A program made the position numbers and the translations under genes. 63,978 bases of DNA from Catajapyx aquilonaris (Eukaryota), in NCBI GenBank assembly GCA_000934665.2, contig KZ538488.1:1-63978 (forward strand). Direction: 5' to 3'. The notes beneath the pieces were generated by a model. That model ran no database searches. It saw only the letters and a list, made by a program, of their open reading frames with translations, and was not told the origin of the DNA. Of the stretch, positions 1 through 63,978 are shown piece after piece (the first letter of the stretch is position 1; every line of letters begins with the position of its first letter).

Positions 1-637
1 TTAAATTCCCACTGAGAGTGTAATACAAACACTAACGCTCATTCATTCTCAGCAGGTATTTTTCCCACCACAGTTTATACCACCCCACAAAAAAAAACGT
101 ACGTCATTTCAATATTTATCAAGAGCACAGCATGAGCATTATAATTTATTTTTTTTGTTCAAACCCTGTGATTTCAACCCCCTTCGGAGTCATTCGAGTT
201 TATACGGCAGGGGAGCAATTTAATTTCGCCCTCCCAAAAACTCAGGGAAAAACATGATAAGGTAGGAGGAATGTTATTTTTCCCCCTTTCGTCCTGCCGC
301 CAGCAAAATTCGGATTTATTGCTCTGGAGTGAGTTATGCAAATTCTCCTTGTCTGGATGCTTCCGGAGAAACCGCATTGGGCGGTGGAGGGGGTTGTAAT
401 TACCGGAGTTGACGCACAAATTTTAAGCCCACATTATTATTTTTTTATTTTATCCCTCGTGGCATATCAGCAAGTGCAAAACTGAGCAATATTGCATGCA
501 TTTTCCCCCCCTAGAAATATATCGCTCTCGACGGAGTTCTCCCAGAGAACTTTGAACCTGCAGTGTATATAGGTCTGTTCTTCCAAAAAGCCAATGCCAG
601 GTCTCTTGAGGTGTCTGGAGGCAGATAGCGAGTGAAA

Positions 638-760
638 TAGGGCTTTGCGACATCAGAATTCCAAATCGAAAATCTATATCACTTAAATATCGAATTGTTT
701 ACGACATATCGATAATATCAAACAAAATATCGAAAATATCGCAACAGAATATCGAAAACA
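638..760. repeat. Cluster of AATATCG(A) motifs after TAGGGCT, probably a decayed DNA-transposon end
   Basis: Several ATATCG/AATCGA copies including TATCGATA at 707..714; no partner TIR found. Confidence 0.35.
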
Positions 761-3700
761 GTTACTGACAAAATTTCGTGAGAAATAATATTTTAAAATT
801 ATCTATATTATTAAAAGCCGACTGTCATGGAAGCTCCTCCCGCACCGTACGGCCTCCAGCTTAGGGAGTGATGTCAAAATTTTGCCCGTCTTTTCTATAT
901 TTGCAAACCACTATTGTTTTTTTGGAAACGGTGCCGAGGGACTTTGTAAAACTCAAAAAACTCAAAAAAAAGCGGCCTTTCCACGGAATTCCCATTTCCG
1001 CCGTTCCGGACGCGGGGCGCCACCTCCTGGGTGGCGACTCGGTTACTTCTGCACTTCACCGTCGGATGTCGCTTCGATGCTGCTGCCTGGTCCGCGTCTC
1101 TCTCCCTCCCTCTCTCCACTTTCGCACTTTTGCCTAATTTTGGCAAGTTAGCGCCTAGTTAATATTATTTGACGTATCAAATAGAATAACGGGCTAACTT
1201 CTAAGGGTTCTTCTGGCCTTGTCACCAACTCTCAACCAAAATTAAGAGTGGCGTCACGTATCCTTGTCCTTATTTATGCCAAATAAATTAGTCATCTGCT
1301 GCAAGATGGCAGTGAAAAATGCCCATTGACAGTTCTTGTGATAAATAATATTGTTGTTGTTTTTCGACCAGTAGAATTTGGGGGAGATAGAGTCCTCGCA
1401 TGGTATCTCCTCCTTGTTTCTTATAGGGACGAGAGGTGGTCATTAAAGGGATGTAATATCCACCGTCCTGAATACAAACTCAGCCAATCAAGGTGGGGAC
1501 CTGGGTCATAATCAAGGCTCGTAGCCCCTGAGGAGCATCGTCTTGAGAGCAAATTTGGCCGATGGGGAACTAATCAATTTGTCCAGCATGCTCCTGTCAA
1601 TAGCACGTGATTGGATTGTCTCTTTCTTTGGGGAGCGTGGGGGCTTCATACAAGCCTAAAAGTCCAGGTAAGTAAATATGTTAATTTGTGTATTATATTT
1701 AGCCAAAATGTCCAAAATATTTCAGGATAGCAGAAATATTTTGATGAAATGAACTGGGGCATGTCTTTATCACAGTAATAAGAATGTCGGCTGTTTGTAT
1801 GCGGCAAGTGGCGTTACCATTCGTCACTGTCACAGTTTAAATACGGCTAATTAAGCAAGGACAATGCTGGTAATTAGAGAGGCGGTGATCCCTCAGACTT
1901 ATTTGCTTTCGAACCCATTTCAGAGCAAACATGCAGTCCCTCGCGGCGATGAATGGCACACCAACACCTAAATTGATAGGTTCGTATGACAGATATCGAT
2001 AGATGTCAATATAGCTGTTAACTCCTTCTATTTGATATTTTTGGTGGGTTAGCTTGTTCAGTACAAAGAACCGCCGGATGTGACGGGGATTTATAGTAGA
2101 GCCTTGGGAGGGCCAGATAAATAAACAGATTCTGAAGATGATTGGTGGCATTATTGAGTCGCAGACCTCATCCTGGCAGCAATCTTCGGGAGAGGAGAGA
2201 AAAGTCCCGGATTGGCCACGTCCAGGAATGGCGGGAACTCCCGGAACGCGGATGTAATGAGGTCGGCCACTTCCTTTTGACCCATCCAAAAAAAAAACTG
2301 GAAAAAAGCGAAAAAAATCACAATATGGAAAGGTGTAAGTTAAATGATTTTTTTAAAAGTTCGTTAGATTAGTATGGAAGTGGTAAAGGTAGCCTTTGAC
2401 GTCACTGGCCAATTCAATATGGCGCTCTTTTTGTTTATAAAAATTGGCATTAAAATTGTGCTGTTTAGGGAAATGTTGATATTAGAGTTGATTTGTTTTC
2501 ATGGCGTTTGACCAATAGCGGGGTCAGCATCCATCTACGTCACACTTTTCGTCTTCAGCTGCCAAAGTTTGTCTTTCTCTCTCTCCAGAGAGAGGTCAGG
2601 GAACTGTCTCGGCGACCAAGAAGAAATCGATAGCAGTCTGCACGTAATCCGAGAGAGGCTGCTGTTGCCTCATTACACCTCGAGGGATGCTAGTCAAATG
2701 CATTCTGTGGATTATGAGAACGCAAGTCTTCAATCGGAATTGCGATGAATGAAAACGACAGCAGGTACGACAAAGAAAATCCGTACCACTCTCCGAAAGA
2801 ACCCCATGAGTTTTGCATAATTACATTTGCTTAATGGCTGAAACTTATGGACCGGAAAAAAGGGGTCTCGACTCATCTACTTTGATGATTAAGTCCGCGA
2901 CCTGCCTCATTACTGATGTCTTCATGCTGATATACCAGGCCCGTTGCTGGAGTAAACAACTTGATACAATTGATAGGTGCTTGATTTGAACACAAAATTG
3001 TCGTGATGAAACGCGTCCAATTTTTCCAGACGCGTCCGATGATGAATGGACGGTTCAGATCGGCGCCTCATCAATCACTCGTCTCAGATCCTCTGAATCG
3101 GCTCACTATCAATGCATCCCACGGAATGTCCCACTTTCCAAATTTGGCTAAACTCAAATGTATATACCTATACGAGACGAAAACACTTGCTGCGAGTGTT
3201 TATTATTGCCGTCTGATGACGTCAGGTTATCCAGGTCAGAACAGATCAGTAAAGATTGTCTAAGGTGTCTGGTCTATATGAGTGTTATCGGGTAGTGTGT
3301 TAATAATGCACGGTCCTGTAATTATGTCACACATGTGGCTCCGTGTATCGAGGTCGTGTGCGAGGAGTGCGTGTATGTAAAGTGCATGCAAAAAAAAAAA
3401 AAATACTGCGAACACGATTCAACCCTCTCCAGGTTTATTTTGGCAGCAGGTAAGTTTGCCAAAAATTTGCACCTGTCGTGGGATCCGCCAAAATTTGCAT
3501 TCCACTACGACCCTACCTCAACCCAGAAGAATCCATGGTAACAGGTTTTGCCTCCCGTCCGTTGACCTCCATCGAGGTGATGGGGGCCAAAGCATCTTTG
3601 ACCATCTGCTACCATTTGCTGCCGGAGATTCTTTACAACTAAAAAAAAAGGGTCGACAAGATGAAAATGTCCTCCATCAATAGGTTAGTGGAACATGTGT

Positions 3701-6698
3701 GTGTGCACGTAGACCAAGTGTACATAATTATGCAGCATTGAAAAATTTGATGGTCATTTTGTCCATATTTAGCCGCAATGTGGCATACATTTTGACATAG
3801 TTATACTGAATATTAATATAACTACTTAACTACTATTAGGTAATATTTGAGCAAATATGGCCTACATTGTGGAAGCCGGTAGGATTTATTAGAGGGTGCG
3901 GATAAGTTATGACTAATCTCACATGTCAAATGTTGGATTTTTGATATCCAGTGGAGTTAAACGTGCGTCTTCTTTAAAACCCCGCTGAGAAGGTAATCGG
4001 ACACATTTGGATAAGAGCCGAGGCCAAAGACCTGTCTTTCGAAAGAAAAAAAAATGAATGTAACTTCCATTTTAGCACTTGGTTTTTTTAAGTCGACTAC
4101 CACGCCTATCAGGTGCGCTCTAAAGGCTTGAATTTGATGGTCCAAGTTATTAGGATTTAAAGACTGCCGAGGCCCATTTTCTTTTATTTTTCTTCATCTT
4201 CTACTTTCCGAAGCCTTTAAGACGTTGAAGCCACGCCTCACATTCTCAGGTTTTACGAGCAAAGGAAGTGCTTCAGATCGCCGACTGGCACGTCAGCTTA
4301 TTGCTTCAGTCGACAATTATCGGTAATACATTTTTTTCCAGTATAACATCATCGAACAGTGCTAAAGAGGCGGACGTGAATCCACATAAATGTTGGAATA
4401 ACCCCCCCCCCCCCCCAAAAAGGGCGTCAATCACATTGATCGTCCACTAATTTTTAGGAAGCCCAAGTTTTGTCACGAGAACGGACATTTTAATCCAGTT
4501 ATGTCAAAGCAGAGCACGGTTTCCCAAATTCCATATTTCTGCATAATCAGTTCTACTTTTGTGCACAGTGCTGTCATCCGATAGAAAATTCAGAGCACGT
4601 GTCACGAGTATCAAAATGAACTGAGCAGAAATTCTCTCCTAAATCCGCTTAACTTAGGCATCCATCGAACGTTAATTGACTAATCTAAAGTTTGAGAGAT
4701 TGCTCATGCTAAAAAAAATTACACCTAACAACGCATTGTATTCAAATCAGCTGCCTTTCATTTTATGTCTTTATAGTGTTATTGTTTTCGCAACCCACCA
4801 TCAGCCCCTAAATAAATAATAGATATTTTTATTGATGCCGAACATTAACAAAACACGAATCTTCCCACCTATATGATTCAACCTACCGAACTTTTGCATG
4901 AAAATTTTTTTTTGGCAAACTCTTGGAAAGAGTGTTGTTTGCTTACTTTCCCCGACCTCACCTATTTTAAGGGTCCATATAACCGAACTGTTCCAATCAT
5001 AGAAATAAATTCTTCCAGTCACTTCAAACGGGATCATCCACCTGCTATACCCAGACCTGATTTCTTTGCAAAGGGTGATTAACCGCGGCTAATAAAGCTG
5101 ATCTATTGGCAATTTTTTCCATCCTAATCAATGGTTTGGAATGTCGGCAGCTCCGGATAATAGGTTCGGAGGGCATATTAAGTACAATGTAACGGACGGT
5201 AATTCGATTTTAAAACAATTATATTCAATCATTACAGCTAATACTCTATGATATATGCTAATCGCATCGATAAACAGATTTATAATCTGGTATTAGAGAG
5301 CATCCGATTTAATCCATCGAGTCGATTTTCAAAAGTGGTTCAAGTATTTAAAAAATTATGCAGCCCATTTTCAGTCACTGTGGTCAGACAGGAGTGGGAA
5401 TGCGCCCTGTAGGCCACGCCCCCTTTTCCCGCCAATTTTTAAACCCGTGATAATTTATATTGGTGCTGAAATAAAAGGTATTGTTGAGCTATTAGTGTAC
5501 ATATTTCCAAAATCATACCGTATTTTGTTCATTTTTTCTACAAATTACAGAATTGAAATCCGGTGCCCTATAAACAAAAAAAATAAGGGCTGCCAGCTTT
5601 TATCTCCAAGCCGCGAATCAATTCTGAAGCACAATCGGTAATCATGACTTATCTCCGACACTAAATCCAACAGATCCGCTCATGACAGCCCCCAATATAT
5701 CTTCCACTGAAATAAAACACACACAAACGCTTCCACACAAAAAAAAATTTGAAGCGGTATCTCCTCTTTCGAAGTATAAAAAAAAAAAATCTGGTCCTGG
5801 TATGGGCTGCTGGAGGTTTGCAGTCCTGGCAGCAGCAACGATCCGGATTCATTTCTCACAAGTGCAGCCCAATTTCCTATCCCACCCTGGCAAAATCCCC
5901 GCCCACGCCACCCTCCTCTTGTATTTCGCATTTGGGGATGGTGCGTCGGCGCAACGACACACGACCGGGCTTTCGACGTCACGGCGTCGCGTTTGGACGT
6001 CGACGGCCTCCAGGTTCTGTTCAGTTCAGATTCAGCTTCCCATCCGAGAAGGGCCCGGGTTTTTAATCATATAACCAGTGTTCAGGTATTGTTGCCAACC
6101 TAGTGAAATTTTGGCCTGGATTTGACGGTTATTTTAGCATCCATAACAACAGCTGTTAAAGTTACGTCACAGCAGATTTCGCGCGGGTCTTTAACCTTTC
6201 CCCCCCCCNCCCCCCCCCCCCCCCCTCCCGGTTTTATTCATTGTAGTTTAGCGCCCTGAACCAATAGATGCGGTGTGAATGACAATCCGTTGTTCGACCT
6301 CACGTCTACAAGTTTTTCGCAGAATGAAAACGTGGGCGGCAGTAACCTCAGCCGGCCCAGTGAAAGGGACAAACAAACAACAAAACATACTGAAAAATAT
6401 ATTCGGTAGGTCGTGATATCCAAAAAAAAAAATTAAGTTGAGACACCCATAGACAGGTCCTAGTAAAAACCGAACCGTCCCGATGGTCACCTAGCGCGAT
6501 ACTGGTAATATGTAAGAGCAACTTTTGTCATGTTGCGTGGCGGTGGTTTAGAGAAGCCGACCTACTTTGGCCAGTTGGCTTGGGCTAGCAGCAGGCTAAG
6601 AAGCCCCTGAGGGCACTCCTCAACATCTACCCCCCCTTCTTTTTACCTTCCACCACCCCCCCTGTTCTTTGCCAACCCCACCTTTTACAGCTTGCGGA

Positions 6699-6791
6699 AT
6701 GATTGTGCAGAGTGGTAGTGGTGGAAGAGAGTGGTGCCAGTGCGAATCGGTGGACATGGCGGCAGATAGCAAGTAAAATAGGATGACCTGA
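6699..6791 (+). promoter_or_regulatory. uORFs in the presumed rk 5' leader (6699..6776, 25 aa; 6783..6791, M-T-stop)
   Basis: They follow a pyrimidine tract and acceptor ttttacag| at 6690 and end 20 nt and 5 nt before the main ATG. Confidence 0.5.
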
Positions 6792-6796
6792 GAAGG

Positions 6797-6975
6797 ATGA
6801 TGAGAGATATGGCCTGGCTGATCTTCCTTCTGTTGCTGTTCAACAATGGTCAGTGTGACAACAAGGATGACCTGTGTCCTTCCAGCTGCGTTTGCCAGCC
6901 GGAGGAGGTCGTGTGCCGGGATGCTGGGTTGGTGGCTGTACCATCGGAACTGGCTGTGTTGCCGGTCAGAAGAAT
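6797..6975 (+). CDS. rk: rk coding exon 1: signal peptide and LRRNT cap
   Basis: MMRDMAWLIFLLLLFNNGQCDNKDDLCPSSCVCQPEEVVCRDAGLVAVPSEL...; donor AT|GTGAGT, phase 2. The start could be ATG 6797, 6800 or 6809. Confidence 0.88.
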
Positions 6976-9900
6976 GTGAGTACAACAGCTATATGTTAAA
7001 AATATCGCGAATTCGTACACATTTTCGTTAAAAAAACAACCTTGGAATCAATTTGGCAAGAGTTGGATGTGACCTGAACAAGTTTAGCTCAAGCAGTGGA
7101 AGGGGCAAAAAAAAATCCGCAAAATTTTCCACTGAAAAACATGCAATTTCAGGTCACATGTAACGGCCATTCAATAATTCCAGCAGTAGTAACCTTGACA
7201 GAGCGAAAAACTTTCCAAAACAAGTTTTTGCCCGCGGCTTTAATACACAAAACTACAATCATTACGATTTTTGTGTTCAATTGTAAGTGTGGATTCAGCC
7301 AATAAATTATGCCTTCGCACCATACACTAATGAATCGCTACAAAATCGCGACCAAAAAAAATCAAGTAATGCGATTCGCTGGCGGGGGTTATGGTAACAC
7401 CACAAGTCACGAGTCAGTGAACCCTGAGATTGGTAAATATAATCCTCGGAGCTGGGGGATCAATTCACCAGACATTGAATTTTAATAACCCTTTCGTGTG
7501 CATTTTATAACCTTGAGAGCACGGATTTCTACGAATCATAGCTGCAGAAATTGCTGCTCGCAAAACCTAAGTGACTGTTTTTATTTCACCTTCTTCTGCT
7601 GAGGCCACACTTTTATCGTCCCAATAACGACCAAGTTTTTAAAAATTCAGCCACAGTCTAGGCATAAAACCACAGCCTTTATCTAGGCCCTCACTTACAC
7701 CCCCCCCCCCCAAAAAAAAAAAATCTGAAGCGGTCTCATCACAGGAGGGTTCCTTCCGAAAATGCGGTGGACACACGCTTCCAACTCGTTTACACGCCGA
7801 AAATGAGCGTTTTTGCCTATGCACGGAGTGTGTGGGCCGAAATGGAATCCGCGAATCGGCGGTATCACTCAGGTCTTCCCACGCTGTACCCATTCAGGTG
7901 ACAGAACGAATCAGATCACCTGCCAGTGACAAAAACACTAGGATATTGCAAGGGCGCCCAGTCAATCTTTAGGCGAAATTCATTGATAATACTGTAATTA
8001 GAATTACTGATTTTTTTAAAGTGTTCGAGCATGTCCTGAGCTACCTTGCAAATTAATATTTATAAAATAAAAAATAATTAATTAAAAACAATATTGGTAA
8101 AAATTAGGATCCAATGATATTATTAAGCAATTAGACACCTCGCAACATAATAAAATCTTAATATCAGTTAAAATGGTAACCATTTTCGAAAATAGGACAA
8201 CACAAATTATTTCGCAAAAAATTGTTGCTGATTCGGTTTAATTATGCCCTATACGCATCTAAATTTATGAATGAATTTTTGGCGAAATTTGCATGTCATG
8301 AGAATTGTCATTACAAATACATTTTACAACAAAGTACAGTATGTGCTGTACAGGGGCTCACTTGTAAACAAAGTGATCATTTGTTTCCATTTTTTGGGCA
8401 GCGTGACTCCACCCTGGATAGTTTATATGCTCTGTGACCCTTCCTGGCCTGGAGGTGCTGAAATGTTTTGGGTATATATACAACAGTACGGAGAAGATCA
8501 ATCATCAACTTGTCAAAATATTTTGTGCCCAAATTTACCGTGACATCTGCGAAAGCCTGCTTCTAGTAAAAGCAACTGAGACTAATGTAAACGGACGGTT
8601 TGTTGCTCCCGAACGTACAAGTGGAATTATTAGGAAACGTATAATCATTGCAAATAATGGCACGGTACTTGTGCCGAGAGAATACCAAGCAGCGACACAC
8701 AGAAGGGAAAACGCGTCTCAAAATGTATTATTAACTGCCGCACTAGAATTGCATTTTAATAATACATCATCTACCTGGTACAGTAGCTGTAATAGCACCT
8801 ATGAGCGTGTAAAAATAGCTGTTTATCTCCAGTGTTTGCATTACTTACCGATGGTTTAGATAAAAATTGCAGGGTAGATGTATCCATTAGCTAATGCGAC
8901 AAGTGATGACAAAATACGTTTCCTGTTCCTAAAGCGTATCTACTAATATGTAGCTATTTCAGACAATGCAATAATTTTTAGCAAAGCCTACCCGTTAAAA
9001 ATGAGCACAACTATTTGCAATAATTCACGTTAGGCCAAGCACCGTTACACAGCTTTTATGATCCGATATAGTGCTCAATTTATGTCGATTCAATCTTCCA
9101 TGAAAATAAATTGGAGAACGAGAGAAACTTTTATTTACTATCTATCCATTATTTGACACATTTACTCGGTTTTGTCGGGAAGGAGGGCATTGTTCGAGTT
9201 GAATGCACGCTGTCCACCCACCCACCCGAAAAACGCACAAATCGCAAAATATACGCACACAAAATACCGTTTGCCATTAAGGAATCTACGAGTCGACGAC
9301 CTCCAAACAGCAGTCTCAGTAATGCACTTTTTATTCTGCTTTTTTTCGCCAAAAAAAGGCGCGGGTGGGCCATCATAAAACAAGGAGAACACCCTCCTTT
9401 TGCTCTGCTTACTGTCGCTAACCCTTTGGAATCTCTCCCATTTTAGGAAAAGCTTCCAGTCCAAAAACAGGTTACTAGACCTTCCCACGCCAAATAGACG
9501 CGCATATATATCTTCCTCCTTGGAATGAGTGACTGCGTATCAAGGAGGTCCGCCGCAATAATCCTCTTATCTGACAACAAGACCAAAACTAATCTCAATT
9601 CCAAAAAAAAAAAAGATGGCCGCATTATAAGTTCTATGACGCTACCGATATGTGGCGCTGGAGACCCAGCCCACGAGGGATATTTGCATACTAAACAAAA
9701 CAAAGTGCTGAGAGAAAGGCCAGGGAAAATCCAGTCCGGATTTGGGTTTCCGATTGATTCAGATACGGCTATTTCCATGGGGCAGATGCTGATTGTCAGA
9801 GGGGGATAATGGCGTCTGCATAGGGTAATCGGTAGGGGAATGATCAGGCTGCGATGGACGGATAACAGGTGGACAAATGAGGTGCAGATGCGTGCAGATC

Positions 9901-12900
9901 GGCCGCGTAATGAGGGTACAATGCAGTGCGTGAATTGACCGCAAAATTTAATTACTTGCTGGCTGGACGCGCGGTTATGTTTGTTTACGACGTGTGTTAT
10001 TAGTTTGGGCATTTGTGATGGTTACATAAGCGGACGGTACGGTATACATCACGGACGAAATAGCAGTATAAATGCATAGGAAATGTTGAAGTTATCCTGG
10101 TTGGGATTTCTTTCGAATTGTGTATCAATGCAAATCGAATGTCGTGTACGAGTATGTGTGATTACTCCACCAAATTTGGGATCATCCGAATTATTACGCA
10201 TTATTCACATTGCATAATAGACTCGCACGGAATAGCGTTTAGACTTGGTCAGATCATATAGAGGCGTATCAAACTGGAATCAAGTGTCCTAAGCCGCCTA
10301 TTTTCTTGACAAGCAGGGGGCGTGGCGATGCAAGATTATCCTTGTAGATAAGTATATCCGAGAGAGTAAAGAGAACCGTTCGCTGGAGGCGGGCGATTAT
10401 CCATACCGGCATGGGGTGTAATGTTATGGGAGGAATACGTACGGTCTAAAGGTGTAAAAGGTCCATTCACACAGCCGTGCTTTAAATTGCGATATAAAGG
10501 ACCTAAAATGTGCTTGCGGGAAAAGAACTACCTTTGTGAATCCGGCACATGAGTGTTTCCATAAACTCCATGAATGTTCTTGACTAATATTATCTCCGAT
10601 GTTAACTAAACAAAACCGTAGCTAACTACTGAATTATTTATATTGCACAATACATATTCTGTTACTCGCCAAACTATTGAAAACGTAAAATCAGAAACAA
10701 AGTGTTTTGGAGAGAAGGGATGAAGGTGCAAGGGTGACAAACTTGATGGTCTCTATAGCTGTAATTCACACATAACGACTCGAGAATCTTGAAACTACTC
10801 TATAAATTACTTTCATTAGGCTGAATTATAGTTGTCTTCATAGTTACACTCTTTATCATACGTTTTTCCATCAAGTGTTGGGAACACAACATTTACACAA
10901 CCTGCCTAACAAGGTGACTGAAAAAGCCACGTTTCACGGATAATGAAGGTCCGACTGGTCCACAGCAGGTATAGCAGTAATTGGCAAATAATTTCACTTG
11001 CTAGAATTTCTGGATTACATCGCAAACATACGCCTAATTAGAATATAAATTAAGCCACAGAACACTCAACTTAATAAAGCCTAGTTTTTATGTTTCGTTT
11101 ATGACGATTAAGTAGGATTAATAATATTCAATATTCACGTACCGTTCTGGAGGATTCCAGCACAATCCGTACTCATCTAACCAATCAGCACTTCCTTTTC
11201 CCATTCCCTCCATCATGCATCATCCTGAAACGAGAGAACTCCGGTTATAACAAGAGACGAGGAAAGTTGTCGACTAACGAAATGGGTCACCACCATTTTT
11301 CCGTGAATAGCACCAAACATCAAACGGGGGTGACGTAAGTGGTCCTGTCAAAAGCAGCCCAATATGGCCAAATACCCCCAGGGGGGACTCAGCAAAAGCA
11401 CTATATCAGCAGGAAGGCTTTAAGTAACAACATCCACCAGTTGACGACATTATTTTTACTTCAGAAGATACCCTCCCATCGAATCGATGAGCCCACACTA
11501 TTCAGGTCAATAGTGTGGTCGATCTCAAAGTAAATATAAAAAAAACCGTTGGTCTTGTAATGAGCTCGTGTTTCTTGGCTTGAAACGACTCTATCTTGGC
11601 AGCCAATATGGCGGAAGGACGCTACTGCTGGCTGGTTTGTGAAATCGCCGCAGGTGGGCGCGACTAATCATCACATGCAAAGCCTTTTATTTTTGCTCGG
11701 CTACCTGGTGCTTGTTCAAGTGGAAAGGTGTGGAAATTGGGCCATCAGCCGATAAATGGGCAGACGCCACGCACAAATTACAATTTTAATCACCCTCAGG
11801 CCACTTATACCTTCATCGCGTGGAGGTCTGCACCCATTGGATGAGACCTGGACAATAGGTGTCACTAAGAAGTAATTCAGCGGTGATTAGTGGTTTGGCG
11901 GTGCGTGATGAAAACCGACTCTTTGCTCTTCTAAATTAATCCTGGCCCCCACCGTGATAAGTATGTTTTAAAAAAATGGTGTCGAGCACCGTCTTCTTCC
12001 AGCGTCCATAACTTAGGTACGCCCTTATCTTTATAGGTGCACACGATGCGACAAACCACGCCTGATAAATTACGGAAGATTAACTCAAAGCCTGGCTGTA
12101 ACTTTTCTACCCAAATCTAGCCGCCTGTTCTTAGATTCCACTGTTCGCGTGCCCAAAAGTGCTGGAGGGGTTCAAACTTGATTGGCCCCATGACTTTCTC
12201 CGATGGTTTTAACCGTGAGAGCCATGCTATCTAGCTATAGATGGACATCGTCATTCCGTATGTGGCATGTGTGGGTCGGAGTGACCCGGATACTTATTCA
12301 ATTGGCATGACACTTTGTCGATTTGCGTTGCGTCTAGATGTATTATTCATTACTGAGACGCCGCACGATTGAACGTACAATACAATGTGACTTTTAACTG
12401 GTGGGAATTCTTCCAGAAAAAGTCCATGTCTATGACAACGACAGCAATTGAATGATAATTCATAGACTGCCCGTGGATAGAAATATGAGTCGCTCTCTTA
12501 GGGTTGTCATGTAAGTCCAAAAGGGGAGCACGACCATATAGTGGAGGTCTTTCCACCGCCAACTATGCCATTAAGCCAGGGAGGTGGACTGATGTATGAC
12601 AGCCCTTCTATCTTATCGCCTCCTCTTGACAGGACTAGATGAGAGCTTCTGGGGGTATAGAAGCAAGCCTAGAGATGCATGACGCATATCTGAATTGCGC
12701 AGGGCCTTACTTGCATACTCCACAGTTTATGGATCATTTCATTAAGAAATGGCTTTTAATGTGTGATGATAAACTGGTAGCCAAGTTGCGGTTGTTTAGC
12801 TAGAGATTTATTAAGGGGAGTGGAACCAGACCAGAAACCTTTCTTATTTTGAAAAAAAAAATATGAATCGATTCTGTCCCATCCCTGGAAGACTACGTTC

Positions 12901-15900
12901 ATATTTTTAAAGTTATAGCATTCTCACTTTTTTGCACGTCAATGCTAGTCTCCGGCGTTGCCTTGGCTTGGAAGAGTTACACCATTGATTTTTTTGCGCT
13001 CGTTTCTTTGCCACGGAGCTGCTTTCATAGGTGGAAAAAAAGTCGCTTAAAATTACTATTGTAATATTTTTCTGAACCTGACTTTATCCCTGGTGCACTC
13101 AGTAGTTAACCAAATTCATGAACTCAATCTGGCGTGGCAAATGCTGGGAAATATTACAATGTTTCACCGCTTGTATAACCGGGCGTGTTCAGTACAGCAT
13201 GAGGTCGGCGGATTCATAATAATAAGGTTCATCCCACAATGATGTAATAAATGTCATGAATGCATGTAATCCTGCTTGTTACCAGCAGGAGTTTGGCTAG
13301 CCTCCATTGCATGGCAATCATATAAATAAAGGACTTTTTTTCTAACATTTGCATGCAAAATGCATTAGGTTTAACTGCTATACACAGCACAGTATGTTAC
13401 TATTGTACTACTAAACAATAAATAAATTAATAAATAAATAAATTAATAAATAAATTCGGCAAGTTCTTCTTGTTGTACTGTACAAACATGACAACTAAAC
13501 GTTTCTAACTCTTGGCATATGGTCTGCATCACTTGCGATTCGCATTATTTTGTGTGGTAGTGTACAAAATCGGCCTCCTTAATGTCTTCTTCCTCTCGAC
13601 TCTCGTTATTTATGAATGCACTTTGAGTTTTTTGGCCGAAATACGTCATGAACAGGATTATTTTAGCTTACTCAACTTATATTCCGCTGGAATAACCCTG
13701 TTTTGCAATTTATCACGGATATGACTCGCCGATGATTTCTAGGATAAAATTAACTCTCAGAATTTCCTGTCCGAGATCAGTGTAAATCACAGTCCTATAT
13801 TTTTAGCAAAGTTATGAATGGAGCTCAAACCGGAACTAATTCTGAGATGCGAAGTAAACAAATATTTCCATGGCGCCCAGACTTTTTTTTTGCCAAAAAG
13901 GGGGTCAACTTAAACAGTGTTAGAATCAAACTTTCTGATTGCACTTTTGTAGGAGACATTGTTTAGTCTATAGTTAGAGTTATGAGGTAGTGAGTTACGG
14001 TTTAAAACCTTGCTGACAGATACATCATCACCTTCTCAAAAAGCGTGAGGCCAAATTGAAAACGAGATCCGCAGATTTTTGAACTCGTTCCACGAAACTT
14101 TTTTTTTCCAATGGGACTTCCATCTTTTCTCCTGGCGAAAAACCGAACCCCCGTCGTTCCACCAAACTGATTGGCCGTCACTCGCCATGAGAAGTAAACT
14201 GATGGAGCGTTACTCGCCCAATTACTTTTCCACTGTCAAAGCAACATGGGCCCTTCAACACCAACTGAAAAAAAAAAGTTGTTGTTGTTTTTCGTAAATT
14301 TTTACACGGTTTGTCAATTACACCTTCAAGCAATCCATCTTAGTTGGAAAAGTTGCTACTATTTGCAATGGCGTTTTCACCTTGATCGAGTGCTGCTGGA
14401 TTGTCCATAACATTTTTTTAGCTGTTTTTCACCGACATTGGTTGTCATGCGCCACAGTTCATCGACTTCTAAAGTGCCACTTTGCAGTCACCACACTTTA
14501 TCGCGTACTGACAACAAGTGCGGCTCGTAATAATAACAGGGTCGGTATTGAACCGTGGTATAAAAGCACGGTACACTCGACAGACTCGCACGTTTGTGTT
14601 ACGAAACCTGGGGTAATCTTCGCCTGTGCTGAGGATGACAGATGACTTAAGAGTTGCCGATAAAATCAATACCACTTTTTTGCATAATAGGAAGACGCGA
14701 AGAGACGGCAGGCATGAACCGCACCCTTCCAAGATGTTACATCAGGAGTGTAAGAAGAGGCACGTAATTATGAACTCTGACACACTTTCGTGTTTACCAT
14801 CCTGATGCTGTCTAAAAAAAAAAGATGGATGTGTTGATGATTATGCATACCTTCTTATCCTGGTACATCTGCAACACTGACCGTGGAAGCCATCCAGGTT
14901 GCGTCATTCTAGGATATGGCCACAAATGGACGTCATTTTGTTTTCCCGTGTTGGAGACAATCTCTTTGTCTTGCACCGAGTGTATGTCGGCGGAGGCATG
15001 TGATCTGGGCACTGCTAAGTCAATAACAGGGTTCATTGCTATTGTGGTCACGTCACACTTCACATCTGTTTTCGTTTACGATGCTGGGAGAAGAGTGGGA
15101 TTGAAGAGAAGGGGGGACCCCATCCTACGTGTATGCCATGATAGTACAGGCTTTGCCCATTCCTAGCTGCTAGATCGTACCATTTTTGCTCCAGATTTGA
15201 TTGTAAATGAGGATTCTCAAGGTTCATAGGACGTGACGTGACGCGACAATGCGACAAATTAATTCTCTCTGGCTTTTAAAAATCTGGGGTGGTTTGTTTG
15301 TCCAGAGCTTGCACCCATGCGGTGGACTAATGGCTGGGGGGGACAGCTTACATGTGGAAACGCGTGTTGGCCAGAAAATTGGCCTGGAATGATGCCATAT
15401 TCTTAGGTCTGATGGAGACATCTTCCTGGGCAGGAATGAGGGAATGAAGGAGGAATGGCCCTCTTTTCTGTGGAGGAAAATTCCAAGGCACATGGAATGA
15501 CCTCTCCCCAAAAATGGGCGTACTTTCAGTTGGGGGATTTTCCGCTGATGTGGCTTCTTGGGAAGGGTTGGTCCATTACACTAGGCAATATTGATGCAAT
15601 GGATGTTTCAGAATGTGTTGATTTTTTTCTACAACTTTCGAGGAGCCACAGGATTACATGTTAGTGCCACTGTTTACATGAGCGACAATTTCAATGTATA
15701 AATTAATTTTTTTTCCAAAATTACGCGACTAATATGACATCGGCTGAATCCGTCTAAACGTACGATTAATTCGACGCAATGCATAAAATTTTGTCTCATT
15801 ACCCGTGTCAATTACAGGCTCCAGCGATGCGTCATTAATAACTCTCTGAAATGACATCGCGTCGCTCTTTACCGATTCGAAGTTATGGCTTCTCTTTTTG

Positions 15901-18900
15901 TGCCATCGATGGGTCATTCATTTGTAGGCCAATTAGCAGCAAATTAATAACAGGTTTGCGACTGGCACATGGCAAAAAAATGGTCATTAGTGTCGATGAG
16001 ACACTGAGCAGAAGCAATAGATTTCTTGCAATTAGAGGCGTGGTCCAGACGCGACCAAATGATTAAGAATTGCGACTCGGGTGACCTCTGGCCATCATGT
16101 GACACCTTTCTAAAGGCCGAAAAATTGGCATTGGTTTATCCAAAAGGTCATTAAGAGCTGTAAAAGAGGCCAATGGGAGGGACGATGAATAATTATCGCC
16201 CTGGTGTCCCCTTTCCCATGGATCTGTGCACGTGTCAAATTGATTACGCCAGTGTTAATTTGTACTGGTCATGATACCTGCACGATAACGCGATTGAATC
16301 GCTGATTTTTTTTTCTTCGAAAAGGGAGTTGCCAAGAAGAAATTCATGTCAAACAATGGTGCAGTTTTTTTTAATTAAAACCTTTTACTTTGAAGTATAC
16401 ATAGGCAGGTAGATGATTTTGTGGCTCCCAATTTTGGGTATGGATTGCAAGGATCATAAACCGCCATGTTAGGAAGTTCCGTCCAGAAACCGCGACGATA
16501 TGACCAGAAACCGCGTTTCCGATAGCACCACAGGGTCCAAAAGCAATGACGACACCCTGTTTTATGTTCCACATCTACCGGGTGTCAGCTTCAAAAGTGG
16601 AATCTGCACTTGAGAGCCTCGCTGCGTCGTCAACAAGTCTCGAAACCTGCTTTGAAGAGGAAGAGGTCCGAGCACTTTGGCAGCATTGAAAAGCGAAGGC
16701 GTAAAAGAACGGCCCCAATTTGGCCCTTGGCTCCCTGCTTTTTTGGGTGGAAACAAGATGGATGATGTCCCAGATTGCATGATTGTCTGCACCCGGATTT
16801 ACCACCTCTTTTGTGTGGAGGTAGCGCCTGCAATTGGCATTCGTATAATCCCCTTCTTTCTTGTCCCGGAGGAGAAGAGGCATATCAACAAATCCATTCT
16901 GGACCCCCAGCTTGCTTGGTCCAAATCCCAAAATTGAATGTGGAGTACAAAGGGTGCTTATCTCCACTCCACAAAATTTGTCGACTAATTAGAGCGGATT
17001 CTGCATCTTGTTGCGACGCTTTATCATCCGCTAGGGAGACAAAACCTAGGCTGGGTTTTTTGGGGAGAGATCCCCCTGGCCGAAAGGCTCCTTTATGGGA
17101 CGGAAATAGTCAACAAGATACGCCATTATTCCGAAATAGCCAATTAACGTTGAATGAAGACCCAACCAGGCAGGAAACCCTTGGCAACAAATTCTAGCTC
17201 CTTTTCAAAATAACCAGCATAATGCACGTGCAGATAACACTAACACCCTTTCGGTAAAAATGAACCACTCTGTGAAAAAAACAGCAACAACTAGAACCAT
17301 TGTTAGAAAAAAAAAGTTAGAAAAAAGAAAAAAGAACAGCTATAGTAAAGGAAGGCGTCTAGATCCATTTTCTGCCTTGGAGTTAATGTCACGTCGTGCC
17401 TCGTAAAGTCGAGCGGGTATGAAATTATTAATGTGATGAAGAAAAGGCGGAGTTTGTCGGCAATAAAGCCGCCGTCCTCAGAATCTAGAACATGATGATC
17501 CTTCTACACCCTGCCTTCAAACGTATAATATGAACTGTGTCCAAATATAGATTTAGAACTAACTCTGAAAGTGACGAGCAAGCGAACAGCAAGTTCCTCT
17601 TAATAAAACAATAAATGGCTTATGTAACATGTCGTACAAAATAGCATCAGGTGTAAAATATTTGCGAATATTTCCTCTGAGTCGGCTATATAAACACATG
17701 GAATCTTCACCCTCTTCAGCTCAACCCCTTTCCTCCGCCTATTTATAAATAGTTCGGCGTGCTTATATTTGAAGCAGCGCAACGGCAGATTTGAAATCGC
17801 AACGCCCCATATCATTATGGCCAAATTTAGACCATGAGGAAAAGAGGCCGCTTCGTAAAAGGCTAGCCGGTATCTCAAACACTGTCAACATTGCCCTAAA
17901 CTGTAAGGACAACATACCATCCTATAACACTATGTTGATGACTAAGGTGCGAAGAGGCATTCGAAGATCCTTTTCAAAAAAGTAACGATGCCGCCCGGAC
18001 ATTTCAGGTCGTCCCTGGCAATCTGAGCGGACTCTTTTTATTCGCTGCCGTGACAACCGCTAACGCGCCAATCAACTACACGTTTCATTTCCAGCGTTTC
18101 CGTGCTTGATATCCACGGTCAACACTCACGGAATGGGAGCCACCGAGCTTAATGGCCCTTGTCATGATGAACTCAAGCCTGACAGGACAAAACCGAGTCG
18201 ACCAACCCTTGTATCACCTGATAGGACCAAAACACCGAGGATCTCAACCGGATGATTTTAATTTAATCGGTTTAGACTCGCATCTTTCTAACGGATATCA
18301 TTGGCTGTACAGTACACGTGAAAACCACGTACATGTTACAAAATTTTGATAAAACTGCACCTCCGCTCTGGAACTACTTGGCCCTATAACATCTTCCCCC
18401 CCTTGGCGGATGGATAGCTCTAAGGAACTACTTTCTCGCAGTGTAGCCAGATGCGGAAATTTTAAAGTTCAGACTTAACGCGATTGACTATTTATTTTGG
18501 GTTAGAAGGCTTCCAGTATGCATGTCTTTCAACATGTAAATTTTTTTGCGAGTCCTCCAGAGGCCAGAATGACACGAGTTTGCAATTTACTGGGCGTTGC
18601 ATATCAATTTGTTCATTAGCATTTAATCCGGCATGGGGCCTCCGATCGCTACATAGACCATACCGGGTACGTGTATGTAAGTCGGGCGGTGTTAAGATCT
18701 AAGCTTGGCCGTGTTTTTCTTTTTGCTTCACCCGGTCGTAAACTTCCAAGCAGGGCGTGGCGCATTTGCGAACGGGCCTTTTTTTTTGCGATTATTTTTT
18801 ATCGCTCTCCGTTAGCCACACCATGCACAAGCAACAGATTTTGCATGCACCCGTCAAGTCAGTGTTCGTCATGTTTGGAAATAGTCAGTGTTTAGCCAAC

Positions 18901-21900
18901 CATAATCAACCTGCAATTTGTGTTCACAAGTGCACATGTCTGCATTTCATCATAAATCAAATAACAAATAACTGATGGCAATTTATAACATAAATGTGTG
19001 TTTTGTGTAGTCAAATTTTTACATTTTTAGGTAAATATTTGATATTTGTATGCCCTATAGAACGAGGTTTTTTAACAAATATTTGAATATTTCGCATTTT
19101 GAGCGTCATAGTATCTGCAAATATCCAGTTTGTCGCAAATGCTTCACAAATCATAAATAATTTTGCAAATGAGAAATACCATAAAGTCGGCCATTTTTAA
19201 AATTGTTTTACATTGTACCTGCAATTAGTTCCCACTGAGTTCCCATAGTTTGTACCTGCAATTAGTAAGTTTTCCATCGTTTGTACCCAGCATGCAACTA
19301 TCCTATATCTGTCTGAATATGACGTCAAGAATTTCAGGCTCATTGTTAAGCTCGAATTATGAGCATCTCGCATGTAAATGAGTTTGTAGTGAAACTGCGG
19401 CTATCTGAATCGCGTGTGAAAGCCAAGAGTGACCTTTGTAGGTCTGACACTGGAAAGGTGGAGCTGAGAAACGGCCGGCAGTAAAAGGATTTGGGCAAAG
19501 GCACACCATCCTTGGTTGGCTGCCTTATTAGACCTAGGTCCCGATTCGTCCTTTGTTTTATTGCACAAGACAAGGAGGAGCCATTTTCCTTTTCTCCGGA
19601 GAGAGAGAAAGGAAATCTTGGGGTAATGATCGCAGCCAAGGCTCTTCCCGGATTCGAGAATAACCCAGGGTACACTCAATTCTATGTGGGAATCCGGACC
19701 CACTAAATCATCCAGCCAGCTGACAGATTTTTTATACATTCCTCTCAAAACTTTGCAAGCTAATGTAATCATTCATCGTATATTTCAGTCTCTGGAGCGT
19801 AATAACTCACTCTACTTTTGATGTTTGCTCTTTAAAAGTTACTTCAATTAACCGCGATTTTGTGCTCAAAAATGTTCACTGTAGTAATTATATAAAAATC
19901 GACTCAAGTCGTCACTACATCAAAAAATTTATAAATTAAAATAATAAATATAATCAAAATGTAAATCTGACTAGTTGAGATTAGTTCCATCAATTAAAAA
20001 TATTCAATACGGTACGTAGAAAAGCCATAGAATTTAACATAGTGCCAATACCCTGGAAGTGATCCAAGTGAATGCCTAATTTAATTGATCATAAAGTACT
20101 TCGAGATCCGTTAAAACTCTGAGACAAACTTTTGGCGTAAATCAAGCCGCTTTTTCTCTCGCCAGTATAGTGATTTATAGCGACTATGTGACCCCGTCTC
20201 CGCAAAAAAAAGAAGGGTTATATTTACTTTGGACGCCTACCATACACCTTTCGTCCTCCTTTTACGGAAGCGTCTCCTTCACTTGCATTCAATTCAGTTT
20301 CAACGATTCATTGAAATGCAAAAAAAATATGTAAAAATCGTGGATATAATTTCATTTTGATTAATCCATAAAGTTCGGTTGAAATTACCGAACTTTTAGG
20401 CGGAAAATAATTTGCTATTATATCGCCATTCATCATTAAGTATTCCGCCTGGTTGTCTTTAAGTGAAAATGATTTTTCGCCAAATCTCTTAATGAGGATT
20501 CTTGAGCGGATCAGCCTCACTTTGAATACATTCCAAGTAGGAAAGTACACAGTTGGCACAAATGCGAAAAGGAAATTGCATTGCATCAACTTTCTCTGAG
20601 CCTTTTGTTATAAAATTTTTTCGCCTTTCCAATCCCATCGTCTTGCAAAATCCAACCATTTGTAATTGCGGCCGACTTAATTAAACCCTTTACTTCCCGC
20701 CTCCAGTAAATGAACAGCAATGTGCGCAATTTATTTTCTCGCTGGATATACCGGAGGTTGAAAGTTCATGTTGCAGCTTTGCCAAAGCTTGTTTACACTG
20801 TTGGGTTGTACACATCTCGTATTGTGCTGAATGTGTTATTGAATTTTGCATACATTCGACGAATTACCAGAAGTTGAAAAAAAATCGACGTCGACGTTTT
20901 TTTGGAGGTCGTTCACCCAAGGACCCCCCGATCTTTATCCGTCGGACCATAAAAATGCCATTGCTAGCAGGCAGCATCAGCATGTCCGCATAACACTCCT
21001 GGATAACAATGCCTAGATATAAAGTTCCCTTTTCACCCACACCCTTTGGCATTTTCACTCCTCATTCTTTCCTTATCCGGAGCTATGTCTTTTTCTACAG
21101 GGTTGAAAAAAGCAACGGGCATTTTTTGGAGTGAGGTCCGGTTTCTTCTTCCCAAAAGCTTAGGCCCTCCCTAACCTAGGATAAGGAACATCTGTGCCGT
21201 CAGCATCATTCTTTCACAAAAATCGATGTGGAAAGACCGGGGGTCTGAAAGCCTTAAATTTGTCAGGCGCGGAGCCACGAATTCTACTTACGGTCAAATG
21301 CACCATTAATTTCACTTGTGAACAGGGCTTTTCCACCGAGGTTTTTACCCTCAGTCCGGATATATTATTCAGGAGGTTTGAAACCAGGGGACCTGGCACT
21401 TTCTGGCTTGTGTATATCGCTTTGAGATGCTGGGATTTTCGGCGCTAATCGTATTGTACCTAGTTGAGGCTACATTGCGGTGTACGATAACTAAGTTTAT
21501 GGGTCTGTACGTAGTCCTAGGTCAGATTTCTACTGCTGTACAGTCCGTTAAGCGAAAGAACGATCTGACGTCACGTTCAGGCCGCCTCCACCAGCCTCTT
21601 CTCTCCAATCACGTCCCCGAATCACGCGCATGCTCAGAAAACACCGGCTGCTGTGACGTCAGATCGTTCTCTCGTTTAACGGACTGTAGAAGTATACTAA
21701 AAGCAGGTTCATAATTATTTTAATCAACTACACATCAACACCATGCACCTCCCATTTAAAAAAAATTGCAAATTATTTTTTAAAGTCCTTGTGGCATTCA
21801 ATATCTATAAAGTGCGAAGTTTCAATCCAGCTCTAAGTTACGTACTATTAGAGGCATATATTTTCGCAAACAAGCTAGATCCAAATCTAGACCAGATCTA

Positions 21901-24900
21901 CCCGAAAGCTACTGTATAACACTCCTTATCTACAAAAAAAATTTGCAATCGCCAATTCGAAACCTACTAATCGGCCGCTCCCTATATTGTTTCAAATCCG
22001 CACGACAAGTCGTAAAGCACCAATAGGCTTGGCACACACTTGAAACAAGACCTGCTGAGAAAATAAGAGAACACCTCCGCCCTTTTGCGAAAAAAGACAC
22101 GTATCTCCATCCAGATGGGTTGCAGATAATGAGGCAGGCAAAAGGGGTGGAGCTGCTTACATGTACATTTGGCCTGTCGCAATTAGCCTACTTGATGTGC
22201 ATACTGGGGAGGAAACGAAAACCTGTATCTGAAAAAAAAAATTACATTGTATCACCTGTCTGCCACGCACAAACTTGGTGCGTATCGAGTATGCAAATCC
22301 CGAAAATACGAGCACGATGTGGGTGAGATTTACAGTGTTTCTAACTCAAACTGGAAACAGTGTGGAAGGTCTGAGAACACTTTTAAAAAAAAAATTCCAA
22401 AAAAATGTGATGCCGGTCTTGGTTATTTAGAGCCCTTAAAGCCTCCTGTTCTGACTTTAATGAACCGAGCTGTCGACTTTAATCGTGAGTGGTTGCCAGT
22501 AGCGTATTAAACTAACAAGGACTTGCAGGGCTAATATTGAAATTAGAAATAAGGGAAAACGGAATTATAAATCGAGCTTGTCAGTTGCTTGCATAACTGA
22601 TGCGGACAACGAACTGTTGTGACATATAAGCATCGTGTTTAATCGATCAAAAGCCCAAAGATTCAGTTAGCCATGTACAAGGTGTCACACACAAAAAAAT
22701 CTGTAACAATTTGGAAATTTTTTTTAAAATAAATGTGATCGTCCACTTTGTAAGCTGAACACAGCTTTATTGTATAGCATCCCATTTTGGGAAGGACCAA
22801 TCTAAGCTTGACTTCATTACCGTCTTGAAACTCACCACGGCTCCTAAGGTTACAGGTCATAAATTTCGCTTAATTTAATTCTCAGCACCCGTAACGAGGC
22901 CAGACCTTATCTCCTCATAATGTCCTTTAGGTTAATTGAAAGTTTGCGCCGTTTTCCTACTGGGAGCATAAATCAAGAGGCCACATACGTCACTGTCCAC
23001 TACTCGGTTGGGGTGTAGGTAAAACTAGAGGAATGTTGATTTATGGACAGCCGCACAGGTAATTCCAGCTTGGCAAAAATTTTTGCAGGTGCGAGTTATG
23101 GCGGCGCATCGCGAATTCTTATTTCCGCATAAATATTTATGCAGTGTGCCCCCACAGCTTCACATGCGAAAACGTCCTGTGATTTATCCCTTCCGTTTCT
23201 CTAAGGCACCCAAGATTTGCATTACGGAACCTGCAATATGTTTCTTTCCCCACACACAAAAAATGACACTATAATTCTGAAATATGATTATCCGAATCGG
23301 AGAAGACCACGACATATTCGCGAAATGGCTTTTAGCGCGCAAATTGAACCGCACAATGTCATATGTTGACGACAGCCGTGTTTGTCATAAGTTCTGGCAC
23401 ACACATTCCCAACATAAATTCCACACAATATTATTAGGTTGGACCACACATCCGTCTCCACATATTAAAATGTATAAGTCCATATATGGAAATCTGGTTC
23501 CCCATTGAATCTGGGATGATATACAGCATTTTTTTTTTCATTCCAGCCCAGCAGCTATCGATATATTGGTTCTGCTGGCAAACCCTGTCGAGCAATGCCC
23601 TCAGTTGTCCGGGCCATGACTATAGATCTTTTCCAGCCTCCTGATCAGGATCACGATCATGACGGGGCGACCGGTGCTTTTATAACGTTCCGAGCTCTAT
23701 CCTAAATACCAGTGTGTGGGTAGTAGTTTGCCCGGATATATGCATATTGCATTAGGAGCATTTCCATGTAACATATGCAAGTTTTTGTGTGTATATGCCA
23801 ATCAAACGTGATTGTTCCCAATTTGCATCCGGTGTTGATTAAAATCCGGGGTGGAACCGTTTTGCTGCGACAGTGGCTCAAATTGGGTTTTTTTCCAGCA
23901 AGAAGTCGATCATTAATTTATATTACGGGACATGCACCTGTAAATGCCAGTCTGTCACATATGGCGGATGTGTCGCAATTTTTTTAAAAAAGTCAGGTGA
24001 CAAATTGGATGGGAGGTGGCTCAGGCAAATAATGGGCAACAAAGGGGGTTGCCAGCTGCATGGTCGTTAATCACTATTAAAATGGGTCTTTTAACCCTAA
24101 TTAAATTTTTTACACAAACTGCAGCTAACTTGCAGGTTGTAACGGACACTACAGCTATGTTTAGTCAGAAGTTAAGACGGAAATCAGTAGATGGCGCACG
24201 CTGTTTTCTTCCGAAATTCTATAGCGTTTTTATTGGCTACTTACCATGCAATTTATTCCCAATTTGTCTACTGAATATCGTTCAACAAGTGACCATTCTC
24301 AGACACCCACACTTTGACCTGACCTGTCCCAAGAGCTCCATGTTTTCAGATCCCGGATTTTTCCTCCAGGCTTCAAATCTGTTATGGATCCAACGCTCTC
24401 TCAGCCATTTTTTCTCCCACCCTTTTACTGTGATCCATCTGTAACCCCGATAGCACCAGCTCTATTCCTTTGTGCTGCCCCCCCCCCCTCCANCCCCCCC
24501 CAAAAAAAAGGAAAAGGAAATAAAAAACTCTAAGAGCCCTAGACCTATTCCCACTCGCAGTCCATCTACCACAGGTGTTAGACTCTGGAGTAGATTTCGG
24601 TGTTTTTTTTGGAGAAGGATTTTGAACCGGAAAGAAGCCCGATTGTTGTCCAGAGTACGCTTTTTTATGCTCCAAAATCCAAATTATCATAAGAATGTAG
24701 CGGCCGGGCTAAGTGGAAAATTCTGGTTCTGAATGCGGCCATTTTTAATAAGTGTTTGACGTCTTTGCTTATTCGAATGATTGATACGTTGACAGACAGG
24801 AGAGTCGAAATGTTGATGTGAAGAAAGACGAATGGTAATGATTTTGTCAACGAAACAACCTCTTGATGGGCGTCGAAAAGAATGTTGAAATGCGGTTTCA

Positions 24901-27900
24901 CTTTGTGACAAGATGTTCCCAAAAAATATATATATTTCCTAATTGAGAAAACCTCCTTAATTTACGGCCCGATTTGGCAACATCTTATCTCAAGACATAA
25001 TCGGATAATTCAGGTGCATGACGTAATAACTGACTTTATGCTCATACTTTCACACCTGACCTAGCATCATCCCCCTTAATTTCCTTAAGTGACTTTTCCT
25101 GTCACAACTTCGTAGCGGCTCCTTAAAAGGATACAGTCATTGAACGAAAAAAGGTGCCCATTTACATATACCCTTTGATGTAAACACTGCCTACGAGCAA
25201 TTGAACCCTAATGACAAAAAGGTGTCTTGGCAAAGGAATAACAAGGCATAAAATGAGAGGCTTCAACCATGTTACATTGTGAAAGTTTTTTAACAAATTT
25301 TAAAAATATTTGTTAAATAGTGCTATATAGTACTATCCTAGCACATAACAAATATTGATTTTTACCGGCCATCTCCTGCGGGGGTGGGCTTTTGTTTCAC
25401 GTCTGGAAAATTCAGTTCATCAGCACCAATCCTGGAGGGTTTCGATCCTTGGGCTTTTGTCTTTGCCGCCAGCTGTGCCAACTCCTAGGCTCATCCTATT
25501 ACTTGCTTCCTCTGCAGGCTGACCTGGCCCAACAATACATCATCTCTATAACATTTTAAATTGCCATTTTAGGACCCTAGTCCCCCTCTAATGTGGCCAT
25601 TTCAAAGGATCTGTGCCAAGATTGATATATTGGGGGAGTGACTCGATAACTTTTAGTGGAAAGTTGTTAAATCATCTATATCACTGCCATTGAAATTGAC
25701 ATGACACACCCTGTACCCTGAAACCAGTTGAGGATAGAACGTCGCTTGGTATTAATTAAAGTGGCTACAGAGCTTAATCACAGTGTAGTAATCCCCCCAC
25801 ACTATTGATTTGGCTAAAGTACTTGGAGCTTGAGACATATTCAGTACTCGCACACATGTGAGCATGTGCATTGATTATAATTAAACAGCGGTGTGTGAGG
25901 AAGTTCTACTTGCGGCCGTGCAATCAATGCCTTGTATAAACGTGCTGACATGAAAGTACCGCCGTACCAAACATGCAACGTCAGTTTAACCCTCTCAATG
26001 AAACCGACATGTGAAGCAATCGTCGAGACAGACCAAATAGCCGTAATATCATGCAATTTTTTCTACTCTTGTTAAGGGGCGGCTCCTATGGTGTAATGCT
26101 AGTCTATAACAAAGTACGTCGAAAGAAAAAGAAAAAAAATCTATAAGACGGGCTCAAAAGCTAACGTCGACTGTGCCAACCATGAAAATATAGTATTTAT
26201 GGCGGTCTTGCAGAGTCTGGTTATGGCCATATAAACTTCCTGTAAAGGTTTACAGCCCCTGCTATAACTCGGTTTATTCTGTATTGTTAACTCTCTTTCT
26301 ATGAACTGCACGGTGTCTATTGTAACTCCGATATAACGACCTTCTTATAAAAACGCGCAACAAATTTGCATAAAATTCGCCCCAAATACGAAATACGCGT
26401 TTGTTTTTCAAGAATTTTTTAAAGTGGATGTCAAAATTTGACCCACCACAGGTCACCTTTCTACCTCCCACTCCTGATCGTCCCATAATAATCGCGCCTA
26501 ACATTTACGAGCCCAAAGCTCCATCCTACCCACCACCAAATCAAGCCGACATCTAATTTCCTTGGGCCCAAGAAACTTCGCCTCTTCTGTCACATTTACA
26601 ACCTGTTTTTTTTTTCTTCTCCAAACCCGTTTTTTCCCCCTTTCTAACCCTGTTTTTTTGTCCTTTTCCCCCCCTTTCTTTTTACGGCCGGTGTAAAGTG
26701 TCGGACCCCGAATCGCTCCTAGGAGAGCGGACAATTGCATCCAATTGTGGCAACGATTTGAATTTGGGCGCCACCTGGTAAAGTGTCCCAAGAGAATCTC
26801 GTCGCCGGATTCAGGCTCGACTCTATTAGGGGCAACAGGGGGGTCATTCTCGGTACGCTCCTGTGGTTAACGAGACTGCCCTTGCTGCTGCCTGGTAAAG
26901 TGTTTTGCAATTTTTTTTTTCTTCCGGTGGCTCTAGCGTGCGACAGAATACGAATGGCGGCTCAGGAAAAGGAGTAAGTGGAAATGCAATTTTGTGAATT
27001 ACACTTTGGAAGTGGAGGACCAACCTTTTAGGAGGGCCAAACCACTTCCAAAGCAACTGTGGTCTTGCACATTTAACCCTTGCGGTATGGCGGCTTAACA
27101 CACCAACCCTCACTAGATGGCAGGAGCGTACGTGTCTTTTGGTGGACCTAGAAGGAGGAGTAACTTTGTATGAAGTCGTGGGACGGCCTGGTTGCGGGTC
27201 GGTCGTAATAAAAAATTGCTCCAAACATATGTATTATTAGACCACGACCCTGAGTAACCTTGTGGGGTTAGGATGGATGACCTGAAGTCAACCCTGAAGC
27301 TCAAATTCAGCAAAACGCAAGCCCCTCAAGTAAAGTTTCCTCCAAAAAGAATTGTCCTCCATTTATTCGCGTGATGAGCTTTACGGCCTGTACAATAGGC
27401 TGTAAAATTTTCAATAGTAGCGGAAGAAACTCGGGGCAGGATTTTGTCGTAAACCTCGGCTAAATTGAGCAGGAGGGTTAAAGTTTTCATCTGAAGCCAT
27501 GACAGAGGCCATCCAACTTATTGCTGGATTTGCATACTTGCATGTTATAGTAACAACCATGGCTGGTGAACTAATCCTGAATTCTGGCAGGAGTGTGACC
27601 TATTAGTTGAGGGAGGAAGGCGCTAACGACCTAATTATAATGTCCGTCACGCGAAATTCATTAAGCTGGAGGAGCCTCAGGAGGAGATAGCAGCTATGAG
27701 AAGGGCGCCCTTCCCGCAAGTTCACTTCAGCGCCCTGATTAGGCATTTCCCAATTTACACTTACAATTCGGTCGGAAATTGCCAAACTCTAAGTTAACTC
27801 GACTAAAGTTAGCCCAATGTTTAATTCAGATTCGGATCATCAAAATTCAGAAAATATTGACGAAACACCTTGGGTGTGAACATTACACTTGAGGCAAGCA

Positions 27901-30900
27901 ATTAAAGCCACGCCATTCACTCTGTACTGTAAGGTCTTCTTAAAACCTGTCCGCCTCCCATCTTCAAGCTGGATTCAAATCATTTGTGCATCCGACTCTG
28001 AGACATTTTAAGGGAGGCGGTACCCCCATCAAATAAACCGCGCAATTTCTCAATGGCGGGGATTGCCTTCCACTACTCGACTCCCTTATTTCGTGCCAGC
28101 TCCTTATTTCAGAGTCAAGCCGACATGGCATCCGTCTTCATTAATCATGGGGCTCCCCTACAATTTCTGCGATTCCACTGAGATTACATGCAAGAAGGGG
28201 CCATCCGGGGGTCGGTTTTTGTTATATGCTGATAGATGATTCGGATTGTAAAGATTCCAGTACATATTATAATTTTCAATTAATTGGAAGAAATTCCAGG
28301 AAGTCGCCCTGAAGAAGCACATTTTACAAATAAAAACAGACAGAATTTGCAGACTTTACATTGTTACGTTACACAGATTGACGTTGTAAAAGAATTGTGA
28401 CATGCAGTATCTCCAAGCTACAAAGCCGAATTGTTGGGGTTTGGAAAAGGCGACAGGGACACAAAGCTCGTAGAACTGACCACGCTTGGCTTGTTTTTCC
28501 CAACGCCGAACTATCCAACATGTCTTCCGCCTCCATGCTTCACCAGAAAGAAAACAGAAAAAAAGGGTATCCAGGAATAAATAGTCTCGTTCTAGTTCAT
28601 GACAAGGCCCAATTTTTGTTTTCCTTCTTCGCTTCGCTCTGAGCCTCGAATGAAAGGCATGTCTTTCGTTGGTTCTTGGCGCTCGGATTTAGATACCTCA
28701 CACCTGCTCACCCTCCAGACTCTTTCCTCTCATCTCAAACAAGCAGTCCGGTCCCATTAGCCATCCCGTCACCGCCTCATCGCAACAATTTCCCAGCCAT
28801 CGCCTCCAGAGCAAACCAAGACCACCCTAGAAAACTCCTCTTTCATCTGGCCACCCTAACAGATGGGGAGGTTCCAACATGGCGACAGTCCGCATTCCGA
28901 CACACATGAGGCGAAAGAGTTGCGTAATTGCACAAATGAGGATTCTTTCAGATGAAAATTTCTTGAGTTTTAAGAAATATTTGAATTCGTCTGGCGACAC
29001 TGAGAGATAAGGAAGTGTCCATATTGTCAACTGTTTCAGTCAATATTTGGAGTAGGCCATATTTCAAATTGCCCTCAATTAAAGCGTATGTCCTTTCACC
29101 TGGACACTCTAGATTCTAGAAGGCTAGCAAATCCAAAATGGCGCCCAGAAAACTTCACCTGGCCACCTTGAGAGATAAGGAGTTCCCAAAATGGCCGCCA
29201 CAACCCTTACCCCACTCCAGTCCAATGCGCCAAAGGCCAAGTAATTCCGTTTCATGACTTAGGCCAGTAGGTCATGATCCACGGGAAGTTGATTAGACAG
29301 GTCAACGCTCTTGTCCCGTCTATTTCTAGCCTATGTAGCTCGCCATTGGGGGGCCGTAAAAGTGCAGGGACTTCCGGACGGGATAAAAATGGGGAAACCG
29401 TGTTGTGTAGAGGCGCCGCTCTCTTACCACCCTTCTTTTGATTCTTTTAAAAAAAATCAACCAGCTTCTAGTATAAGAGTTACGTAGGGGGTAAAATGGG
29501 ACGCAATCTCCTCTTTGGTTGGTAGGCATGCACAGCACCACCCCCCTGTTCTGCTGGAAATAATGCCGCGATTCTGCACACGCTGTTGACTTCTAGAACG
29601 GCTTTCCACCCCCTGGCAAAATGAGGCCTGCTTGCCTGCCCTAATGTTTTTCCAGCAAAGCCAGAAATGAGTAGGCCCGAGCTAGCTGCTGGGACAACAT
29701 AGTCCTCCTCTTATGGAAACAGTCCCCAGGCAAATATGGCCGTCGCTAATTAGTAAACAGGCTTGATGAACCGTTTGGACAAATTACTAGGAGTAACCCC
29801 CGCCATATTGTTAAATATATCAATATTACGTTTCGAAATGTATCGATATTCCTGGGCGCCTCTATTGGCTGGAGCGGTGTGACGTCATAGGCCGGGATTG
29901 GCTGGAGCGATGTGACGTCATAGGCCGTGATTGGCTGGAGCGATGTGATGTCATAGGCCGTGATTGGCTGGAGCGATGTGACGTCATAGGCCGTGATTAG
30001 CTCTGAAAAGATCAGTTACAAACAGTTTTGCTGCAATGCCAGCTCGTATTATCAACGAAAAATCGTTTCAACAGTAGCACTTCTGAAGAGAGTAATTCGG
30101 TCCTTATCTACCCGGACTAATGAGCCTCTAAAAAGGGGAGGCAGAAATCCTTAGAATGCAATCTGACTAGGTTCATTTCCTCTTACACGGCGACAAAAGT
30201 AATAATCGCGCTCTGTACACTCCCCCAACTTTTACTTAAGCAGTGTTTAAAACTGGCTTATTAATTCCAAGTGGAGACTCGCCCTGATGCAAACTTTCAG
30301 GCGAAATCTTAAAATTGGGGGAAAAAAGTGCTTTTTTGCAATACTAATGAGCAGCGACAGTGTTGATAAACAGCAAAGTTAAGCATGTAAAACAGCAGGT
30401 GGCGAATAATAGCTCATTAGCCGCCGCAAATATTCGCCAAGTGGAAAGGGTCTGCCTCTCTCTAAAGTAGTCTCCTTCAAACTACGGGCACTTTGGAAAA
30501 GCTGACAAATCCCCCATTATGCAAACTGTGGCACCAGCACTTTGTATACTTTGTTGACGAAGGAGGAGGTGCCCGGATATGGACGACCGGGTTGTATTGT
30601 TGGCGACGTCTGGGCATAACACATTCAAAGCACTGTAAGCGTGAAATTTGCAACAAAAAATTGCAGACGAGATAATTCGTAGATGGCAAAAACTGGGCGT
30701 ACACTAGTAATTCTGAAAATTACTCACCCTACGTATTGTTGAAAAAAATTCGCAATTTCGCAATTGTTATTTGCACTTCTTGTCACACACAATTCACACC
30801 CTCGAATAATCGCAAAAGTCGCAAAAATTTACTGAACCGAACACTCCCCAATAGAATGACCTCCTTAGACCCGCAAAAATATATCAGCAGATTTTGGCAA

Positions 30901-33900
30901 CTCGTTGCAGTTACTAACCACAAAAAAAAGAAGGAACAATATATTTTTCGGTGCAAGGCGGTCTTTTCCTGTCGTTCAGTTTGGGGAGGATAGGTTTTGC
31001 GGAGGTCATAAATTCATCCAAGTGTCATTGTCGCATTCAAAGAAAAGGGGGGGAGTCCCATGCCGCAATGACGGGGACCATGATTTGCGTCGACCATTGT
31101 CGGTGGAAAAAAAAAAGCATCTTCACTCGTCCAATTTTTTATTAGATCAACTTTTTTTTTTCTACAGCTGTTTTCTTCCATGGGTATTCCCCGGGCATTG
31201 ACATGACGGAAGCTGAGGATATACTGCTTGGTTTATTCCACTGAAGAAGTAAAAAAAACTGCAGTGGGCAAATTTCACTTAGGATATTGCGAAACGAGTT
31301 ATTGCCTTTATCGCACTGCTCCAGACTACTAGCGGAAAAAGCCCGGGCGTTATATTTGTGGCGAGGTATTTTTGAAAAAATGGGTTAAGTGCACTGTTTA
31401 TGGAGGAATTGACCTAGTTGATATCAATCCGTGGACCTTACTCAACGGAAAATGGTGATTACCTAATAAAGCGCAATCACGAACTGCGTGAATCGCAATC
31501 ATCCCACGCGCTGATATTCACACGAATTGTGTCAACAATAATTTTTCTATTTGTTTATTCTCATCTCTTTCAGGGATCTGGGTTACAACAACATCACAGA
31601 AATTCCTAGAGATGCGTTTTTTGGATTCACGCTTTTGGAGGAACTGTGAGTATATTTTTTTCCCGCCCTATTCATGTTCAACCACTATAAATCGCGACCC
31701 TTTTGTTTCCTCCCCCAGTAACGTTTTCATTTTTGGAGGAAAAGGGCCATCATTTATTACTAACCCTCCTCTTGTTTTATTACATCCGACTACAAATATT
31801 TTTCATTCCTACCCGACGTTTTTCGGATATTAAAACCTCCTCACAATGGGGGATGAGCGTGAGGTAAACACTCGCTTTTCAACATTACGAGAACAAAATG
31901 TGTTGTAATAGTCGCACGATTCCTGCTGTAAGAACATTTAAAAAAACAACTTGAGATCAAATCTCCTTTCCTATTAAAAGTCGCGTTATCAACCCCTTTC
32001 ATTAAATGCCTCCTCATTTCCTAACAAAAAGGTAACACGCTTATCTTTTTTCTCCAGGAATTTGGCTGGAAATAGCATTCACTTTGTGGACCCGAGTGCA
32101 TTTATGGACATTCCGCTACGAATGCTGTAAGCACAATTTTCACTCCATTGTGTGTCAAATTGATGCTGTGATGGCGTTTAATTGCAGGTCTTTAGAAAAA
32201 AATAATTTGGCTGAAATTCCATGGAGAGCTATACGAGTACTTTCAAATCTTCACACCCTGTAAGTACTGCAGTTTTATCACAGTTGAATTACACATCAAC
32301 ACAACAGCATATGCTGTCAATTTTTGAATAATGCGGTTACAGTACACTTACATAAAATACAGTAGTCATTAGGAGTGTCCCTTCACTCATTATTCCAGGC
32401 CCTAAGGTTGTTCAGATCCGAATCTAAACAATTCTGTCCACACTCACAAGAAACTCGATTCATAACATTCTTAATGAAGCTCTTTGACCGTTCGAGTGTT
32501 TTAAAAAAAGTCGTTAACCCACAAATGAACAGATGGGCAAAGAATAATTAGTGTCCGTAATGAACCCGCAATTTGGTAGCTTTAGTTTCGAGGGAATAAC
32601 CATGACCCCTTGGTCATCCACACGCAAAGGCACTTGGCCTCCAACAACCTTTTCGAATTGGGTCCTGAAGTTTTCGACAGCCTGAGCACCCTCAAACAAC
32701 TCAGGTTGGATGGGAATTATTTCCAACACGTACCCAGCCAAGCATTGGCCAATTTGGTCCACCTGGAGGCGTTGTAAGTAACACAAAAATGTGGAAGGAA
32801 GCTGCATGACTATGCATGAAATTCTGCATTTGTATGTTGTCATGTACGCTTAAAAAACAACATAATGGAGACGATAATAAATCAAGTCAAGCAGTTAAGG
32901 ATTTCCCCCCCTTTTTTAAACTGCACATTTTAATTAAAGGCGCAGTGCTCGTTGCCCTGTGTGCCGGCCAGCTTTTTGAGCAATATATTTCAACTTAATT
33001 GCAAGGAGTTTTATTACAGACTTGCTCAAATTAGCCGTTAATGTGTGCAGTAATTCAATCCGGGCTGGCGTATTATTTTTCATCACTGATTAAGAGAAGA
33101 AAGCCAGTAGCAATTAAGCACAAAAGACAGTTCATCATTAAATTGTATGGATAGTTAGCACATGTAGATTGGCGAACGGTCTGTTCTAAAATGATTTAGT
33201 TCAATCCTCTTTTTTTTTTGAAAAATGGTCTGGGTATGTTATGTATACGATCATGAAGTAATATTTAACTTTCACAATAACAGACAGCTTCCTGCACTAG
33301 TAGTACTAGAGATGTCGATCATACATTCAAAGTTGCTTAATTAGTTCATGGTCGCCCATTGTTTTTTTTCGTTTATATTCCGATTGACCCCATATAAAAT
33401 TGCAATAAATCCTTTCGTTGTAGTTACATAAAATTAGCGATCAACTCTCAATTTGCACATTTGTTACCTGCACGTCATATTTATCCTAGTAATAGCAGCC
33501 CATAACTGAAAGGGTGGACGACGATTTTTGTTCAATAAAAAAATGAGCTGCACTTATGTGGATTATTTCTAAAGTGTCATTTTGAGACAAATATTTTTGC
33601 CGTCCCTTTCAATTGATGGTCAGCAGCAAGCACAAATTGTCACACACTCACGCATGAAAAAGCAACATACTGCAGCACACCTCTAGAACCAAACAGTGCA
33701 TGCCACACCGCCATATGCACGGCGGTATATACATGTGAAAAACTACGCCAACAATTTAGCACGAACAATTTTTTTTAACTGTCCTCCTTTTCGCAGAAAC
33801 CTGGCATCCAACAAGATCAGCGTCGTGGGTCCGGAAGCCTTTCGCAACCTCACCAACTTGGTCATTCTGTACGTATTTCCTCTAACTCCTCATGAAAAAA

Positions 33901-36900
33901 ACAGTTTCGTCTCTTGATAAATTGTGTTGGCTGAATCGCACAAGAATAACTAATCGACGTGATTTGCTTTGTGCTCGGTTTTTTCTCAAAGACTCGATTC
34001 TTAGTTTGTTGCACCTGGTCTCACCCATTTATTCTGGGTCCCTGGCCCGTCTCAAGGAAACCACTAATGAGTCAACGCGCCTGAAAAATTTCTGGCAATG
34101 TCTTTTTTCTTCTTCTTCGAATTAATTGGTCAGGTCGTTTGACTGCCATAATAATTCTGAGGACGGAATGAGAGCTCGCGTGGTGTTGAGTATCAATCTT
34201 TCTCTTGGTTGCGCTCTGATTGTTGCTGATTTCTGCAAAACTGAATAAAAAGGAGCGGCTTCCATTCCCTTACCTACATGTAATGCGTTTTGGCCTTTGC
34301 GTGAGATTTTTTTTGTGTGTGTAAATCCGGCTTGGTGTAATGAGACAGGTCGGGGAATTCTCGACGGTCAATCAGATAGTGTCAACTGGCTTGTTTAACA
34401 GGTGGAAAGTCAGGGGTCGGGGTTGCCGAGCCATGTTCACAGCAATGATGCAGCAGCAAGAGGGATAGTTTGGTCAAATTGTCTTATTTGGCCATATCTC
34501 AATAAGAGAAAGGCTGTCATTTAATTAATTAGTGTTAGGTACATATCGAGCTAAGTTATTGTAGGATGTTTGCTCTCACAATCTCTGATTATTAGTGGAA
34601 GGTCAGATCCGGCGAATTGCGAAATTTCATGGAAGGTCAACAGTCGGATGTTCATACACCGTTTTTTTTCGTTGACCGGTTAATTTGGTGGGGGCGCAAT
34701 TATTAGTGTCATTAACATGGTGATCGTTTTTAGGGTTCTGGAGCGCAACAATCTGCAAACCATTCATGAAGATGGGTTCGTCGGCCTCACCTCATTAAAA
34801 GTTTTGTGAGTACTGCTCTTTTGTCATTGCGCATGGTTTTTATGTAACTCGATTAATTTTAATTAGAAGGTGGATGCATAAACACTGCAATTATACACTG
34901 ACTACAAGCTGGATGAGGGTGACTGATGCTTAGTATATATTTTGGGATAGGAAATATGACGCACTCTTGTTGCATTTGCACATATGAGTCATGGGTTACA
35001 AATTGTTTCAAAAATATAGCTTCTTAAAAAGTTAATTGGGTGCAATAATGATGTCCGAAATCTCCGTGATTAGTAGGAAGCTCATCCCTGTCGATATGTC
35101 CACCATTTCTGAGTAAAGTACATGTCGCTTTAAAATTAATGGTATTGTTGACAATTAGAAGCGTTAGAAGTTTTGCCGACTAAAACTAGGACATTGGCCA
35201 CTACACAGTACAAAATTACTCGAGATTACACACGTAATCACTTGACATAAGGACACACTGACTACCCGACCAAGCGTGTACATATGATTACACGAATGGT
35301 TAACCTCAACTCTGCCATCTCATGTACAAAACGCCCTGCTGTATTGTTGGTCATCATCATCATCATCATCCTTCGCGTTTTCCACATCATTAGGGAACAA
35401 AAATAGTAATCAGTTTCCTCGTACTATTCCAGCACACTGCTTGACATACCGTGCCCTTCTGGCATGACTATAGGAAGACCTATAGTTAACTCGTTTTTCC
35501 AAGCCGTTCGCCGCGTGTGTTAGCGCATAAAATATTTAGCATTTCCCTCGGAGCAACAGCTGCACGTAAACCCAATTTCTCCTTTCCACCCACTGTGTCT
35601 TCCCCTGTAAATAAACAAGTCGTATCTCTCTTTCTAAAGTACGGTTAATAAAGGGGTTGTTACACATCTGTCGAGAGGAATAATTTTTGTCTCCACGATT
35701 AAACTTTTCGCATGTGCAATTCATACACTTTTATCTCACACTGGAATTGTGCACGCAACCTTTGGTTTTTATTTTATTTTGTCAGGGAAATAAACGACAA
35801 CCGTCTGGAGGAAATGCCCGTGGCCATTACCAAACTGCCATCGTTGGAAGAACTGTGAGTATTTGCATCATTCCTTTGTTCTTTTCCTGCCAGATTCTAG
35901 AGCCAAGTCCGTTCTTCACACGTTGGCTTCAGAATTGTCCTAGGGCAAGTTCAGATCCCGACCTGGAGGAAAAACACAGATTGGAAACCATTCGTCTTTC
36001 GGTTTTTTTTTTGGTCGAACTGAGGGAAACTACGCACCCGGACTTGTTTCCGTTCAGAGAAATCTATGTTGTCGGACACTTTTTTGTGTGTGTGTGTGGG
36101 TGTGGGTGCCCCCTCACCTTTCCCTTTTGTGTAATGGACGGTCCAGCTCAAGACCGCCAGTTAAACACTGAAAGGACATTCTTTTTGGAACCAAACTCGG
36201 TCACTGGGTGCAAAAAAAAGAGGCGACGTTCGCTTCGGCGGAATTGACAAATTGTGAAGCCAAAATCATGAGAGAGGAATGAAAGTTGGTCGTGTCATAA
36301 CTTGTTTCATACCAGCATTTATGACAGCCCGATATAAAATTTGCTAACTTGAATTTTAAGCTGGTGGCATTTATTTATTTTTAATCAGCAATGTAACACT
36401 ATCACAAACTAGGTGCAAAATTCGTAATCCGCTGCTTTTACAACGTAATACAAAATCAAAACATTAATCCCCATGCAATTCATTTCCAGATCATCCATGT
36501 AATGCGAAAGTGCGCGATAACTGCACCCAAATTTGTCACAGGCCCCCGACGATTTGCATAATCGACTAAAACGCACACAAAAAAAAATGCGGATCCCCCG
36601 CATCGAATCAGGCCGCACATATTAAACGCAAAACGATCCCAAACTCTGTTGAAAATTTGAATGTGGTAGGCCCACCCACTTTGCAATTTTTTTTCTCCAA
36701 AAAGGATCATTTCGGCGTTGAATTGGGCATGCGAAAATGACCGCGGGCCAACCTGATTACTCTCAAATAATGGTCTTTGCAGCTGGAGCTAATCTCCAGC
36801 AAAAATTGCGTTTGGGAGGTGTCCAGAATGTAACTTGATAACGAGGAAAAGGTCTCGCTATTACTGCTGCCAAGGGACACCCCCGATGCGTCTGGAATGC

Positions 36901-39900
36901 TTAAATATTCTTGTACCCAACTTTCAAAGAAAATTATTTTGAGAGAAAATTACTTCATCAATATTTTTTTTGCTGAGGGATAAACTGCTTAATGTATGAA
37001 AATCAGGTGACAAAAATGGATCCTCCGTTCTCAGGACTGTGGCTGGTAACCGGATTTCATACGTCCCAGGAGGCCTCCTGCAAAAATCTCCGCATCTAAG
37101 TCTTATCGAACTCAAGGGGAATCCCATACGTCGTGTGGACTACAAGGCCTTCTGCCACCTTCCAAAGCTCAAGAAACTGTAAGTCATTCCCCTTTTTTTC
37201 AATTAGAAAAAAAAAATCATAGAAAAATATTTTTGTGTTAAATTTTACAATATTTCTCTCGTTTGAAAACTCTGAATATATGGGCTAAAGTACAAGTGTC
37301 CTGCATATAGGACATCAGGCAATATTTGGGTTAAGGTGTGCTATTTTGTATGAAGTCAGAATATTCATATCCTGAGCATTATTGCACCGTTCAATTCCCA
37401 AAGTTAGTTCCACAGATATAATAATCAGAAGTCGAGGGCAAAGTTTTGCGGATATGGCATGGGTCCAGGAATAAAATGCTGAGGCTAGAGAAATGTGTCC
37501 GGGATTTTCGAGCCCTGCTGGGAGATCGGAAAAGTTTTCGGTGAGGGTAGTACGGGGTAATGACTTGTCAACAAGGGAGCACTACGTCATAATATCGTTG
37601 CTGCTTGTGTATTCCGCCGACACACACAAAAGGGCCGAGAACTCCCCCCTAGAAATTGCCCGATTTATTAACCCTGTGTTTAATATTAGTGGTTCAAAAT
37701 TTGTGCCAAGCCTGTCCTTTAATTTGTCATCTTTCTTTTTACAAAAAGGACAGTAAACGAGCCCAATTTATCCGGGAGTGGACGCGATGGACAAATTTGA
37801 TCCGGTCCAAAAAGTTTGCTCGTAGAAAGCAATCTAATAAATTGTTTATTTCGATAAAGCGAGGGTTGACCACACTCCAAAAGAAGTTCCATGAACTTAA
37901 CGAAACAGCTTGTGCCAACGGTCCCCTAACACACCGAAAAAGTGAACTCGGGAGTGTTTGACCTTCCGTTAACCATTTTTTTTCTTCTTCTTCTTCTTTC
38001 CTATTTTTTTGTGTGTGGAAACCTTCCCAGAATTCTCTCGGAAGCAAGAGAGTTGAGGCAGTTTCCAGACTTGAATGGAACGAGCTCGCTGGAGATTCTG
38101 CGCATCGACCGATCCAGCTTAACCAACGTCCCCTCTTACTTGTGCCAGTTTTGCAAGAAGCTCAAGAGTCTGTAAGTGGGCCATGACATTTGTTATCCTA
38201 CAGTGGAAAATGCTAAATCTCTTTTTATAGTCGACCATTAAGTTACGCCCCTAGTTAAAGTTTTTTTTTTGCTTCCCCCCCCCCCCTTTTTTTTTGATCG
38301 ATTATCCATTCAGTGTGAAGGTGGCAGAGCAACAATGTATGAGATGTCGCGATTTATTTTGCCCGCGAGGTTGGTGGTATGCCAAGCTTGCGAAAGGTGG
38401 TGATGTGATTAATCTTGCAGTATCGACGGTTATTGCCCTTCGGCGAAGAAAAGGCCGCAGTAACAAGTTAGGTCCTAAAAATGCTCGGCTAGTCATGCCA
38501 GGTTAGCTAGTTCAGATGGAGGTCCACCAGAGGCAGCACATACCCTCTCTACATAATATTTAAAGAAGAAATAAATTGTCGCTCTATGTACTGTACAGTG
38601 CTGGACCTTAATTCCGTCATACTGCTGGAGACATTTTCCTACCTTTTCTTACTCCCACGGCTCACACTCTATCACTTCCATTTGCACATCAGAAAATGTC
38701 GCAAGCAGTATGACGCAATTAATGTCCCAACACTGCACGTTAATTTATTAATTTCAATTCGAGTTGTAAAAAAGACAAAATTCCGGTTAATTGTTGCTAG
38801 CCACTAATTCCTGTCGAATCGCCACTAATTTGTATGCAAATCTCTTCCAAAGTACTGACTCAAACATCCGTGTTTCAGAGATCTCAAATCCAACAAGCTG
38901 ACCGAGATGCCCAATCTGTCCAGTTGTCGAGACCTGCGCCTGCTGTAAGTAAATCATTACATTATAACAACTTCCAAGCTTTGGTTCCCGCGCATTTGGG
39001 TCCTAACAATATGCGGGCTGGCTTCCGGATTAGAATTAATTGGGGGTACCCACATTTGCAAGCTAATCTCGGGTTTGTTTTCCCCTTCACAGAGACCTGA
39101 GTCACAACCGCATCCAGAGTCTGGAAGGGACTCCATTCAACAGCCTGTCCCAACTTCAGGATCTGCTTATAGGACACAACCTCGTCAAGTACATTCCCCA
39201 AGACTCCTTCGTAGGCTTGACCAGACTTCAAGTGCTGTAAGTACCCACTAAAAATTCCGCAGAAGGAAGTTTAATTCAATGGCTGGTATCCTCTGGCTCC
39301 TTAAGGGACGTAAGCAGCAATGAGATCGTGGAAATTCATGAAGACGCCTTCCTGCCTTTGAAGCAACTGGAGGATCTGTAAGTACATCTTATCCATCTCA
39401 TACTTTGCTGGGGGAAAAAATCACATGCCATTTTCATATTGCGCACTCCCAAATTTTGCCCCATACAGTAACTCACAACTAGCTCCTTACAATCTGCAAG
39501 TTCTGCTTTAATGTTTAACGGTCTAAGTAAAAAAAAGGGCTGAGAGTGCAAGAAAATGGTAAGAGTCGGAATTATGTGGCAGACAAGGGTTCTTGCTCCT
39601 TCAGACGAGTCCTCTTGACTCCAATTCAACCCCTGAACCACATGAAAGGAGTTCTTTTCTGGCAACCCACTCGGCTAAAGCAGGGCGGACGTGGTGAGGA
39701 ACTTTTAGGCAGATTTCCAAAAAAAAGTGAAGAACGAGAAAAAAAGTAGCTCGCACCCTCTTTTTTCTTTGAAAAAAAAAGGTTTGAACATGACCTCAGA
39801 CATCGTATGTTGATCCGATTTTGATCTGGTTCAATTAAGGGTCAATCAGCCGTTACTCTTGTCCAATTTACAAAGTAATTTCAACGCTTTTATAACCTAT

Positions 39901-42900
39901 TCAAGTCCGAAGCAGCTGTCAATACGTTTCATTACATATATATACAGTACTGCATTGTGCGTTTATGACCCTGTTTATGTCTGGACTAACAGATTACCAA
40001 CACCGCAATTCCGAGTTCTTGGTACGGACCCAACACATTTACACAGGCTGTAAACCAGTCCAAAGTGTGTACTCAGCACTCAGCAGCACCTTGTCTTTTT
40101 TTTATTTTATCATGGTGTACACAACACCAACCCGGACAATGGACGTAAACAATTTGCTAATTTCATCTGAGCGAATATCCATCTTATTCCTGTCAGAAAT
40201 GGGTTTATATATAATTCTCACAGGATGTCACCACACCCTGTACCGCCCTCCCCTTCCAAAATTTAATCACGGGTCAAAACCCCAATCATGGCAACCCATT
40301 GTTTTGATACGCCAAGCCACTCATTTATCTCCGCATCTCTCCCGCTGGAACCCACGGCTCGAAATTGGTTCCAAGTCCCGAGTGGTTTTAACCCGACGAT
40401 TTGCTTTGTAATTCCATTTTCCCAACACCACTTTTTTTTTTTAAACCCATAGAAACGTGGGGTTCAACCTGTTTCCGGAGCTTCCGTCCCAAGGCCTGGA
40501 CAATCTTCTCCAGCTCAAGACATTCAACAATCCGCATCTTCGTGAGTTTCCAGGTCCGGACGACTTTCCTCGTGTTCAGAAGCTGGTATTGTCGTACGCG
40601 TACCATTGTTGCCAGTTTTTGTCTGTTGCTGAGGCTGTACCGGACCAACAACATGGCGAGAGGAGACTTGAAGATTCGGTCCTATTTCCCACTGGAGATT
40701 TCGACATCAACTTATGGAACATGAATGCAACGGATATCTGGCCCGAATTTCGTGAGTCTGCATTGCTATTTTGTTTATTGGTTTTTGTCTAATTATTTGG
40801 TTGCAGAAAACCTGACTTCAAAATTCGGCAAGATTGCTGAGGACCTTTGGGACAACTTTGGCTCAGACATTTCCTACCCAGCCAATCTTCCAGCAGTCGT
40901 CGAAGAGTATTTCGATTCGGCGAGACCTACGCCACATGGGGCTCAATGGCCCAAGGGACAGATCCAGTGCATACCTCAGCCAGGTACAAACTTTTGACAT
41001 ATATGCACACAACATACGAGTGACATTATTTCGTCTGTAGGTCCGTTCATGCCGTGTCAGGACCTGTTCGACTGGTGGACCTTACGATGCGGTGTATGGA
41101 TCGTGTTTCTTCTGGCCATGCTGGGCAACGGGACAGTGGTGTTCGTCCTGGTATTCTCCAGGAGCAAGATGGACGTCCCCAGATTCCTCGTCTGCAATTT
41201 GGCCATGGCTGACTTCTTCATGGGGATTTATCTGGGTCTGTATGTCCGACCCGGTTGCGAAAAAGCTTTTATCCTGTGAGTTATACACACTGGCAGACAT
41301 TGACGTGCAGGTTGCCTTGCACAGTTAGGATAAATTAAGTGAAAGAGTCTGCTATAAAGCGTGTCACCAGAAAATGTGGTGGTAGAGGGCGCAGGTGTAA
41401 CCATTTTTGCATAAGGAACTAGGGGTCGGAAACGCACCCTCACCGAGTTACGCCCCTTTCAAGTTTGCGGCAGGCAGTGTGCAAGAGGCGTGCGGCATGC
41501 GACGGAGTGACTCGGTGAGGGTGCGTTTCCGACCCCTAGTTCCTTATGCAAAAATGGTCACACCTGCGCCCTCTACCACCACCTTTTCTGGTGACACGCT
41601 TAGGATTAACACCCTGTACAGTTGAAGACCTTCTCACTTGAGGAATAATACTCCTGGCACTCTCTTTGTTGCTTATGTTGCCAGGAGCGATACTATCAGA
41701 TTGGACAAACATCCGACGGAGAGAATAAGCCTATTAGGAGAAATATGTTGATGTGGACCGGTTGACTGACAATGTCCGTGTTCTTCTTCAGGCTTCCTGG
41801 CTGTGGTGGACGCGTCGACCCTGGGCGAATTCCGCAAGTATGCCATCCCCTGGCAGATGTCGGCTGGATGCCAGATCGCGGGTTTTCTCGGGGTCCTGAG
41901 CTCCGAGCTGTCCGTGTATACCTTGGCCGTGATCACCCTTGAGAGGAACTACGCCATAACCCACGCCATGCACCTCAACAAGCGGCTGTCCCTCAAGCAC
42001 GCGGCGTACATCATGTCAATCGGTTGGCTCTTCGCTGGTTTCACCGCCCTCCTGCCTCTTCTGGGCATCTCGGACTACCGAAAGTTCGCGGTGTGCCTAC
42101 CATTCGAGATTGGGGACTCGCTCAGCCTGGGTTACGTGCTGTTCCTCATGTTCATCAACGGGGTGGCCTTCCTCATACTGATGGGCTGCTACCTCAAGAT
42201 GTACTGCGCCATCAGGGGCTCGCAGGCCTGGAACTCCAACGACTCCAGGATTGCAAAGAGGATGGCCCTGCTGGTCTTCACCGACTTCATCTGCTGGGCG
42301 CCCATCGCCTTCTTCTCGCTCACCTCCACATTCGGCCTGCACCTAATCTCTCTGGAGGAGGCCAAGGTCTTCACTGTCTTCATCCTGCCTCTGAACTCCT
42401 GTTGCAACCCATTCCTGTACGCCATCCTGACCAAGCAGTTCAAGAAGGACTGCGTGTTGATCTGCAAGGCCATCGAGGAATCCAGGGTCACCCGGGGGAT
42501 CGGCCGGTGTCGACACAGCTCCAACTTCAGCAACCAGAAGACTCCGGCCAACACCAACAGCCTCGTGGACAAGACCAACTCGTCCAACAAGGAAGGACCG
42601 CAACAATGCAGCTGCAACAAGAAGCACGACCTGACACCTTCAGGAGCGACGCCCGTCAGCAAGGTCCCCGCACGATGGTCCTGGAAGAACGTGACGAACT
42701 TCCTGTGCTTCAGACAGGAGGATCCGACCGAGGTGATGAACGAGTACGCCTACCAGATAGCCGAGATCCAACAGAAGCAGCACCAGAAGCACAAGCGGAA
42801 CTCGTCAGTGTCCAGCGAGAACTTCAGCTCGTCCAGATCCGACTCCTGGAGGCAGGCCAACTGCGCCAGCATCCCGCTCAAGCTTCTGGAGCACCGTCGT

Positions 42901-43947
42901 CGCAACTCCTGGACAGTCACCCGGAAGCCCTCGCAGGACTCCAACATGTCCAGCTCCAGGAACGACTCCTCCGCAACCACCGCCAGCACCAGCACGTGGC
43001 GGATGTCGCGCTCTAGTGTCTCCAGCGACGTCAGCAACAACAAGCCGCAACCGGCCGCAGCAGCAGTCATTGCCGCCAAGCAGCAACAACAACCAAACGG
43101 GCAGCAACCACTCCCAGCGCCCATTCTTCGGCAAGGGTCAGGCATCCTTAATCCTCCGAAGCCAGCAGCAGCACCGATCGTCACTCAGCCGAAACCGCGT
43201 GTGGTCGTCCCATTGCCCAGCAGCATCCTGACGTCTCCTAAAGCCGCGCCCAGACCGGTTGTCCCAACACTGGACGCATCGCCGCCTAAGATCGCAGCCG
43301 GCCGCGCGAAACCGCGTCTGATCCGGCAGTCCGCCATTCAGGAGGACAACTACATGCCAATAAAGTCGGTCTCATTCGAAGGCACCTCACCGCCAATGGG
43401 TCTGGTTCCTCCGCGTAAGAACTCGTGTCCTGTCCACGCAGCAGAGCGAATGGCCACCTTTTACAAGCAGCTGGACAGCGTCAGCGACACCGACACCGAC
43501 GACAGCGACGCCCAGTCCAGTCGTCCCCGCCATTCCAAGCTGGCAGTCGGAGGGTTCGTCCCCCGGAAGCTCAGCACCATTTCCTCCAAGAGTAGTATTA
43601 CCCGGGAGAGTTCCGGACACCTGAACCTCCTGGAGAGCCTGGACATTAACGCGGAAGGGGCGGTACCGAGGAGGTACTGTTCCTCCATGTCCAAAAGCCT
43701 CACCAACGTGTCGCACGTGTCGCCTCAGGCCGCGCCCAAATGCCCGTCGGACAACGTGCTGTCCGAGACGCGCAACAACGACGGCGGCGACACCACCGAC
43801 GACGACGACGTGTTCGTCGCGGCGAGGCAGTCGCGACGATACTCGCTTCAACCGAAGCCGTCCGAAGTGGTCGCGACCAGACGCGAGAGGATCCCTCTGA
43901 TATCCCCAAAGGCGTCCGGAGACACACCAAAACAACCCATGTTGTGA
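6797..43947 (+). CDS. rk: Type-B leucine-rich-repeat GPCR, bursicon receptor (rickets/LGR2) ortholog; join(6797..6975,31574..31645,32058..32126,32188..32259,32630..32773,33797..33868,34734..34805,35786..35854,37035..37178,38031..38171,38879..38944,39093..39236,39306..39377,40453..40751,40807..40983,41041..41235,41792..43947), 1380 aa
   Basis: Hand-spliced GT-AG model totals 4143 nt and stays open. Domains in order: signal peptide, LRRNT (CPSSCVC..C), about 17-18 LRRs, hinge YAYHCCQF and CIPQPGPFMPCQDLFDWWTLRCGVW, 7TM with ERNY, FTDFICWAP and NSCCNPFLY, then rickets-type tail motifs (SSVSSENFSSSRSDSWR, SSSRNDSSATTASTSTWR, KPRLIRQ). Confidence 0.93.
29864..30002. repeat. 33-bp minisatellite, about 4.2 copies; each unit has ATTGG (reverse CCAAT) plus TGACGTCA (CRE)
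   Basis: Unit ATTGGCTGGAGCGATGTGACGTCATAGGCCGTG starts at 29864, 29897, 29930 and 29963, with a partial copy at 29996. Confidence 0.95.
31574..31645 (+). CDS. rk: rk exon 2 (1 LRR, 72 nt)
   Basis: tttcag|G..CT|gtgag; DLGYNNITEIPRDAFFGFTLLEEL. Confidence 0.92.
32058..32126 (+). CDS. rk: rk exon 3 (1 LRR, 69 nt)
   Basis: ctccag|G..CT|gtaag; NLAGNSIHFVDPSAFMDIPLRML. Confidence 0.92.
32188..32259 (+). CDS. rk: rk exon 4 (1 LRR, 72 nt)
   Basis: ttgcag|G..CT|gtaag; SLEKNNLAEIPWRAIRVLSNLHTL. Confidence 0.92.
32630..32773 (+). CDS. rk: rk exon 5 (2 LRRs, 144 nt)
   Basis: gcaaag|G..TT|gtaag; HLASNNLFELGPEVFDSLSTLKQLRLDGNYFQHVPSQALANLVHLEAL. Confidence 0.9.
33797..33868 (+). CDS. rk: rk exon 6 (1 LRR, 72 nt)
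   Basis: tcgcag|A..CT|gtacgt; NLASNKISVVGPEAFRNLTNLVIL. Confidence 0.92.
34734..34805 (+). CDS. rk: rk exon 7 (1 LRR, 72 nt)
   Basis: ttttag|G..TT|gtgag; VLERNNLQTIHEDGFVGLTSLKVL. Confidence 0.92.
35786..35854 (+). CDS. rk: rk exon 8 (1 LRR, 69 nt)
   Basis: tgtcag|G..CT|gtgag; EINDNRLEEMPVAITKLPSLEEL. Confidence 0.92.
37035..37178 (+). CDS. rk: rk exon 9 (2 LRRs, 144 nt)
   Basis: tctcag|G..CT|gtaag; TVAGNRISYVPGGLLQKSPHLSLIELKGNPIRRVDYKAFCHLPKLKKL. Confidence 0.92.
38031..38171 (+). CDS. rk: rk exon 10 (2 LRRs, 141 nt)
   Basis: tcccag|A..CT|gtaag; ILSEARELRQFPDLNGTSSLEILRIDRSSLTNVPSYLCQFCKKLKSL (FPDLNGT is typical of type-B LGRs). Confidence 0.93.
38879..38944 (+). CDS. rk: rk exon 11 (1 LRR, 66 nt)
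   Basis: tttcag|A..CT|gtaag; DLKSNKLTEMPNLSSCRDLRLL. Confidence 0.92.
39093..39236 (+). CDS. rk: rk exon 12 (2 LRRs, 144 nt)
   Basis: tcacag|A..CT|gtaag; DLSHNRIQSLEGTPFNSLSQLQDLLIGHNLVKYIPQDSFVGLTRLQVL. Confidence 0.93.
39306..39377 (+). CDS. rk: rk exon 13 (1 LRR, 72 nt)
   Basis: cttaag|G..CT|gtaag; DVSSNEIVEIHEDAFLPLKQLEDL. Confidence 0.92.
40453..40751 (+). CDS. rk: rk exon 14 (last LRRs and hinge start)
   Basis: ccatag|A..C|gtgagt; NVGFNLFPELPSQGL...LSYAYHCCQF...DIWPEF. Confidence 0.93.
40807..40983 (+). CDS. rk: rk exon 15 (hinge)
   Basis: ttgcag|AA..G|gtacaa; NLTSKFGKIAEDLWDNFGSD...GQIQCIPQP. Confidence 0.92.
41041..41235 (+). CDS. rk: rk exon 16 (hinge end, TM1-TM2)
   Basis: ctgtag|GT..G|gtctgt; GPFMPCQDLFDWWTLRCGVWIVFLLAMLGNGTV...CNLAMADFFMGIYL. 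Confidence 0.92.
41357..41601. mobile_element. Foldback MITE-like element in rk intron 16 (95-bp arms, 55-bp spacer)
   Basis: 41357..41451 is a near-perfect reverse complement of 41507..41601. Flanks are TAA/TTA-like (PIF/Harbinger-like), but the TSD is imperfect. Confidence 0.8.
41792..43947 (+). CDS. rk: rk exon 17 (end of TM2 to TM7 plus long intracellular tail)
   Basis: cttcag|GC gives GFLAVVDASTLGEF..., the frame of the 714-aa ORF 41803..43947; stop TGA 43945-43947. Confidence 0.95.
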
Positions 43948-45076
43948 CTGTATCTAAGTCAAATGTTTGTACTGTAAATAATTTGAACTCGCTGCAAACG
44001 CGACGCTGCTGAACAAGGTGCTAAAAATGACTTATTTTGAGGGATAATAATTATTGGCAGTGTTCGTGAGCAGTGTTCCTCCTTCCCAGTGTCCCCTTAT
44101 TGCTCCCTCAACCACACACACACAAATTGTTTTTTTTAAACGTACCTTGTTAGCAGATATTTAAAAAAACAAACAATAGGTTTATTTATTTCATGTCATA
44201 CTGTGGTAGTTTTAATTACTGTACCTATGACTTTTTATGGTCATTTGACGCTCATAAAAAGTGGTTTAAAACTTTAGTGGAAAGATGTTTGAATCCTTGC
44301 ATGCGTCCAGGATTGCTCCAGGAGAACGACCGATCTCTATATTAATTCCAGCAACGATGCTGTACAGAGAGAAACAAAGGTAAGTTCACAAACCGTGGTG
44401 GAGCATGAGTAATAAGGAGATCATCTGCGCAGAACCAAGGAAACTTGATCGGATCCGAACCAGACCAGACTAATACGACATAATGGACAGTTCCCATTGT
44501 ATATGCAGCAATGCATCATCATCATCATATTACACCAATTAAAATTCACCATGAATTTAAGATACTACGAGTCGCTACGAGTAGTAGCAGGATAATGCCC
44601 AATAATATCCCAAAAAGTAATGTCGGCCATACCTTCTTTGTAGACTGAACTCCTCTTTCCTCAGGTTGTTTAGGATTTACAAGAACCCTGTCGCTATGCT
44701 GCAATTACTCTCACCTTGGGCAGAAACCAAAAAAGCAATCCTGAAAGCAGAGTGTCAGTGTTGCATCAGGAGCAGATAGTCAGTGACCCTGTGGCTTTAC
44801 TTCATAACCACCTGTTATTATGTGTAATTGGAAATGCATTACTGAGGCTACTGGCTGTAACCATAACTAGAATGGACCCTGTGTGTATACACCCTAGTTA
44901 ATAACACGGACTAACAGTACATAGTAAACCTATCACGGTGCAACTGGGCCTAACTGATAGTGACGATGCCTTACAGCTAATATTAAGAACAGATAAGATG
45001 ATCTCTGTCTTCCTACTAACCGTAAGCCTTCCCATTCAAATGACAATATCTCTGGTTACATAAATAGGAAGAATGG

Positions 45077-45082
45077 TTTATT
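45077..45082 (-). terminator. Polyadenylation signal AATAAA for the RAD51AP1-like transcript
   Basis: TTTATT on the plus strand, about 78 nt past the stop at 45160. Confidence 0.55.
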
Positions 45083-45159
45083 TCCCGTCATACTGAAAAA
45101 AAAAGTTCCAAAAATCATTCACAACAAACAAAAGGCATTCAAGGGATAGTACACATATT

Positions 45160-45278
45160 TCAACAGATGTTTGGTTTTAATGATGGATGCAGTGGTTTAA
45201 CTCGTGCATTGCGAGACAGGCCCAGTCTGATCTTGCCAACTGACTTGTGTCTCTCTCTGCCTGCGTCTAACCCGCGAC
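45160..45278 (-). CDS. RAD51AP1: RAD51AP1-like terminal exon with the RAD51-interacting motif
   Basis: actttcag|GT gives (S)RGLDAGRERHKSVGKIRLGLSRNARVKPLHPSLKPNIC*; close to the recalled human RAD51AP1 C-terminus LRLGLSRLARVKPLHP. Confidence 0.8.
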
Positions 45279-45600
45279 CTGAAAGTAATCATTGTGCAAT
45301 TATAGCATGTGTACCGATACTCCGTGGAGATGATTTGAGCATTCTTGTGAAAACACATGCACCAAATTCCAAAATCCCATTACACCCTGCCTAACTGCAC
45401 AGTAACAATCTGATTCCTCCCTTTAAAAATTACCTTGTTTGATTTTAATTATTAGCTTTTATCCCACTCATCTCCAGATTCTCTGCCTCCCGTAACTCCA
45501 TACTGATTTCCTCTTAATTTACTTCAATACTGTTCAAGACTCCATGATAATGTCTGACCAATTTCATCCTTATGATAAAAGTGGAAGTACGGATACTTAC

Positions 45601-45990
45601 TTTGAGGTGCTGGCACTTTTTTAGGTGAGTCCTCTAACTTCTTTATACCTTCTAGTTCACTCTTGTCGCACCTTACAGGCACACCATTGTTGGGAATACA
45701 TTTTTCCTGCTGTAAACTATTTTCTGATATGACATGTGTTTTGGCAACTGGTGGACTTCTCGCTACTCTTTTAGGTGTTCTGATCCGAGGCGGGGTTTTG
45801 TCTTTTCCTCTCGGTGTTGTGACTCTTCTTGGCTTTTCAGTAATGATGGGGGACTTTTCATCAGCTTTCACTTTTGCCCTCGCCTTCGGAGACTCATAGT
45901 CGCTGTCGTCTGAGGCCCCTGAATCCACCTCATATACCTCTGAATCCACCTCACTACTTTCCTCAGACTCATACGGTTTAAAAGGAGAAG
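45601..45990 (-). CDS. RAD51AP1: RAD51AP1-like internal exon (390 nt): acidic Ser/Asp/Glu tract, then Lys/Arg/Pro-rich region with SP/TP sites
   Basis: Strong acceptor ttattttttttcag|CT and donor A|gtaagt, phase 1-1, open; SPFKPYESEESSEVDSEVYEVDSGASDDSDYESPKARAKVK...DSPKKVPAPQ. Confidence 0.75.
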
Positions 45991-46135
45991 CTGAAAAAAA
46001 ATAAGAAGGCTATAAGTTTATGTTGGAATAAACGCAGAAATTCAGATATGTATGATATCACTCAAAAGGATATACCAGATTTTATCTCACATGCTAATAT
46101 GTGACTAATCATTGGCCAATGCTTTGTACAGTGGT

Positions 46136-46274
46136 GGACATTAATCGCGTCATACTGCTAGCGACGTTTTCCGAAGCAGCAGAAGAACAAATCTTCCTTG
46201 CACAGCTTGCACTATCCATTGCTTCGATTAGTTCTTCTGCCGCTTCGGAAAATGTCGCTAGCGATTAAAGTCCC
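46136..46274. mobile_element. Small degenerate palindromic MITE (possibly PIF/Harbinger-like)
   Basis: ggacattaatcgc..ctagcgacgttttccgaagcagcagaagaacaaatc is inverted against gattagttcttctgccgcttcggaaaatgtcgctagcgattaaagtccc; right flank is TTA. Confidence 0.65.
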
Positions 46275-46637
46275 TTAGTACAGTCCCGAGCATAAAGTTG
46301 GAGACGGCAAGCCTCACCTTCGGCAAGGTGCTCTTCCAATCTCAGCTATTACGGTATCAAATGTACTGTTATAAATACATGAACACTGCGCCTGAAGCAG
46401 CTAACTTGGTCCAAAAAGTGTCCATTAATTTGAGTCGGATAAAGGAAGATCAGAGAAGGCCCGCAGTGTCTCCAAATTTATGCTCGTGGCTGTACATCCT
46501 GTTAAATTGAAGCCAACTAATACAAAGTAAATATATGACTCTCTGGGTAATAATATATTCCCTTCAAACCATGACGCTTTACAATGCAAATAATTCAACA
46601 TTGCATTTTTTTTTCCATTGGTGTTGCTTTCAGATAT

Positions 46638-47253
46638 CGTTGTTAGGCATCGGAAATCCTCTATGTGGGTGAAGGACAACTTTTCAGGAGGGACAAAAAA
46701 CCAATTAAAACCTTTGAAGTGGCATGTGTGTGATCCAGATTTTTTTATTAAGGCATGTTTCTCATAATGCATGTATTGCACTAAGAATAAACAGAATTCA
46801 TATGAAATTCCAGGAAATAATACGCATTTCTTAGTGATTATCACACATAGCGGATTTTAACAAGTCACATGCCCCACATAGCTGAATTTTGTTCATGACA
46901 GATAAATAATTATAATTATAAAATATTATTATTTCAATTATTAACTCATAGTTCAGTTGGACATTAAAATAATTTTTATCATTACTGTGCTAAGAGAAAG
47001 GAACTTGTCATCTTCTATACACTTCTATACAAATCCGCTATGTGTAACACGCACCACATAGCTGAATTTCTTTGAACTAATTGCTCCACATAGCGTATAT
47101 GGTCAGATAATGGTCCTTTTTTCCTCATTTCTGGCTGTTGCCACACTTGGCGGGTTTTCACAGCAGATGCACATGGCGGTTTTCGTCACATTCCACTATA
47201 AACCTCATTTCAGCCGAAGTCTCCACATAGCGGATTTCCGATGCCTAACGACG
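46638..47253. mobile_element. Non-autonomous DNA transposon, 616 bp, 31-bp TIRs, ATAT TSD (Sola-like)
   Basis: CGTTGTTAGGCATCGGAAATCCTCTATGTGG..CCACATAGCGGATTTCCGATGCCTAACGACG (2 mismatches); ATAT at 46634-46637 and 47254-47257; internal CCACATAGC(G/T)GA repeats. Confidence 0.85.
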
Positions 47254-47488
47254 ATATGTGGTCTCTAATGTAATCCCTTTATGAACTCAATGAAAATGTG
47301 TTTTTTTTTTAAAATTTTAAGACGTCATAACTTTTGCAAATATGGGCCTCCTCACGAAATATTTCATTTTTGGGTATCATATATTGTCCTGTATTAGCAT
47401 GTTAAATTTCATCAAGATCCGTCATTATCACCCTGTGACCTTCCCTTGTAAGTAAAATAAAAAGAATGCAAAATGACATGACTCTCAC

Positions 47489-47526
47489 CATTGATAACAT
47501 TGATATCAATGGAGCTAAGATTTACA
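47489..47526 (-). CDS. Candidate 38-nt linker exon (VNLSSIDINVIN), phase 2 in and phase 1 out
   Basis: atctttttgctcag|T..G|gtgaga; it exactly bridges the BORCS8 phase-2 donor at 48904 and the phase-1 acceptor at 45990. Confidence 0.4.
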
Positions 47527-48327
47527 CTGAGCAAAAAGATCTGGATGGCTGATTGAAGGTTTGCATTTATTTATTGGAAAAGCTAAGGCACTAAGGCATG
47601 AGGATGTGCTGTCACAGTAAAAAAATATGATGCCTGTCTGTCATAAGTAGCTCCAACAGTTTCAGTAGATTATGTCTCTGCTCCAACACTCTTGTTTGTA
47701 CAGTACAGCATGCGGAGATTATGATGTCTACTATTGCATATTTGTATTGGACCAGAGACAGCATTGAAATTCCAGTGCAGTAATTGAAGACCTTGGGGGA
47801 AGAAAGATCAAGGTCCACATTTTGGCAAAAAGTAGTTACATATCTCAGAAGATACTTTCCCTATAGTGTAGAATATGATGGTTTGGTCATGGTTGTGGAG
47901 TAATGATCATAGGTCACAATGGTAGGCCCCGAAAGTGGGATTTACAATGGAACCTTACGGGCCTTCGAAATTTAAAATAGGATTATCTCTGTTTCACCTC
48001 AGGTGGACCTCGATGGTTTTTTCTCCCGATGTCTTCAATTATTAAAGCCATGCACATTGCAATATCATCTTTTTGGCAGGAATAATGGAGACATTATGTC
48101 ATGGTTGGCATCAATGATTTCACTGGAAATCTGTGGTCCAATGCTAATGTAAGCTGGAGAATGTGAAAATTATTATGGCTGTTGGAATAGTGACATCACT
48201 TGAATTCAAGTAAAGTGGCTGCAGCCACTCATGATAAATGTCTTCCATCTTTTTGGCAACACTAGTACATGGCTCTCTGAAGGATTACAAATGCATGCCA
48301 TGAAAGTGGATTTTTCCGATAATACTT

Positions 48328-48340
48328 TCAACTTCTCCAT
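48328..48340 (-). CDS. BORCS8: Candidate short terminal coding exon of BORCS8 (R-WRS-stop)
   Basis: Good acceptor cctttttccag|A gives a stop after 3 codons in the BORCS8 frame; minus-strand AATAAATAAA at 47566-47575 could end its 3' UTR. Confidence 0.35.
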
Positions 48341-48903
48341 CTGGAAAAAGGTTTTGTTTTGGAATAGGCCCACATGTTATTTGGTAAGGGTGAACCTCTT
48401 CATTATTATAGAAATTGTGTAATGTGTACTGCTTTCCATGAAATGAGAATACTCATACTTGACAAACAATCAGGAAAATAGGCGAAATGAGTCCAGGATT
48501 TGTGCAGAGAAGTTTCATTCATAAAAGTGAGCAGTCATTATGAATTTATTATATACGCTATACACAGGATTGTAAAAGGAGGAACATTTGCACATTTAAA
48601 AAGTTTAATTCAATTACTCCATCTTCCTCCCTTTACTCTTGATTGAGCAGGAAAACACTGTAGATTAATAAAAATGGTTTTTAAGAACTTGTTAAAAATA
48701 AAACTAATAAAAACCTATTAAATAAATGAATAAATAAATAAATACAGGAATATACCTGAATCAGGGAAACAACTCAACTAGAAATGGGGTCATCAACTGG
48801 ACTGGTTGTATCAAGGGATAGTCTAAGCAAAAAAATAAAAATAAAACAATAATGAATAAAAAACAGATTGTGTCCCATATATGTCGATGGAAACAGTGCA
48901 TAC

Positions 48904-49011
48904 CGCCTTGTCTCTTCACACTGAAGCTGCTGCTTATGGAATATGGCACTCTTCAGCATTTCCAGAATATTGCTTAATGTGTCACTGGAGTTTTGCATGG
49001 AGTGCACTGCC
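48904..49011 (-). CDS. BORCS8: BORCS8 exon (108 nt)
   Basis: ttacag|G..CG|gtatgc; AVHSMQNSSDTLSNILEMLKSAIFHKQQLQCEETR. Confidence 0.88.
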
Positions 49012-50532
49012 CTGTAACAAGTACCAACACATGAATGAGTACCAACACATGAATGAGAGATTGTGAACTGTATAGACACTGCTATGTCTATACAGGGTGT
49101 TTCAGAGTCACGGGTCAAGCGCGCGCGAGGGGATGGGGAAAAATCGTAGGTGGCGACAGCCCCGGTCGGTTTTATAAAAGAATTAGAAATATGGCAGTAA
49201 TCAATTGATTTATTACGGCCGTACGGCATGACGTCACATCCTTTCTGTATTCGAACTGACCGGCGCGGACTGGCAGATTCAGTGGTTTGAACCTGGTTGA
49301 ACGGGTTTTTAGCCTTGCGGGTTGCACTGAAAAAGGGCTCTCATGCCACACCGGCAGGGTACTGTACAACGTAGCGTACTACAGCTGTACAGTGGTGTGT
49401 TCAGTACCCTGCCAGTGTAGCATGAGAGCCCTTTTTCAGTGCAACCCGCAAGGCTAAAAACCCGTTCAACCAGGTTCAAACCACTGAATCTGCCAGTCCA
49501 CGCCGGTCAATTCGAATGCAGAAAGGATGTGACTTCACGCATTACGGCCGTAATAAATAAATTGATTACTGCCGTATTTCTAATTGTTTTATAAAACTGA
49601 TCGGGGTTGTCGCCACCTACGATTTTTCCCCACCCCCTCGTGTGCGCTTGACCTGTGTCTCTGAAACACCCTGTACAGTTCACAATCTCTCATCCAAAAC
49701 CCTAGATTTTTCAGAATTTGTAATTTTCCGATTTCAGAATGGTACAGGTATGTACTGTGCATACTGTCAAACGGGGTGGGATTGTGTCAGCTCATTTTTT
49801 TCGACAACATGCATGGCACCAAAAGCAAGCTATGGAACACAGATGACCTTCATGGAAAACTTTAGGTTGTCAGAGATTTTTATTTTCAGAATATCTGGAA
49901 TATTCATACAATATAATAGAGGTCCCGGCTGGTTTGCCAGCGATGGTACTCTCTCACTCGAGTGGTCCTCGGACCTGACTCGCATTTCTTGGTTGGACGG
50001 GGTTCTTGGGAAAACATCCCAACCCCGTCCCTGGGTTGGACCCGGCATTGCAGCTTAGCCGGGGCCAGCCCTCCTCTCCCCCACCCTTCTAACCCACCCC
50101 CCTACCTTGCAATCCCACACCTTCCTCTCCTAACCCCAGCTGCCACGGCTCGACTCAGAAAGAGCCGTACAAGCTGGGTAACCCTTCCAACCAACCAACA
50201 TTTTCAGAATTTCCGATAACATACTGTCAATTGTAGTCTTATCACTTACCCAATAGCATATTGAGTGTCATAACAGCGTCCTTGTAGCTGTTGCTGCAGC
50301 TGAGAAATTTCCCTCCTTTTCTCCACCATTGGTGGCAATGACTTACGTACATGTTCCTCCATGCGGAAGAAGGCTAGAGCGGGATCATTAGCTACATTGC
50401 TAATGTTCTCTGACAGCCTTCCTATGGCTGCAATATTGTACTGTTAGTAATTGTGTGCAGCCATGCATAATCAAATGTGCTCTTGCCTTTCTTTGTCACT
50501 GATGTCAACTCTGGGTCACGCTGCAGTGCCAT
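48904..50532 (-). CDS. BORCS8: BLOC-1-related complex subunit 8 (BORCS8/MEF2BNB homolog); complement(join(48904..49011,50250..50427,50487..50532)); 3' end unresolved
   Basis: Spliced translation: MALQRDPELTSVTKKAIGRLSENISNVANDPALAFFRMEEHVRKSLPPMVEKRREISQLQQQLQGRCYDTQYAIGAVHSMQNSSDTLSNILEMLKSAIFHKQQLQCEETRR. This matches the recalled BORCS8 signature (ANEPS.A.YR.QEHVR.SLP ... QG..YD.EY...AVK ... LK.AI..KQQL). Phases 1 and 2 are compatible. Confidence 0.9.
49020..49057. repeat. 18-bp tandem duplication AGTACCAACACATGAATG x2
   Basis: Directly visible, just upstream (minus strand) of the BORCS8 acceptor at 49012. Confidence 0.9.
49093..49673. mobile_element. Tc1/mariner-type foldback MITE, 581 bp, TA TSD, inside a BORCS8 intron
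   Basis: TA|CAGGGTGTTTCAGAG...CTCTGAAACACCCTG|TA; arms 49093..49368 and 49398..49673 (276 bp each). Confidence 0.92.
50250..50427 (-). CDS. BORCS8: BORCS8 exon (178 nt)
   Basis: ttgcag|CC..GG|gtaagt; IGRLSENISNVANDPALAFFRMEEHVRKSLPP...YDTQYAI. Confidence 0.92.
50487..50532 (-). CDS. BORCS8: BORCS8 first recognisable coding exon (MALQRDPELTSVTKK), followed by a GC donor
   Basis: gctATGg start; AAG|GCAAGA donor; 59-nt intron ending ttgcag; restores the frame of the next exon. Confidence 0.8.
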
Positions 50533-51135
50533 AGCTGCAGACCTTGGTGCTCCACCTGCCAGTAGTGTTTCACATCATTGTCATGCAAATAACAGAATCT
50601 TACGGTATGATTTTTAAAAAGTTTTCTTGTAACTGAATCAGTCCCATTCACAAGGTTGATGACAAGCCATTTTGCATGTAGCAAACTAGGATAACATCCC
50701 ATGTTGGCCTAAAATTGAGTCAAATTGGACTTCCAGTACCGTACATATTCATACTAGAGAATAAATTTTATCATGACAAATTATGTAACTTTGTGATAAG
50801 TTGGATATTGTACCAAAGTTGGTACAAGCATAATATAGGCCTACTATTTTCTGGAATTGTCAGCATTCAGTACTTTGGAGGAATGCAAAAGGAAAATAAT
50901 TGACTACAGTTACTGAAAATGGGCAGTATGAAAATTCAGTGTGCCTTGAATTATCTATTTCTGTAAAGGAAGTTTTTATGTTCTCACAAATTCACTAGAA
51001 CAAAAAAATGATTCCATAATATCCATATCACACCAGAATTTCATACATGGTATAAGCCTACTTGTGATATGCGCCTCAAAAGGATGGGGTTTCTTAAAAC
51101 ACCCTGATCAGCAGCAATGTGAACAAATGCTAATA

Positions 51136-51238
51136 CAGTAAAACATGTCCCATAGCAGAATCACATGGAACCCTAAAACATTTCCACAACGGACAAGTTT
51201 CCGCTATACCCAGGGTCCGTAATGGACAAATTTCACTG
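51136..51238. mobile_element. Tiny degenerate pogo/Tigger-like MITE with TA TSD
   Basis: TA|CAGTAAAACATGTCC...GGACAAATTTCACTG|TA. Confidence 0.55.
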
Positions 51239-54200
51239 TAAAATTAGAGAAGGAAGAAAAGCGCATATCATCTGATGAAAAGAACATGCAAAGAAAATGC
51301 AATTTCTGACCCTTCATTGCAGATGGCATTTTTATCCCCCCCAAAAATGACTACTGGCATTTAACCCACGTTTCTGCTGGTTATGGTAGCCGAAAAAAAA
51401 TAATGTTCTCTTGAGACACACAAAACGAGCTACAAGATTCAGGTCAATTTGTCACCAACCAACCTGCTCGACGCATGTCCTCTACATGCACCATTTGCCC
51501 GTCCCTGTACTGTACTCTATAATACCCTTTATACAGTACCAATACCAAATAAACCCTTGCTTCACCGTAATCTGATGCACTAGTGGCTCTGGTTCAACCG
51601 TCCCTACTTTCAATAACCTTCCCGTATTTCCCGCACTGTCACATTCCCCTATTCAAACACTCATTCCTCATTCCAGAATCCCCTGAATCCGAACCACTCT
51701 GCTGAACCGTGTCACCACCTCGTAGCTAGAAATGGCAATGGCATGAGAGCCAAGAAAGTGCTGCCCCGAAGCGGATTTTTGGTGGGCCAGTTCAGCCCGG
51801 CAGACGTAGCCCAGGCTCAGGGTAGTGTGGTTCATTTTATATTGGGCTCGAGCAAGCTGACCAACGTTTGACCTGGCGCGACCCCTCAGCATGACATGAC
51901 ATGAGGTGAGGGTGGCTGCAGTCAGAGCTGGTGTGGGTCCGGTAGAGGTCATCACCGCGTCGCAGGTGACCACCCATGTGCTTGGTCAGTGCTTGAGCAG
52001 CTGGGTCCGTGGCCACCTAACTACACCGCTATGCCACTTCTCATCTGGTGAGCTTGTCAACTGTCAACTGTTTGCTCTTGGCAGACGACGTCAGATAGTG
52101 GCAGATATGCATGTGGCTGAGGTTGTGCTGTTATGTGCTCACTGTCTTTGAGGGGTTTGGTAATTGTTGACCTGTTGAATCATACAATTTGGAGGGTTGA
52201 ACACTGGCAGTTTGTATGAATGGGACTACAGGTGTCATGCAGTATTTTCAAATTTAGTGGGAGGATTTGTCCAGTTGTGCTGGGAACATGGGTGGTAATG
52301 GTGTAAAAGTGGGTTTGACATTTATGGATCTTGTTTTGTTTCTTGTTTTTATTGTGTAGTACCAGTAGTACCTCCTCAGCTGTAGTAGTGTCATTCTTGC
52401 ATATTTTGTTTGTGGCTTTGCTTTTCTTGGGTGCATAACAAATAATGTGCAACTGTCACATGTTGGTAATTAACTAGTGACACGCACAATAAATTTGATA
52501 AGCACATTTGTGTCGGCTGTTTATTTTCACGCTGTCATAATATGTTAGTACCTGTTAGTATTAAAGGTCAATATGGTCACCTGCATAATGTTGATATATT
52601 GTATGAATATGTACTACAATCTGATTCTAGATGCATCTATTTTTAACTGTTGTCATTCATATGACTTTTAGCTAGTAAATCCAAGCTTAAATTTTTTAAG
52701 TATGTTTAATAATGAAGAGCATGTATGTAATTGAGACCAAAAATAGTATTGTAATCAGGGGACCATGGCGTTATCAATATGTCCAATGGCAGCCGCCACA
52801 CTCGTTTTATTTGTGTATTTCCCCAGTGGGCATTGAATGCAGCCTGGAAAAGGTACATAAGAATTGAAAACTCACAAAAGGTTATTGTGGGATGAGAAGC
52901 TTTGGGTGCCTCTCCACAGGACAGTAGCCTAACATAGATGGTCTAGCGTTGAAGTGCTGACACTACAATGAATAGAAATTCACTCATATACACACAAAAA
53001 TGTGAGTCACCCATGTGTGTCTCCGGCAGTGATACAATGCCTGTGTTGCATGGTTTATGACACGATTCGTTTGGAAAAGAGGGAAAGAGGTTGTAGGCAA
53101 AAGTAATTATGTTCATAAACCATAGAGAACCTTGCTAGCAGTAATTCCGGATAGCTGACAGACTGGCTGCTACTAATTGCTATTGTAATTCAGGTGCTGT
53201 TATATTGCCCCTTTCCCCCTACATTATGCAGCAGGTGTATTAATTTCACACTGATATTAGCTGAGTAATATATACTGAAGTGATTATCTCTCATTCTCAT
53301 GACTATGGACTATGAAGGTGTAAAATATTTTGGATATATTTATTTTATTTATTTATTTATGATACCCCGTTCGAGGGCTGAGCCCTTTTTGGGGGACTTT
53401 TGGGTATATTTTACTGTAGGATTTCTCCACATAATATTTTAAAGATAAATTAATCTAATTCCAAAATCAACAACTGTTTGAATACAAAATTATTAAGTGT
53501 TTCCATACTTTATTAAACTAGCAGTGCCAACACCAATGACTATAAATGCCATGAAATGAAATTGCCCAAATTGTTTGACCTTCCTACTGCCAAAGTTGCA
53601 GCCTGTGGGACCCAAAATAGCCAGCGTGATTAAATGTACCCCATTGTTTATTGCCATCAGGTAATGTGCCTGTCAAGATAGCAGTAGAATAGCAGATTGT
53701 GTTTGCAGTTTGCAGCAGGAGGTTTGCTATATATTCTATGATGGGGTGGGAGAGTGCACTGCTTGGCAAATAAAACAAGGAGATGGAAACCATAAAGGTA
53801 GTTTTCTTCATGAATTACCAAGCAGTGGCATAGAGTTCTTTATAAAAAAATCAAGGTCCTGCAGCTGAAATGTTGTGGCGGATTTGTTTAATCAATTTTG
53901 GCTCTCAGTCAGATGAGCTTTGAGGCCATAATTACATGTGATAGCAGCTTAAGTAGTACTATTCTGAAAATTTACATATTATGATCTAACAATACTGCCC
54001 CTGAGTTGAATGAATTACGTTGAAGATGAATTATTGAATAGCATATGCCTGATTTGGGACACAAGAGTAGTTGTAGCATAATTATGATGTAGGCAATATT
54101 TTTCCATGTGAAAATTGCACATCGGTATTGCAGAAACAGGAGCTTCCATTAGTGGAACAAACAATAGCCATTTAGAGAATAATATGCCTGTCATACAGAA

Positions 54201-56554
54201 TAGTCTATACCTATAGTAGTCGAGTAAGCAGTTGCCTACCTGTACATAGCTCGTATATTTTATCACCCCAATTTTGTTGCCCAATACCATTTTAATGACT
54301 GAGGACAGTGAGGAGAGACCCTTGCCAAAGTGGTTCACTGGCCAGTATTTCAAAATCGGAATTAATGGCGCCATAATATGAATCTTATCGCCAACTAGGG
54401 CGGTCACCATTGGTTTACACTATCACATTGCTATAGAAACACATGCCTTTTTTTGCAAGCAACTTGTGTGAATCCCGCGTTTCATATTATAAAAGGACAT
54501 TTACATATGCTTAGTTGCATGATTCACCTTGAGATGTCGTACCGGTCCTATGGGAGACGACCCTATTTTATATTCATCCCTTCCGAAGTTGGGCAACTTG
54601 GGCAAATCAACTATTACAACATTCGTCGATCTATTACACACGGCAGCTGCTGGCGTAATGAGACGAGGTTGAGTCGGACAACAGCCGCCGAATTGTTGTC
54701 GGGAAAGGATGTGAGACGGGCCCATCAAATGCGATAGTGTTTCCTTAGAACGCTGTTCAGGCTTAGAGCTGTGGCCTAAACGAGATGAATAGGCGCCACT
54801 GGCTCGTAGAATGACCCTCTCTGGCAAGGTCTCTCGGTGGTGTCACCATAGATGCTCTTTCATTACCGGCCTTCCAACATTGGATACCAAAGTGCTTCTA
54901 GATAGCCTAGGTCAGGGGGGCGTACCCTGGAAGGACTGAGCTATTATGCAGGGTGAGGCAGAAGTGTTGTGCGAGGCTTCATAGGCGTGGGGTTACGTTT
55001 TGTGTGTGTCAAACATATACAGTGGTTGTGTTGAATGTACAGATTATGATATAAGCATATACATTCCGCGAAACTCTTTCGTAATAGACAAGTTTCTGCT
55101 ATATCGGACCACTCGATTATAGGACTAATTACAGACGCATCAGTGGGTGATCCCTTTAGAAACGGAGTCACTCCCGCCACCTCTTCGCCCACGGGAGCGA
55201 TTTTTCACGCCCGCGCTCCGCTCGGACCCCTCATTTGTCGAACCGCTCCCGGTTTGGCGACTATGTAACGCCTTCATGCAGTATTAATTCTGCAATTTAC
55301 GCAGTGTTTTCCTTGCTCTGAGACCTAAAATGCTGCCCGTATCCGCATTAGATAAGAACACTGCTGCGAGTAGTTTCTGCTACATACAGAGATAACGCAT
55401 TAGAATTGAAATTGATCGTAAATGGAAAACGAAATATTGAACCGGCATCCATCGTTATAAGCGCAGAATTCCACCCCAAGCGGAACGGAATATAGCAATA
55501 TTTTCCCGCCACCGAACGATTGCGTCACGGACCGGCGTTATTAAGCCCACTTTGGTATTACCATATCGTGGGCAGGTACAGGGACTGAGGCAGCTCTCCG
55601 GGAAACTGCGTGACGTCATGTGTTAGATTACCACCTTGCTAATTTCCCTGCACCTTGTCGGCCTGCTATCGGCGACCGATGGCGTCACGGTATCCAGGCC
55701 GCTGAGGGCGATGCCCCACCTTGTTTGGAGCGGGTCTGACCCAGCCGCCGATTGTTGTCGCATTTCTGATGATAACATTCCATTGATTTGCTTTAAATTC
55801 TGGGATGGAGACTGCGACAGTGCTGCTTTAATACTTGAGTCTTGGACGTATGCAATCATGATGTTACTATATACTATGTTTTATCGGGGAAAGAATGCCA
55901 TAAAGCTTATCTGTAACCTCGATCTGATCTCAGAATTCCACGCGGGTTTGTTTCTGTTGTCTGGAGATACTTAGATATGAGTGGGATGATTATGCACATG
56001 AGTGCCTCGCAGCTTGACAAATGATCTACAGGTTAGATGTAACGTGACCGAAGTACGATTATAGTCAGACACTGCTGGTAGTACTGCATGTTTGTACAGT
56101 GGAAGCTGGGTGTTGATTGTATTTTTGACACACCGTACTTAGCACCTGGTCACACTGTACGTTCTGAAGCGAAAGTAGCATTTTCAAATAGCGTCGGTTG
56201 GTGACCAGTTACGCTCATTGTACAGTGTGCGTCATCTGTAGTAGTGAGACGTGTTAAAAAAATGTGCCCATAGCAACAGCAGACATGGAGTGCGGTGACT
56301 TCCATCGAGGTCGATGTGTGAGATGTTTCTTGGAGTTACTAATATGGTTCCCACCCCCTGTTCTCCTCTACCCCGACTCCCATGGGCGCCAGCTCCCAGC
56401 TCCAGACAATAGTTGTCACAACCCAATTTTTGCGGACCCCTCTGAGTGAGATCCGAGCCTGTGATCGGATCCGGCAGGTACATCTGACATGGCGACAAAA
56501 GGAAGTATTGGTGAGCCGGTAGTATTTACCAAGTCCTTTTGTCCCGTCAGTAGA

Positions 56555-56661
56555 GGGGGGGGGGGGAGAGAGAGAGAGAGAGAGAGAGAGAATAATGGGA
56601 GGAATACTCTTTCAGGACTGATATCCGGAATCGTGTATTATTATTGTTGTTATTATTATTA

Positions 56662-56720
<59 letters not shown>
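56555..56720. repeat. Compound simple repeats: G run, (GA)n 56566..56591, (TAT)n 56636..56720
   Basis: Directly visible. Confidence 0.95.
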
Positions 56721-56721
<1 letters not shown>

Positions 56722-58510
56722 TATTAGCAGTTTCTTTTTGTTTACATTTAACATTATGTAACTGGCAAGTGTGCAGTGATTCATGATTTTTGCATGCCAG
56801 CCATTTGGTGATATTTTTAGCTGCTGATTCAGTTTTTAAAAAGCCCCCCCAAGCAGAATATCGAAAGCAGGTGCATCTTGAGGAAACAGCTAGTTTGCAT
56901 ATGGCGAAAGCCTTGACTTTTATTTGATCACTGCGGGCTTCAGTGTTTCTTGCATAGATCTGCGTCAGTAATACAATCTGGGACTATGATGGCAGGGTAA
57001 AAAAGGATATCCTGCTATAAATGTCAAAAAAACTGAAGGAGAGGGATAACCTTATTTGACAATACGATATTAATTCGTTGGTTGAAGCATTGGGAAGTAT
57101 TTTTAGAGTTGCAGACCCAGGACGGATGATATCAATGCCTGTAAAGATATGACGGCGTATATTTAATTGTCGGTTTGTTGTTATTAATTGTGTGGTGCAC
57201 AATGAACAACACTGAAATATGGCCTGTTAATATTTTACAGGCGTTGATACAGTTCTGCCATATAGTAACTCGTGAAGGTATTCATTCAGCTTCTTTTGAT
57301 TTCTGGGGCACCCTGTACAGGGACGATGTAAGTGTGGCGTGCGGTTTTTATGACTCTGGTTGAAATCATAACAGGAAAAAGAAGCCTGGTTTATGTCTGT
57401 AACAATCTTGTTAGCGACTTTAATCCGAGTGCTGTCTGAGGAAGCTTTGTAAAATACAATATGACGAGGTATGTTGGTCAAGGTCACAATGCCTTTATAT
57501 CTGTATTTTTTGTGACCACAAACTGTGATTTCGGTTATATGATCAGAATTCCGAGATATAAATAATCCATATAGGGATGTCGAAAATGTGGCGACATTCG
57601 GTGAGGTTTTAAGGGATCTTGACATCCTCAGAGGGATTGAAATCTGCCCAATTGCGCAGGTTGCATGGTGCATGTTACTAGCTCATATTTTTTCCGTCGG
57701 AACGAATGTCTTTAACAAAACACCATAATTCGTAAACAATAATGCCTACTCATGTGAAAAGCTTTTGTTTAGTAATTAAAAGCGTTGCATTGTTTTTGTT
57801 TGATTCTTGAACTGGTCTTCGAGTGATTCGTTCATCAGATGTAGCTGGAAATATAATGGACGAAGTATGTAACTTGCATGACGCTATATACCAAGGATTA
57901 TGTTGGTAGAAGGTAATGAAGTCAGCTGAAGCCATATATATCGGCAACATGAATAAGACTATGCCCTTAAAAAATTGTGCACTTTAAAAGAATTTGATAG
58001 CGTGCTTTGAAAGAGGGATTCATAAAGTGTACGACTCGTTTATTAACCACGTATGGCAGTATTTGTTAAGTTAGTTTTCAACTTCGAATATATTTAAGCC
58101 ACTAATGAATCTCGGGTATTTCGCGCAGAAGCACCTGTAGTCAATTCAGGATATTATGGAGCTGGGAATACAGTAAATATTTTCCTTCCGCATATTGTGC
58201 ATCTTTTAGAATCCTGTATACAGTGCATATTGCAGAGATACTTGCAACTTGCATGACAAAGTCTGGCCTGGTACGACATGTGAGGATTGTTGTTAGCTAG
58301 ATCTTGCATCTATATAAAACTATAATCTGTTCTAAGATTATTCCGACGTTATCTCGTTCGAAAATGTCGTTGCAGAGCACTGTTGAAGATAACACTAATC
58401 GTGTAGCTATTTTGGGCAACGTGGATGTGAGAAGGAATGCATATTTTTTTGTACACGGTAGGAAATGTCTCAGGTTGCTTAGCATGTCCTATAGTTAGTG
58501 CATACCGTAT

Positions 58511-59260
58511 GGGTCATTCCATGTCAACTCAGCCAGCTTTTAAGGAGAATTGACTCTTGAGTTGTCAGATCATGACGAAAAACGGCACATCGGTTTAGTT
58601 ATGTCCAACAAGAATAACATTTGCGCGGTTTTGCGATTTATCCCCCCCCCCCTTCCGGAGATACGCCCACCCGAAAAAAACGACCATTTCGTAAAATATC
58701 GTTTCAGAAATCGGTCATATCTTGTGAACCAATTGAGCTACAGACGTCTTCGACCACTCCATTGGAAAGGATTCGAAAGACCAATCTGCTTACAGCATTA
58801 AAAATACGGATTTTGACTTTTTGTTAAATTTTGTTCCACTTTGAAAGTTTTGCAATTTAAAAAAAGAAGTTCATATAAACTTAAAAACCCGATTTTTAAA
58901 TATGTTGTAGCTCAGACCTTCTCTTAAACATAGGAAAAGTATGTAAGTAGTCATTTTCCATTTAAGGAAGAAAATTGCAATTGAAGGAACCCGTATGCGC
59001 CCAAATTAGACCGGGCTCCAAATCTCACATCGTTCATGTTGGAAGCAGAATTGGAAACAAGTTTAAACCAAGCCTTTTTAGACTAATTAAACCCCGCTGA
59101 TTTTGAAAATTGACGTTATAGCTAAGGATATTTGGGCCTTGTGACCTAAAAACAAGATGCAATCGAACAACCGCACTTGTGGGACGTACCTAAACCGATG
59201 TGCCGTTTTTCGTCATGATCTGACAACCCAAGGGCTCGGTGAACTGACATGGAATGACCC
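58511..59260. mobile_element. Non-autonomous DNA transposon, about 750 bp, bipartite TIRs
   Basis: GGGTCATTCCATGTCA...TGACATGGAATGACCC termini plus a 57-bp subterminal IR (58556..58612 and 59176..59232); flanks GTAT/ATAT (imperfect 4-bp or TA TSD). Confidence 0.85.
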
Positions 59261-59261
59261 A

Positions 59262-59333
<72 letters not shown>
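59262..59333. repeat. (TAT)n microsatellite abutting the transposon end
   Basis: Directly visible. Confidence 0.95.
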
Positions 59334-59334
<1 letters not shown>

Positions 59335-60640
59335 GTCTGTTTATAGTAGGGCGTTTCAATAAGTAGGACAAGTGATTATTTTTTTTTGCTTCCCATATTG
59401 CATCTATCAGAAAATTGAAATACACTGAGATATGAATGCCCTGCTGATTTTGTGTCTGCACACTCTGCAGGAGAAGCAAAACAATGATGACCCTGGTTGT
59501 AGTTGTGTTCACTTAAAAGTGAGTAGTGAGCGTTGTTTTTACTCCGGGAAATAGGTCGGAAACCTGCTGAGATTCATCAGGAGACAGGCGAACCTTAAAC
59601 CGAACTATTTCAACTTTTTTTATAAACTGGTAGGAAGAAAGTTAAACATTGGACGTCGAACTCTAATCCGCATGTGCACGGGTGCCTCCATCATACGCTA
59701 AAAAAATCTTCGGCACTTTCCTGGAAAATCATTGGAAAGGTTTCCGAGATTATATATTACTCGGGAAACTCTACTGAAACTAGACTCATCTTACTCATTC
59801 CGGCTAGGTCCGCGGTTAGGTTTCCCCAAGTCGGGAACTTTCCAATCCTGTGGAAATGTGACTGCCTAAGGTATATTTTAGTGTTTTAATGGGATAAATT
59901 ATGAGAGTAATAGAGAGGTGCACCTAGACTGTGCAAATAAGTAAGTGATAATGATAATTGTTGAAAATAAATTTCTAGAGATATAAATAGCCAAAATTAG
60001 TAGCTCTGAGAAGGATGCATTCTCCAGTTAGTCTTCTTCTATGCATTTTTAATATTAAAAAGTCGAATGCTGCAGTGCAGTATGAGGGGGGGGGGTATTC
60101 TTTACAGTAAAAAGCTGCCCATGCACCTATATGATGTGCCATCACTTATAGGGTATGTAGAGAAGGCTACTGACCAATGACCTCCTCCGAATAAAAGGCA
60201 GATGTTACGAATTCCCCCCCCCCCCTCCTAAGTGGCAAGGTGAACACATGTTGGGGTGTGCTCGTAAATATTTTATTATACGCTTAAGTCATATAACAAT
60301 ATTATCACGAATAATTTCCTGAATATTATTTGGAACATGAAGTAGAAGTCCATCCTTCGACTTAATAAGAGAGTGGAAAAAGAAGCTTGAGTTATTAGCA
60401 GGCAGCTAACAAATGGAGACTGATGGGGCTAATATAAGCTAACATTATGCAGGCTATGGTTCGGCTGATAGTGACTGTGAACTCTGATTCATGATTGAAA
60501 CCATTATGTAGAGTCCCCGGCCACAAGTTTTTGTCTGCGAGAAGCACGATAGAAGAGTCTGGGGGTCCGTTTCCGCTGATATAGTGGCGGAAGTTTCATT
60601 GACCAATTGTTGGCGTGAATTAGGGAAAAGTGATACTTTG

Positions 60641-60642
<2 letters not shown>

Positions 60643-60690
<48 letters not shown>
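60643..60690. repeat. (AG)24 microsatellite
   Basis: Directly visible. Confidence 0.95.
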
Positions 60691-60696
<6 letters not shown>

Positions 60697-63600
60697 TGGG
60701 TACACTTATTTCGGAAGTGTTATTTATCACGTGCTATTGTGATTTTTTTGTCTTAGCCTTGTTTTATTACGAGTTGTACCGGCCAAGTAAGTGTGAACAC
60801 AAGAGAAAATCTCCAATTTTGTGTAATATTCCTAATCATGATGGCATCGTTTTCCTCAATTTGGCCCAAAACATATGACAAATTTCAATGTGTTCTCTAT
60901 ATAGCCTACGCATTGTTGTAACTTCACAAGCACATGTGCTTATTGAGCATCCCTGCAAATGAGGACTTGAAATACCTCACCTGCACTTAGCATATTGTGT
61001 TGCACGCTGTGACAAGAGATTGCTCATTTACTTGACCTCGAATTAGAACGTTTGACCCCGGTCGGACAATCTCATGACCCGAGTGACATTACAACCTTAG
61101 AATACAAAGTGCCAGCAGTTCAGTTTCGACAAAGGATGTTGATGTGCTTCTCCGATGGGTAACTTTCATAGTGAATCACTATAGGTCAGTTCCGCGTAAG
61201 AAAAATGGCCAAAATTAATCGGGTAGTCACATCAGCCTGTGGACTACTATTGCCAAACATATTATTTTCCCTTCAGATGTGTATAGGTATATTCGTTATG
61301 AAGAATCGTTATAATATTTTTGTATGTCACTGTCTTTGCTACATTGTGTCCCATCAGCAGTGAATCTGAGCATTATGGTAAGCTTATAAAACTTATTATT
61401 TTGTCAATTCTCCTTTAGTGCTTTTCGCGAGGCAGTCGTGCATTTATGTAAAGCCATTATTTAAATGTCATTTATTTGGTAATGCCAGATCCCTGTTTCG
61501 CAATTGAAGAGGCTTGAGCGGCGTGGTAAATAAACTGCGTGCGTCTGTTATGCAAAGTAGCCATAGGCGGACAGTGGTGCCGTATAATTCGACTCAGGGG
61601 GGGTTTCGAGCTTTATGTGGAACAATAACCTTATAAGGACTTTTGTTGTCTGTCTTTCACTTTCCCAGAGAGAACGGTTGACTATAGCATCAGCAAGAAA
61701 ATATGATTGATAATATGGACTGGTTTTCTTGACAGAAGATGTGACAATTATTTTTTCCGCCTAATGGTGAGATTGTGCGCACTACCTGGAAAAATATCAA
61801 GGTGGAGTGTCTATATTTGGAATTGTGTTTGTGCCCTGGCGCTAAAATTACGGGAAAGGTGTAAACTGCCGAAATGAGGTGGACTCAGAAATCGAACGTA
61901 ACTTTTGCGACGTTATTTTTCGAAAGGCTGTAATTTCATGCTGAGACGTAAAAGATAATCAATGTGACCTGTTGCGTCTCCGGAGCGGATAATGTATTAT
62001 CCGCATAATTAGGAATTGGAAATCTATAGATTTCCTATTCCTAATTATGTGGATTGAATAACTTGCGTCACGAGCAGTGGTCGCGGCCCAGGCACCCGCT
62101 TCGTTTCGAAATCATGACTAGTTCTATAAGTATATAACCCAACTGTAGTTGTAGTTACGGTACATTGTGTTGCAGGTGTACGAACAACTTGCCTTTCCGA
62201 CGGATTTAAGACAATGCAATTTTTATTTCTATAGTATGCATTCAAGTATTTATTTATTTTATAAATAATTCCAAGAATACCACAGACTCCCAATACATAG
62301 ATTCCATTCGGTATTCAGCATCTTACCACTCGAATGCCAGATACCCAGGGATTCTGCATCTAATTAGAAGGTAATCCCTGGGGTACAGTATACGAACGTC
62401 CAATATTACACTTAATTCAGGTCGTGTATTACGAAATTAAAGGGCAAGTGGCCATCAACCACCGTACAGGCTCGTCAAAATTCGCGACGGCATATCTGAA
62501 AGTAAAATGTCGGACTAGACACTCGACATTCGCAGAGTCCTTTGTGATGTGCCCTGATAGTGAGAAGGACAGCACCCTCTTTCAAGGTTTCGATGTCTCT
62601 ACCGGACCTGCCCAGTTAGGACTGGTGCTGAACGATCTCGGATGGACATGCTTACATTAGCTAGTTCCCACATTAGGGGATCAGACAACCTCCAGCCACA
62701 GGTCGTTCCAGGGCTAGAAATAATCTCTGATGGAGTCTGCATTGAGATTAGTTGGAATATATAGTGAATAGTTTTCGCTGCATTTTGATGATTGTGAATG
62801 CGGATCAGTTAGATGAATAATAGTGTGCGTTTTATTGGTCTATTTTTCGGAGTGCACTCAGAATATACGTCGGATATGTGCGGCTGGTTGGAATTGGAAA
62901 GTGAAAATTTGGGCCTACATCACATTATCAAAATTTAGTTACGTGCGATGGAAACCTTAGCTATTTTTGGATCGATGGCAGTAAGCTCTCTAGTATTATT
63001 GTTGTCATCGACTTGCATTAGTACCGGTACGTGTACGTTTCATATATGAACTGACGGCTGTGGTTTATAGGATATTCTGACTGCATTTGCCTGGCATGTC
63101 GAAAGGAAACGAGAGAGCACGAATTTGCCATTGTTGGCTATTGCTCGTAAGTGAATTAGTAACGACAAAGTTAGACAAATACTGCAGTTTGAATTGCGCT
63201 GTTCTACTGAACTGTACGGATACGTGAGTTTCCTTGCCGTTGGTTCGCGTCTTCTTCTCTCCAGATGGGCCGAGTTCGTTCCAGCGATGTTGTTTTTGTT
63301 GCGAAATGGATTTTTTTCCCCGGTTATAGTCCTATGACTGAAACTTATCATTTCGTTAGTTTTCCGGTTTCATTTGGGACGGGAGTGTCCCAGATGTAAA
63401 GTCAGGCTGAGTGCGCGACTTTGCCCTCTGAGGGGGCTGAAAAGTCAATTCCGCGTCACCTGATATCTAGAGAAAATTTGCTCATTTCATTCCAAAGGCT
63501 TATAGATTGGAACCTAGAATCGTCGAAAATCCAGGTCACACAAAATGACTTTGCGTCAAACTTATCCGCAACTGTGTCTTCTATCCTACAGCAAATGTTG

Positions 63601-63978
63601 TGCGCAGCGATTATTTATTGCTGCCGGTGGCCATGAGTAACTTGTATTGCTCTGGAGAGAAAATATAGGCTATCTAGAGTATTTAGTTCTACTGTATTGA
63701 AATACCGAAGCTGTTTTCATTCCAGATGACCTTTGTGGTAATTTTAATTAATATGAGAAATTTGGATGCCACGGACAATATAAATAAGAAAAGTTTAATG
63801 TGCTATATGCTGGATTGTGAGTATGTGATGTAATAAATGATAATTTTGCTTCAAATGGTTTTATGCCTCCATCACGGGAACTGTTTACAGCATAATTTTA
63901 ATATGATAATCATCCAGATTGGCTAAAAATATTCCTCTCTCCCTGGTTGTACATGTACTTTTCATATTTCCGGGGGGG

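What the first reader, a model, noticed from the sequence alone, without database searches (positions are those of the whole stretch)
45160..50532. Possible BORCS8 / RAD51AP1-like fused or shared-exon locus
Seen: BORCS8 exons are followed within 3 kb, on the same strand, by exons encoding an acidic/basic disordered region that ends in RLGLSRNARVKPLHP. That downstream frame contains no Met, and the gap is partly MITEs with no obvious promoter. Two in-frame routes exist. (a) BORCS8 exons + 38-nt exon 47489..47526 + 45601..45990 + 45160..45278 give 879 nt, a 292-aa BORCS8-RAD51AP1-like chimera. (b) The phase-1 GC donor at 50487 splices directly to the phase-1 acceptor at 45990, so two proteins share one first exon. 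Known: BORCS8 is a lysosome-positioning BORC subunit, RAD51AP1 is a nuclear recombination mediator, and human BORCS8 forms a read-through with MEF2B. Inference: one transcription unit may encode both a lysosomal and a DNA-repair function; I know of no described case of this pairing.
Basis: partly seen in the sequence, partly recalled or inferred. Interest (0 to 1): 0.8.

Follow-up and report, generated by a model that had tools for sequence, protein, structure and literature searches.

The report
BORCS8 beside a RAD51-binding-motif gene
A lysosome-positioning gene (BORCS8) sits just upstream of the last two exons of a RAD51-binding-motif gene whose start is missing, but nothing tested here shows that the two are joined into one protein.

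Summary
The exons exist as described. On the minus strand, three BORCS8 exons (Pfam PF10167, E 1.3e-22 and 4.8e-07) are followed 2.9 kb downstream by a 390-nt acidic/basic exon. A short last exon then carries a RAD51-interacting motif (PF15696, E 3.5e-10; 14 of 15 residues identical to human RAD51AP1). The downstream frame has no Met. Both proposed routes (879 nt/292 aa and 555 nt/184 aa) are open. The routes are arithmetic, not evidence. 63 of 300 random 2.9-kb segments of this window also hold a stop-free, phase-matched connector exon with splice sites as good as the 38-nt exon's. Route (b) needs only a 1-in-3 phase match at the ancestral BORCS8 intron-1 position. Five ATG-initiated first-exon candidates that feed the 45990 acceptor lie in the gap. 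BORCS8 relatives share the intron phases and end in their own fourth exon. That tail motif is not found here, so the BORCS8 3' end is unresolved. No RNA run was listed and no genome is held, so transcripts and synteny could not be tested. Most likely these are two tandem genes, with the downstream gene's 5' exon(s) unrecognised. A conjoined transcript remains possible (about 0.15).

The parts
50487..50532 (-). BORCS8 coding exon 1 (ATG at 50532; phase-1 GC donor AAG|GCAAGA; 59-nt intron with TACTAAC branch-like site)
   Evidence: The junction to exon 2 matches the transcript-like relative L002. The intron has the same phase as in L001.
50250..50427 (-). BORCS8 exon 2
   Evidence: Pfam PF10167, E 1.3e-22, 80.3 bits. 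69% identity to P0001 and 63-64% to L001/L002.
48904..49011 (-). BORCS8 exon 3 (phase-2 donor CG|GTATGC)
   Evidence: Pfam PF10167, E 4.8e-07. The donor has the same phase as in L001.
48774..48822 (-). Candidate BORCS8 last exon, unverified: an 81-nt in-frame, stop-free intron, then 16 codons and TGA
   Evidence: acceptor score 1.96. Not supported statistically: 2068 of 20000 shuffles were stop-free, and there is no significant similarity to relatives' tails.
48545..48550 (-). AATAAA, a possible BORCS8 poly(A) signal
   Evidence: consensus match only
47489..47526 (-). 38-nt candidate exon of route (a); status unknown
   Evidence: Donor ATG|GTGAGA scores 4.56, above the 99th percentile (4.11) of the 140 GT sites in the gap. 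The acceptor scores 1.85, at the 95th percentile of the 154 AG sites. A connector this good occurs by chance in 63 of 300 segments. There is no in-frame Met upstream in its ORF.
46091..46112 (-). Candidate independent first coding exon (ATG, 7 codons + 1 nt, donor CAT|GTGAGA, 100-nt intron to 45990); unverified
   Evidence: It has the best donor (3.4) of the 5 phase-1 ATG candidates. The Kozak context is weak.
45601..45990 (-). Internal exon of the RAD51-interacting-motif gene: an acidic block, then a K/R- and S/T-P-rich block. Phase-1 acceptor, the strongest in the gap.
   Evidence: It lies in a 161-codon stop-free stretch. The window has 11 ORFs of at least 161 aa, against 0-2 in each of 20 shuffles. 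No Pfam family matched, no relative was found among 1.84 billion representatives, and there was no match to human RAD51AP1 in the PDB.
45160..45278 (-). Last exon: RAD51-interacting motif and stop (TGA 45160-45162)
   Evidence: Pfam PF15696, E 3.5e-10, 40.3 bits. The PDB search matched the C-terminus of RAD51-associated protein 1 chains 9qnc_B and 9qn8_B, with 14 of 15 motif residues identical.
45077..45082 (-). AATAAA about 80 nt after the stop; probable 3' end of the downstream gene
   Evidence: consensus match only
46631..47260 (.). MITE-like element with 38-nt terminal inverted repeats (92%)
46125..46262 (.). Small palindromic MITE-like element, with related copies at 38592-38639 and 38689-38738
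49088..49678 (.). Large palindromic MITE-like element (281-nt arms, 92%) inside BORCS8 intron 2

Best explanation
These are two separate genes in tandem on the minus strand. Upstream is a four-exon BORCS8 whose last short exon and poly(A) site lie within a few hundred bases of exon 3; the best guess is 48774-48822 with AATAAA at 48550. Downstream is a gene for a disordered, nuclear-type protein that ends in the RAD51-interacting motif. Its last two exons (45601-45990 and 45160-45278) are clear. Its short, fast-evolving 5' coding exon(s) lie unrecognised in the 2.9-kb gap; one candidate is the ATG exon 46091-46112. The downstream product would act as RAD51AP1's C-terminal half does. A K/R-rich segment would bind DNA, and the terminal motif would dock on RAD51. 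Shown here: the exons, frames, motif and splice signals. Inferred: the gene boundaries, the 5' exon, the BORCS8 terminus and all functions.
For: Family assignment rests on Pfam PF10167 for BORCS8 exons 2 and 3 and PF15696 for the last exon. The motif is 14 of 15 identical to human RAD51AP1. In both RAD51AP1 and RAD51AP2 a short last exon encodes the whole RAD51-interacting region (PMC1636435, passages read), as it does here. BORCS8 relatives (P0001 and L001-L003) end in their own tail or fourth exon, and L001 shares intron phases 1, 2, 2 with the window. None of the 4 loci has a RAD51 motif in the DNA held. The named Atlas clusters nearest BORCS8 exon 2 carry PF10167 alone. The in-frame routes are at chance level: 63 of 300 at x38-grade sites and 250 of 300 at loose thresholds, and 4 of 33 in the gap itself. 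Five ATG-first-exon candidates with a phase-1 donor lie in the gap. AATAAA signals follow the candidate BORCS8 end at 48550 and the downstream stop at 45082. The layout of the downstream product is an acidic block (12 D/E in 33 residues), then a basic block (17 K/R in 57), with 8 S/T-P sites in all, then the motif. This parallels the human C-terminal fragment that holds the bipartite DNA-binding domain and the RAD51-interaction domain (PMC12439919, passages read).
Against: No Met-bearing 5' exon could be identified by homology. No N-terminal RAD51AP1-type motif or acidic-run exon was found on the minus strand from 45990 to 63978. The five ATG candidates are themselves what chance would give. 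The conserved BORCS8 tail motif (S-x-Y-K-R-L/F-S) is absent from the window, and the proposed BORCS8 fourth exon has no statistical support. The 38-nt exon's donor scores above the 99th percentile of GT sites in the gap, and it can only be coding if fed from BORCS8 exon 3. There is no RNA evidence either way.
Confidence: 0.55

Rival explanations
1. This is a conjoined or read-through locus. Some transcripts that start at the BORCS8 promoter skip the BORCS8 poly(A) site and splice into 45990. They would do so either through the 38-nt exon, giving a 292-aa BORCS8-RAD51-motif chimera, or directly from exon 1, giving a 184-aa protein that shares only the first 15 residues with BORCS8.
For: Both routes are open. 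The downstream frame has no Met. The 45990 acceptor is the strongest in the gap, and the 38-nt exon's donor scores above the 99th percentile of GT sites there. No ATG exon with a phase-2 donor lies upstream of the 38-nt exon. The BORCS8 tail motif of relatives is missing. A BORCS8-MEF2B read-through gene name is in use in human literature (search listing only). The RAD51-binding last exon is already known on two otherwise unrelated proteins (PMC1636435).
Against: In-frame connectors are expected by chance, and the route (b) phase match has a one-in-three prior. A K/R-rich, nuclear-type tail on a BORC subunit has no precedent in the papers found. Relatives' BORCS8 ends in its own exon. AATAAA signals lie at 48550 and at 47575/47571, before the 38-nt exon.
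Confidence: 0.15
2. The 5' exons of the RAD51-motif gene lie upstream of BORCS8 or beyond the window end. BORCS8 would then be nested, on the same strand, inside a long intron.
For: No convincing 5' exon was found in the gap. Strong minus-strand donors exist at 54239, 55719, 58670, 60980 and 63459, some preceded by short Met-initiated open frames.
Against: None of those frames resembles a RAD51AP1 N-terminus. No Pfam family matched any ORF of at least 70 aa between 50533 and 63978. From general knowledge, same-strand nesting is the rarer arrangement.
Confidence: 0.12
3. Exons 45601-45990 and 45160-45278 are a stranded 3' fragment of a RAD51-motif gene, a partial duplicate or relic. It is not translated, and an intact copy lies elsewhere in the genome.
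For: The frame has no start codon. MITE-like elements flank the upstream side. No relatives of the 390-nt exon were found.
Against: Both exons are intact, with good splice sites, a stop and an AATAAA. A 161-codon open stretch is rare in shuffles: 0-2 ORFs of that length in each of 20 shuffles. The motif is nearly perfect.
Confidence: 0.1

Closest known systems
RAD51AP1 (RAD51-associated protein 1), vertebrates
   Same: The C-terminal RAD51-interacting motif is 14 of 15 identical to the human chain and matches PF15696. It is encoded entirely by a short last exon, as reported in PMC1636435. It is preceded by a disordered acidic-then-basic segment with S/T-P sites, like the human C-terminal fragment that holds the bipartite DNA-binding domain (PMC12439919).
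   Different: No detectable sequence similarity exists outside the motif. No N-terminal region was found, neither the N-terminal DNA-binding stretch nor the part shared with NUCKS1. The recognisable coding part is only 168 aa and lacks a start codon.
RAD51AP2
   Same: It shares the RAD51-interacting last exon and nothing else with RAD51AP1. This shows that the motif exon occurs on unrelated N-terminal bodies (PMC1636435).
   Different: RAD51AP2 has one very long first exon (1083 aa in human) followed by two short exons. No such exon is present here.
BORCS8 (MEF2BNB), BORC subunit 8
   Same: PF10167 matches over profile positions 14-105 of 112. Exon-intron phases match relative L001. Identity to relatives is 63-69% in exon 2.
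   Different: The C-terminal tail motif shared by P0001 and L001-L003 is not found in the window. The exon-1 donor is GC here and GT in L001.
Human BORCS8-MEF2B read-through locus
   Same: BORCS8 lies directly upstream of, and on the same strand as, a nuclear-protein gene. The read-through gene name is in use (search listing). That it yields joint transcripts is recalled, not read here.
   Different: The downstream partner is different, and no transcript evidence exists for this locus.

Membership tests
BORCS8 (PF10167) | Match to the family profile above the curated cut-off | tested here: met
   Exon 2 scores 80.3 bits and exon 3 scores 30.2 bits, against a cut-off of 25.
BORCS8 (PF10167) | Gene structure shared with relatives (intron positions and phases) | tested here: met
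   Phases are 1, 2, 2 in both the window and L001.
BORCS8 (PF10167) | C-terminal tail exon with the motif seen in P0001 and L001-L003 | tested here: not met
   A regex search and tblastn found no such exon on the minus strand downstream of 48904. The tail is variable between relatives, so this is not a family-defining failure.
RAD51AP1 | C-terminal RAD51-interacting motif | tested here: met
   PF15696 scores 40.3 bits against a cut-off of 25. 14 of 15 residues are identical to human RAD51AP1.
RAD51AP1 | Motif encoded wholly by a short last exon | tested here: met
   The exon 45160-45278 is 119 nt. The criterion comes from PMC1636435.
RAD51AP1 | Sequence similarity to RAD51AP1 outside the motif, including the region shared with NUCKS1 | tested here: not met
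   The 390-nt exon gave no RAD51AP1 chain at E up to 10 in the PDB, although a 364-residue chain is present there. It gave 0 hits among 1.84 billion representatives.
RAD51AP1 | N-terminal nucleic-acid-binding region (human residues 30-49, PMC12439919) | tested here: inconclusive
   No 5' exon was identified. It may exist but be unrecognisable.
RAD51AP1 | Binding to RAD51 and stimulation of D-loop formation | not testable with these tools
   Needs biochemistry.
RAD51AP2 | [quoted passage not shown] | tested here: not met
   No long minus-strand ORF lies upstream.
Conjoined / read-through gene | Transcripts that carry exons of both genes | not testable with these tools
   No RNA holder was listed and no genome is held.

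The most novel reading that the evidence does not exclude
In this lineage BORCS8 has lost its ancestral tail exon. At least one regular isoform would splice from BORCS8 exon 3 (or exon 1) into the exons of a RAD51-interacting-motif gene, so one promoter would yield both a BORC subunit and a RAD51-docking protein. This would be a third independent N-terminal body for the mobile RAD51-binding last exon, after RAD51AP1 and RAD51AP2.
Probability: 0.15. Interest if true: 0.6.

Novelty: new member of a known kind. Interest (0 to 1): 0.3.

Why it matters
As it stands this is an annotation problem. A RAD51-interacting-motif gene in a non-vertebrate-looking genome lacks a recognisable 5' end, and it lies next to BORCS8. 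RAD51AP2 and NUCKS1 are described as vertebrate-specific in the papers seen (titles and abstracts). A clear PF15696 last exon on a body with no other similarity to RAD51AP1 therefore suggests that the RAD51-docking exon is older and more portable than its two known carriers. If transcripts did join it to BORCS8, that would be a new carrier and an odd link between a lysosome-positioning complex and recombination. Nothing here shows that.

Tried and rejected
- Whole genome: none is held, so no search for a second PF15696 copy was possible.
- Word-indexed protein searches: the 390-nt exon with 'longer' lengths gave none of 339 candidates. The last-exon ORF with 'longer' lengths gave none of 43 candidates; a 15-residue motif cannot reach significance against 5.8 billion sequences.
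- Exhaustive HMMER search with the 390-nt exon gave 0 hits.
- ESM Atlas: the last exon gave no usable hit. BORCS8 exon 2 gave only BORCS8-only clusters.
- Earlier findings of this scan: nothing.
- Rfam over the window: 0 matches.
- Pfam over 223 ORFs of at least 70 aa (93, 130): apart from the BORCS8 exon-3 ORF, already known, only a rhodopsin-type GPCR on the plus strand and sub-threshold noise.
- Motif searches for an N-terminal RAD51AP1-like exon or an acidic-run exon upstream of 45990 found nothing convincing. The patterns were recalled, not taken from a tool.
- Homology between the 390-nt exon and relatives' BORCS8 tails: 24 of 2000 shuffles reached the score for P0001, but 1704 of 2000 did for L001 and 696 of 2000 for L002. 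Rejected as compositional.
- Support for a BORCS8 fourth exon at 48774-48822 from the stop-free stretch: 2068 of 20000 shuffles were also stop-free, so it is not significant.
Not pursued.
- CpG observed/expected as a promoter mark: elevated only over MITE-like elements and at 46001-46400, and low at the BORCS8 start itself, so uninformative.
- A SUMO-interacting-type hydrophobic core in the 38-nt exon's peptide was considered as a parallel to the RAD51AP1-UAF1 contact. It rests on recall and a short pattern that is common by chance, so it was left as a lead (listing only).


Full report
**What is in the sequence**

The window is eukaryotic and animal-like. It has short GT/GC-AG introns and MITE-like palindromes, and CpG is generally depleted. 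A rhodopsin-type GPCR lies on the plus strand.

- Exon 50487-50532 starts with ATG and ends in a GC donor (AAG|GCAAGA). A 59-nt intron follows, with a TACTAAC branch-like site.
- Exons 50250-50427 and 48904-49011 match Pfam BORCS8 (PF10167) at E 1.3e-22 and 4.8e-07. Together they cover profile positions 14-105 of 112.
- 2913 nt further on, behind the strongest acceptor of the whole gap, lies exon 45601-45990. It has an acidic block (12 D/E in 33 residues) and then a basic block (17 K/R in 57 residues). The two downstream exons together carry eight S/T-P sites.
- After a 322-nt intron comes exon 45160-45278. It matches Pfam RAD51_interact (PF15696, E 3.5e-10) and ends in TGA, with an AATAAA about 80 nt later.

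A search of PDB sequences aligned that last exon to the C-terminus of RAD51-associated protein 1 chains. 14 of 15 residues are identical across the motif. The 168-residue downstream frame has no Met. Route (a) is 879 nt and 292 aa, and route (b) is 555 nt and 184 aa. Both are open, exactly as stated. MITE-like elements lie at 46125-46262 and 46631-47260 in the gap, and at 49088-49678 in BORCS8 intron 2.

**Is the joining more than chance?**

No. I scored all GT and AG sites in the gap with a rough position matrix. Its numbers are my own approximation, so they are useful only for ranking.
- The 38-nt exon has a good donor (4.56; the 99th percentile of the 140 GT sites is 4.11) and a fair acceptor (1.85, at the 95th percentile of the 154 AG sites).
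- At top-10% thresholds the gap holds 33 candidate internal exons. Four of them are stop-free and carry phase 2 in and phase 1 out. At strict thresholds the figure is 1 of 10.
- As a null I took 300 random 2913-nt segments of the same window, on either strand. 63 held at least one connector with sites as good as the 38-nt exon's. 139 did at the strict thresholds and 250 at the loose ones.

Route (b) needs only that the phase of BORCS8 intron 1 equals the phase of the 45990 acceptor. That phase-1 position is the ancestral BORCS8 intron site, also seen in relative L001 with a GT donor. The match is therefore a one-in-three coincidence.

**Alternatives inside the gap**

Five ATG-initiated open frames end in a phase-1 donor that could feed 45990. 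The one with the best donor is 46091-46112 (seven codons plus one base, CAT|GTGAGA, 100-nt intron). Another, at 48200-48248, has a strong Kozak context but a weak donor. They show only that the lack of an obvious start is weak evidence.

No ATG frame with a usable phase-2 donor lies between 47527 and 48903. If the 38-nt exon is coding at all, it must be fed from BORCS8 exon 3.

**What relatives say**

- One protein relative of exon 2 was found: P0001 (138 aa, 69% identity, PF10167 only). It continues past the exon-3 equivalent into a 53-residue tail.
- A metagenome scan gave 4 loci with BORCS8 (37-64% identity, best segment, to exon 2; 63-64% for L001 and L002, and 37% for L003 only because its match spans an intron).
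- L001, L003 and L004 are genomic and have introns. L002 is transcript-like.
- L001 shares the window's intron phases (1, 2, 2). It has its own fourth exon 394 nt after exon 3, which encodes a tail with the motif S-M-Y-K-R-F-S. Versions of this motif occur in P0001, L002 and L003.
- None of the four loci shows a RAD51 motif. However, they hold at most about 1.2 kb past exon 3, so linkage is untested.
- That tail motif is not found anywhere on the minus strand downstream of 48904 in the window. The 3' end of this BORCS8 is therefore unresolved.

A candidate last exon lies at 48774-48822. It follows an 81-nt in-frame, stop-free intron and has ATTAAA and AATAAA 165-225 nt downstream. It has no statistical support: 2068 of 20000 shuffles of the stretch are also stop-free, and its similarity to relatives' tails is at shuffle level.

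The 390-nt exon gave the best raw alignment to P0001's tail (24 of 2000 shuffles reached it). It gave nothing against the L001 or L002 tails (1704 and 696 of 2000). I take this as a composition effect.

**What the downstream gene is**

Only the last exon ties it to a known family.
- The 390-nt exon has no Pfam match.
- It has no relative in the word-indexed search (none of 339 candidates).
- It has none among 1.84 billion representatives searched exhaustively.
- It does not match the 364-residue RAD51AP1 chain in the PDB at E up to 10.

Kovalenko et al. 2006 (PMC1636435, passages read) report that in RAD51AP1 and RAD51AP2 a short last exon encodes the entire RAD51-interacting region, and that the two proteins share nothing else. 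The present gene fits that pattern: the same portable last exon on a different, disordered body. Its layout is acidic, then K/R-rich with S/T-P sites, then the motif. This parallels the human C-terminal fragment that contains the bipartite DNA-binding domain and the RAD51-interaction domain (PMC12439919, passages read). That parallel is inference from composition.

I file the gene as a RAD51-interacting-motif gene that probably works like the C-terminal half of RAD51AP1. I do not file it as a proven RAD51AP1 orthologue.

**What could not be done**

- No RNA holder was listed for the locus, and the single search was then spent. No junction could be tested.
- No genome is held for the window. 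A second PF15696 copy and synteny could not be examined.
- Literature: papers holding both RAD51AP1 and BORCS8 (5 papers) or MEF2BNB (1 paper) are gene lists from human or bovine expression studies, judged from titles and abstracts. I found no description of this pairing in those two searches.
- BORCS8-MEF2B appears as a gene name in 3 listed papers (listing only). That it is a read-through locus is recalled.

**Verdict**

Its key inference is not supported beyond chance, and it cannot be tested with the data reachable here. My estimates are:

| Explanation | Probability |
|---|---|
| Two tandem genes, with an unrecognised 5' exon of the downstream gene | about 0.55 |
| Conjoined or shared-exon transcription | about 0.15 |
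| 5' exons upstream of BORCS8 or outside the window | about 0.12 |
| A stranded 3' gene fragment | about 0.10 |

The remainder is unassigned. Interest is modest unless transcripts prove the join.

Noticed in passing
window 40998-43944 (+): A rhodopsin-family GPCR. ORF 41770-43944 (725 aa) matches 7tm_1 at E 2.1e-26 over its first 217 residues. A possible upstream exon at 40998-41276 matches the start of the same profile. The long C-terminal part lies in a 59% G+C stretch, far above the window's roughly 40%. The gene is convergent with the RAD51-motif gene.
   Followed up: partly
window 49088-49678: A near-perfect palindrome (281-nt arms, 92% complementary, 29-nt loop) inside BORCS8 intron 2. 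It is MITE-like, and its CpG observed/expected ratio is about 1, against 0.1-0.6 nearby.
   Followed up: partly
window 46125-46262 and 38592-38738: Two copies of a small palindromic element (85-86% identity over about 50 nt). One lies just upstream of the candidate ATG exon 46091-46112.
   Followed up: no
window 50428-50486: BORCS8 intron 1 is only 59 nt and has a GC donor and a TACTAAC branch-like site. The relative L001 has a GT donor and an intron of about 570 nt at the same phase-1 position.
   Followed up: partly
L002 560-700: The transcript-like metagenome contig has an in-frame stop right after the exon-3 equivalent, while the conserved tail continues in another frame. This could be a frameshift error, a retained piece or an alternative splice form of BORCS8 in that organism.
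   Followed up: no
window 46317: The strongest GT donor in the gap (AAG|GTGAGG, score 7.47) has no Met-containing open frame upstream in any phase. It may be chance, or the donor of a non-coding or internal exon.
   Followed up: partly
window 6209 and 24493: Single N bases in the assembly.
   Followed up: no
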